From contig DAIOUZ010000005.1 of the NCBI GenBank assembly GCA_036759285.1, positions 1 to 33,331 of the forward strand: a DNA stretch of 33,331 nucleotides, written 5' to 3'. Positions 1-33,331 of the stretch are shown one piece after another (positions within the stretch are counted from its first letter, which is position 1; every line of letters starts with the position of its first letter). The position numbers and the translations under genes are program-made. The stretch is from Candidatus Limiplasma sp. GTDB taxonomy: Bacteria > Bacteroidota > Bacteroidia > Bacteroidales > F082. The notes beneath the pieces were generated by a model, which worked only from the letters and a program-made list of their open reading frames with translations, did not search any database and was not told the DNA's origin.

Positions 1-145
1 CACCTTCCTCTTTCAGTTTTGCGCCTGTAACTGCATCACGGGCACCGCCATTGGGGACGGCAAACAGGAGTTCGGCGTATTGCGGATATTGGAGACGGAA
101 CCATTTCACGCATCCGCATTGTGTCTTATGCTCAATATCTCTCAT
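1..145 (-). CDS. VRR-NUC domain nuclease (5' part; runs off the left edge)
   Basis: Not in the ORF track. The minus-strand ATG at 145 reads MRDIEHKTQCGCVKWFRLQYPQYAELLFAVPNGGARDAVTGAKLKEEG.... This fits the VRR-NUC pattern (E..Q...W....PNGG.R....LK..G). The start overlaps the upstream stop as ATGA. Confidence 0.6.
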   Translation of the reverse strand, partial: MRDIEHKTQCGCVKWFRLQYPQYAELLFAVPNGGARDAVTGAKLKEEG

Positions 146-246
146 ACGAAAAGGCAGATTAAGGCGATAATGATACCTGCAATGATCATGGTACCGATGA
201 TTGCACAACCACTGCCGCTGTGCGTTGGATATTCATTCCGCTTCAT
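142..246 (-). CDS. Small hydrophobic protein (34 aa)
   Basis: Hand translation gives MKRNEYPTHSGSGCAIIGTMIIAGIIIALICLFV, with one predicted TM helix. It fills the gap after the DnaC-like gene. Its stop is ATGA-coupled to the VRR-NUC start. It is below the ORF-track size cutoff. Confidence 0.35.
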   Translation of the reverse strand: MKRNEYPTHSGSGCAIIGTMIIAGIIIALICLFV

Positions 247-272
247 TTCCTTGATTATTTTGCGATTATCTA

Positions 273-977
273 TCATGACCTGTACGATGCAGAGGTGAAC
301 GGTACCATTGAAAACATTTCCGCAAATCGGTCCGAAAGCCTGACCCCGTACCTCTCACGAATTTCAGCCAATCCCATGTTTGTGGATATCAAGGTGCAGA
401 GTTGTCGGTCATACCTTTCGCATAGCAAATCAATCAATGGCTCGCTGACATTTCCGTAAAGTTTCGATTCCATAGGCTCGACACCCAATTCGTCAATGGC
501 CAACAGTGCGACCTTGCTCATCATGTCGTATCTATCGCGTTTCAGCGTGAAGTCGCTGATGACCTGTTTTGCCTTCAACATACTGATGCACCTTGGCTCA
601 TCAAGCACTTTTTCAACGCGACCTGTATCTGGATCCCTTTCTCTTGCGCACACATCATTGATGGTGGAACAGATGGCAAGGAGAAGCGTTGTCTTCCCTG
701 TGCCTACATTGCCGTACATGAGGAAGCCTGGCCGCTTATTCGCGCTACAAAGCCATTTCGCGGCGTCCTCAATGTTTTGTTTCAGTTCAGCGTTGTCTTG
801 CCTGTAATTGGCAATCGAAACGCGACGCAAAACTTCTGCCTTGTATTTGGCGGTAATCAGTTCTGCTATTTTCTTCTCATCGAAAGGAAGGTAGAACCGT
901 TTTGGAGGGGTCGCATTCTCATTCCTTTTGTTCATTCCTTTGATGAGGCTGTCAATGCTAATTCGCTTTGTTTCCAT
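273..977 (-). CDS. DnaC/IstB-like AAA+ helicase loader
   Basis: Walker A is GNVGTGKTT and Walker B is LLAIDELG. It lies directly downstream of the replication organizer gene. Confidence 0.85.
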   Translation of the reverse strand: METKRISIDSLIKGMNKRNENATPPKRFYLPFDEKKIAELITAKYKAEVLRRVSIANYRQDNAELKQNIEDAAKWLCSANKRPGFLMYGNVGTGKTTLLLAICSTINDVCARERDPDTGRVEKVLDEPRCISMLKAKQVISDFTLKRDRYDMMSKVALLAIDELGVEPMESKLYGNVSEPLIDLLCERYDRQLCTLISTNMGLAEIRERYGVRLSDRFAEMFSMVPFTSASYRS

Positions 978-982
978 GTTTT

Positions 983-1822
983 CTACATTTTTCTTGTGAA
1001 TTCTGTGCCTATTGTGGAGTCACCTTTGTAAGTGGTAATGCCGTTGGCCGCCGCACCTTCGTGGTTGTCATAGTTGCCCGACAGCACCTTTTCGAAATTG
1101 CTGGGGCGAATGAGCCAGTCAAAAGTTGCGGTAAAGCCGCTGCCGTTTTGTCCTTTCAGGAAATCGGAGGCCATGGCCTTTTCTATCATGTCGGCGAATG
1201 CTTGTTTCCCACGCTCACGGATTCGTGCTCTTACCATCGCCTTCCTTTTTTCGCCGAGTGGAAGAAGCACCTTGCCGAACACCCCTTTTGTCTTTTCATT
1301 GAAATATTCAACAAGAGCATCATATTTGATGTTATCCTTTGGCGTCGGCGGTGCGGAGCACCCCGACACAGGATTTCCGTCAGGAAATTCTGAAACACCT
1401 TCTTTCCTTCTTCCATTCTTATATTCTTGTTTGTCAGCAGTAGGTTCCGCACCAAGTTCCGCATGAGATTGCGCAGTAGGTTCCGCACCAAGTTCCGCAG
1501 TATTTGCGTAGGCTTGATACTTATGATATTGAATTATAGTTATTTTCGTTCCGTTGCCAAAACGCTCACGGCGTATCTCACCGCTTAACTCCAATTTGCG
1601 CAGTGCTTCACGCACGGTATGGTCGCTGCCAAGGCCTGTCGATTCCATGATTTGAGCAGTTGACGTGACCAGCTGGCCACGGCCAATCCGTTGGCCGCGT
1701 TTCCAACCAGGCTTCGAGTTGGCCGACAACAGCAGATCGATGAACACCAACAGGACGCTTGGTTCCTGATAGTGCTGCCAATCTTTCATTTGTCGGTGCA
1801 GTTTGATCCATCCTTGTTCCAT
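983..1822 (-). CDS. Phage replication organizer/initiator-like protein (wHTH N-terminus, conserved phage C-terminal domain)
   Basis: The N-terminus WIKLHRQM..W...EPSVLLVFIDLLL...RGQLVTS...I resembles DnaD/replisome-organizer wHTH proteins. The C-terminus (YFNEKTKG...RKAMVRARIRERG...DFLKG...FTATFDWLIRPSNFEKVLSGNY) resembles the conserved phage C-terminus domain. An alternative start at 1789 (MKDWQ) would be ATGA-coupled to the upstream micro-ORF. Confidence 0.7.
   Translation of the reverse strand: MEQGWIKLHRQMKDWQHYQEPSVLLVFIDLLLSANSKPGWKRGQRIGRGQLVTSTAQIMESTGLGSDHTVREALRKLELSGEIRRERFGNGTKITIIQYHKYQAYANTAELGAEPTAQSHAELGAEPTADKQEYKNGRRKEGVSEFPDGNPVSGCSAPPTPKDNIKYDALVEYFNEKTKGVFGKVLLPLGEKRKAMVRARIRERGKQAFADMIEKAMASDFLKGQNGSGFTATFDWLIRPSNFEKVLSGNYDNHEGAAANGITTYKGDSTIGTEFTRKM
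1437..1499. repeat. Perfect 27-bp direct repeat x2 (1437-1463 and 1473-1499, period 36 bp) inside the replication gene
   Basis: gcagtaggttccgcaccaagttccgca occurs twice, in frame. It encodes the duplicated peptide AELGAEPTA. Confidence 0.9.
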
Positions 1823-1947
1823 TTCTTTAAGAATTGCTTCGTCAGTCTTCTGTTCTCATCGTCCCGCCAGTTGTTAGAGGGGTTGGATAACCTCTCTAAC
1901 AACCGCAGGGCTTTTTGCCATTCGCGTTCAGTGGGTAGCCTGTTCAT
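1786..1947 (-). CDS. Small hypothetical protein (53 aa)
   Basis: Hand translation gives MNRLPTEREWQKALRLLERLSNPSNNWRDDENRRLTKQFLKKWNKDGSNCTDK. It has ATGA overlaps at both ends (with 1944..2057 and with the alternative start 1789 of the replication gene). It is below the ORF-track cutoff. Confidence 0.4.
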   Translation of the reverse strand: MNRLPTEREWQKALRLLERLSNPSNNWRDDENRRLTKQFLKKWNKDGSNCTDK

Positions 1948-2057
1948 ATCGGTCCGAATAGGGGAACCCCCGCCGCGTCAGCCTGAGCCTGTTCCCATGA
2001 CGGGAGCAGATCTTCATCGTCGCATTCGGTGTAGTGATAGAGGTCTTCATTTCTCAT
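1944..2057 (-). CDS. Small acidic hypothetical protein (37 aa)
   Basis: Hand translation gives MRNEDLYHYTECDDEDLLPSWEQAQADAAGVPLFGPI. The start overlaps the end of the 561-aa gene and the stop is ATGA-coupled to the next ORF. Confidence 0.35.
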   Translation of the reverse strand: MRNEDLYHYTECDDEDLLPSWEQAQADAAGVPLFGPI

Positions 2058-3732
2058 CACTCACCTCCTTGCTCACGATTACCGTCTTGAAGCCTTCGTC
2101 CTTCAGTTTAGCAAGGACTTTCTCGGTAATCTTTGCGGGCAGCTTCTTCAATCCGAATTTCACGGTCCTCTTGTTGGTCAACACGGTACCGCTGTCTTCG
2201 TCAAGGAAATCCTCAAAGGAGGTCTTCTCGGGGTCGACAATCATCATGCGGCCTATCAATTCCTCATCGGCGTAATCCTTAATCTTCAGTACATCGAAAG
2301 TGCGTTCCTTGGCAAAGTCGTCAATGCCGAACAAATCCTTCATGGCTTGCTCGTTGACCTCGGCCTGATAGAACAATCCGCTCATCTCGTCGTTGCTGGC
2401 ATAACTGACATTGGCAAGTACCAGGCAGCCGTTTTCAAAATGATAATAGAGGTTCTTATCGCTCACGCTGACACGGATGGTGTCCGTGGCATCCAAGTGA
2501 ACCTCCTTGCGGTTTGCTTTCAGCATCTGCGCTTTCTCCATGATGCGCTCGTCGATTTCATTGAGTGCCGCTTGTGCCTGTTCCTTGCGCCTTTTGGCCT
2601 CGGCTTTCATGCGTTCCTCGAAGGCCAACGCTTCTGCAACAGCGTTGACTGCTTCAATGCGCTCATCCTTGGTAATGTCTGCTATGGAGTCGCTGATTTC
2701 CTGAGACTCTTCCTCTGTCAATGCCCTGGCCGCGCTGGTTCCTTCTGTGGTGGCAAACAACCCAGCTTTGACAATGGATTTCATTACATCATCAATAGAA
2801 TCGAAATGGCCGAGATTGGCGGGCAGGAACATGAATTTTTCGTTGATGATGAAGTCACTGTCGATGTCATCAGCGATGACCACTTTTGGCCTCTCATCTT
2901 CGCCGTCTCTACCAAAGACCTTAGTGTCAGTAATACGCTCCTTGTTGGCTTCAAGCCAGTCAAGGAAATGGTCAAGCATGGCTTTCAGTTCCTTCTCGCT
3001 TTCCTCATGGGTATAAGTGTAGTATTCGGGGATGACCTCGCCGCTCAATGCGGGTTGTGTCTTTGTGCCGCCTTTCCACTTGATGACGCGGTATTCAAAA
3101 CCTTCCACCTCGTAACCGTTCTGCACAAGGCAATACGGATAGACATGGCGTTGCCACTTGCGCTCGAATTTCAGGAAATCATATTGCGTCGTGGTTTTTA
3201 GGTCGATAACCTTGTCATGCTGGAACTCATCTACATAGCCGTACAACTCAACAATACCATGCTCTGTCTCAATGGTTGCGGTGGTAAACACCTGTGAGGC
3301 ACTGTCAATGAGACCTTCCGCAACGCTTTTGCAAAACTCGAGGTCGAACAGGAATGTAAAGCCGTCAAGGGTTGCCGTGACAACTTTGTCATCCATCGTC
3401 ACGGTCATGCCCTCATATTGGCAGTCGCGACCGTCAAGAAGCATGTCGATAACCTCGTTGAAGCAGGTGCCTTTGTCGGCGGCCTCCCAAGGCTCATGCG
3501 GCACTCGGTTGATGGTGTCAACCAATTCTTGCTCCAGCTTGTCACACAATTCGTCAGGGGTGAGAATATAATCTCCAACCTCCTTGTCAGGATATTTGCC
3601 AGCTTCGATGGCTGTCTCGCTCACCTTGTTCCAAGGCTCCTCGGCTGCGGTTTCGTAGTCGAGGAACTCCTGGAACTTATCGAGCAAGGATGGGTAAATC
3701 CTGAAATCAGGCTTGCTCTTTTGGCTGTTCAT
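2047..3732 (-). CDS. RecB/Cas4-like PD-(D/E)xK nuclease domain protein with coiled-coil C-terminal half
   Basis: YGYVDEF..DKVIDLKTT followed by WQRHVYPY fits nuclease motifs II/III (D...D-x-K) plus the QxxxY motif. It is adjacent to a Sak4-like ATPase, as in phage recombination modules. The C-terminal half has no recognisable function. Confidence 0.6.
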   Translation of the reverse strand: MNSQKSKPDFRIYPSLLDKFQEFLDYETAAEEPWNKVSETAIEAGKYPDKEVGDYILTPDELCDKLEQELVDTINRVPHEPWEAADKGTCFNEVIDMLLDGRDCQYEGMTVTMDDKVVTATLDGFTFLFDLEFCKSVAEGLIDSASQVFTTATIETEHGIVELYGYVDEFQHDKVIDLKTTTQYDFLKFERKWQRHVYPYCLVQNGYEVEGFEYRVIKWKGGTKTQPALSGEVIPEYYTYTHEESEKELKAMLDHFLDWLEANKERITDTKVFGRDGEDERPKVVIADDIDSDFIINEKFMFLPANLGHFDSIDDVMKSIVKAGLFATTEGTSAARALTEEESQEISDSIADITKDERIEAVNAVAEALAFEERMKAEAKRRKEQAQAALNEIDERIMEKAQMLKANRKEVHLDATDTIRVSVSDKNLYYHFENGCLVLANVSYASNDEMSGLFYQAEVNEQAMKDLFGIDDFAKERTFDVLKIKDYADEELIGRMMIVDPEKTSFEDFLDEDSGTVLTNKRTVKFGLKKLPAKITEKVLAKLKDEGFKTVIVSKEVSDEK

Positions 3733-4678
3733 ACGCTTGTTTGGTTTTGTTGTAAGTCAATCCAAGTTCATTGGCCTTTTTCGCAAGGCGTTGCGAGGCA
3801 AGTTCTTTCGAGTTGTAGATGTGCTGGATTTGAAGCATGTCGTAGATGAATGCGTTGGCCGTGGATGCGTCAACCACTTCTTCTTCGATTCTCGCTTCAA
3901 TCATGCTCATCAAGTCCTCGAAATCGGCCACCTTCTCCTGGTCCTCCTTGCGACGGCGGAAGAAGTCGGTGATAATCCGTGCCAGATAATCGTTCTTTCC
4001 GACAGGGGTGCCATTGGCATCCACCGTGATGGGAAGTGAAATGACCGGTGGAAGGTTGCAAGTGTTCTTTGCATAGAAGCGGCTGCTGGGGTTGAAACTG
4101 ATGGTGCGTACCATGTCAGCACCGTCACCTCTGGCCTCCATGTAGCCAACAAGGTCAAGTTCCTTGATGAGGTCGTTGACTGAAGATCCGCCCACCTCAG
4201 GGCGAAGAACCGTTTCGTCGCCGCGTTTCTGTTCCTGTTCGTGTGCTATAAACACCAGCGATCTTCCTGTCAGTCTCACGCGGTTTATGAAGGCGATGAA
4301 CATCTGCTTTCTGGCACCATAGCCTTTCAGGGTGAGGCCACCGCTACGGTCACTCATGGTGCGCTTGGTGTCGGTACGCTTGATGTAGTCCTCCATGTAG
4401 GACAATAACTTTCCGCAGGTGTCGATGACAATGGTGTTGTAGTCTTGGCTGCCCTCTATCTCTTTGAGAGCCTCGTCGATGTCCTCCCATTTCTCGACTT
4501 GCAAGGTGGGCACCATGTGTGCGCCGTTAATTCTTGTCACGCCGCCATCGCAGTCGAACAAGACTGGATTTGGAGCGGAACATCCGAATGTGGTTTTGCC
4601 AATGCCTGGCTGGCCGTAAATCAGGACGGCCAATGTTGGTTTAACTACCAACTCTGATGGTTTTCTAATGAGACCCAT
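3707..4678 (-). CDS. Sak4-like / AAA_24 RecA-fold ATPase (recombination)
   Basis: Walker A is YGQPGIGKTT and Walker B-like is NTIVIDTCG. Size and context are typical of phage AAA_24 proteins. Confidence 0.75.
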   Translation of the reverse strand: MGLIRKPSELVVKPTLAVLIYGQPGIGKTTFGCSAPNPVLFDCDGGVTRINGAHMVPTLQVEKWEDIDEALKEIEGSQDYNTIVIDTCGKLLSYMEDYIKRTDTKRTMSDRSGGLTLKGYGARKQMFIAFINRVRLTGRSLVFIAHEQEQKRGDETVLRPEVGGSSVNDLIKELDLVGYMEARGDGADMVRTISFNPSSRFYAKNTCNLPPVISLPITVDANGTPVGKNDYLARIITDFFRRRKEDQEKVADFEDLMSMIEARIEEEVVDASTANAFIYDMLQIQHIYNSKELASQRLAKKANELGLTYNKTKQAYEQPKEQA

Positions 4679-4718
4679 ACTGATTGTAATTTAATTGTTT
4701 TGCCGCAATATCGCGGTG

Positions 4719-4809
4719 TGGAACGGGTCGGAATCGAACCGACTAATGTATGACTGGGAAAGTATAACCAGCGAAGACTTCCGTTTACTTCCTATCCGTC
4801 CCCCATTCC
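4719..4809 (-). tRNA. tRNA-like gene (91 nt) with canonical acceptor and T-arm but aberrant D/anticodon domain
   Basis: The minus strand reads GGAATGG...GTCGG-TTCGATT-CCGAC-CCGTTCC-A. It has a 7-bp acceptor stem (one G-U) and a perfect 5-bp T-stem with a TTCGATT loop. I could not fold any 5-bp/7-nt anticodon arm; the best is CTGG/CCAG with a 10-nt loop. No CCA is encoded. Confidence 0.35.
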
Positions 4810-4878
4810 GCCATCATTCCTTGCGGTTTGATGGCGAAGGATTTTTCCTCTTTTCAGTCGTGACTTCCCACGTTTTTT

Positions 4879-5976
4879 TCAATACTTGGATTTTGATACG
4901 ACAACCATGCGGTTCAATTCGGAATCGTTGCCAAATTGAGCCGTCACACCGTTTGCCATCGGAATGAGGCGGTCTTTATCCACATCGTAGTCGCTGATAA
5001 GTGCCTGATACACATTAAATGCACGATCGCCACTCAGTTTCTGGTTGTTATAGGAGTTCCCGTCAGGTGAAGCATACCCCTCAATCCTGTAGTTACCATC
5101 GTGAGTATTGATGTATTCTGCTATGCGTCTAATCTTTGCCTCCTCGATTGGCGTGATTTCTGCAGATGCGTAATCAAAGAAAACAGGCATCAATTCAAGA
5201 TTTGCATTAGTGCAATTCTCCGTTACTTGCTGCACCTCGGCCTGGCAATTGTTCAGCCTTTCCGCAGCCAATTCCAGTGCCGCCGTGGACCGCTCCAGCA
5301 AGTCCGTCAGCCTCGCATTATCCTCATCCTTCTTTTTCGCCTCCGACTTCAATAGGGCGTTTTCCTCCTTTATTTCGCCATAGGTCGTGCGAATGTGGTT
5401 GTCAATGTCGATGGCCACACGGTCACTTTCGATGATTCCCAGCCTTGCGGAATATCCAAGGCGGGCGAAAAAGGTATTGTCCCAGGCCGCATTGTTCTGA
5501 ACCAAGTCGCTGCCGCCCTCCAGCCACAGCATTGAGTGCTTCCCGAAGTTGACATTCAGTCCGAGGCCAGCATCAGCCGCAAGGCCGCATTTGGTCGCCA
5601 TTGTGGGATTGATAACCGCCCCAGCATCGGCAAAGAGATACATCCAATTGAGGAAGTCGAATGATGCACCAGCCATGGCCGTTCCGTAGCGATCGAAGTC
5701 TTCAACAGCCCCAAGTCCGTTAATGGAGGCCTCGTAGCGAAGCCGCCAATAGTCGCCCACACGCTTCGTCGCCAAGGCACTGAGGCCGACAGCACTTCTG
5801 CCGTGGTAGTTGGAGTATTGGCCAGCGATTCCCACCGTCCAATTTGACGCGAGGGAATACTTATGACCAGAATCATACCTGTAAGGCTTTTGCGCTGCTG
5901 CTGTCATGCAGAGAGCCAGCGCCATCAGGGTAACGGCAAGCCTCATCCCGCTACTCCTACTCAAAATTTTGTTCAT
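4879..5976 (-). CDS. OmpA-family outer-membrane protein (signal peptide + beta-rich N-domain + coiled coil + OmpA_C peptidoglycan-binding domain)
   Basis: The N-terminal signal is MRLAVTLMALALCMTAAAQ. The C-terminus FDYASAEIT...IRRIAEYIN...YRIEGYASPDGNSYNNQKLSGDRAFNVYQAL matches the OmpA/MotB motif (G..D..G....N..LS..RA). Confidence 0.8.
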   Translation of the reverse strand: MNKILSRSSGMRLAVTLMALALCMTAAAQKPYRYDSGHKYSLASNWTVGIAGQYSNYHGRSAVGLSALATKRVGDYWRLRYEASINGLGAVEDFDRYGTAMAGASFDFLNWMYLFADAGAVINPTMATKCGLAADAGLGLNVNFGKHSMLWLEGGSDLVQNNAAWDNTFFARLGYSARLGIIESDRVAIDIDNHIRTTYGEIKEENALLKSEAKKKDEDNARLTDLLERSTAALELAAERLNNCQAEVQQVTENCTNANLELMPVFFDYASAEITPIEEAKIRRIAEYINTHDGNYRIEGYASPDGNSYNNQKLSGDRAFNVYQALISDYDVDKDRLIPMANGVTAQFGNDSELNRMVVVSKSKY

Positions 5977-6009
5977 TTTGTTGAGATTTTTTGTTAATAA
6001 TTAGGTTAA

Positions 6010-6321
6010 TTATAGAGCCGCTTTGCGGTTCGTTCTCAGATTGTTGAGCCTGTGGCATATTGCCTCGGCTTCGCTTTCCGTCTCGTCGCGTGTCGGTACC
6101 CGAATGGCGAGAAGCCAATTCTCCAACTCCGACTTTCGGAAGCGCAAGAAGTTGCCCTGTTTGTAGTGCGGGATCTTCTTGCCGCTCGTCAGGCTGTGCA
6201 GGTAGTTCACCGAATAGCCAGTGAGAAGTGCCGCCTCGTTGATGTCAAGCACTTCCTTTGCGGAGAGTCGGGTCAAAGACTCAATGCGATCGAGTTGTTC
6301 TTTCAGTTCAGCGTCATTCAT
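6010..6321 (-). CDS. Excisionase-family / MerR-like HTH DNA-binding protein
   Basis: LDINEAALLTGYSVNYLHSLTSGKKIPHYKQGNFLRFRKSELENWL is a typical HTH_17 (Xis-like) pattern. Confidence 0.65.
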   Translation of the reverse strand: MNDAELKEQLDRIESLTRLSAKEVLDINEAALLTGYSVNYLHSLTSGKKIPHYKQGNFLRFRKSELENWLLAIRVPTRDETESEAEAICHRLNNLRTNRKAAL

Positions 6322-6484
6322 GGCTTGCCTCGCTTTCCGTGTTGCAGAATAGGACGATGGCCATCACTATTTCGATGATGAAGGTGCCGATGTGCCACCA
6401 TGCGCCTTTGGCCACAATGCCATAAAAGGTGACACCAGCCATGAAAGCAAGCACGCCTGCAATAATCCTTTCAATATGTTTCAT
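6314..6484 (-). CDS. Small membrane protein (56 aa, two hydrophobic helices)
   Basis: Hand translation gives MKHIERIIAGVLAFMAGVTFYGIVAKGAWWHIGTFIIEIVMAIVLFCNTESEASHE. The start is ATGA-coupled to the stop of 6481..6702 and the 3' end overlaps the next start. It is below the ORF-track cutoff. Confidence 0.45.
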   Translation of the reverse strand: MKHIERIIAGVLAFMAGVTFYGIVAKGAWWHIGTFIIEIVMAIVLFCNTESEASHE

Positions 6485-6702
6485 TGCAGGCCTCCTTTCT
6501 CGCCGTTCATTTGGCTTTCCACGCGCTTGCGGATGTTGTAGAGTGTGCTAACCGAGTAGATGCCGTATTTCTTCATGATGAAATCATTCACGGCAGTTGC
6601 TTGCGCCCCTGGTTCCTCCATCATTTTGTTGTACTCTTCATAGATGGCTTTCTCGCGGGCTTCCTTATCCTTTCGGAAAGGTGTTTGTAGTGTCTGTGTC
6701 AT
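6481..6702 (-). CDS. Small hypothetical protein, possible HTH regulator (73 aa)
   Basis: It sits in the operon and has no competing frame. The C-terminal segment FIMKKYGIYSVSTLYNIRKRV looks HTH-like. Confidence 0.5.
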   Translation of the reverse strand: MTQTLQTPFRKDKEAREKAIYEEYNKMMEEPGAQATAVNDFIMKKYGIYSVSTLYNIRKRVESQMNGEKGGLQ

Positions 6703-6729
6703 GTGATATTGAATTAACTATTTAGTTTA

Positions 6730-6984
6730 TTAGAACTTCTCCATCGTACCGACGATAGCGATGTGAATAGACATGTTAGTGTTGCCTTCCCATTCGAAGT
6801 CGTTCCGTTCCACATCGTCGGCCATGTGGTAGAATAGTTCCTCCATTTCAGGAGTGACGGGGAAAGCCACCTGTTTCTCGGAGTTGCCGCACTTGGCGGT
6901 GATGAGCATGCGGTTGAAGTTTTTGGTGTAGGGACGGTTCTCATACGAGCCGCCGCCATCTGTCGTGGTCTTTTTGTCTGTCAT
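6730..6984 (-). CDS. Hypothetical early protein (84 aa)
   Basis: This ORF is preferred over the overlapping frame 6714..6959, which is Pro/Ser/Thr/Trp-rich and looks non-coding. Confidence 0.5.
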   Translation of the reverse strand: MTDKKTTTDGGGSYENRPYTKNFNRMLITAKCGNSEKQVAFPVTPEMEELFYHMADDVERNDFEWEGNTNMSIHIAIVGTMEKF

Positions 6985-7002
6985 ACTGCTTTTGATTTTA
7001 AA

Positions 7003-7188
7003 TTAACTAATTCGTTTATTTTCTGTTTGAAATTTTCTTTCAGGCTTAATGGTAAACAACTTCTTTTGTTTCCTCAGCATCTTACCGATGCCGTCTGCCT
7101 CCATGAGGCTGAGGTCGTTGATGCGCGTGTTGTGTGATGTGTGGCAGTCGTTGAACACGGTCACTTGGTATTTTCTTCGTTCATCCAT
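7003..7188 (-). CDS. Hypothetical protein, first gene of the leftward early operon (61 aa)
   Basis: Called on position, immediately downstream of the switch region. No motif recognised. Confidence 0.4.
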   Translation of the reverse strand: MDERRKYQVTVFNDCHTSHNTRINDLSLMEADGIGKMLRKQKKLFTIKPERKFQTENKRIS

Positions 7189-7214
7189 TTTTTATTGATT
7201 TGTTTATTATTTTG

Positions 7215-7222
7215 TATTTTTG
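7215..7222 (+). promoter_or_regulatory. Candidate Bacteroidetes -7 box TATTTTTG (rightward, lysogeny operon)
   Basis: Exact match to the TAnnTTTG consensus, about 100 nt upstream of the repressor-like gene. Confidence 0.35.
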
Positions 7223-7248
7223 TCGCGTTATTTGTTTGTAACACGCTG

Positions 7249-7256
7249 CAAAAATA
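7249..7256 (-). promoter_or_regulatory. Candidate Bacteroidetes -7 box TATTTTTG (leftward, early operon)
   Basis: The plus strand reads caaaaata, so the minus strand reads TATTTTTG. It lies about 60 nt upstream of the ATG at 7188. A second candidate, TAAATTTG, is at 7304-7311 (minus). Confidence 0.35.
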
Positions 7257-7324
7257 AAGAACTTTATAATATGTTCAATGTTTTATATAAACTTTTTTAT
7301 AAACAAATTTATAAATAATTGAAA

Positions 7325-7732
7325 ATGACAAAGTTAGAAAGAATAAAAATCTTGATAAATATTCTGATTTTTAATGGCCATGCGGAAAGTCAGAAGGATT
7401 TTGGTATAAAAATGGGCTATGAAAACGAGTCTTATTTCAGCCAAATCATAAATGGAAAGGTAAATCTACCAAAGAACTTTATAGATAAACTAAAGTCCAT
7501 TGAGCCGAGAGTAAATGAAGAATGGATAGATGATGGGACAGGAGAAATGTTTATCGGCGATAATGCTGTCAACAGCAATTTCGCAAAAAACATCGGCGGT
7601 GACAACCAGCAGAACTCGGGCAAGGTGATAGAGGCTCTTGCCAACCAACTGACAGAAAAAGACCGTCAGATAGCCAAGAGCCAAGAGCAGATAGACAGAC
7701 TGCTTTCAATAATCGAAAAAATGAACTCATAA
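7325..7732 (+). CDS. XRE-type HTH protein with coiled-coil C-terminus (repressor candidate)
   Basis: SQKDFGIKMGYENESYFSQIINGK...EEWIDDGTGEMF is an HTH_3-like pattern. The ORF-track start at 7319 is TTG; the ATG at 7325 (MTKLER) is more likely. It is divergent from the early operon. Confidence 0.6.
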   Translation: MTKLERIKILINILIFNGHAESQKDFGIKMGYENESYFSQIINGKVNLPKNFIDKLKSIEPRVNEEWIDDGTGEMFIGDNAVNSNFAKNIGGDNQQNSGKVIEALANQLTEKDRQIAKSQEQIDRLLSIIEKMNS

Positions 7733-7743
7733 ATAATAACATC

Positions 7744-8823
7744 ATGGATTTCAAAGACCAATTCAAACAACTTGCTGAAAGGTTTTCAAAACTGAAAGAA
7801 CAGATTCAAACCGAAGAAGCCACAAAGAATGCTTTCATTATGCCATTTATCCAACTTTTGGGATATGATGTATTCAATCCATTGGAAGTTGTACCCGAAA
7901 TGGATTGTGACATATCCAAAAAGAAAGGAGAAAAAATTGACTATGCCATCATGAAAGATGGCGAACCCATTATGCTGTTTGAATGCAAGCATTGGAAGCA
8001 AGACCTCAATCTGCATGAAACACAACTTTCTCGTTACTTCGTATCGTCAAAAGCCCGCTTTGGTGTTCTCACGAATGGCCTAAAATATCGTTTTTATACG
8101 GATTTGGAAAAAGCCAACATCATGGATGCCCAGCCATTTCTTGAAGTGGATTTTGAAAAAGCAAAGGATGCCCAGATAGAAGAATTAAAGAAATTCCACA
8201 AATCCTATTTTGAAGTTGATAATATCCTCAGTTCGGCTTCAGAACTCAAGTATATGTCGGAACTCCGCAATGTTTTAAAAGAGGAGTTTCAAACACCATC
8301 TCCCGATTTTGTTAAACTTCTTGCCAAGAGGGTTTATCATGGTACCATGACTCAAAAAATGCTTGACCAATTCAACGACTTGGTAAAGCGTTCGGTTTCA
8401 TCATACATCAACGATGTTATTTCCGATAGATTGAATGTTGCCATACAATCAACTGAGAATAATGCATTGGCCAAAGAAACGCCAGATGAAAAGCAACTGG
8501 AAATTGTCGATGATGACAACGATAGTAAAATCGTCACGACAGAAGAAGAACTTGAAGGATTTTACATTGTTAAATCAATTCTTCGCCAATGTATTGAAGC
8601 GGATCGTATTGTTTACAGAGATGTTCAATCATATTTTGGTATCCTGATTGACGACAACAACAGAAAAGCCGTGTGTAGGCTTTACTTGAACACTCAGAAA
8701 AAATATATAGGTATTATAATGCCTGATAAAACTGAAAACAAACATCAAATCTCATCTATTGATGAAATTTACAATTATGAAGATGAACTGAAAAATGCTG
8801 TTTCAAAATTTGTGGAAAAATGA
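7744..8823 (+). CDS. Lone HsdR_N-type PD-(D/E)xK nuclease domain protein (no helicase or methylase partner in the window)
   Basis: KIDYAIMKDGEPIMLFECKHW (D...E-x-K) followed by QLSRYF...ARFGVLTNGLKYRFY matches the type I restriction enzyme R-subunit N-terminal nuclease domain. The C-terminal segment TTEEELEGFYIVKSIL...RIVYRDVQSYFGILIDDNNRKAVCRLYL is a domain that commonly accompanies it. Confidence 0.7.
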   Translation: MDFKDQFKQLAERFSKLKEQIQTEEATKNAFIMPFIQLLGYDVFNPLEVVPEMDCDISKKKGEKIDYAIMKDGEPIMLFECKHWKQDLNLHETQLSRYFVSSKARFGVLTNGLKYRFYTDLEKANIMDAQPFLEVDFEKAKDAQIEELKKFHKSYFEVDNILSSASELKYMSELRNVLKEEFQTPSPDFVKLLAKRVYHGTMTQKMLDQFNDLVKRSVSSYINDVISDRLNVAIQSTENNALAKETPDEKQLEIVDDDNDSKIVTTEEELEGFYIVKSILRQCIEADRIVYRDVQSYFGILIDDNNRKAVCRLYLNTQKKYIGIIMPDKTENKHQISSIDEIYNYEDELKNAVSKFVEK

Positions 8824-9050
8824 ATGAGCGACTAAAACACCTTATAGAATTGAAGACGAGCGGGAACCAGAAGGAATTCGCCGAATTGATGGGATGGTCG
8901 CCTCAATACATTACCAAATTGCTGAAAGGGGAGGGAGAATTCGGATTGAAACCCGTCTTGACCATTTTGTCTGCATTCCCTGAGATAGATGCCCGATGGC
9001 TGCTTTTTGGTCCTGGATCAACCGAAGCAAAAACTGATAAATCCGAATGA
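8820..9050 (+). CDS. XRE-type HTH protein (76 aa)
   Basis: GNQKEFAELMGWSPQYITKLLKGE...ARWLLFGPGS is the HTH pattern. The start is ATGA-coupled to the nuclease gene. Confidence 0.65.
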   Translation: MNERLKHLIELKTSGNQKEFAELMGWSPQYITKLLKGEGEFGLKPVLTILSAFPEIDARWLLFGPGSTEAKTDKSE

Positions 9051-9054
9051 CACT

Positions 9055-9312
9055 ATGCAGACAGAAGAGAGCCAAAAGATAGTGCTTCGGTTTTTCGAGG
9101 CCTTGAACATCTTGAAGGAAAACAAGCGGATTAGGGGAAAGAAGACCTTCACCGACCGTTACGGCATCAACCGCTGGAACCTGAACACGCTCGAGAAGGA
9201 GCCAGAACGCGACATCTTTCAGGTGGCCTGGCTCAATTATCTTGTAAGAGATTACGGCGTGTCGGCTGAATGGCTCCTGACCGGCAGAGGAAAGCCGTTG
9301 GTGAAAGGGTAG
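9055..9312 (+). CDS. HTH-like DNA-binding protein (85 aa from ATG 9055)
   Basis: The ORF-track start at 8989 overlaps the previous gene. The internal ATG at 9055 (MQTEESQK) follows its stop. The C-terminus YGVSAEWLLTGRGKP carries the XRE-type end motif. Confidence 0.55.
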   Translation: MQTEESQKIVLRFFEALNILKENKRIRGKKTFTDRYGINRWNLNTLEKEPERDIFQVAWLNYLVRDYGVSAEWLLTGRGKPLVKG

Positions 9313-9414
9313 GGGCTTATTTTTCCGAAATACGCCGTCTCCCGCGTTTTCAAAATCATTACGATAAAGTATAAGGAAGACGAATAAAAACGCCGTAGAA
9401 GCCGCGAAATCGCG

Positions 9415-10584
9415 TCAGTCGATTCTCCAAACCGTATCGTCGCCACCAAGCACACTCGGAATCTTTGAGACGGCGGCCTGCTTGTTTTTGTCAAGCACCT
9501 TGGCATAGATTTGTGTGGTGGACAATTCCTTGTGGCCAAGCAATTTGCTTACCGTATAGATATCGGTTCCGATGTCCAGCATCATAGTTGCGAAGGTGTG
9601 GCGGGCACAATGGAAGGTGATGTCTTTCTCAATCCCTGCCTTCTCGCACCAAAGCCTGATCATTCCGTTCACATAATCTGGGCAATGAAAAACAAACACT
9701 TTTTCGTCTGCCTTTCCGCGTTCCCCCATCAGTTCTGCCGCCTCGGGAGCAATATCAAGATATTCCTGTCCGTTGGTTTTTTTCTGCCTGAAAATGATGC
9801 GGGTGAATTCTCCTTGACTGTGCACCTCTCCCCATGTCAATTTTTCCACATCGCTTCTACGCAATCCAGTGAGGCAACTGAAAAGGAAAGCCCTCTTTAC
9901 CTCTGGGTCACGGCATTCTGTGGCGGCCAACAAACGAACCTCGTCAATAGTGAGGTACATCCTGGTGCCTTCGACCTGCTGGAAACCTTCAATTCCGACA
10001 GTCGGATTGCTGAGGATAATCCTTTCCTGATACGCTTGGTTGAGACAGGCAACAAGTTTTCGATAGTATGATGCTCTGCTATTCTTGGCCAAAGGCTTTT
10101 TTTCCTTCCTGTAGCCGACACTGCCTTGCCATGAGTCCGTGCTTTCAAGATAGTCATGGAAGCCTTGTACCCATTCAGGGGTAATTTCGGCGAATGTCCT
10201 TTGCTTCAGCCTGCTGTCATATCTCTGCAGGTGTTTGAGACATGACCGCCAATTACCCCAATTGCCGAGTGACTCAACCCCACGCCGAGCCTCGACCATA
10301 CTGACGAAATAATCATAGAAGTTCATCTTTTCTTTGGCCTGGTTCTTAAATCCGAACTCACCATTACGGATCTCGACAACACGCTTTGCCCTTACTGCCT
10401 CTGCAAGGGCAAGAGTGTTGCGGTTGTTTTCCTTATCGGCACGGGTCTTTTCGGGGACCAGGTAGAGACGGAGGTATTCATAACTCCGATTGCCGTTTAC
10501 ATAGATATCAAGATAGAGTGATTCGCTTCCGTCCTTCATTTTACGCTTGCGCAAACGGACGGGTTCTTTCGACTGTTTTTCCAT
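9415..10584 (-). CDS. int: Tyrosine site-specific integrase (Bacteroidetes phage/CTn type)
   Basis: It has an N-terminal arm-binding/SAM-like region. The catalytic residues are in ...GLRRSDV... and FHCARHTFATMML...LLGHKELSTTQIYAKV (R...HxxR...Y). Confidence 0.95.
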   Translation of the reverse strand: MEKQSKEPVRLRKRKMKDGSESLYLDIYVNGNRSYEYLRLYLVPEKTRADKENNRNTLALAEAVRAKRVVEIRNGEFGFKNQAKEKMNFYDYFVSMVEARRGVESLGNWGNWRSCLKHLQRYDSRLKQRTFAEITPEWVQGFHDYLESTDSWQGSVGYRKEKKPLAKNSRASYYRKLVACLNQAYQERIILSNPTVGIEGFQQVEGTRMYLTIDEVRLLAATECRDPEVKRAFLFSCLTGLRRSDVEKLTWGEVHSQGEFTRIIFRQKKTNGQEYLDIAPEAAELMGERGKADEKVFVFHCPDYVNGMIRLWCEKAGIEKDITFHCARHTFATMMLDIGTDIYTVSKLLGHKELSTTQIYAKVLDKNKQAAVSKIPSVLGGDDTVWRID

Positions 10585-10603
10585 ACTGCTTGTATTTTAT
10601 CAT

Positions 10604-10626
10604 TTTTGTTGCTCATTTTGTTGCTC
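10604..10626. repeat. Tandem 11-bp direct repeat TTTTGTTGCTC x2 (10604-10614 and 10616-10626), candidate integrase arm-type sites
   Basis: Exact copies with a 12-bp period, immediately upstream of int. An inverted copy lies at 10883-10893. Confidence 0.4.
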
Positions 10627-10691
10627 GACAGAATTGCGCAACAAAGAAACAACAAAAAAGTGATAATTCGGTAATAAAACTGCAATAAGAT

Positions 10692-10726
10692 AAAAAAAGG
10701 CTGTGAACCGAGCAAAGTCCACAGCC
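10692..10726 (-). terminator. Rho-independent terminator (minus strand)
   Basis: GGCTGTG/CACAGCC forms a 7-bp stem (10699-10705 with 10720-10726). It is followed on the minus strand by T7 (10692-10698). Confidence 0.6.
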
Positions 10727-10882
10727 TAAGCAGTATGAGTTGACATTAGATTATGTCCGAATTGTGTTTGTTTACTACCTCAAAAATGCCTCCTACTTTC
10801 CGATGCAGAATCTCATCATTAGTTGATAATCATCTGTTATATAGTATTTTGATGTCATATACTGTTTTTTCAAGCAACAAGG

Positions 10883-10893
10883 GAGCAACAAAA
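10883..10893. repeat. Inverted copy GAGCAACAAAA of the 11-bp int-proximal repeat
   Basis: Exact reverse complement of TTTTGTTGCTC. Partial copies AGCAACAA (10873-10880) and GCAACAAAG (about 10638) are also present. Confidence 0.4.
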
Positions 10894-10959
10894 TTGTACT
10901 AAAACAGCCCGAATCCCGTGTTGAATTGTCCTGCAAAAATAGTCATTTTTCCCATTTCA

Positions 10960-11493
10960 TTATACGAATATACGAATAAACAACTTCACAAGGGGTTTCC
11001 TGCAAATCCATACCAAAGCCAATACCAGTGCTGAAAGAATATACCAGAACCCGTGCAACCTCATAAGCTGCCACCGTGTCAATTCCTTTTCCACTTTCAC
11101 TTCAACTGGATAGGGCACAGGCACCTTTTTATATATAATGCTATCCCTCGCCGTCTCTGTGGTTTTGACAGGGACGGGTAACTGCTGCGGCTTGGTCTCA
11201 AGTGAATGGTAAAGCATCCCCGTCTCTGTGATTTCGGCTCGGGAAATACAATATTTGTTTTCCAATGTAGAAGTCGTGTCGGTCAAAACCTGTTGAATCC
11301 ATTTCTCAATGGTAATGTAGGCTGTATCTATCAGTTCTACATACTCTGTACGAATGACTATACTGTCAGTCCTCCATTCACCCTCCGACCGTACCAGCCT
11401 CCAACCACGGCACCCAGATAGGAATGCCGTGGCGAAGGCCAACAAGAGGAAAATATATGGTTTGGGTAAATTAGTCCTCATAACGGAAATCAT
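10960..11493 (-). CDS. Unimolecular spanin candidate (lipoprotein with C-terminal TM anchor)
   Basis: The N-terminus has the lipobox LLLAFATAFLSGC. The C-terminus has the TM helix GFWYILSALVLALVWIC. It lies directly downstream of and overlapping the endolysin gene. Confidence 0.55.
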   Translation of the reverse strand: MISVMRTNLPKPYIFLLLAFATAFLSGCRGWRLVRSEGEWRTDSIVIRTEYVELIDTAYITIEKWIQQVLTDTTSTLENKYCISRAEITETGMLYHSLETKPQQLPVPVKTTETARDSIIYKKVPVPYPVEVKVEKELTRWQLMRLHGFWYILSALVLALVWICRKPLVKLFIRIFV

Positions 11494-12055
11494 TCAAGCG
11501 GTTCATCCATCCACGCAAAAAGCGTTTGTTGGTGTATTTCAGTTTCTCGCGTTCCGTGGCGGGTCTGCCAATCTTCTTTTCATAGGCTTTCACACTTGAT
11601 GCCACGATGTCTTCAAAGAACTTTTTCCGTCTCAACCAAAGGCGGTCGAAAAGGTCTTTTTGAGGTTGCCAGCCGTTGATTTTCGCCAGCGTGATGGGAC
11701 CGACAACGCCGTCCTGTTTCACGCCGAGAACGGATTGGATGGTCTTGATATAGCCCTTGCCGCTACCCCAAAGGGTATTGACGCAAAGATTGGCGATGCT
11801 CTGATTCTTGATTTCGTCAGCCCGCATCTTATCCCAAAAGAACTCTTTGAGGATGGCCAACACCTCATCATCAGTAATGCGCTTCAAATCCTCAACAGTC
11901 GGAGGCTTCATCTTGTGAGCCTTCCGATACGCCTTATAGGTTGCAAGGGTCACACCCTTGTTGGTCGCGCCGCCGCTGTCGGCGGGGTCGTTCACGAAGC
12001 CGCCTTCCCATTTCAGGATGATAGGCAGCAATAAATCAACTTTTGCCATAGTCAT
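11471..12055 (-). CDS. Endolysin, GH108 lysozyme domain + PG_binding_3-like C-terminus
   Basis: ILKWEGGFVNDPADSGGATNKGVT is the GH108 signature (EGGxxNDPxDxGGxTxxG). It is adjacent to the holin. Confidence 0.85.
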   Translation of the reverse strand: MTMAKVDLLLPIILKWEGGFVNDPADSGGATNKGVTLATYKAYRKAHKMKPPTVEDLKRITDDEVLAILKEFFWDKMRADEIKNQSIANLCVNTLWGSGKGYIKTIQSVLGVKQDGVVGPITLAKINGWQPQKDLFDRLWLRRKKFFEDIVASSVKAYEKKIGRPATEREKLKYTNKRFLRGWMNRLNDFRYED

Positions 12056-12549
12056 TCAATTGTTTGTTCGTGCTCATCATTCATCTGGTCTGCTTGCATC
12101 TGAGCTTGCTGTTGTACCTCGATGGCCTTTACAATCGCATCTTTGAAGGTTTTACTTTCAAATAACTTGGTCAAAAACTCACCTGCCTCTGAAAAGTCCT
12201 TTTTGGTCTTTTTATCTGACTTTTCGCGGATGCTCAGGAACTCGACCACAAGCAGAAAGATACCTATCAAACAAGTCACTACTGGAATACCGTCAATTGG
12301 ACTGAGGTGGAACAATTCAAACAACCTTGAAAAGTAAATGAGCATGTCCACGCCGAAGGCAATCATCATGCCTCCTTCATAAGTAATGAACTTTGTGAGG
12401 GTACGTTTCAAGCCCCATGATGAACGGATTTCGCCGCGCATTTTTGCCTTGTGCAATCCGCTGGCAAGGTCAATCATCATAGCGAAAAATACAATAATAC
12501 AGGCAATTACAACCACAACGAGCATTTCAGTTAGAGCATGTAGATTCAT
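12052..12549 (-). CDS. Holin (multi-TM phage holin family)
   Basis: About 3-4 hydrophobic helices, a charged C-terminal tail, and a 4-nt overlap with the endolysin start. Confidence 0.7.
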   Translation of the reverse strand: MNLHALTEMLVVVVIACIIVFFAMMIDLASGLHKAKMRGEIRSSWGLKRTLTKFITYEGGMMIAFGVDMLIYFSRLFELFHLSPIDGIPVVTCLIGIFLLVVEFLSIREKSDKKTKKDFSEAGEFLTKLFESKTFKDAIVKAIEVQQQAQMQADQMNDEHEQTIE

Positions 12550-12566
12550 AGCAGTTAGATTTGCAG

Positions 12567-12574
12567 CAAAAATA
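12567..12574 (-). promoter_or_regulatory. Candidate -7 box TATTTTTG for the lysis cassette
   Basis: The plus strand reads caaaaata. It lies 17 nt upstream of the holin ATG (12549). Confidence 0.35.
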
Positions 12575-12578
12575 CAAA

Positions 12579-12597
12579 ATGATTATATTATAATCAT
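12579..12597. repeat. Perfect 19-bp palindrome ATGATTATATTATAATCAT (operator-like)
   Basis: 9-bp arms around a central T. It abuts the lysis -7 box. The 14-mer TGATTATATTATAA recurs at 32500-32513. Confidence 0.8.
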
Positions 12598-12613
12598 ATT
12601 ATTGGCAAAATTT

Positions 12614-15586
12614 TTATGGAATAATGAATTTTCCAATATTTCTTGAGTTCTGCCATTGATTGCTATTCAAAAGAATGAAACTATATATAGACCAAACAGG
12701 AGTGGCTCCTGAAATCATAACGGTTCGGATCGTGATTTTAATTGTATCATTGTTATGATCATATACTTTACTAATTGTGTGTACAGTTACACCTTCGGCA
12801 TCTGATGAGCCAATCAATAAAACAGTATCAAGAATCGGCGCGAACACTCCATTCATTCCAATATTACTTCTTTTGAACCATGAAGCAGGCACAGTCAACA
12901 CATAACTACCAATTGTTGGACCAATATCAAAACCAACGGTCGCTTCATCATCAAACACAGACCCATACAACGTGGCAACGGTATGGCTTTGTTCATCTTT
13001 GCCTATTGTAACGTTGCCAATCATCAAAGCACGAAGATTATTGCCGTAAGACTCAGGGTTGCCGTAAAAAGCGTCACGATCTACAACCACCCATCCATAA
13101 AACTCACTTTCGGTACCATAACCAACAAGAGAAAGAATCTCATTTGAGTAGGTCAATTGAGTTGTCCTGCGGCTACCATTGATATAAATGTATTGGTCGC
13201 TTTCAGATGGAGCGGCTATGGTTCCAGTACCGCATATCATAATTTTTCGACCGGATTGCGATGGACCCCAAACAAGATTTATCGTATGGCCTGACGAGGT
13301 AATAACATTGTCAAAATTCATCGAGGAAAACGGATTTGTGTTCCCGTTTTGGAACGGGCTTCTGAATGTGCCCCTAATTAAAGCGTCATTTGCCTCAATT
13401 CGCCCTGTTTCAAGGTTGAAGAATGATTTTCCATCGCCACTTATTATTAGGTTGGTCGTGACCCGTCCAGGCAACAGTTCCGTAAACCCGTACAAAGTTA
13501 CAAAACTCCGCTCTCCATCATGAACCTTACCAAGAATGCCAACGAGAAAATGATAGTAACCAGCCTCATGGTCAATCGTGATTGCGATATCTGATAACAC
13601 AAACTCACCAGTTTCAACACCCTCAACACTGCTGCATTTAGCATAAAGGTAATACCCCTGCGTGTCGTCTGTTAGAACCTCCGAAACAAAGTCAGACATA
13701 ATCCATTTCATATAATCTTGAGGGTATGTAAGACTTGTGTCCATTTCTTTATGTAGCAAAACGAGAACGTCCGGTGGAGTACTTGTACTTGGATTGGTTG
13801 CGCTGAAAACCCTCGTGTCATTGTTCATGTGAAAAATTGCCGAAGATGGAATTACCACATTGGTTCCATTCCTAAACTCGAACTGCAATCCTCTGTCTCC
13901 AATGAGTGCCTGCATAGTTTGCACTGTTATTGGGTTAATGCCTTCAGAAAAATCCAGCAGCGATTCCTGTAGCATTTCCATCGTGTCAAGAGCATCACGG
14001 AATCGGCGTTTGGTGAAAAGGATGCTGTCGTTGTAAAGGGTTCCCATCTCCACTTCCTGGTTCTGTACGAGGTTCATGCTGGATGCAAACCCCGCAGCAG
14101 TCAATTGGTTGGAAAGGGTGATTTCAGGAGAGAAGGGATTGTTGATATAATCCTTGATTGCGGTGATCCGAACCAACACGGCGTCAGATTGGAATCGGTC
14201 ATCTTGGAAACTGACATAACCGCCAAGCATTATTTTCGGTCCGACATCATCCCAACGCGACTTTGACCATATCCCGTCAAGGTCGCCCGTAAAAGTGAAT
14301 CTCTGGTCTTCATGCTCATACAAATAGCGTATTGCGGCACGGAACATGTCCCATTCGGCTCCCGACTTGGTAGCATTGTCACAAATGTAACTTGCTGGAA
14401 GTGTGCAGTTGAAAATGATGAATGTATCACCCCCAATAGGAGAAAAGACAGAATCAGGCATTTTTCTGCCGTCAAGTTCACACGGAACAATTGCAAAACG
14501 CTTGTCTTCATCGTGATAAGAAACGTCAAACTCTCGGCCAGCCAACATTCCGCTTTGGAAAACGATGGTCATAGTCTCTCCCACAATAACGCATTGCGAA
14601 TAGTTCGGACATGGGTTAGGGTGAGTCACCCCGTCAATAACCAATGTCTCATTGTCAATGATGTCGTAATAATGGTTTTCCTCACTCACCACCACAACGC
14701 TACCGACCTGTCCGATACGTTTAGGATAGATGTCGGAACAGTCGATGCTGTCCTCTGCATAGGTATCAAGCGGCCTATCACTGCGTTGGATTGACATGCG
14801 GTCGCTTCTGACTTCATATTGACGCGCAATGGAGCTGTCGTACCCAGACTCATCTTCGAAGTGCGTGCCATCGAAACCTAATGAAGAGCCGACAGGTGGC
14901 AAATGCAATTCCCTGAAACCGTAAGCACTTGGATCGATATTGCGCTCTCCGCCTTGCACATAGAGGATTTCCACCGGCATTTGGTCACTGCTGTTGCTTC
15001 TTCCAACACCAGGCTTGAATCCGTTACCCTTTCCGTAAGCAAGGGCAAGAGGGGTGGCCTTGTTGTATTCCACCTTCTTTAATGAAACGCGCTTGTTGAC
15101 GATTTCCCATTCTGTGTCAAATTCATTGGCCATCATCTGCAAGGCATCGATGCAATAATTGTGGTCGTAACTGATGAGGTGCTCGGTGCCTGGCACACAT
15201 TCTCCCATGGTCCATCCGTTGTCGCGCAGATTCATGTTGTCAATAAACATCTGCAGGTGTTCATGGGGCTTGGCCGTGAGCGGGAATTTCAGCCTTCCGT
15301 CAACGGTATTTTTGAATTTCCAATGCTTTGCCCTTGACTGATAGGCTTCCATTGTCACGACATACTCAAACAGACGTGTATGCTGCATTTTTAGGTTCTC
15401 TGGCCTTTCAAGGGTGTATCGCGAGCCTTGGTACTCGCAATATGCGCCTATCGGGATTTCGGCATGCTCGGCAAGCGAGAAATAGAGCGTAAGCGTATCG
15501 TTGCCCATGATGGAACGGTTGCGGCAACTATTGTCGTCGACCTCCACATTAAGCAATACGGTGTCATTTGAATCGTAGATTTGCAT
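12614..15586 (-). CDS. Tal-like tail protein / phage minor structural protein (990 aa) with divergent low-GC C-terminal part
   Basis: The N-terminus (MQIYDSN...LTLYFSL...IPIGAYCEYQGSRYTL...YVVTMEAYQS..) resembles the prophage tail endopeptidase / minor structural protein N-terminal region. Called also on its size and its position in the tail module. Confidence 0.7.
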   Translation of the reverse strand: MQIYDSNDTVLLNVEVDDNSCRNRSIMGNDTLTLYFSLAEHAEIPIGAYCEYQGSRYTLERPENLKMQHTRLFEYVVTMEAYQSRAKHWKFKNTVDGRLKFPLTAKPHEHLQMFIDNMNLRDNGWTMGECVPGTEHLISYDHNYCIDALQMMANEFDTEWEIVNKRVSLKKVEYNKATPLALAYGKGNGFKPGVGRSNSSDQMPVEILYVQGGERNIDPSAYGFRELHLPPVGSSLGFDGTHFEDESGYDSSIARQYEVRSDRMSIQRSDRPLDTYAEDSIDCSDIYPKRIGQVGSVVVVSEENHYYDIIDNETLVIDGVTHPNPCPNYSQCVIVGETMTIVFQSGMLAGREFDVSYHDEDKRFAIVPCELDGRKMPDSVFSPIGGDTFIIFNCTLPASYICDNATKSGAEWDMFRAAIRYLYEHEDQRFTFTGDLDGIWSKSRWDDVGPKIMLGGYVSFQDDRFQSDAVLVRITAIKDYINNPFSPEITLSNQLTAAGFASSMNLVQNQEVEMGTLYNDSILFTKRRFRDALDTMEMLQESLLDFSEGINPITVQTMQALIGDRGLQFEFRNGTNVVIPSSAIFHMNNDTRVFSATNPSTSTPPDVLVLLHKEMDTSLTYPQDYMKWIMSDFVSEVLTDDTQGYYLYAKCSSVEGVETGEFVLSDIAITIDHEAGYYHFLVGILGKVHDGERSFVTLYGFTELLPGRVTTNLIISGDGKSFFNLETGRIEANDALIRGTFRSPFQNGNTNPFSSMNFDNVITSSGHTINLVWGPSQSGRKIMICGTGTIAAPSESDQYIYINGSRRTTQLTYSNEILSLVGYGTESEFYGWVVVDRDAFYGNPESYGNNLRALMIGNVTIGKDEQSHTVATLYGSVFDDEATVGFDIGPTIGSYVLTVPASWFKRSNIGMNGVFAPILDTVLLIGSSDAEGVTVHTISKVYDHNNDTIKITIRTVMISGATPVWSIYSFILLNSNQWQNSRNIGKFIIP

Positions 15587-15587
15587 T

Positions 15588-15626
15588 TCGTATTTTACAT
15601 TGATGTTTCAATCAGTAAAAATACGA
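15588..15626 (-). other. Extended AU-rich stem-loop (16 bp with two bulges) between the RT stop and the 990-aa gene start
   Basis: 15588-15598 pairs with 15615-15626 (11 bp, one A bulge). 15599-15603 pairs with 15608-15612 around a 4-nt loop. It ends 1 nt from the ATG at 15586. Confidence 0.5.
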
Positions 15627-15634
15627 AAAACATG

Positions 15635-16972
15635 CTATGGTTCAATATACTCCATCTGGTTTGTTGAGCCTTTGAAGATGTAGCCACATTGGTTCTCAAT
15701 CTCCATTTCCTCCAAGGGCAGCATGTTTTGTTTGCCGAAAGTTCGTTCAGCTATTGTGATGAACTCCACAATATACATGTAGCTGCCATGAAACTCGTAG
15801 GCTTTCATTCTGCCTGTCTGGTTGCCTTCTTCGTCCATTTCGGGAATACCAATCAAGCACTTAATCCAATTGTTATTGCCCTTTGCATCGGATTTCATGT
15901 CATAGTCGAAGATTGTAAACATTTTGCCTTCAAGTTCTTTTGGAGCAATATTCGGAGCATCCAATTTGCGGTTAATTTTGATTTTTTCGGTAAGTTGTCT
16001 CAGTTTCATTTTCTGTTCTATTTTTAGCATTAGATTGTATGCGTCTGCATGTCTCATCAGGCCGTAGTAACTCGCCCATGATTTGTCGTTTCTGCATTTA
16101 GATGCACGGGTACGAATGTTATGCCGAATGGTGGTGTAGCCTTTGTTATGGTCTGTAACGCCACGATCAGGGTTTCTGTGGACGATGTAGCCGCAAAACG
16201 ACACTTCCTTTGTCAGTGGCTGTAACCTGATGGCCGAGGCTTTGGCTCTAATCTGCAACTTATACCACCAAAAGTTCTGTACACGCCATTTCAGTTGGTT
16301 GGCATCCTCTTTGGTATAGGTAGCAAAGAGGCAGTCGTCAGCGTAGCGCATTGCAAATGGAGCCACTTGCTTGCTCCATAAATCAAACCCCAGCATGACA
16401 ATATGGTGGATGAGGGGTGAGGTCGGAGTGCCGATAGGCAAGTGCCCGTCAACAAAACTGACAGCAATACCGAACTCTATCAGTTCACGGTCGCCAGTCA
16501 ACCCCCGCATCGCCTTGCGAAATATCTTTGGGGTGATATGCTCATAGCATTTCCTCTGATCGATGATTAGGCCATAGGTCAAATCGCGTCTGTCATACAT
16601 CAGATGCTTCAGCCGATGGATGACAGAGTTAGCCCGTTCTGATGATGTGATTCCACAACCAGGCTTGCAGTTGATGCCGTTTTTGTTGTCGTGCCAGTCA
16701 TAATAAGGCTTGGCCAACAATATGAAAAGGTGCTGCAAAACAAACGGGAAAAGAAAAGGCGATTTTATATGCCGAGTTTTTCCGTTCGGGTTCTGCTTAG
16801 TGAGTGTTCTATACTTGAGTTGTTTGCGGTACCAGCCATTGGTTATAGATGCCATGACGGACTCGGCATAGGCTTCCGCGTTGGCCATCATGCGCTCCAC
16901 CTCCTTTTTGTTGGAGTGGCCTTTGGCCGCATTGGTCATCGCGGCAAGCACTATGTCCTTCGTCACTCTCAT
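15635..16972 (-). CDS. DGR reverse transcriptase (445 aa)
   Basis: RT motifs present are NPNGKTRHIKSP, IIDQRKCYEHI, LPIGTPTSPLIHHIVM and MRYADDCLF (YADD). It lies 150 nt downstream of the TR on the same strand. Confidence 0.9.
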   Translation of the reverse strand: MRVTKDIVLAAMTNAAKGHSNKKEVERMMANAEAYAESVMASITNGWYRKQLKYRTLTKQNPNGKTRHIKSPFLFPFVLQHLFILLAKPYYDWHDNKNGINCKPGCGITSSERANSVIHRLKHLMYDRRDLTYGLIIDQRKCYEHITPKIFRKAMRGLTGDRELIEFGIAVSFVDGHLPIGTPTSPLIHHIVMLGFDLWSKQVAPFAMRYADDCLFATYTKEDANQLKWRVQNFWWYKLQIRAKASAIRLQPLTKEVSFCGYIVHRNPDRGVTDHNKGYTTIRHNIRTRASKCRNDKSWASYYGLMRHADAYNLMLKIEQKMKLRQLTEKIKINRKLDAPNIAPKELEGKMFTIFDYDMKSDAKGNNNWIKCLIGIPEMDEEGNQTGRMKAYEFHGSYMYIVEFITIAERTFGKQNMLPLEEMEIENQCGYIFKGSTNQMEYIEP

Positions 16973-17122
16973 GGCTCAATGTCAAGTTTGAGCAGTCGGC
17001 AAGAATCAGGCATTTCAACCAAATCTTGCCACTGGCCTCAGCCTTTCGGCTCGCCAGCTTGTCTATGTATGTCTGCCGCTTCTGGGCACGGGTGACAGGC
17101 AATCTTTATTCCATTGCTCATA

Positions 17123-17232
17123 CTTTAGCAGAAGCGCAATAGTACGCATTCGTGTTGGCTACCGTGTTGTTCGCATTGAGATAACGCGCTGACAAATTGC
17201 TGTTGTTAGCGTTGTTGCCACAGCGGACACCT
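17123..17232 (-). repeat. DGR template repeat (TR), 110 bp
   Basis: 101/110 identical to 17421-17530 at a constant offset of 298. All 9 differences are at coding-strand adenines of this copy. In frame it reads ...GNNANNSNLSARYLNANNTVANTNAYYCASAK (AAC/AAT-rich). Confidence 0.9.
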
Positions 17233-17306
17233 GCCTGTCGCCCTTTGTTTGTCCTCACGCCTTCGGAGGTGCGGTCACTATGCCGCACTCGTGCGCTACG
17301 ACGCGG

Positions 17307-17314
17307 CAAAAATA
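17307..17314 (-). promoter_or_regulatory. Candidate -7 box TATTTTTG upstream of TR (promoter for the TR-RT transcript)
   Basis: The plus strand reads caaaaata. It sits between the target-gene terminator and the TR. Confidence 0.35.
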
Positions 17315-17324
17315 GGAAAATTTC

Positions 17325-17349
17325 AAAAAAAAACCGCCCTTTGGGGCGG
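17325..17349 (-). terminator. Rho-independent terminator of the DGR target gene
   Basis: The minus strand reads CCGCCC-CAAA-GGGCGG followed by T9 (17325-17333). Confidence 0.7.
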
Positions 17350-17357
17350 TAAGGGTC

Positions 17358-17374
17358 GGGCGATTGCATCGCCC
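17358..17374. other. GC hairpin GGGCGA-TTGCA-TCGCCC just downstream of the VR/target stop
   Basis: 6-bp perfect stem with a 5-nt loop. It is part of a run of phased TTGCA motifs. Confidence 0.5.
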
Positions 17375-17400
17375 TTGCAGCCGTTGCACGGCGTTGCACG

Positions 17401-20400
17401 CTATTGCACATCCAACAAAACTTGAGCAGAAGCGCAATAGTACGCAGACGTGTTGGCTACCGTGCTGTACGCATTGAGATAACGCGCTGACAAATAGCTG
17501 TTGCTAGCGTTGAAGCCACAGCGGACACCTACACGGGTTTTCTTTCCCGCGCTACCCCAGTAGTTGGCCATGTAGCCGTAGCCGCACTCGCCTTTGCCGA
17601 AGGTTGCACCTTGCGTGACTGGCAACGGCGTGTTTGGCAAGCGACGGCGAATGTAACCATTGGCACGGGTGACAATGCTTCCTGCGTAACGGTATTTGTC
17701 CTCAAAGCCTGACGGAAATTTTTCTCCAATGTTGACGCTGGTGTTGCCTTCGTTGACCCACTTTTCTTGGTCAGGTTCAATGTAGGCTTTCAGCGTATAG
17801 CCGTAACTGCCACTGGAAGGTGCAGTCTTACACTCGCCCAAAACTTCAATTCCACCTCCCCAATATGGACCGATATCACCTGACATGTCGCATCCAAGCA
17901 TCAATCCAGTACGCAGGCAGCATTCTACCGTGAAGGTTTCAGGGGTGCCGTTCGCGTCACTATAGGCGGCAAATTCACCCGTCACAATTTTGTACACCCT
18001 TGCGTTCATGTAGCCATCGGCCACGGTGGGAGGCGTGAAAGTGGATGTGGTCGGGTCGACATACCACCACACGCAACCGTTGAACTCAAACTTTTCGCCT
18101 GCGGCAATGCCGAACTCGACGGCAAACGACACGGCAATCTGAGCCTCCAAAGTCTTAGCGTGAGGACCATAGGAGGTCAACATGGCGGCCATGTCGGTAG
18201 TTTTGTATGTGCTGCCGTCTTTGTAATAGATTTTGCCGCTTCCTCCCCAATTCTTGTATGTCCATTCGCTGTCACCTGAGGCTTTAATGCGTACACCGCC
18301 TCTTGCAAGCCATTGGCTTTCTTCGCCACATGCGTCAACGGCGGTGATGCCGCTGCTGAAACGAGCATACGAGCAAAGATATTTCGTCCCCAAGGCTGTC
18401 TCGATGCAACGCAAGAATGTGTTGCGGGCGTGCCATCCACCTTCGGACACAGGGAATGGAGCCGTAGTGTCGTGGTTGTTTCTTCGTGCCGTGGTCTTGG
18501 CATCAATCTGGCTGTATCCCGAAGTCGGATAGTGGCCATTGTCGTAAAACATGGCACAGTTCGAGGCATAGCCTTTTCTTCCTCTAACACCTGTCAAACT
18601 CGACGGATAATTGTAGAAGAAACTGCGGAGCTTATTTACGGAGTTCTCACTGATGGCCGTGGCGGGTGACGGGCAGATACCCGTAGGTTTCAAAGCAAAG
18701 GTCTTCACGTCAACACCGTCCCACACATTCGCGTTAGCACCAAGAATACCGTTCCACTCCTTGCCCGATGATCCAACCACATTGTCGAGAAGAAATACTT
18801 CATCTTTACGGCCAACGAAAATAGAGTATTTCGTTTCGACAGTTTCCCATGGCATGAGATAGTGAGAGACTTCCACATAGGTGGTTTCCTCGTTTTCGGT
18901 CACGGCCTTATAGAGAGTGGGGTGAGTGAGTTTCTTCACGCCATCCACGATTGCGATACTGCAAAGCGCAAGGAAAGTCTCAGGGTCGAAAGAGCCTGCT
19001 GCGCAATATTGGTTCTGCCCCTCGTTGTCGGTGTAAAGTGCGTTGGCCATGCATTCGTCGCGCATTGCTGTGGTAATGCCCACAACGGGTGCCCAATTGC
19101 CGTAAATATCACGTAACCAGTTGTTTTTACGTAACTCCATCACTGGGCGCTTCTTCGTCTCGCCTTCCACGGCTGTCATGTCAACGATGAAAGGTCGCCA
19201 ATCCAATGCCCATTCCTTATTTCCGAACACTGCCAAGGCTTCTGGGTTGTCCTGGTCTGTCGGACTGGCCGTGTTTGCGTTTTCAAGCCAAGCACCGACA
19301 CAATAGAGCGGTTTGGTATATGATTGCTCATCCAATTCAGCCATGACCAACTTGAATTCCTTCATCATGGTTCTAACGCTGTCTTTGAAGCCAATCATAT
19401 AACTGATAACAATCGTCCCGGTGGATGACTCGCCACCAACCACTTCTTCGGTCCCCATGTCGTTAGGCATTTTTCCTGTCGGGTTAATCGAGTGTGTTCC
19501 CGTGACGGGAGTTGCGATTTGGTAATCTACATATAAACCAGCGAATGCAGTTGCAGGGTCAATCTGTTCCTCACTGTCGAAAACGAGTTTGTAGCCGTCA
19601 AGTGTAACGCCCTCAATGTCGCTTCGGATGAGACCGTCACGCATGGCCGCGTATGTTCCTGATGTCGGCAAGCTCGCCGTGTATCGATAACCGCTCGTTG
19701 CCTGTCCTTCGCCCTCAATGACTTCGCCCTCAATCTCGGTTTCAGTCCATGTGAGGCTTGTCAGAAGTTGTGCAGCTATATTTCTCTCATAAGTTCCGCC
19801 GCCTTCAGGATAGATGATAATGCTGTCGAAGATACCGCTATTACCTTGTTCGATGCCCCTAAGGATAAGGCAGGTCTTCCCGTTGATTGTAGTGGTTTGA
19901 AATTTGCTCGTAAGGGCTGAAACGGCCACGACAAGTTCCACAGGAGTGGTGTACTCAGTAAATATATCATAATCCTTGCTCCATGCCAGATGCGCAGAAA
20001 TGTCAGCCAGCACAGCGGAATTGGTCAATTCTATGACCAAATATCCCTCATCAGGAAGGTAGAATGTGTGCGGGTGTCCTGTTGCCACATGGCTTTCAAC
20101 GGCATTGACTTCGGAACCGTCAGATGGGAGCGTGGTCGAATGCCAAACTCCGACAACAACTCCGTCACCGACTTTCAGATTGTTTCCGTTTCTATCGGTA
20201 ATCAGATAACCGTTGTTTTTCTCTGCCGTACCCCATTCTCCGAACTCGCATTTCGGACAGCGGATGATGCATAATTTATTGTTGCCTGATCCGATAGTGC
20301 CTCCGCTTACCTCGCCAAGGAAATAACCGTTTGTTTTACCTGAAGACCATGCTGCTGGATTCAGTTGGTTGCTTCCGTTCCATCTCATGGCGTTGATTTT

Positions 20401-20874
20401 GAAAGCCTCGCTTTCGGCACCGCCGCAACCTCCAATGAGTTGTAATAGTAGGGCTTCTTTGCTACTATCGATGCTCTCGTTGCCCGCTGTGGTCCTTATG
20501 ACGAATTTGTCTTTTACCGTAACGCGGTCGTTGAGAGAAACGAGGTCGCCAGCGATAAGGTTTGGATAGGTTCCATTAGCTGTGACAAGATTAGGGAACG
20601 TGCCGTTGGCAATGGCATCAAGCAGGTTTGTTTCATGCCAATGGTTCTCATTCCAATCTTCATGAGGGCTGATTGCCACGATACACTCATAGAGTTTTCC
20701 ATCCCTCGTGCAATGGTCTCCGACAGCGTAAGGGGCATTCGGATCATAAGCAGGAGAAATGGCCTCCATGTTTGCTCTCAGATGAGGATAAATCCCTTCA
20801 TCATCAAAAAAGGTTGGGTGTCCCCAGTGATTTCGGTGGCCACCCCATTGATTTCTTGTGCTGTTGTCTGACAT
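17401..20874 (-). CDS. DGR target: 1157-aa tail fiber/receptor-binding-like protein with C-terminal variable region
   Basis: A large ORF in the tail module. The last ~40 codons (...VGVRCGFNASNSYLSARYLNAYSTVANTSAYYCASAQV) are the VR. A C-type-lectin-like fold is an inference only. Confidence 0.85.
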   Translation of the reverse strand: MSDNSTRNQWGGHRNHWGHPTFFDDEGIYPHLRANMEAISPAYDPNAPYAVGDHCTRDGKLYECIVAISPHEDWNENHWHETNLLDAIANGTFPNLVTANGTYPNLIAGDLVSLNDRVTVKDKFVIRTTAGNESIDSSKEALLLQLIGGCGGAESEAFKINAMRWNGSNQLNPAAWSSGKTNGYFLGEVSGGTIGSGNNKLCIIRCPKCEFGEWGTAEKNNGYLITDRNGNNLKVGDGVVVGVWHSTTLPSDGSEVNAVESHVATGHPHTFYLPDEGYLVIELTNSAVLADISAHLAWSKDYDIFTEYTTPVELVVAVSALTSKFQTTTINGKTCLILRGIEQGNSGIFDSIIIYPEGGGTYERNIAAQLLTSLTWTETEIEGEVIEGEGQATSGYRYTASLPTSGTYAAMRDGLIRSDIEGVTLDGYKLVFDSEEQIDPATAFAGLYVDYQIATPVTGTHSINPTGKMPNDMGTEEVVGGESSTGTIVISYMIGFKDSVRTMMKEFKLVMAELDEQSYTKPLYCVGAWLENANTASPTDQDNPEALAVFGNKEWALDWRPFIVDMTAVEGETKKRPVMELRKNNWLRDIYGNWAPVVGITTAMRDECMANALYTDNEGQNQYCAAGSFDPETFLALCSIAIVDGVKKLTHPTLYKAVTENEETTYVEVSHYLMPWETVETKYSIFVGRKDEVFLLDNVVGSSGKEWNGILGANANVWDGVDVKTFALKPTGICPSPATAISENSVNKLRSFFYNYPSSLTGVRGRKGYASNCAMFYDNGHYPTSGYSQIDAKTTARRNNHDTTAPFPVSEGGWHARNTFLRCIETALGTKYLCSYARFSSGITAVDACGEESQWLARGGVRIKASGDSEWTYKNWGGSGKIYYKDGSTYKTTDMAAMLTSYGPHAKTLEAQIAVSFAVEFGIAAGEKFEFNGCVWWYVDPTTSTFTPPTVADGYMNARVYKIVTGEFAAYSDANGTPETFTVECCLRTGLMLGCDMSGDIGPYWGGGIEVLGECKTAPSSGSYGYTLKAYIEPDQEKWVNEGNTSVNIGEKFPSGFEDKYRYAGSIVTRANGYIRRRLPNTPLPVTQGATFGKGECGYGYMANYWGSAGKKTRVGVRCGFNASNSYLSARYLNAYSTVANTSAYYCASAQVLLDVQ
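17421..17530 (-). repeat. DGR variable repeat (VR), 110 bp
   Basis: Cognate of the TR. Substitutions give N->F,S,Y,Y,S,S and K->Q relative to the TR reading frame. Confidence 0.9.
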
Positions 20875-20877
20875 GGC

Positions 20878-21150
20878 TTATTCGTATTTTATGTAGGCTC
20901 CCGTGAGGCTGCCTGTGGTTGTGATTTTGTAATATGAATACCTACTCAGATCGGCTTCAATGTTGATGGAACCGATTGGAGGAATGGTGAACTGCTTCAA
21001 CTCCTCGTCATAATGGCTGTCATCGGCTGAATAATGCAGCGTCAACGTACCTGAACCAAAAAACAGGAAGTGTGCAAAGTTGGCTTTCGCTTGAAACGGC
21101 TTCACATTGCCGTTTTCCAATTCGAGTTTAATCAGTTTTGATGTGTCCAT
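20878..21150 (-). CDS. Hypothetical small tail-module protein (90 aa)
   Basis: It tightly packs between the Dit-like gene and the DGR target. It is acidic and beta-rich and does not resemble Avd. Confidence 0.55.
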   Translation of the reverse strand: MDTSKLIKLELENGNVKPFQAKANFAHFLFFGSGTLTLHYSADDSHYDEELKQFTIPPIGSINIEADLSRYSYYKITTTGSLTGAYIKYE

Positions 21151-21182
21151 TGTCTTTGAATGTTATAAGGTTATAAAATCTA

Positions 21183-22136
21183 TTATTCATCAGGTTCAGG
21201 TGCTATGACCTGCCTGTATGTAAAGCATAATGTCAGCGTGAATTCAAGCCAAATCTTGTCAGTAGGGTAGAAGGTCGTCACTTGACATGACTTATAATAG
21301 CAATAGAACTGTCCTGGCTGTGGGACGATAATCATTCCCTCTGGTGTGTAGTCGGCTCCTTGTGCATAGAGGACGCGCTCATCAGGTTTCGTTAGGTCGA
21401 ATAGGAGAGCATCCCAGTTCTGCCAAAGTTCAGAAATTGTTGCAGCCCTCATCAGACATTTCAACCTGACATCACGGCTCTTGTATTTCGGCACGGCTTC
21501 ATCGTCATAGATAACACCATTCAAAACCTTGATGTCACGCTTCATGGCCTCTTTGATATTACCATGTTTCAGCACTTCCGAAAGGCTTCCTTGCAATACA
21601 CGGACACCATAGTCGGTCAGTTTCTTTCCGTCAATTTTATATTCATCGAGAGACTCTATCTCGCTTTCGGGAGCCAGATATTCATATTCAGGAAGAGGTG
21701 TGTCGTCGGCGAATTTCACGGCGAGAAAACCGAGTTCCGCTGCATAGTCGAGGCTTGCATAGGAAAGAAGACGAAGCGCGTATGTGCGCCCGCCAAGGCT
21801 GTTGAATTTGAAAGTGTGGTAAACGGATGATTTCAGATATGTAACAAAATCTTTCAGTACGGTTACAGAACACTCTTTCATTGCAAAATTTAGTGTCAGG
21901 TCACGGCTGGCAAGTTTTGGTTCGGACAGGTCGGTTTCCACGCCGTCGCTTTCATGCCATGTGTTTTCGGTGACAGGCTTCATCTTCGGCCATTGTATAA
22001 GGCTCTCGAGTTTTCCCGTAATCCAAACGCCCCACTCATCATAGGCATCATATTCGTCTATGTCGAGCCTTCCTGACAAAGTGAAAGGGTCAACTTGTGG
22101 TTGTGGATCTGGCGGTTGTATGTCTCTAAATGGCAT
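21183..22136 (-). CDS. Distal tail protein (Dit)-like
   Basis: Called on position directly after the tape measure and on size (317 aa). Assignment is mostly by synteny. Confidence 0.5.
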   Translation of the reverse strand: MPFRDIQPPDPQPQVDPFTLSGRLDIDEYDAYDEWGVWITGKLESLIQWPKMKPVTENTWHESDGVETDLSEPKLASRDLTLNFAMKECSVTVLKDFVTYLKSSVYHTFKFNSLGGRTYALRLLSYASLDYAAELGFLAVKFADDTPLPEYEYLAPESEIESLDEYKIDGKKLTDYGVRVLQGSLSEVLKHGNIKEAMKRDIKVLNGVIYDDEAVPKYKSRDVRLKCLMRAATISELWQNWDALLFDLTKPDERVLYAQGADYTPEGMIIVPQPGQFYCYYKSCQVTTFYPTDKIWLEFTLTLCFTYRQVIAPEPDE

Positions 22137-22155
22137 AATGCTTTCCTTTCATCCG

Positions 22156-25100
22156 TTATCTGATTCTAATGCCGTTCAGCCTGAAATCGTCAAGCGTGTT
22201 GCGCATTTGTGTTGTCATGGTCTCCATATTGTTGATTCGGCTTCCCATCTCATTTATATCTTGTTCTATGTGCATCACGCTTTGCATGATGTTGGCCGTG
22301 TTCTGCTGTATGAGGATGGTGTTCTCACTGATGGAGTAAGTGTGGCTTTGTACGGCTGTCATGCGTCCGTTGAGTTCATCCACACTGTCTTGAGACGCCT
22401 GGGCAATGCCTGTAGCGGTATCGCCAACTCTTGGGTCCTCAAAATATGGTGCCAACGACTCAAGAATTTGCTGATAGTATGGGATTTCTTCATCAATTTT
22501 TCCCAACGCCTCTTGAACTAACAACAAAACAGCAGCGGCTGAGTCTGCGTCAAGAACACCGCCGTACTCTGTATCTATTGTGTACATGATGGATTCTTCA
22601 AGTGCCTTGAAAACCCTGTCGTACATCAAATTCTTAATCAAATCTTTGGCCATTTTCTTTGCTACATCCGAAACCACATTGCCAAAGTCAACGGCAGCTT
22701 GACCACTTTCAATAAAAGCATCAATCATTTGGTCTGCAAGTGAGTCGGCAATTTGTCCGAAAATGCCACTCATGTAATCAGCAATTTGCTGCATGGCATC
22801 TGCATATTGATTGCTGAGTTCTATCGCGGCCTCAATCCATGCTCTATCCTCATCATTTAGTTCTGTGTATGTGTCAAGAATTTGTTGTAATACTTCTGCA
22901 TCCAAATTTCCGTACTTGTCATACAAATCATCCGCATTATAGCCCATCTTTTCGACCAATTCGGTAAGACTGGCTACATCATCTTCTATTCCGAACCAAT
23001 TCCAAAACGCCCCTACATCATTAAAGGTCATCATTCTATCCGATGGATCAATATTTGCAGCATGTATCTGTGGATATTTTTTTAGGTTTGCATAATCTCT
23101 CAAATTATCGGACATATTTAGAAGACGGATATTGTCCTTTATTTCGGTCAAAGCACTTAATGTACTATTGAAATCACCAAGACTGTCGGAGCCAAAGAAC
23201 GCGCCCCATTTGTCAGATTCCGTCACTGATTGCATCATGTCGTTAATCTTCTTCAATGCCGTAGCAAGGTAACTGTTTTCCACGGCTTTTCCGACCGCTT
23301 CATCTTGCGCTGCCAATTCAAGGAGATTAGATGCGACCCAACCGACTGCGTTAATAAGCGCACCAATCCAGCCACCACTTTCAAATCCTTGTATTACTGT
23401 ACCTGCGAGACTTGATATTTCTTCCAATCCTTCTGCGAAATTGCTTAAATCCGACTTGCCAGCAGCAATACCAACATCCTTTATTTTTGAGGCCAATTCT
23501 CCTAAATCGTCAGCAATTTTTGAATAATCAAGGTTTTCAAGATACTCTTTACTCCTTTCGAGACCTTCTTTCCATATATCGGCAAGTGTTCTCGCTGGTT
23601 TGGTTGCATCCTTTGTCCTCTTCTCAATGTCCTGTATTTGTTTGATGATTTCCGTCAATGTCTTTAGCAATTCTTTGTAGGTATCAGTCCCGTCTTCGCC
23701 TTTCTGAATTGCATGAGAAATGGCTTCTTCAATCTCTGCCTGCTTGGCATAAAGAGTGGCAAGTTCTCCTGCAGCATTCACTTGTTCAGCCAATGCTGAA
23801 TTTATTTCTGCCTCACTTGCACCTGCTTTTCTCAATTTCCCAATATAACTGTCATAAGCCTTGTTGATTGCCGCCATGCGCTCTTCCACGTTTGCATAGG
23901 CTGTGTCATCGATTTCATCAAGGTCAACTTCAAGTTCAGCACGGAATTTGGTATGTTGGAAAATTTCCAATTGACTGAGGATGGTATGGATTCTATTGAC
24001 CGCATCCTGATCATCAACATCGATTTCGACTTCAACAGGCTTGCCTTGAATCAATTCAAGCGATTCGAGCAGTTTGCCAAAGTCGACACCGCTGGTGTCA
24101 ACACCGAGTTCGATGGACTTGTCACGTATTTCTTCAAGTCTTTCTTTCAGGTCCGAAATTGATTCTTCATCAGCATCAATACCAATGCTTACGACTTCCT
24201 CCTTCCATTTTTCAAGCAGTTCAGAAATCTCTTTCTGTGCCTCACTGCCATCCGCCGTGATGTTCACATAGGAAGAAAACGCTTTGTCAAGCAACTTGGC
24301 TCGCTCGTCGGCCAATCCTTTGGCGATTGCCTTGGACGTATTGCCAAACTCCATTTCCATGCGAAGACGCTTTTGGTCATAGGTTTGATAGTCGGCCAAC
24401 ATTACATCCAAGGCTTTCTTGTTGGCCTGCGCCAATGCGTTTTCAGCAAGTCGACCGTATTCGGCCAGCATAGCCTTTTGGCTGTCGGTCAGGTCGTCAT
24501 AGGTGATTGAGGCACGGAAAGCCAACTGCTGTTCTTTGTTCGCCTTCGGATGAGCAATCATCCACTCGTTCAGTTTTTCGTCCCTCATCCGTTCCACCAT
24601 CTGACGCTGCCGTTCCTCGTTTGCGGCAATGAGCCGGTCATAGTCGAGTTGAGCCTGTTTGATCTGTCTGTCGAATCCTTCCTTTTGTGCGTTGATGGCT
24701 GCCTGCCTGATTTCAAACTCAGCGGCCTGCTCTTCCTTTATCCTCGCCTGTACATAGTCCTCCATTTTTGCCCTACGCTCAGCGGTTTCATCCGCTAACC
24801 TTCCATTGTCCTTGTATGAAACAGAATATGCAGCTATTTTTCTTTCGGCTTGGGCAATTTGCTTTCTAATCTCAGCCGCTTTTTGTGTGGCAAGCTCGGC
24901 ATCGGTCAAGGCTGCGAGTTCGTCTTCTTTCTTTTTTTTGAAGGCTTCCCAATATGCCTTGTTCCTCTTTTCTTCTTGATTCTCCACAGGTGGAGGAGGG
25001 GTCTGCTTATTTGATTCAGGAAAATAGATTGCCATTTGGGAGTCTATGAACTGCTGACGAGCTGCTTCGTCTGTTGTATAAACAGACAGTGCGATTTGCT

Positions 25101-26859
25101 CAATCTTTGCTTTTAGTACCTCGGCTTTCTCCTTGTACACTCCCTCTATTTTATCGAGCTTTTCAGCGGTTTTTCTGTATTCTCTATCGCTTAGTCCTCC
25201 AAGAAGTGCATCGAAGGTATATCGCCCTTCTGATATTCCACTATAGGCTCCATGAGATTGTTTAATTCTGTCCTCAATTTGACGCCAGGCAGAAAAAACG
25301 GATTCAACCTTTTCGGCTTCGGATGCTTCTGATTCGATGAGAGAATCCATCATGCTCTTTATAGACTCTGGAATTTCATCGCCTTTTTCTAACAAGCCAA
25401 GATACCTGTCGTATATGGAAGACCATAAGTCAACCATATCAGCATTGGCACTCTCCATTTTATCTCTGGCATCAATGAGGTCTTCAACTGCATCATCGAA
25501 GTCTTCCCGCTTGCTGAATTGTTTCACAGCAATTGCAGCAAGTTGCTTCTTGTTGTAATCTTCGAGACGCTCATTGAGTTTTTCAAAGGCTGTTGCCTCG
25601 TCATCTATATCCTTTACAATATCTGGGTTCACTTGACGCAATTGCTCAAGGATTTTCTTTCGCTCTTCTTCTTGGAGATTTGCATCTTTGAGCTTACCGA
25701 TGAGCATATTGGTTTGAGTGTACTCATGGCGCATCTCCTTGGTTGAATCAATAATCGCCTGTTCCTCTTCTCGTTTGTGTTTCACAAGTTTTGCAATGGC
25801 AACCGTGGCGGCAACAATGGCAGAAGCCATGAATATATATGGATTGCTCATTGCTGAGAGATTGAATGCTTGTTGTGCTGCTCTTAGCAATCCGAGTTCT
25901 TTGCGGAACATCATGACGAGGCGGATGTTGTCAGCGAAAGTGCTTGCCTTCATGACCAGGTTGGTTGCTATTACTGCCGCCTTGTATGATCCATATCCAG
26001 CAATCAGCACGGCCAAAGCATCGCCAATCTTTTCGTAATTGCGCACAATATCTGTCGTATGCTGCACAACACCAGAAACCGAATCCTGCATCTTCTCGCC
26101 GAGGTCATTAAGCATATCATCGAAAGCACCTTTTAGGTTTGAAATGCTTCCTGTGAGACCTTTTGATTGCTCCTCTAACATGCCGTTGAATTTTCCTCCT
26201 TCGCTGGTGGCGTCGATAAAGGCTTGTGTTACCATTTCTGCAGAAATAGCCCCTTTACTCATTTCCTCTTTCAAGTCTGCAATGCTTTTGCCTGTCCTCT
26301 CACTGATTTCAGCAAGCGGGTTGAATCCTGCGTTAATCATCTGCAGAAGGTCTTGTCCCATGAGCTTCCCTGTTGATGACATCTGGGCGAATGCCAAGGT
26401 AAGCGATTGGAATTTTCCCGCATCACCCATCGATATGTCACCAATAGCCTTTAATGTCGGCATAACTTTTTCAGCGGCCACGTTGAAAGATAGTAGTGTC
26501 TTTGCACCTTTGGCAAGGTCGCTTATCATCATCGGTGTCTTGACTGCGAACTCTCGTATTTCTCCAAGCATTTCCGCTGCCTTTTCCTTATTGCCGAGCA
26601 AGGTGTTGAACGATATTTCAAGGCTCTCGATTTCCGAACGAACTTTGATGATGTTTCTTGTGAAATCGCTTAGGGCTTTTACGGAGAATGTAGCGGCAAT
26701 GGTCTTACCGACTCTCCCGAGTGCAGCATCGATTGCCTTTCCCGCGTTCTCACCCTCGTTGCCGATGCTACGCAAGAGCCGTCTGCTCTCGTCCGCGTCA
26801 TTCTTCAGTTGGGAGTTGTCAATACCGACCCCATACCATATTTTTCCTTGTTCTTCCAT
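22156..26859 (-). CDS. Tail tape measure protein (1567 aa)
   Basis: The largest ORF, and coiled-coil rich. The core IGDISMGDAGKFQSLTLAFAQMSSTGKLMGQDLLQMINAGFNPL is TP901-type TMP-like. It has internal hydrophobic segments. Confidence 0.9.
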   Translation of the reverse strand: MEEQGKIWYGVGIDNSQLKNDADESRRLLRSIGNEGENAGKAIDAALGRVGKTIAATFSVKALSDFTRNIIKVRSEIESLEISFNTLLGNKEKAAEMLGEIREFAVKTPMMISDLAKGAKTLLSFNVAAEKVMPTLKAIGDISMGDAGKFQSLTLAFAQMSSTGKLMGQDLLQMINAGFNPLAEISERTGKSIADLKEEMSKGAISAEMVTQAFIDATSEGGKFNGMLEEQSKGLTGSISNLKGAFDDMLNDLGEKMQDSVSGVVQHTTDIVRNYEKIGDALAVLIAGYGSYKAAVIATNLVMKASTFADNIRLVMMFRKELGLLRAAQQAFNLSAMSNPYIFMASAIVAATVAIAKLVKHKREEEQAIIDSTKEMRHEYTQTNMLIGKLKDANLQEEERKKILEQLRQVNPDIVKDIDDEATAFEKLNERLEDYNKKQLAAIAVKQFSKREDFDDAVEDLIDARDKMESANADMVDLWSSIYDRYLGLLEKGDEIPESIKSMMDSLIESEASEAEKVESVFSAWRQIEDRIKQSHGAYSGISEGRYTFDALLGGLSDREYRKTAEKLDKIEGVYKEKAEVLKAKIEQIALSVYTTDEAARQQFIDSQMAIYFPESNKQTPPPPVENQEEKRNKAYWEAFKKKKEDELAALTDAELATQKAAEIRKQIAQAERKIAAYSVSYKDNGRLADETAERRAKMEDYVQARIKEEQAAEFEIRQAAINAQKEGFDRQIKQAQLDYDRLIAANEERQRQMVERMRDEKLNEWMIAHPKANKEQQLAFRASITYDDLTDSQKAMLAEYGRLAENALAQANKKALDVMLADYQTYDQKRLRMEMEFGNTSKAIAKGLADERAKLLDKAFSSYVNITADGSEAQKEISELLEKWKEEVVSIGIDADEESISDLKERLEEIRDKSIELGVDTSGVDFGKLLESLELIQGKPVEVEIDVDDQDAVNRIHTILSQLEIFQHTKFRAELEVDLDEIDDTAYANVEERMAAINKAYDSYIGKLRKAGASEAEINSALAEQVNAAGELATLYAKQAEIEEAISHAIQKGEDGTDTYKELLKTLTEIIKQIQDIEKRTKDATKPARTLADIWKEGLERSKEYLENLDYSKIADDLGELASKIKDVGIAAGKSDLSNFAEGLEEISSLAGTVIQGFESGGWIGALINAVGWVASNLLELAAQDEAVGKAVENSYLATALKKINDMMQSVTESDKWGAFFGSDSLGDFNSTLSALTEIKDNIRLLNMSDNLRDYANLKKYPQIHAANIDPSDRMMTFNDVGAFWNWFGIEDDVASLTELVEKMGYNADDLYDKYGNLDAEVLQQILDTYTELNDEDRAWIEAAIELSNQYADAMQQIADYMSGIFGQIADSLADQMIDAFIESGQAAVDFGNVVSDVAKKMAKDLIKNLMYDRVFKALEESIMYTIDTEYGGVLDADSAAAVLLLVQEALGKIDEEIPYYQQILESLAPYFEDPRVGDTATGIAQASQDSVDELNGRMTAVQSHTYSISENTILIQQNTANIMQSVMHIEQDINEMGSRINNMETMTTQMRNTLDDFRLNGIRIR

Positions 26860-26873
26860 AATGATTGTGGGAT

Positions 26874-27092
26874 TTACTTCATTTCAGAAATCAGTGCCAT
26901 GAGTCTTTCGTTGTTCCTCGGGTCATCGGCGCTTATGGTTTCTTCGCCGTTGCCTTTGTCACCTTTGCCTTTGCCGTCTTTCTTCTTGTGGTAAGAGGGC
27001 AATGTGGCACCGTACATGATGAGATTGGCATACGACATCTCATATAACACATACTCTATCGACAACCCGAAAGCCTTGGCCGTTCCCGACAC
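26874..27092 (-). CDS. Distal part of the tail assembly chaperone -1 frame (T portion of G/GT)
   Basis: The ORF-track start is GTG, overlapping the G stop. This frame stays open upstream as far as the slippery site at 27173-27179. Confidence 0.55.
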   Translation of the reverse strand: MSGTAKAFGLSIEYVLYEMSYANLIMYGATLPSYHKKKDGKGKGDKGNGEETISADDPRNNERLMALISEMK

Positions 27093-27637
27093 TACTGCCC
27101 AGATGCTATCGCTTCGGTCCCCACTTTCGTCGGCTGGATCATGTTTATCCCTGCGAGGAAAGTGGTAAGCGCGAAAAAATCCGACACCTGCATCTTGCGG
27201 AGCAACAATGCAACAAGAGTATGCAACTCTTTCGGCGAAATGTCCATGAGAAGTTTTTCGACAAGTTCGGCCTTACGGTCAATCACCTTTTCAACCTCAA
27301 CTTCCTCATAGGTCTTGTAAAGGCCGAAGAAACGCTGTTTCTCGCGCTTCTCAACCGTTTTCACCGTTTCTTTGAGGTGACGTGCGCCCAGGATGAGGAT
27401 GGCCGCTATTTCGCCGTCAAGCGGTCCGAAATCCTTGGCGTAATGTAGCGTCTCCTCGACAATCCTTGAATCATCCATTGTCACTTTCGGAAACCGTGAC
27501 ACTGCCTCAGATGCCAATATCATCGTCGCCGTGCTGGGTGGTGCTATCGGGTAAGTTTGTCCACCAACATTCACCTCGTCAAGTTGTTGGAGAATGGTTT
27601 CTGCCACTTTCTTTTCTGTTGTCTTCTTTTTTTCCAT
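27092..27637 (-). CDS. Tail assembly chaperone (gpG-like)
   Basis: Called on position between the tail tube gene and the tape measure, and on the slippery heptamer near its 3' end. Confidence 0.6.
   Translation of the reverse strand: MEKKKTTEKKVAETILQQLDEVNVGGQTYPIAPPSTATMILASEAVSRFPKVTMDDSRIVEETLHYAKDFGPLDGEIAAILILGARHLKETVKTVEKREKQRFFGLYKTYEEVEVEKVIDRKAELVEKLLMDISPKELHTLVALLLRKMQVSDFFALTTFLAGINMIQPTKVGTEAIASGQ
27173..27179 (-). promoter_or_regulatory. -1 programmed frameshift slippery heptamer T_TTT_TTC
   Basis: In the G frame the codons are GAT TTT TTC (SDFFA). The -1 frame has no stop from here to 26874. Confidence 0.55.
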
Positions 27638-27671
27638 TGTCGGTGTTGTTTTAGGGAAGTCCCGTTGTTTG

Positions 27672-27776
27672 TGTCAGAAGGCGGACTCGAACCGCCGACT
27701 CTCGTACTGACTTTTATGGTGCGCTATTGCCAGTAATCCATTACGCACCACGCTCTACCAACTGAGCTACACTGAC
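27672..27776 (-). tRNA. tRNA-like gene (105 nt) with canonical acceptor, D-arm and T-arm but a grossly expanded anticodon/variable region
   Basis: The minus strand reads GTCAGTG-TA-GCTC-AGTTGGTA-GAGC-G-[54 nt]-GGCGG-TTCGAGT-CCGCC-TTCTGAC-A. The 54-nt middle forms a 7-bp stem TGGTGCG/CGCACCA with a 20-nt loop plus a 20-nt tail. No 5-bp/7-nt anticodon arm exists at any position. Confidence 0.45.
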
Positions 27777-27823
27777 AACCATCTAATTAAATACAAACAG
27801 TTTATTTTGGTCACTGACCAGTG

Positions 27824-28291
27824 TTAGCCTTGACCAAGTTGACCACCGCCACTAATCACCTGATACTTCACGGTGTTGCCTCTTGCAGGCTTCAGGCAAT
27901 CGACAACAACATGGATGAGGATGCCGTCCTCGGTGTTGTACTTGTCTTCGATGCTCACAATGGAGTTGTCGATTTGGATGCCGATGCAAGTCGGGTCCTC
28001 GGGAGTGACACGGAAGGCATGATTTCCAGCAACAATACCGTCGTCATGTTCGAAATGAGGAGTTGTGTTCTTCTTGTAGAACAAATCGAACTCCAGCGTA
28101 TAGGTGTTCTTCGCCTTACGGCGGTCAACCACGCCTCCGCCTTCTTCTTTTGCTTCCTTTTTCTCACCTGCATTGGTGGTCAATTGCGTGGAGTTTTCCT
28201 TCGGCGTTTCAAGTGCTTTCCAGTTTTCTCCAGGAGCACCGTTGGTTGATGGCACGGTTTCAATAGTGCATTTTCCCCAAGAAATATTCAT
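27824..28291 (-). CDS. Major tail tube protein candidate (155 aa)
   Basis: Called by synteny: it follows the terminator-like protein and precedes the chaperones and tape measure. Confidence 0.5.
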   Translation of the reverse strand: MNISWGKCTIETVPSTNGAPGENWKALETPKENSTQLTTNAGEKKEAKEEGGGVVDRRKAKNTYTLEFDLFYKKNTTPHFEHDDGIVAGNHAFRVTPEDPTCIGIQIDNSIVSIEDKYNTEDGILIHVVVDCLKPARGNTVKYQVISGGGQLGQG

Positions 28292-28345
28292 AACGATTGA
28301 TTTTAAGTGTTATACGATTTGTTTGTAAAATGAATAGGTTGTGTC

Positions 28346-28756
28346 TCAACTACCGAAATACTTGTAATACAGCATAGCAACGATGAAGTGCTGTTCGATG
28401 TCGGGTGCTTCCTCCGTCGAGACAGTGGCCTGCAGCCTGAACTTATAGCACGAGCCATTTGTGTTGAGGCTCTCGGCGAAGTCGGTCATGGCGCGTTCTA
28501 TCTCTTCGCACCTTCTGCCGTCCTCGACCATAACGCCATTGAACTCAAAATCGGGAACATAGGCGTGTATGGTAACCACTCCCTCCTCAATCTGGTTCGG
28601 GAAACCAGTCGTGAGCATCACCACTATGTCCTCCTTGCGGCTGTCGCGAGGACGGTAGCCCTTGCGATACACATCACCGTTCACAGTATGGGCAATGGAG
28701 TGGGCTTTAACCATTTTCATAATGTCGCCTACTATTTCCTTTTCTGTCTTTGCCAT
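28346..28756 (-). CDS. Tail terminator / neck protein candidate (136 aa)
   Basis: Called by synteny only. Confidence 0.4.
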   Translation of the reverse strand: MAKTEKEIVGDIMKMVKAHSIAHTVNGDVYRKGYRPRDSRKEDIVVMLTTGFPNQIEEGVVTIHAYVPDFEFNGVMVEDGRRCEEIERAMTDFAESLNTNGSCYKFRLQATVSTEEAPDIEQHFIVAMLYYKYFGS

Positions 28757-28757
28757 G

Positions 28758-29255
28758 CTAATTTACTTTCAATTTCAGTTTGTTGATTAGATTTTTCACG
28801 GCTGAATCACCGTATAAAGTCGCACTGTCAATGACATCATAACCCAATTTCTTCACATACTTGGCATAGTCCATTCCTGCTACAAACACAAGCACGATGC
28901 CGCTCCCATCGAAAATACTGACAGACACTTCTTTGGCGAATTTGATCCCCTCGTTGTGGCCTTCCTCTCCGTCTTTGACAACCTCAAAATCCGAATTCTT
29001 GACCAATTTGCCGTCAACGGACACGGCATATCCCATGCTGCTGCGCAGGTTTCCAGTCTGGTCCTTGAAAGTGCCAGCCTTGTTGGTATCTCGTGCAATA
29101 TTCAGCATTTCCTCACCGATGATGAGGAACTCTCGGATGATGGCCTTGTCGATTTGACGGATTCTCTTTTCGAGATAGGCGTCAACCTGTGCCTGCGGTG
29201 TCTTCTGATAGATAGGCATCTTCGTGAATCTTATACGGTTATTCTTGTCTGACAC
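28758..29255 (-). CDS. HK97 gp10-like tail completion protein
   Basis: FKDQTGNLRSSMGY resembles the gp10-family TGxLRxS motif. Position in the neck module supports the call. Confidence 0.5.
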   Translation of the reverse strand: MSDKNNRIRFTKMPIYQKTPQAQVDAYLEKRIRQIDKAIIREFLIIGEEMLNIARDTNKAGTFKDQTGNLRSSMGYAVSVDGKLVKNSDFEVVKDGEEGHNEGIKFAKEVSVSIFDGSGIVLVFVAGMDYAKYVKKLGYDVIDSATLYGDSAVKNLINKLKLKVN

Positions 29256-29548
29256 ACAGCTTGCAACGGTTCAGACGATATGATTTGGAACTCACCAACC
29301 TCATGGCCATCGCCATCCTTCAGGCGTATACGCTCGGAAGTGACGGATTGCAACTCTATCAGGATGATGTATGCCCTCAACGTTGCATGTTCGCCGTTCA
29401 CTCGGCCTTGCGCATTGTACCTGTCGGGATAGTATTGGCAAGGAATCGGGTCGCCCCATCTTCTTACAGGAGCGACGGGATAGCCGTTCTCGTCCAAACC
29501 GCCACCCGCCGTTTCCTGCAATTCTATCGTCCCGTTTTCGATGATCAT
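29231..29548 (-). CDS. Head closure / head-tail adaptor candidate (105 aa)
   Basis: Called by synteny and size. Confidence 0.4.
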   Translation of the reverse strand: MIIENGTIELQETAGGGLDENGYPVAPVRRWGDPIPCQYYPDRYNAQGRVNGEHATLRAYIILIELQSVTSERIRLKDGDGHEVGEFQIISSEPLQAVCQTRITV

Positions 29549-29877
29549 AGCCTTGACCCTTTATATCCATAGGCTGGTTTCAACACTTTCATTTCCTCTT
29601 CTTCGTACATATCGTAGATGGCATTCGCCCGCTGCCGAAACAGAAGGCGCTGCTGGTCGGTGAAAGAGTAGTTTTGGCCGCCCTGAGACACATTGGGAGC
29701 AAGCGACAGCCACATAAGGAGGTCTGCCTTGGCAAGCATGTAGTTCGTGCTTTTGAGGCTATCCTGAGTGACAGTCGAATTCAGCGTAAGATTGCGCTTT
29801 ACCGAAATCTCCTCGATGGTCTTTTGCGGGATAGGGTAGGAACTGATGCTTTTCAATGATTCAAGTACCGTTGCCAT
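29545..29877 (-). CDS. Head-tail connector (gp6-like) candidate (110 aa)
   Basis: Called by synteny, immediately after the major capsid gene. It has a 4-nt overlap with the next gene. Confidence 0.4.
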   Translation of the reverse strand: MATVLESLKSISSYPIPQKTIEEISVKRNLTLNSTVTQDSLKSTNYMLAKADLLMWLSLAPNVSQGGQNYSFTDQQRLLFRQRANAIYDMYEEEEMKVLKPAYGYKGSRL

Positions 29878-29897
29878 GATTCTGCCGTTTTAGAGGA

Positions 29898-30992
29898 TTA
29901 CGACCAGGCGTTGCCGTCGGTCTTCACATAGACATTGCGATATGCAGTGTCGAAAACAGGAACAGCGTCAGCCTCGCCGATAGTCACCTCGCTCTTAGGT
30001 TCAATCGTACCATACTTCTTAACGACAGTGTGGGCACGCTCGACACGGATGATGGAGTCGTTGTTTTCGGCAAGGATGTCGTACTGGGTCGAGCCGAGAA
30101 TGGCTGTCTCCGAGAGGATCATGCGGTCATCAGCAAACGGGTTGCCGCTGGTCTGGCTGCCGTCCGTGAACTCGCGGGTGATGTTTTGGTCAATCACGAT
30201 GAGTTGGAGGCCGTTCAGCCAAGCCTGCTTGGCAAGCATGGTGTTCACCTGATTGAGGTCAGGTGTCTCGGCCATGCCCACGGCGTTCTGCATGTAGGAG
30301 GCGCACTTCTTGATAATCTGCTCGGACGAGCAAATTTTGTAGAAGGTGTTCAGGTTGACGAAGCCCCATTTCGGGTTCATGCCATCGCCCTTGGCAGTCT
30401 TGATGATGCTGGCAAGATCGCCGATGATATCGGCACTGTTGGCAGCTCCCCAGTTGGTGCCAGTATGCTTCTTCTGCACTTCCTCGTTGACCTGATAATC
30501 AAGGTCGAACTCGTTGGCGAAGGTGGCATTGTTCGTTGTCGTGAACGAAAGTTTTCCAGCATTGGAGGCCAAAGCCCAGGCAATGTACTCCAACTCGGAT
30601 TGCACGCCGATGAAACAGAAGTCCACATCATCGCCCCAGAAGCGCACTAATTGGGCTGCGTCACTGTCCTGAGCCATAGCCAATGCGGTCTGATAGTCCT
30701 TGATTTCGGAACGCTTCATGTCGCGGCTGATGCTGATGAACGGGATGTCACCACGTGCCGATTCGAAGATGGGGCGCTTCTTCCTGATGATCGTACCGTT
30801 GTCGGTGTGGATGTCAGCGGCGACGTGCATTTTCTGCAGTTGGTTCGTGAGGGTCTTCCATTCGAAACCAGTCTTTCTCACGACTGGGAAGTGCCTTCCA
30901 AAGAGGAAGGGGGTCACGTCCACCGAATTCACGCGGGCTTGCACCATTTGTGCGTCAAGCCCTTGGATAAGAGTGTTTACTACTGTAGCCAT
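29898..30992 (-). CDS. Major capsid protein (364 aa, lambda gpE-like / HK97 fold)
   Basis: Called on size, on position after the scaffold and decoration genes, and on an N-terminal region reminiscent of the capsid protein E family. Confidence 0.7.
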   Translation of the reverse strand: MATVVNTLIQGLDAQMVQARVNSVDVTPFLFGRHFPVVRKTGFEWKTLTNQLQKMHVAADIHTDNGTIIRKKRPIFESARGDIPFISISRDMKRSEIKDYQTALAMAQDSDAAQLVRFWGDDVDFCFIGVQSELEYIAWALASNAGKLSFTTTNNATFANEFDLDYQVNEEVQKKHTGTNWGAANSADIIGDLASIIKTAKGDGMNPKWGFVNLNTFYKICSSEQIIKKCASYMQNAVGMAETPDLNQVNTMLAKQAWLNGLQLIVIDQNITREFTDGSQTSGNPFADDRMILSETAILGSTQYDILAENNDSIIRVERAHTVVKKYGTIEPKSEVTIGEADAVPVFDTAYRNVYVKTDGNAWS

Positions 30993-31005
30993 TGTTAGTC
31001 AGTTT

Positions 31006-31584
31006 TTAGTCATAGTTGATGATTCCCTTCAACTTGTTGGCGATGAGGTCAGGAAGGGCATTGCCCTTGGTGACGGCCATCACCCAAGCATCGGTGTCAA
31101 TGTTGGAATTCACTTCCACCAGCCTACCGGTGCCAACGATGGCAAACGGCTCGTATTTCAGTTTGGAGCCACTTGCACCTGCGGCCTTGGCTTGGAAGAT
31201 ATAAGAAGTGTTCGCAGTCAATGCCACGGCGAGTGTGGTACCTACCGTGATAATGTCATAACCGCTGTTGGAAGCATCGATTGCGGTGATGGCGTATGCC
31301 TTGCCGTTCTCGACGGCGCAAACGATGTCACCGACCTTGAAGTTGTGACCCTTGTGGACCCTAATGGCCGTGTCAGCATTGGTTGCGTTGGCATACACCT
31401 TTGCAAACTTGACGACATGGCTCATGCCATTGGTGTCGGGCGCACTCAGAGGCGTACCCTCCTTGATGTAGTCTTGGGTCAGTTCGGCGGTGACGATGGA
31501 GACACCACCACGGATATCAGCCACGCGGTGCATGACGACTCTCACGGTGGAAGTGTCCTTCGATTTTCTTACTGTCATTCCCAT
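31006..31584 (-). CDS. Head decoration protein candidate
   Basis: It lies between the scaffold and capsid genes. HKGHNFKVGDIVCAVENGKAYAI resembles DUF2190-type decoration proteins. The ORF-track start 31611 is TTG; the ATG at 31584 (MGMTVRK) is more likely. Confidence 0.4.
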   Translation of the reverse strand: MGMTVRKSKDTSTVRVVMHRVADIRGGVSIVTAELTQDYIKEGTPLSAPDTNGMSHVVKFAKVYANATNADTAIRVHKGHNFKVGDIVCAVENGKAYAITAIDASNSGYDIITVGTTLAVALTANTSYIFQAKAAGASGSKLKYEPFAIVGTGRLVEVNSNIDTDAWVMAVTKGNALPDLIANKLKGIINYD

Positions 31585-31611
31585 GATGATAAGTTTTTGA
31601 TTGTTGAACAA

Positions 31612-32286
31612 TTAGAAAGGCTGTCCCTCAGCAGGTGCCCCTGTGCGATTGGTAATCGCCTTAAGTTGCGCCTCGGTCAGCGTCTTTGGTGTTTGCTGCC
31701 CACCCACAGGCGGCATTCCGAAAACAGCACCTTTCTTGCCTGCATCCTTGACGATGCCTTCCACTTCAAGTGTTACATCATTCAAAAGGTTGTTGAACTC
31801 ATCGTCTTTCAGCCTGTCAACCGAAATGCGGTCATAACCTTTGCGCAGGTTTTCAGGCAGTCTTTGGATGATTTCCGAAAGTTTCTGTTTTCTCTCGGCG
31901 GTCACGCGGTCGCCGTCCATTGCATTGAGACGATCCATGACGGCTTTGTTGCTGTCAATAAGAGCCTTTGCCCAATCAGGCATGTCCTCTGTCTTTTGCG
32001 GTGGCGGCGGTGATGGCGGTGTCTGCTGCTGTTGTGTGGGTTTGCCGTCTTTCAGCCCATGCTTCGTCTCGTAGTTCTGAATGGCGGTTCTTTGCGCCTC
32101 TGTCGCACGGCTGTCGCCATACGATTCAAGCACTTGTTGGAAGGTCACTCCCTCGACTGCGGTATTGGCCTCCTCCTCGGTGGTGACAGTCTTGGCCAAC
32201 TTGGTGGCAATCCTGTCGATGATTGCGTCGCTGACCCCCTGAAACTTGGCTTTCAGCAACTGAATGATGATTTCTTTGATATTCAT
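31612..32286 (-). CDS. Capsid scaffolding protein candidate
   Basis: Helical and charged, with a Gln/Pro linker (QQQQTPPSPPPPQ). It is the first gene of the late operon. The ORF-track start 32325 is TTG and lies upstream of the candidate promoter box; the ATG at 32286 (MNIKEII) is preferred. Confidence 0.5.
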   Translation of the reverse strand: MNIKEIIIQLLKAKFQGVSDAIIDRIATKLAKTVTTEEEANTAVEGVTFQQVLESYGDSRATEAQRTAIQNYETKHGLKDGKPTQQQQTPPSPPPPQKTEDMPDWAKALIDSNKAVMDRLNAMDGDRVTAERKQKLSEIIQRLPENLRKGYDRISVDRLKDDEFNNLLNDVTLEVEGIVKDAGKKGAVFGMPPVGGQQTPKTLTEAQLKAITNRTGAPAEGQPF

Positions 32287-32312
32287 AAATAAACTAATTA
32301 GGTTATCAGCGG

Positions 32313-32320
32313 CAAAAGTA
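32313..32320 (-). promoter_or_regulatory. Candidate -7 box TACTTTTG for the late structural operon
   Basis: The plus strand reads caaaagta. It lies 27 nt upstream of the ATG at 32286. Confidence 0.35.
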
Positions 32321-32486
32321 TTCAATTATTTCCAAATGATTACAATAAAAACATTATTATTTTATAAGTTATTGATAAATAGATATATAAATTCTTTCAA
32401 GTTGATTTTCAATTTAATAAAGCCGATTTTAATAAATAAATAAAAAAATTCACGAAAAAGTTTGTTTTTATGTAAAATACTTCACT

Positions 32487-32494
32487 TATATTTG
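32487..32494 (+). promoter_or_regulatory. Candidate -7 box TATATTTG for the rightward small-gene operon
   Basis: TAnnTTTG match 33 nt upstream of the ATG at 32527. It is followed by GCAGC and the 14-mer TGATTATATTATAA. Confidence 0.35.
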
Positions 32495-32499
32495 CAGCG

Positions 32500-32513
32500 T
32501 GATTATATTATAA
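32500..32513. repeat. Second copy of the 14-mer TGATTATATTATAA (operator-like)
   Basis: Identical to 12580-12593. Confidence 0.7.
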
Positions 32514-32526
32514 ACACTTTTTCAGT

Positions 32527-32751
32527 ATGAGATACACGAGCAAACAGATCAACAGAGACTTCCGCATCAAGGTAAACGGAATCGACAATGAAGGTAATAA
32601 GTTGAACACTCTCGTTGGTGTCAGCGGCATCATCAACCTCATCGGCGAGGATTTCCTGAACAAGTTCCTGCAACGCGCTTACGACGCTATGGATGATATC
32701 TGCGTATGCAAGCTCCGCAGAGGTTTGAAAGTAACATTCTATTCACGGTAA
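32527..32751 (+). CDS. Hypothetical protein (74 aa)
   Basis: Clean ORF after the promoter-like box. No motif recognised. Confidence 0.5.
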   Translation: MRYTSKQINRDFRIKVNGIDNEGNKLNTLVGVSGIINLIGEDFLNKFLQRAYDAMDDICVCKLRRGLKVTFYSR

Positions 32752-32771
32752 AAAAAGAAAGGAAAGGAAAG

Positions 32772-32981
32772 ATGAACTGGCTTCAACAAATTATCCAAAA
32801 CATCTTGAACGGTGAAACAATCACCCTCAAGAAAGAAAACTTTATTGCTGAGGTATGCTATCAGAACGGACACTTCAATATCAAAGTGAAAAAATTTAGG
32901 TATTGGGTAATCAGAGAATTAACCTATAAAACCATGGAAGGTGTAGGTTACTACCTAACTAACAATGGATACAAAAATTGA
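32772..32981 (+). CDS. Hypothetical protein (69 aa from ATG 32772)
   Basis: The internal ATG is preceded by the purine-rich leader AAAAAAGAAAGGAAAGGAAAG. The ORF-track start 32706 overlaps the previous gene. Confidence 0.5.
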   Translation: MNWLQQIIQNILNGETITLKKENFIAEVCYQNGHFNIKVKKFRYWVIRELTYKTMEGVGYYLTNNGYKN

Positions 32982-33009
32982 AAACTCAAAAAAAGAAAGG
33001 AAAATAACT

Positions 33010-33219
33010 ATGAAAACTCTTGACCAGGCATTGAGAATCATCGAAGGCAGTAAGCAATTCGACTTCGTGGAAGGACAGAACGGCTGCACCATTTTGGAAA
33101 TAACCAACTATTTCACAGGGGAAAGGCTTCGCTTGGATTTGGCTTACATCGATGACGAAATCCTCGATTCATTACAAGTTGAGGAAACAGAAGAAGTAGA
33201 GGAGGAATTTGAGCCATGA
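33010..33219 (+). CDS. Hypothetical acidic protein (69 aa from ATG 33010)
   Basis: The ATG is preceded by AAAAAAAGAAAGGAAAATAACT. The ORF-track start 32965 overlaps the previous gene. Confidence 0.5.
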   Translation: MKTLDQALRIIEGSKQFDFVEGQNGCTILEITNYFTGERLRLDLAYIDDEILDSLQVEETEEVEEEFEP

Positions 33220-33331
33220 CACCAACTCAACACAGCATCGTTGAAGGCGCTTTCCTCGCAGGATTCGAGCCGAGCAGCGAAAAAGGAATGGAGCCTACCA
33301 TCTACGGAAACGACTTGTCATATACCTGCGC
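33216..33331 (+). CDS. Hypothetical protein, 5' part (runs off the right edge)
   Basis: The ATG at 33216 is ATGA-coupled to the previous stop. It reads MTPTQHSIVEGAFLAGFEPSSEKGMEPTIYGNDLSYTC... Confidence 0.4.
   Translation, partial: MTPTQHSIVEGAFLAGFEPSSEKGMEPTIYGNDLSYTC

Follow-up and report, generated by a model that had tools for sequence, protein, structure and literature searches.

In the prototype diversity-generating retroelement (DGR), that of phage BPP-1, the components are arranged as mtd-avd-TR-brt, where TR is the template repeat and brt encodes the reverse transcriptase (RT). Phage DGRs usually have a GC-rich hairpin or cruciform with a 7-10 bp stem and a GRNA tetraloop after the variable repeat (VR) only, and the hairpins downstream of VR are required for efficient homing in BPP-1 (PMC3240598). 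A duplex named the cPRT Stop, with a mean length of 13 bp, has been seen in 207 DGRs (bioRxiv 10.1101/2023.10.23.563531). The avd gene occurs in 74% of DGRs, there is an avd-free 'Lineage 3', and about 20% of DGR RTs have a post-thumb extension of up to ~150 aa, the function of which is unknown (Wu et al. 2018, NAR 46:11, PMC5758913). A non-canonical lineage, which has the RT motif IGxxxSP and lacks Avd, was first described in phage crAssE-Sib (Epsilonunovirus, GenBank OR575929; Babkin et al. 2024, Viruses 16:513, PMC11054128). It was observed that the crAssE-Sib DGR was missed by myDGR (PMC11054128).

Here we analysed a stretch of 33,331 nucleotides (contig DAIOUZ010000005.1, hereafter the window). 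The window very probably carries a functional DGR with a target-TR-RT (Avd-less) architecture in a temperate siphovirus-like phage of gut Bacteroidales, and we put the probability of this reading at about 93%. The DGR is a further member of the lineage known from crAssE-Sib and not a new kind of system. Its RT is 50% identical to that of crAssE-Sib over 445 aa (98% of the query), including the C-terminal domain. Both elements have the IGxxxSP motif, lack Avd and follow the order target(VR)-TR-RT. Both also have a homologous target C-terminal region of ~390 aa, GCA-triloop hairpins after VR (five in crAssE-Sib) and a TR-enclosing helix at the same place, although the helix, leader and spacer sequences of the two are unrelated. 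The carriers are different; crAssE-Sib is a 151-kb crAss-like phage with a target of 685 aa, whereas the window phage has an integrase and a tape measure protein and its target is 1157 aa long. In addition to these two genes, the window encodes a holin, an endolysin and a replication module of the kind usual in temperate siphoviruses, and its gene content is not that of an Epsilon crAss-like phage. A megablast search with the locus gave no match among 50,697 phage records, and the closest relatives of the element are in MAGs of Bacteroidales from roe deer, goat and horse, not from human gut.

The window DGR also shares several features with BPP-1. These are the adenine-specific transfer from TR to VR in the C-terminus of a tail protein, an RT core that superposes on bRT (8ub7_A), pairing of the stretch upstream of TR with the spacer, after which come a stem-loop and adenosines, in a manner that resembles the cPRT Stop, and inverted repeats, here in a variant form, after VR but not after TR. 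Unlike BPP-1, the window lacks Avd, has IGxxxSP instead of IGxxxSQ, has an extra RT C-terminal domain of ~110 aa, uses a dedicated non-coding leader in place of the avd 3' end, and has IMH and IMH* that differ at a single fixed position. The window fits the descriptions in Wu et al. 2018 of DGRs that lack avd, of an avd-free lineage and of an RT extension, and it compares there with the Avd-less DGRs of architecture A (TR-RT core). However, the GxxxSP lineage was probably absent from the sample of that survey, because it depends, like myDGR, on the SQ signature (PMC11054128). Likewise, myDGR would probably miss the window DGR.

Table 1. Features of the DGR locus, in window coordinates, listed from the target gene to the RT along the coding strand.
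Feature	Position	Strand	Remarks
Target gene, 1157 aa, tail-module protein with VR at C-terminus	17401..20874	-	ORF list
Variable repeat (VR)	17420..17530	-	111 nt; repeat search, re-alignment, degenerate pattern search
Diversified VR core	17438..17514	-	Holds all adenine-substitution sites differing from TR, in the window or in L003
IMH-like 3' end of VR, TTGCGCTTCTGCTCAAGT	17420..17437	-	13-nt adenine-free stretch and fixed C at 17424
Array of three GCA-triloop hairpins	17358..17401	-	Begins at last base of target stop codon
Hairpin GCGT-GCA-ACGC	17391-17401	-	First of array
Hairpin GCCGT-GCA-ACGGC	17380-17392	-	Second of array
Hairpin GGGCGAT-GCA-ATCGCCC	17358-17374	-	Third of array
Intrinsic terminator of target gene	17323..17350	-	7-bp GC-rich stem, CAAA loop, then T9 run
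TATTTTTG, match to -7 promoter box TAnnTTTG	17307..17314	-	Putative promoter of TR-RT transcript
5' leader of putative DGR RNA, nested hairpins	17244..17306	-	Conserved; alignment columns 1-58 nearly invariant; helices 1-3
5' strand of TR-enclosing long-range helix, GGGCGACAGGCA	17232..17243	-	Helix 4
Template repeat (TR)	17122..17232	-	111 nt, 32 adenines, 10 AAY codons; identical in contig L003
IMH*-like 3' end of TR, TTGCGCTTCTGCTAAAGT	17122..17139	-	Sole difference from VR copy: fixed A at 17126
TR-RT spacer, non-coding RNA	16973..17121	-	Highly conserved; 149 nt
3' strand of TR-enclosing helix, TGCCTGTCACCC	17090..17101	-	Analogue of cPRT Stop duplex
Stem-loop UGCC-C[AGAA]G-C-GGCA (17074-17088), then A-rich single strand	17060..17088	-	Invariant (helix 5)
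Two spacer hairpins, 17031-17058 and 16998-17030	16998..17058	-	Compensatory changes in both (helices 6, 7)
Reverse transcriptase, 445 aa	15635..16972	-	Pfam RVT_1, phrog_1423; IGTPTSP 16415-16435, YADD 16334-16345
RT C-terminal extension (aa 331-445)	15638..15982	-	Flexible linker, then conserved alpha/beta domain ~aa 340-427

A first-pass annotation, made from the sequence by eye, described TR and VR as 110-bp repeats without indels at an offset of 298. Re-alignment at this offset extended the pair to 111 positions without gaps and returned the same nine mismatches (TR 17126, 17149, 17150, 17167, 17171, 17198, 17206, 17215 and 17216). All nine are T on the plus strand of TR, that is, A on the coding (minus) strand, and no other position differs. 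With 32 adenines on the coding strand of TR, the probability that all nine mismatches hit an adenine by chance is C(32,9)/C(111,9) = 5.6e-6. The same pair was recovered independently by a repeat search of the window, and a degenerate pattern made of the non-adenine positions matched two sites in the window (TR and VR) against 0 expected. VR is in frame and forms the C-terminus of the 1157-aa ORF, as had been annotated, and the translations quoted there were reproduced. Codon positions 1 or 2 hold 28 of the 32 adenines in TR.

The codon changes had all been read as the typical design of a DGR, which holds for eight of the nine mismatches. The exception is the 3'-most one, at 17126/17424 (AAA to CAA, K to Q). 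Because TR has GCTAAAGT and VR has GCTCAAGT at this site in most related loci, the VR base is C in nearly all of them, and the tail ...SAQVLL of the target protein is conserved, the comparison of loci marks the K to Q change as a fixed TR/VR boundary difference and not as diversification. Therefore, eight mismatches are due to diversification and one is fixed. An adenine-free stretch of 13 nt followed by C in VR and by A in TR, which would distinguish a putative IMH from IMH*, recurs in most related loci, and the equivalent of 17420-17437 is annotated as IMH in the crAssE-Sib record.

The target gene is located downstream of the tape measure gene, between the gene for a tail protein (phrog_6305) and that for a 990-aa tail protein. 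Its last 398 aa, VR included, align along their full length with the crAssE-Sib RBP (35% identity, E 4e-74). DGRs typically display VR on a C-type lectin or Ig-like fold. For the window target, a C-type lectin fold is a candidate with indirect support from this homology, as the published model of that RBP resembles TaqVP 5VF4 (PMC11054128). An AF2 model of the last 398 aa of the window target had a pLDDT of 48 (27-sequence alignment, low confidence); a Foldseek search of the PDB with this model returned noise only, and a profile search of PDB sequences with the C-terminal region of the target gave no credible match, so that none of these analyses confirmed a C-type lectin fold. It had been proposed that the diversified region is a phage receptor-binding surface. 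The position in the tail module and the homology to the proposed RBP of crAssE-Sib support this proposal. VR recoding presumably serves to follow variable host surface receptors.

Alternatively, the element may be a DGR whose diversified protein is not a host RBP but a tail-associated adhesin that binds something else, for example glycans of mucus or surfaces other than the host's, and tropism switching would then not be the selected function. We regard this as unlikely. The target has an extra N-terminal region of ~500 aa with a weak, sub-cut-off CBM_5_12-like match, the 990-aa tail protein after RT, which has a weak Prophage_tail match, could be the primary RBP, and some phage DGRs have targets for which binding to non-host ligands has been proposed (tentaclins, PMC10743442). 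However, the target gene comes directly after the tape measure and distal-tail genes, its product is homologous to a proposed RBP, and the target is an RBP in BPP-1, the one well-studied phage DGR.

Between VR and TR, several elements are arranged in a conserved order (Table 1). In the 2470 nt that follow the VRs of 19 loci we found 50 GCA-triloop hairpins, compared with 8 in 199,203 nt elsewhere, which is an enrichment of ~500-fold. Their stems vary from locus to locus. Inverted repeats are present after VR and absent after TR, and in the lineage of the window they form tandem arrays of 2-5 hairpins, with stems of 4-7 bp and GCA triloops, whereas BPP-1 has a single 8-bp hairpin with a GAAA (GRNA) tetraloop. 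The position of the intrinsic terminator is conserved in 14 close relatives; no evident terminator was found at this place in crAssE-Sib. Behind the terminator lies a match to TAnnTTTG, which is said to be the Bacteroidetes -7 promoter box consensus of Bayley et al. 2000. The box is located 69-100 nt upstream of TR in 15 close loci and 152 nt upstream in crAssE-Sib, and in 14 of the 16 loci examined no second such box lies between VR and TR. A sigma-70 promoter scan, the model of which is not applicable to Bacteroidetes, showed no enrichment.

The leader and spacer on the two sides of TR are conserved about as strongly as coding sequence. In these regions, 12 pairs had changes on both sides, compared with 5.1 +/- 1.6 in shuffled alignments (0/500) and 0-4 in slid controls. 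The TR-enclosing helix 4 (12 bp) had compensatory changes at six of seven scored pairs. Helix 5 never varies, so covariation is uninformative on it. We also used a swap control for the TR-enclosing helix, in which cognate strands paired at 11.4/12 positions and non-cognate strands at 10.1/12. This control is only weakly discriminating because G-U pairs are tolerated, and the column-wise covariation count is better evidence for the helix. RNAduplex energies compared with those of shuffled spacers were uninformative. Pairing of the TR 3' end (GCTTCTG) with the spacer (CAGAAGC) was considered as a primer-template duplex and was dropped, as the variants do not covary across loci. The TR-enclosing helix followed by the stem-loop and the A-rich strand has a cPRT Stop-like order, which suggests that reverse transcription of TR is primed in cis.

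The elements follow the order VR - hairpins - terminator - promoter box - leader - TR - spacer - RT in 19 TR/VR pairs, namely that of the window and the 18 that could be read at other loci, on viral contigs, in MAGs of Bacteroidales, in crAssE-Sib and in other runs. Across the 19 pairs, mismatches affect 202 of 491 TR adenines versus 9 of 1405 other bases. Two close target homologues, P0121 and P0122, differ mainly within VR. Furthermore, metagenome contig L003, from a different sequencing run, encodes an RT that is 100% identical to that of the window (445/445 aa), with flanks that are ~99% identical and a TR identical at 111 of 111 positions. The VR of L003 has 20 mismatches to its own TR, 20/20 of which are on TR adenines. 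It differs from the VR of the window at 16 of 111 positions, all of which are TR adenines, and both sets of differences are confined to codon positions 1 or 2. Because L003 shares RT and TR with the window yet differs in VR solely at TR adenines, the comparison of the two contigs indicates that the element has been recently active and that the VR of the window member has recently turned over. Both the interpretation as a DGR and the expectation that VR variability is tied to TR adenines, as put forward in the first-pass annotation, are borne out by L003 (16/16 VR differences), and the former also by the 18 other loci.

The exact element was found solely in Logan assemblies, in four sequencing runs. 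Three of those contigs end right at TR and therefore contain no VR, and one independent VR variant was recovered, which makes two alleles including that of the window. The degenerate non-adenine pattern of the exact element had 0 matches in JGI metagenome contigs and 0 in IMG/VR. Could the cassette be a fossil that once diversified VR and is now inactive, the VR differences between contigs being old and inherited? Only two VR alleles are known, no Avd is encoded, and in related crAss-like phages it is common for cassettes to be incomplete or decayed (PMC11054128). Nevertheless, an RT and a TR that are identical beside a VR changed at 16 positions fit recent turnover better than old divergence. 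In addition, every part of the cassette, from the RT ORF and the adenines of TR to the leader, the spacer helices and the hairpins, is intact and conserved. We therefore consider an inactive cassette very improbable.

The RT, which had been annotated by its YADD motif downstream of TR on the same strand, is confirmed there; its ORF starts 149 nt downstream of TR, is intact and is strongly conserved over its full length. The AF2 model has a confident RT fold (pLDDT 86.5) and matches the whole bRT (8ub7_A) with a TM of 0.78, normalised by bRT length, in Foldseek. In a sequence-profile comparison, the RT matched bRT (E 1.4e-8) no better than group II intron RTs (E 1.3e-9). Its motif is IGTPTSP and not the canonical [I/V/L]GxxxSQ, and the 38 family members end it in P or S and never in Q, while Ile is kept. 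GxxxSQ is a usual and not a necessary feature of DGR RTs, because crAssE-Sib is a published case of the same exception and the Q187P form of bRT is still capable of adenine mutagenesis (PMC7826257). That the locus is not a DGR at all, being an ordinary duplication or gene-conversion tract next to an RT from a group II intron, retron or defence system, is effectively refuted: the SP ending is typical of group II and retroviral RTs, the best PDB sequence match is a group II intron RT, and GenBank labels the crAssE-Sib homologue 'retron-type', but the mismatches are adenine-specific in 19 TR/VR pairs, the gap-free alignment excludes an alignment artefact as the source of the adenine bias, the VR-TR-RT order and spacing are conserved, no Rfam group II intron or other RNA family was found in the region, the Ile of IG is kept as in DGR RTs whereas group II RTs have QG, and the NCBIfam bit scores are 5-25x below their cut-offs (retron 37/235, group II 34/300, Drt2 16/390).

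Besides Avd, the proteins HRDC, MSL and CH1 count as DGR accessory proteins. Neither Avd nor another known accessory gene was found among 70 ORFs of at least 85 aa or among three large tail-module ORFs that were scanned separately. The 70 ORFs gave no match to PF05635, which we take to be the Avd-type Pfam family, and the cassette leaves no space for a further gene. Thus, when the locus was called a complete DGR, this was correct in that TR, VR and RT are present, and it needs qualifying in that Avd and a canonical GxxxSQ are not. The C-terminal alpha/beta domain of ~110 aa is found in this RT lineage only, and it had no match in Pfam (E up to 10) or NCBIfam. It is tempting, if rather doubtful, to regard the lineage as a mechanistically distinct, Avd-independent DGR subtype in which this domain replaces Avd by bracing the template-primer duplex and binding RNA, and/or recognises the GCA-triloop hairpin array that marks VR. 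If this is true, one protein and its RNA would be enough for targeted adenine mutagenesis.

Taking the locus as a functional DGR, we propose the following mechanism. Transcription of the target gene would stop at the intrinsic terminator, and the TAnnTTTG promoter just behind it would give rise to an RNA that comprises the leader, TR, the 149-nt spacer and the RT mRNA. The 12-bp helix between the TR 5' flank and the spacer, followed by the stem-loop and adenosines, may fold this RNA like the cPRT Stop of Bordetella phage. The RT with IGxxxSP and YADD would then carry out reverse transcription of TR, probably primed in cis, with random incorporation opposite adenines. The cDNA would replace VR, guided by adenine-free homology arms at both ends of the repeats, and the GCA-triloop hairpin array, which is present after VR and not TR, probably marks the recipient. 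As a result, 10 AAY codons and six other adenine-containing codons in the last ~35 residues could be recoded, which would allow ~10^15 protein variants.

This work places the lineage also in siphovirus-like temperate phages, and in prophages, of Bacteroidales from the guts of herbivores. The GxxxSP lineage is probably under-counted in DGR surveys because GxxxSQ is what standard DGR finders look for. Its conserved RNA elements, together with the hairpin array, offer handles on cDNA priming and target finding in an Avd-less DGR, and a single-protein DGR would be attractive for engineered targeted mutagenesis. DGRs on tail proteins of Bacteroidales phages are common.

The window carries a genuine diversity-generating retroelement (DGR) that is complete enough and has been active recently. 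Re-alignment of the template repeat (TR) and the variable repeat (VR) revealed an ungapped 111-nt match (17122-17232 versus 17420-17530), the two copies lying 298 nt apart throughout, in agreement with the gap-free repeats at this offset claimed in the first-pass annotation. The nine mismatch coordinates that it listed were also reproduced. At all nine, TR carries a plus-strand T, corresponding to A in the coding (minus-strand) sequence, and neither indels nor non-adenine mismatches were present. Adenines make up 32 of the 111 TR bases, and the probability that nine of nine mismatches fall on them is 5.6e-6. The pattern of non-adenine positions occurs twice in the 33-kb window, at TR and VR, where none is expected; therefore, there is a single template and a single target. 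VR lies in frame at the C-terminal end of the 1157-aa target ORF (17401-20874, minus strand). Codon positions 1 or 2 hold 28 of the 32 TR adenines. According to the codon table, about 2e15 protein variants would be possible, with 15 amino acids open to each of ten AAY codons and 4 to each of six further codons that contain adenine. The repeat ends are adenine-free over 15 nt (5') and 13 nt (3'), so that perfect homology arms are kept whatever the cDNA carries.

The 3'-most mismatch (17126 versus 17424; AAA to CAA, K to Q) is found again in most related loci, in which the boundary sequence is GCTAAAGT in TR and GCTCAAGT in VR, and the end of the target protein, ...SAQVLL, is conserved. Judging from these sequences, the mismatch is a fixed donor/recipient difference at the 3' boundary, like that between IMH and IMH*, the 3'-end elements of VR and TR, and not a product of mutagenesis. 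Thus, the earlier reading of the affected codons as DGR diversification holds for the others but not for this one. A 97-aa ORF (17118-17411, minus strand) reads through TR with the translation ...RCGNNANNSNLSARYLNANNTVANTNAYYCASAKV, and in some relatives gene callers fuse the reverse transcriptase (RT) in frame with TR or with a C-terminus resembling that of the target (P0064 and P0116; 546-aa and 732-aa 'RTs'). This ORF and these fusions are probably annotation artefacts of a protein-derived TR, not real genes.

Features of the DGR region (positions in the window)
Feature	Position	Strand	Remarks
RT	15635-16972	-	445-aa ORF, start 149 nt downstream of TR; RVT_1, IGTPTSP, YADD
Invariant stem-loop	17074-17088	-	directly after TR-enclosing helix, followed by A-rich strand
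TR-enclosing helix	17232-17243 (GGGCGACAGGCA) + spacer 17090-17101 (TGCCTGTCACCC)	-	most informative helix; 5' strand is the 12 nt immediately before TR
TAnnTTTG box	17307-17314	-	candidate promoter
Intrinsic terminator	17323-17350	-	
GCA-triloop hairpins (three)	17391-17401, 17380-17392, 17358-17374	-	first begins on final base of target stop codon
Diversified core of VR	17438-17514		

The exact RT protein is also on record from four other sequencing runs, on one contig each. Three of these contigs (L002, L004, L005) break off 19-123 nt upstream of RT, which is the edge of TR, because the repeat disrupts assembly. The fourth, the independent metagenome contig L003, extends as far as the target gene and has an identical RT, an identical TR (111/111 positions) and ~99% identical flanks. 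The L003 VR shows 20 differences from TR and 16 from the window VR, all of them at TR adenines in codon positions 1 or 2. VR variability tied to TR adenines, as had been proposed, was thus seen between contigs (16/16 sites). When TR stays constant and VR is rewritten between genomes that are otherwise nearly identical, this is the population signature of mutagenic retrohoming; the comparison argues for recent activity of the window DGR. Several database 'target proteins' (P0123, P0127, P0128) leave VR and continue in the sequence downstream of TR (...CASAKVEQRNNAPVS...). Because the repeat fragments assemblies or renders them chimeric, VR alleles are hidden from contig-level searches.

RT homologues in the protein collection numbered 409, nearly all of ~445 aa. 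We retrieved 18 loci; they came from viral contigs of IMG/VR and from Bacteroidales or Bacteroidia MAGs (roe deer, goat, horse and other sources). All loci with sufficient upstream sequence have a 111-118-nt TR/VR pair in the same layout: VR, 180-260 nt, TR, 140-180 nt, RT. Counting the fetched loci with a readable pair, the window, L003 and the crAss-like phage crAssE-Sib gave 19 distinct pairs, in which 202/491 TR adenines (41%) were mismatched versus 9/1405 other bases (0.6%). crAssE-Sib (OR575929) is the only annotated relative, and its record marks VR, IMH, TR and IMH*. Its RT is 50% identical to that of the window over the full length, and its receptor-binding protein matches the last 398 aa of the window target over its whole length, VR included (35% identity, E 4e-74). 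According to its authors, the crAssE-Sib RT has GxxxSP in place of the GxxxSQ of 'all known' DGRs and hence is missed by myDGR (PMC11054128); the window RT has the same SP type of motif.

The YADD RT was found at the spacing claimed for it, about 150 nt downstream of TR. In 38 aligned family members, the residue after IGxPxS is P or S and in no case Q, and the Ile of the IG motif is retained. In bRT, the RT of the Bordetella phage BPP-1 DGR, this Ile promotes adenine misincorporation, and bRT Q187P retains adenine mutagenesis (PMC7826257), so that an SP motif is compatible with function. One RT subgroup (P0070, P0075, P0078, P0082, P0084, P0086, P0088) has IGxPxSS instead of IGxPxSP in the family alignment A1 (column of window P186), which indicates that the last residue of this 'signature' motif is free to vary within the RT lineage. 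In the AF2 model, which is confident (pLDDT 86.5), residues 1-330 form fingers, palm and thumb and superpose on the entire 328-aa bRT in the structure of the DGR ribonucleoprotein (8ub7_A; E 2e-12; TM 0.78, normalised to bRT length); superposition on group II intron RTs is about as good. By sequence profile, too, bRT and group II RTs score about the same, and the window RT stays far below the cut-offs of the models for the retron, group II and Drt2 families. A disordered linker (331-338) leads to a compact alpha/beta domain (~340-427), which is among the best-conserved RT parts in the family alignment and has no match in Pfam or NCBIfam. A search of 1.84 billion representative proteins found only 80 clusters with this domain, almost always at the C-terminus of ~445-aa RTs or as shorter 40-260 aa matches, possible gene fragments; a few long proteins match solely over a short repeated stretch. 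The window encodes no Avd-type protein, the usual DGR accessory protein. Avd-less DGRs were already recorded, as were DGR RTs with function-unassigned C-terminal extensions (PMC5758913). Hence, 'complete' in the first-pass annotation needs qualification with respect to Avd and to SP in place of SQ.

Two to five GCA-triloop hairpins lie within 130 nt after VR in 19/19 loci, with 50 in 2470 nt after VR versus 8 in 199,203 nt of other sequence; in the 19 loci, GCA is the sole triloop or tetraloop with such an enrichment. The loop is constant and the stems vary between loci (GGGCGAT/ATCGCCC versus GGGCCAT/ATGGCCC; also GCCGT, GGGGC, GTTGC). The GRNA-tetraloop hairpin of BPP-1, which is required for efficient homing, shows the same pattern of varying stem and constant loop (PMC3240598). 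By this analogy, the array may be the lineage's counterpart of the BPP-1 target-recognition hairpin. The crAssE-Sib paper makes no mention of it (PMC11054128).

In the 15 close loci a TAnnTTTG box precedes TR by 69-100 nt, and in crAssE-Sib the distance is 152 nt; 14 of 16 loci examined have no second box between VR and TR. The box matches the Bacteroidetes -7 promoter consensus. In six related loci (L008, L010, L014, L016, L022, L023) the terminator T-run ends in TTTG ~21-22 nt upstream of the box, and there the terminator tail may double as a -33 element of the TR-RT promoter; this spacing is just 9 nt in the window. The ~60-nt leader is near-invariant across 15 loci, and the 149-nt spacer consists of invariant blocks and covarying helices. 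In the 15-locus leader/spacer alignment (A5), 12 base pairs in the helices outside TR changed on both sides, versus 5.1 +/- 1.6 in shuffles (0/500 reach 12) and 0-4 in slid controls. Compensatory changes were seen in 6 of 7 scored pairs of the TR-enclosing helix, and the equivalent place in crAssE-Sib is occupied by a 16-bp helix whose sequence is unrelated. The arrangement in the window, with helix, stem-loop and A-rich strand, matches the cPRT Stop of Bordetella phage DGR RNA, a duplex of upstream-of-TR and spacer sequence followed by a stem-loop and adenosines. From this match, we infer that cDNA synthesis in the window DGR would be cis-primed. One candidate primer-template pairing was dropped as it showed no covariation. 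Rfam has no family in the TR/VR/RT region. A conserved hairpin, GCTCAA...TTGAGC (16974-16993, minus strand), ends two bases short of the RT start codon; it could block the translation start region, a hint that folding of the DGR RNA and translation of the RT may be coupled.

The window DGR belongs to a lineage described in 2024, which has three known departures from the textbook DGR: SP for SQ, no Avd and an extended RT. The novelty is modest, and no new point changes the kind of system. What is new is the presence of the lineage in temperate siphovirus-like phages of herbivore-gut Bacteroidales, direct evidence of VR turnover between samples, the GCA-triloop array, the conserved (candidate) promoter, leader and cPRT-Stop-like RNA architecture, and a C-terminal RT domain private to the lineage.

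In essence, the window holds the genome of a temperate phage, or what looks like most of it. The minus-strand order is replication module, integrase, lysis genes, 990-aa tail protein, RT, TR, target, small ORF, tail protein, tape measure and head genes, which places the DGR cassette within the tail module. No close relative was found among 50,697 phage records. The rest of the window (1-9400 and 27000-33331) is phage as well and encodes a DnaC-like loader, an O-like or DnaD-like replication initiator, a Sak4-like annealing protein, an endonuclease (phrog_4225), HSDR_N- and OmpA-domain proteins and a major head protein. Directly upstream of the target, with a 3-nt gap, is a 90-aa ORF (20878-21150, minus strand) with no match in Pfam, PHROG or NCBIfam; at its distance from TR-RT, it is no obvious candidate for an accessory gene. 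ARAGORN called no tRNA in the window, and an Rfam tRNA match (27672-27776, minus strand; 40.8 bits, 105 nt, full model 1-71) lies between the tape measure and head-tail genes. A tRNA interrupted by an insertion or intron is one possible explanation, a tRNA-like element another.

Follow-up and report, generated by a model that had tools for sequence, protein, structure and literature searches.

The window analysed here, the whole 33,331-nucleotide stretch of contig DAIOUZ010000005.1 (assembly GCA_036759285.1), carries a DGR in which a target gene with its VR is followed by a TR and then by an RT gene, without an accessory gene; all of the features described below lie on the minus strand. The target gene (positions 17401-20874 in the ORF list; 1157 aa) belongs to the phage tail/receptor-binding region. 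Its sole domain signal is a weak CBM_5_12 match at aa 42-76, its C-terminal 259 aa matched nothing among PDB sequences, and its C-terminal part is common to 73 of 81 family loci. The VR (17420-17530, 111 nt) sits at the 3' end of this gene, within its final 45 codons, and the stop codon is 16 nt beyond the VR end. Across a gap of 187 nt lies the TR (17122-17232, also 111 nt, with 32 adenines), which is 92% identical to the VR and mismatches it at nine positions, all nine of them TR adenines. The RT gene (15635-16972, 445 aa) comes last, downstream of the TR. The window also encodes an integrase, a GH108 endolysin and other tail genes, and the element lies among the tail genes of a prophage that has an integrase and whose host group is probably the Bacteroidales.

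The first-pass annotation of this DNA had seen little room for an accessory gene, and the two gaps, 168 nt from the target stop to the TR and 149 nt from the TR to the RT ATG (it had counted 150), are too short for one. The ORFs that it had set aside as poor candidates exist as described: 17118-17411 is the TR reading frame, 16809-17102 overlaps the RT gene out of frame, and the 90-aa product of 20878-21150, which had been called acidic and unlike Avd, has a pI of 5.5 and no family match. The terminator and promoter-like box reported from the 168-nt gap are also both present. An intrinsic-terminator-like hairpin (17324-17350) consists of ACCGCCC-CAAA-GGGCGGT (17333-17350) followed by T9; hairpin and T-run are retained, with varying loops, in the close relatives L003-L013, and the target transcript is predicted to end there. 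The box, TATTTTTG (17307-17314), was read by eye and occurs in close relatives as well. The Bacteroidetes -7 promoter consensus is TAnnTTTG, which the box fits, and we take it to be a putative promoter for a TR-RT transcript.

This DGR is active. In a second sample (locus L086) the RT is 100% identical to that of the window and the TR and spacer have no differences, whereas the two VRs differ at 16 positions, 16 of 16 corresponding to TR adenines; VR diversification between the two samples is confined to TR-adenine positions.

The core of the RT (aa 1-322; 16007-16972) comprises an N-terminal extension, fingers, palm and thumb and matches Pfam RVT_1. Over the full length of bRT (328 aa) it aligns at aa 3-321 (hhalign 97.3%), and in Foldseek searches bRT (8ub7_A) gave the top target-normalised TM-score (0.79) and the GsI-IIC RT (PDB 6AR1) the lowest E-value (1.4e-13). 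The catalytic YxDD (YADD, aa 210-213, nt 16334-16345) and the adenine-mutagenesis residues known from bRT are all represented: R67 is the counterpart of bRT R74 and is invariant in the family, and I180 is the counterpart of bRT I181 and is kept in 56 of 57 members. The classic signature of DGR RTs is [I/L/V]GxxxSQ in motif 4, and group II and retron RTs typically have an SP pair, the motif there reading QGxxxSP. The first-pass annotation had called SP rather than SQ, correctly, since motif 4 is LPIGTPTSPL (aa 178-187, nt 16412-16441): the Ile-Gly and Ser of the signature are kept and the final Q is replaced by P (IGTPTSP). P179, G181, P183 and S185 are invariant in the family alignment, position 186 is P in 47 members, S in nine and A in one, and remote domain-bearing members retain IGTPTSP. 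The best NCBIfam matches of the RT are weak ones to retron and group II models. Because the Q187P substitution in bRT leaves the frequency of adenine misincorporation unaltered (Handa 2021, PMC7826257), the final residue of motif 4 is a bioinformatic signature, not a functional requirement, and by analogy the SP residue here is expected to be functionally neutral.

The reported lack of an Avd-like gene was borne out by a Pfam scan of the 125 window ORFs of 60-260 aa, in which bAvd (PF22296) and HRDC gave no match at E<0.05 and the 24 families matched did not include PF05635; bAvd was likewise not found among 129 ORFs around 10 diverse relatives, and the Avd of BPP-1, as a positive control, scored 7e-36. 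Accessory genes (avd, HRDC, MSL or CH1) accompany most but not all DGRs, and neither avd nor HRDC was detected here in a scan that, like the 33-kb window, ends inside the phage structural genes and covers part of the prophage. Because Avd genes are poorly conserved, an HMM scan without matches does not prove that they are absent. Cassettes of this kind are well documented all the same: Avd-less TG-VR-TR-RT cassettes (architecture A) make up ~29% of DGRs (Wu 2018, PMC5758913), and those of lineage 3 are without avd (PMC5758913; crAssphage LMMB, PMC7290462).

The alignment with bRT stops at aa 321 and the thumb helices of the AF2 model finish at aa 322, which places the C-terminal extension at aa 323-445; the extension announced in the first-pass annotation is therefore real, with a length of ~123 aa rather than ~145. 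It begins with a basic linker of 18 aa (aa 323-340; 15953-16006; KLRQLTEKIKINRKLDAP; pI 10.4), modelled with low confidence (pLDDT <50 for aa 326-338), and continues as an acidic domain of ~100 aa (aa 341-445, folded at ~341-437; 15635-15952). The AF2 model of the domain has three long beta strands, one helix and three short strands, with a core pLDDT >90; its position relative to the RT core was not reliably placed. The pI of the domain is 4.6 (family median 4.9, range 4.3-5.8), against 9.8 for the RT core. Its mean pairwise identity within the family is 0.63, as compared to 0.60 for the fingers and palm, and as a domain that defines the clade and is conserved to the same degree as the palm it is new in this analysis.

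No motif had been recognised in the extension, and the family and fold searches were equally empty: the domain had no Pfam match at E<=10 and no NCBIfam match, and Foldseek against the PDB returned no fold match (best E 0.14, TM <0.33) and no nucleic-acid-binding fold. The BFVD matches were confined to the C-termini of three other viral RTs (12-21% identity), which are a lead to possible homologues. Searched exhaustively with phmmer, 1.84 billion representatives yielded 81 matches, nearly all of them C-termini of RT-length proteins or short fragments, along with a few weak repeat-type matches. Had the domain occurred as a free-standing protein, this would have pointed, as Rosetta-stone evidence, to a separate accessory gene. 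The apparent case examined, P0122 (128 aa, starting at the invariant Met322), is a gene-calling artefact, because the RT on its contig (L002) is full-length but broken by a frameshift. A catalytic role for the conserved E393, H395, C372 and C429 was also considered and rejected, these residues not being kept in the distant members P0187 and P0193. The ~20% of DGR RTs that are extended, by up to 150 aa, have no recognised motif there either (Wu 2018, PMC5758913).

The noncoding parts of the cassette are as distinctive as its RT. Directly downstream of the VR lies a pair of hairpins with TGCAA pentaloops (17358-17392), GCCG-TGCAA-CGGC (17380-17392) and GGGCGA-TGCAA-TCGCCC (17358-17374). Hairpins with YGCAR loops and stems of >=4 bp number 39 in 22 VR-TR gaps of the family (8.85 per kb) versus seven in 536 kb elsewhere, an enrichment of ~680-fold; they stand at constant offsets of ~30 and ~50 nt past the VR, and their stems vary by locus yet stay paired. 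An analogous hairpin/cruciform with a GRNA loop is known downstream of the VR in BPP-1 (PMC3240598), and the YGCAR hairpins are probably target-recognition hairpins.

On the RNA side, a leader strand directly 5' of the TR (17232-17243; GGGCGACAGGCA) is predicted to pair with a spacer strand (17090-17102; TTGCCTGTCACCC). Such leader:spacer duplexes fall out of register in an alignment, and each sequence was therefore evaluated by duplexfold against its own shuffles: duplexes of ~11-15 bp, differing in sequence, were found in 21 of 21 diverse loci at -17 to -30 kcal/mol, and in 20 of the 21 no more than six of 200 shuffles were equally good. Only 19 nt (17103-17121) separate the TR end from the spacer strand of the duplex. 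In BPP-1 the equivalent stretch is ~57 nt and includes a 31-nt Avd-binding stem-loop (bioRxiv 10.1101/2023.10.23.563531), for which there is no room at that position here. Past the duplex strand comes a conserved spacer hairpin with a 4-bp stem and a heptaloop (17074-17088; TGCC-CAGAAGC-GGCA), the one structure that RNAalifold recovered from the whole 504-column alignment of 21 sequences, with compensatory changes at its pairs (UA/UG/AU, GC/UA and CG/UA/GC). It is followed, in a single-stranded stretch, by an invariant AGAC (17061-17064; columns A214, G215, A216 and C217 of alignment A4). Hairpin and AGAC together occur <=260 nt upstream of the RT in 77 of 83 loci, compared with 12 occurrences elsewhere in 2.06 Mb. 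The leader:spacer duplex and the covarying heptaloop hairpin, as predicted elements kept in the DGR RNA of the clade, are new here. No priming site like Sp A56 of BPP-1 could be assigned; the TR end may form a UGCU/AGCA mini-hairpin. The parallels drawn with the BPP-1 RNA are of layout, not of sequence homology.

The RT has homologues in 409 protein clusters, those listed being ~445 aa long with coverage of 97-100%, and gut viromes are rich in the clade, which has 217 loci in IMG/VR. In all 72 IMG/VR loci with enough flank the VR lies 137-366 nt from the TR and the TR 113-239 nt from the RT, and all 72 have TR/VR pairs with A-biased mismatches. As far as sequences can define it, the clade is marked by PIGTPTS[P/S] in motif 4, the conserved C-terminal domain and a compact, accessory-free target(VR)-TR-RT cassette; the element described here has full-length RT homology that includes the domain, the PIGTPTS[P/S] motif and the TG-VR-TR-RT order. 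Every locus examined pairs the domain with a compact Avd-less cassette, a point in favour of the domain as a possible substitute for Avd. No neighbouring gene is conserved across the family loci, the cassette being found in unrelated phage backbones, and a megablast search with the cassette of 50,697 phage records gave no match, so its relatives are recognisable at the protein level only. The prophage has no gene neighbours in common with crAssE-like loci, and residence in an epsilon crAss-like phage is not what we find: the cassette belongs to the crAssE-Sib-type clade, and the phage itself does not.

Taken as a whole, we read the locus as an active prophage DGR of the crAssE-Sib RT clade that works by an Avd-less mechanism of RT and RNA, to which we give a probability of about 0.8. 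According to this proposal, the TR-RT unit would be transcribed separately, downstream of the terminator of the target gene, and its RNA would fold so that the leader directly 5' of the TR pairs with the spacer, with the 4-bp heptaloop hairpin, an A-rich single strand bearing the invariant AGAC and further stem-loops following after the duplex. In BPP-1 a cPRT-stop duplex is succeeded by a small hairpin, a thumb ring and an RT-binding stem-loop, an arrangement to which this layout would correspond. The RT by itself would then bind the RNA and produce adenine-mutagenised cDNA by which the VR is replaced, and the YGCAR-loop hairpins downstream of the VR may help in targeting. What the C-terminal domain contributes is a more tentative matter. 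It could be an accessory module in cis, carried on the basic linker and stabilising the RT-RNA particle by a chemistry different from that of Avd, which does this job in trans, the suggestion that we rank first, though at clearly less than even odds; an acidic domain with no nucleic-acid-binding fold match is a poor fit to a role in gripping RNA. Still more speculatively, the domain might be a built-in accessory module that renders the RT self-sufficient, a DGR enzyme of one protein that works with a compact ~340-nt RNA.

Among the alternatives, the one that survives best, possible though on balance doubtful, is that the domain works outside cDNA synthesis, whether in recruiting a host factor, in recognising the YGCAR hairpins as the target site when cDNA is integrated, or as an acidic autoinhibitory or regulatory module that stays docked on the basic core until the DGR RNA binds. 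The charge contrast between the domain and both the core and the linker suits such a role, as does the lack of a nucleic-acid-binding fold, and the family-specific loop consensus of the post-VR hairpins could require a dedicated reader. Moreover, an Avd-less DGR with a short RT exists in cr6_1 (342 aa, without the C-terminal domain), which means that Avd-less cDNA synthesis does not need the domain. However, no partner is indicated, the domain has been found only in fusion with the RT (the apparent free copy examined being the frameshift artefact), and it co-varies with the family-specific spacer RNA, which fits a role in the RNP equally well.

It is considerably less probable that the extension is a fused equivalent of Avd acting in the same mode, that is, as a basic nucleic-acid-binding scaffold that contacts the N-terminal extension of the RT and the spacer RNA. 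The pairing of domain and Avd-less cassette at every locus examined, a 5' spacer segment too short for an Avd-binding stem-loop and the palm-like conservation of the domain would all be accommodated by it, but the properties of the domain are not those of Avd. Avd is a basic four-helix bundle of ~110-130 aa with a pI of ~9.5 (PMC5758913), whereas the domain, beta-rich and with an acidic pI of 4.6, has no Pfam match and is not significantly similar to bAvd (BLASTP E 0.096). Furthermore, the domain follows on from the thumb, whereas the N-terminal extension is where Avd makes contact (bioRxiv 10.1101/2023.10.23.563531), and Avd-less DGRs free of the domain exist.

Very improbable, in turn, is an Avd-type protein whose gene lies beyond the 33-kb window or at another place in the host, or one that has diverged too far for the Pfam models. 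The window does stop within the phage structural genes and leaves part of the prophage unseen, but the Avd scans of the window ORFs and of the ORFs around relatives were negative with a strong positive control, the cassette recurs in unrelated backbones with no neighbour in common, crAssE-Sib has no annotated CDS separating VR from RT and no gene named Avd among the 25 that surround its cassette, and searches by Wu et al. of whole genomes with Avd-less DGRs found no Avd (PMC5758913). Finally, a retron- or group II-type enzyme beside a decayed repeat, rather than a true DGR RT, would account for the SP pair, the weak NCBIfam matches and the failure of myDGR on crAssE-Sib (PMC11054128), but is already contradicted by the ongoing adenine-specific diversification of the VR, the A-biased mismatches in 72 of 72 loci, the near-invariant Ile of IGxxxS and invariant R74 equivalent, and the top TM-score of bRT.

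To our knowledge, all that is understood of DGR mechanism derives from the bRT-Avd-RNA particle. The question of how the Avd-less DGRs, roughly a quarter of the total, work has already been raised in print, and the present clade, being abundant, active and compact, offers a tractable case in which candidate cis elements (the leader:spacer duplex, the heptaloop hairpin, the invariant AGAC and the YGCAR target hairpins) have now been mapped. If the RT does prove to be self-sufficient, it would define for the first time how the Avd-independent retrohoming inferred in print for lineage 3-type DGRs (Wu et al. 2018, PMC5758913) can be achieved, and it would provide a simpler chassis for engineered targeted hypermutation. 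A more immediate consequence is that tools requiring GxxxSQ, such as myDGR, miss the whole clade, so that surveys of gut-phage DGRs undercount it.

Among known systems, group II intron RTs such as GsI-IIC share the SP pair but have Gln, not Ile, in QGxxxSP and no TR/VR system, and 6AR1, with its C-terminal D domain, is absent from the 50 best PDB matches listed for the domain model. The BPP-1 system (PDB 8UB7) is alike in having a duplex between RNA upstream of the TR and the spacer, followed by a small hairpin, a single strand and stem-loops. It differs in its Avd (128 aa, a basic pentamer) and 31-nt Avd-binding stem-loop, both missing here, in an RT that stops at the thumb, where ours adds the linker and ~100-aa domain, in SQ versus SP in motif 4, and in a single post-VR hairpin with a GRNA tetraloop as opposed to two YGCAR pentaloops. 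The zeta-clade crAss-like DGRs are also Avd-less, but their RTs have GxxxSQ. DGRs of architecture A/lineage 3 share the target-VR-TR-RT order without avd and occur in Bacteroides and their phages (PMC5758913, PMC7290462), a likeness of architecture alone; the RT of LMMB was not matched by tblastn at E<=1e-5. Also Avd-less is the DGR of Bacteroides phage BT-TP2 (PQ571279, our locus L083; VR 3069-3180, TR 3354-3465, RT 3680-4975), whose 431-aa RT aligns with this family as far as the extension's first strand, thumb and linker included (aa 3-371, hhalign 97.8%), but has a canonical motif 4, IGLRSSQ, and is without the family spacer hairpin motif. Its C-terminus was tried as a homologue of the domain and rejected, the last 85 aa alone not being significant (E 0.37).

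The nearest described relative is crAssE-Sib (OR575929), whose RT is 49.9% identical over aa 8-444, or 98% of its length, C-terminal domain included. It has the same RBP(VR/IMH)-TR(IMH*)-RT order with no CDS annotated between VR and RT, the same spacer hairpin and AGAC motif, and YGCAR hairpins; the differences are a 151-kb crAss-like genome as opposed to an integrase-bearing prophage, no neighbours in common, and a VR-TR gap of 353 nt compared to 187 nt here. Its GxxxSP in motif 4 was already published (Babkin et al. 2024, Viruses 16:513, PMC11054128) in a paper that reports the SP motif only and is silent on Avd and on the C-terminal domain. The first-pass annotation had judged the window's DGR to be non-canonical. 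The three traits on which it relied are real and co-occur throughout the clade, but the SP pair and the C-terminal domain are standard among the DGR RTs of the crAssE-Sib clade and each trait is already documented, so that the label holds only in comparison with the Bordetella prototype. The main outcome for this cassette is that Avd absence, the SP motif and a C-terminal extension were all previously on record for gut-phage DGRs.

The diversity-generating retroelement (DGR) of the window is a new, active member of a clade of Avd-less DGRs with GxxxSP reverse transcriptases (RTs), the first member of which was described in 2024. Its cassette lies on the minus strand and consists of a target ORF of 1157 aa (17401-20874) with the variable repeat (VR, 111 nt, 17420-17530) at its 3' end, a template repeat (TR, 111 nt, 17122-17232) and an RT ORF of 445 aa (15635-16972). 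The TR/VR pair between the target and RT ORFs is 92% identical, and 9/9 mismatches fall at TR adenines. As the first-pass annotation had it, there is little room for an accessory gene: 168 nt separate the target stop from the TR and 149 nt the TR from the RT ATG, and of the ORFs in these gaps one is the TR frame itself and the other overlaps the start of the RT out of frame. On the same strand, the gap between target stop and TR contains a terminator-like hairpin (ACCGCCC-CAAA-GGGCGGT, then T9) and a putative promoter box, TATTTTTG (17307-17314), that fits the Bacteroidetes -7 consensus, TAnnTTTG. An RT protein identical to that of the window is encoded on contigs from other sequencing runs, one of which (L086, from a second sample) covers the upstream region as well. 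There the TR and spacer are those of the window, and the VR shows 16 differences, all inside a stretch of 76 nt and 16/16 of them opposite TR adenines (32 A in the 111 nt of the TR). Since the VR differences are confined to TR adenines while the TR is unchanged, this Avd-less, domain-bearing DGR with an S-P pair performs adenine mutagenesis in nature. Three other metagenome contigs with the identical RT (L085, L087 and L088) end at the TR/VR repeat immediately upstream of that gene, so that assemblies tend to separate the RT from its target.

The traits that led the first-pass annotation to call this DGR "non-canonical" are real, including its reading of motif 4 (LPIGTPTSPL), but the label is overstated, since the S-P pair and the C-terminal extension are standard in a clade with a member described in 2024. 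Motif 5 is YADD, Pfam matches RVT_1 alone (aa 117-262), and a Foldseek search with the full RT model matched the GsI-IIC RT (E 1.4e-13) as well as bRT, the RT of Bordetella phage BPP-1 (8ub7_A), which had the top target-normalised TM-score (0.79). Among 50,697 phage records the sole strong match was the RT of crAssE-Sib, with 49.9% identity over aa 8-444; that record annotates VR, IMH, TR, IMH* and RT with no intervening gene. A collection of 5.8 billion proteins yielded 409 relatives, and among the 120 listed most are ~445 aa long and query coverage is 97-100% in nearly all. In an alignment of 57 family sequences (51-83% identity), P179, G181, P183 and S185 do not vary, I180 is kept by 56/57 sequences, and the residue at position 186 is proline in 47, serine in 9 and alanine in 1; IGTPTSP is also kept in distant members that retain the domain. 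YADN replaces YADD in 6/57 of these RTs (e.g., P0096), which are otherwise conserved, C-terminal domain included. Babkin et al. (2024) reported the same GxxxSP anomaly in crAssE-Sib and showed that myDGR misses the element because of it (PMC11054128), a point restated in a later paper (PMC12386605). Handa et al. found that bRT Q187P leaves the frequency of adenine misincorporation unaltered and that such misincorporation is promoted by bRT I181 and R74 (PMC7826257), the equivalents of which in the window, I180 and R67, are both conserved in the family. The S-P variant is therefore already known and functionally unremarkable.

The annotation's claim that no Avd-like gene is present holds within the window, which contains only part of the prophage: in a six-frame Pfam scan of all 125 window ORFs between 60 and 260 aa long, with BPP-1 Avd as positive control (7e-36), none of the families matched at E<0.05 was PF22296 (bAvd-like), PF05635 or HRDC. 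The nearby 90-aa ORF (20878-21150), already set aside as a candidate, is acidic (pI 5.5) and matches no family. At 10 diverse related loci, 129 small ORFs that stand free and lie no more than 6 kb from the cassette were likewise scanned, and bAvd was matched by the spiked-in control only; Pfam thus gave no Avd-like gene either in the window or around these relatives. IMG/VR holds 217 clade loci, of which 80 were fetched. At all 72 with enough upstream sequence, the VR is followed by the TR after 137-366 nt and by the RT after a further 113-239 nt, TR/VR mismatches are adenine-biased, and the VR-TR gaps are mostly too short for an Avd gene. Homologues of the window's flanking genes occur in no family locus, and crAssE flanking genes are confined to crAssE-like loci. 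Given these short gaps, unshared neighbours and the control-only bAvd match, the cassette travels as target end, TR and RT without a companion gene. This layout is the known architecture A, a class known since 2018, which lacks an accessory gene and makes up 29% of DGRs; lineage 3 is likewise without avd (PMC5758913). Further Avd-less examples are crAssphage LMMB (PMC7290462) and 16/18 zeta crAss DGRs (PMC12386605).

Cassettes of this one type are found in unrelated phage backbones, namely the integrase prophage of the window, crAss-like genomes of the epsilon group (130-160 kb) and loci with Phage_Mu_Gp36 or Mu_F genes (L005-L041), a distribution that points to movement of the cassette as a module. 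Adjoining the tyrosine integrase of the window (9415-10584, minus strand) is a low-GC island at 7000-9000 (0.35-0.38 versus ~0.48) with plus-strand ORFs at 7319-7732, 7744-8823 and 8989-9312, which could be prophage-end cargo or a host junction. Between tail-region ORFs, 105 nt at 27672-27776 (minus strand) match an Rfam tRNA model (40.8 bits); ARAGORN found no tRNA there, and the stretch may represent an insertion-bearing tRNA or something tRNA-like.

The extension is shorter than the ~145 aa first estimated: the 328-aa bRT aligns with aa 3-321 of the window RT (hhalign, 97.3%), and in an AF2 model (pLDDT 87) the thumb helices span aa 284-322, followed by a low-confidence stretch (326-338) and a separate domain (~341-437), leaving ~123 aa. 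Modelled alone, the domain is confident (core pLDDT >90), with three long antiparallel strands, one helix and three short strands. Consistent with the earlier failure to recognize a motif here, it matched nothing in Pfam, NCBIfam or a PDB fold search (best E 0.14); a BFVD fold search gave three matches at E<=0.0034, all other viral RTs (12-21% identity). Its pI is 4.6 (family median 4.9), versus 10.4 for the linker and 9.8 for the RT core, and its conservation matches that of the catalytic region (mean pairwise identity 0.63 versus 0.60 for fingers/palm). When 1.84 billion representatives were searched exhaustively with phmmer and the domain as sole query, 81 proteins were recovered, almost all of them either RT-length and matched at the C-terminus or short fragments; a few weak matches involve only a short repeat-like stretch in unrelated long proteins. 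An apparent stand-alone domain protein (P0122 at locus L002, one copy examined) turned out to come from a frameshifted RT and was rejected as a gene-calling artefact; like other phmmer matches of 118-160 aa, it starts at the invariant Met322. It has been noted that ~20% of DGR RTs extend up to ~150 aa past the thumb with no recognisable motif (Wu et al. 2018); what is new here is that the domain of the window RT defines a clade.

We favor, at a probability of roughly 0.35, a role for the domain as an in-cis accessory module that supports the RNP, and regard a role in targeting, integration or regulation as nearly as likely. These weights come from the evidence on the earlier proposal that the extension replaces Avd, for which speak the perfect co-occurrence of the domain with Avd-less cassettes, its strong conservation, its attachment by a flexible basic tether and the lack of the Avd-binding element in the RNA. 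A like-for-like Avd substitute is nevertheless improbable, as the domain is acidic and beta-rich, unlike Avd with its basic helical pentamer, shows no significant similarity to bAvd, is attached at the thumb rather than at the N-terminal extension, where Avd binds, and is dispensed with in other Avd-less DGRs such as that of crAssphage cr6_1 (VR 1817-1904, TR 2031-2118, RT of 342 aa, CDS 2260-3288). Translated with table 11, the cr6_1 RT CDS is interrupted by 10 in-frame stops, and an in-frame TAG lies in the VR, consistent with stop-codon recoding in this phage. Another Avd-less DGR, BT-TP2, differs in its canonical IGxxxSQ; its 431-aa RT aligns to the family through the linker and first strand, and homology of its tail to the domain could not be demonstrated.

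The domain and the RNA and DNA cis elements of the clade are still undescribed, which makes the clade a good system for the question of Avd-independent retrohoming. Downstream of the VR are two hairpins with TGCAA pentaloops (17380-17392 and 17358-17374, minus strand). Hairpins with YGCAR loops and stems of at least 4 bp number 39 in 22 VR-TR gaps versus 7 in 536 kb elsewhere; in the gaps of L001-L038 the loops are TGCAA or CGCAG at fixed offsets, ~30 and ~50 nt after the VR, mostly two and up to four per locus, with stems that vary between loci yet remain paired. They are likely the counterpart of the GRNA-tetraloop hairpin/cruciform needed for BPP-1 target recognition (PMC3240598), but their loop consensus is not the GRNA tetraloop published for DGR target hairpins, and they come in duplicate.

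In the RNA (minus strand), a leader strand just 5' of the TR, GGGCGACAGGCA (17232-17243), is predicted to pair with a spacer strand, TTGCCTGTCACCC (17090-17102). Comparable duplexes, mostly of 11-15 bp and varying in sequence between subclades, were found in 21/21 diverse sequences, with energies of -17 to -30 kcal/mol and, in 20/21, at most 6/200 shuffles as good. Farther upstream in the leader is a hairpin, GTGCGG-CATAGTGA-CCGCAC (17269-17288), whose 8-nt loop CAnnGnGA and downstream CCTCYGAA appear by eye to be conserved in both subclades, with differing stems. Directly after the duplex come a 4-bp hairpin with the heptaloop YNGRANH (17074-17088), supported by compensatory changes, and an invariant AGAC (17061-17064) in an A-rich stretch, a pattern present at 77/83 loci in the 260 nt that precede the RT and elsewhere only 12 times in 2.06 Mb; more stem-loops, partly read by eye, precede the RT ATG. 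This order, in which a duplex with upstream RNA precedes a small hairpin, a single-stranded stretch and stem-loops, mirrors that of BPP-1, where a cPRT-stop duplex is followed by a small stem-loop, A-minor adenosines with a thumb ring and an RT-binding stem-loop (bioRxiv 10.1101/2023.10.23.563531). The BPP-1 spacer opens with a 31-nt Avd-binding stem-loop and runs ~57 nt before the duplex strand (same source), versus 19 nt in the window, and the TR end lies 16-51 nt from the heptaloop hairpin across the family. With so short a spacer 5' of the duplex and hairpin, the Avd handle seems to have been removed, and the clade's RNA, judged by layout rather than homology, looks like a BPP-1-type DGR RNA minus that handle.
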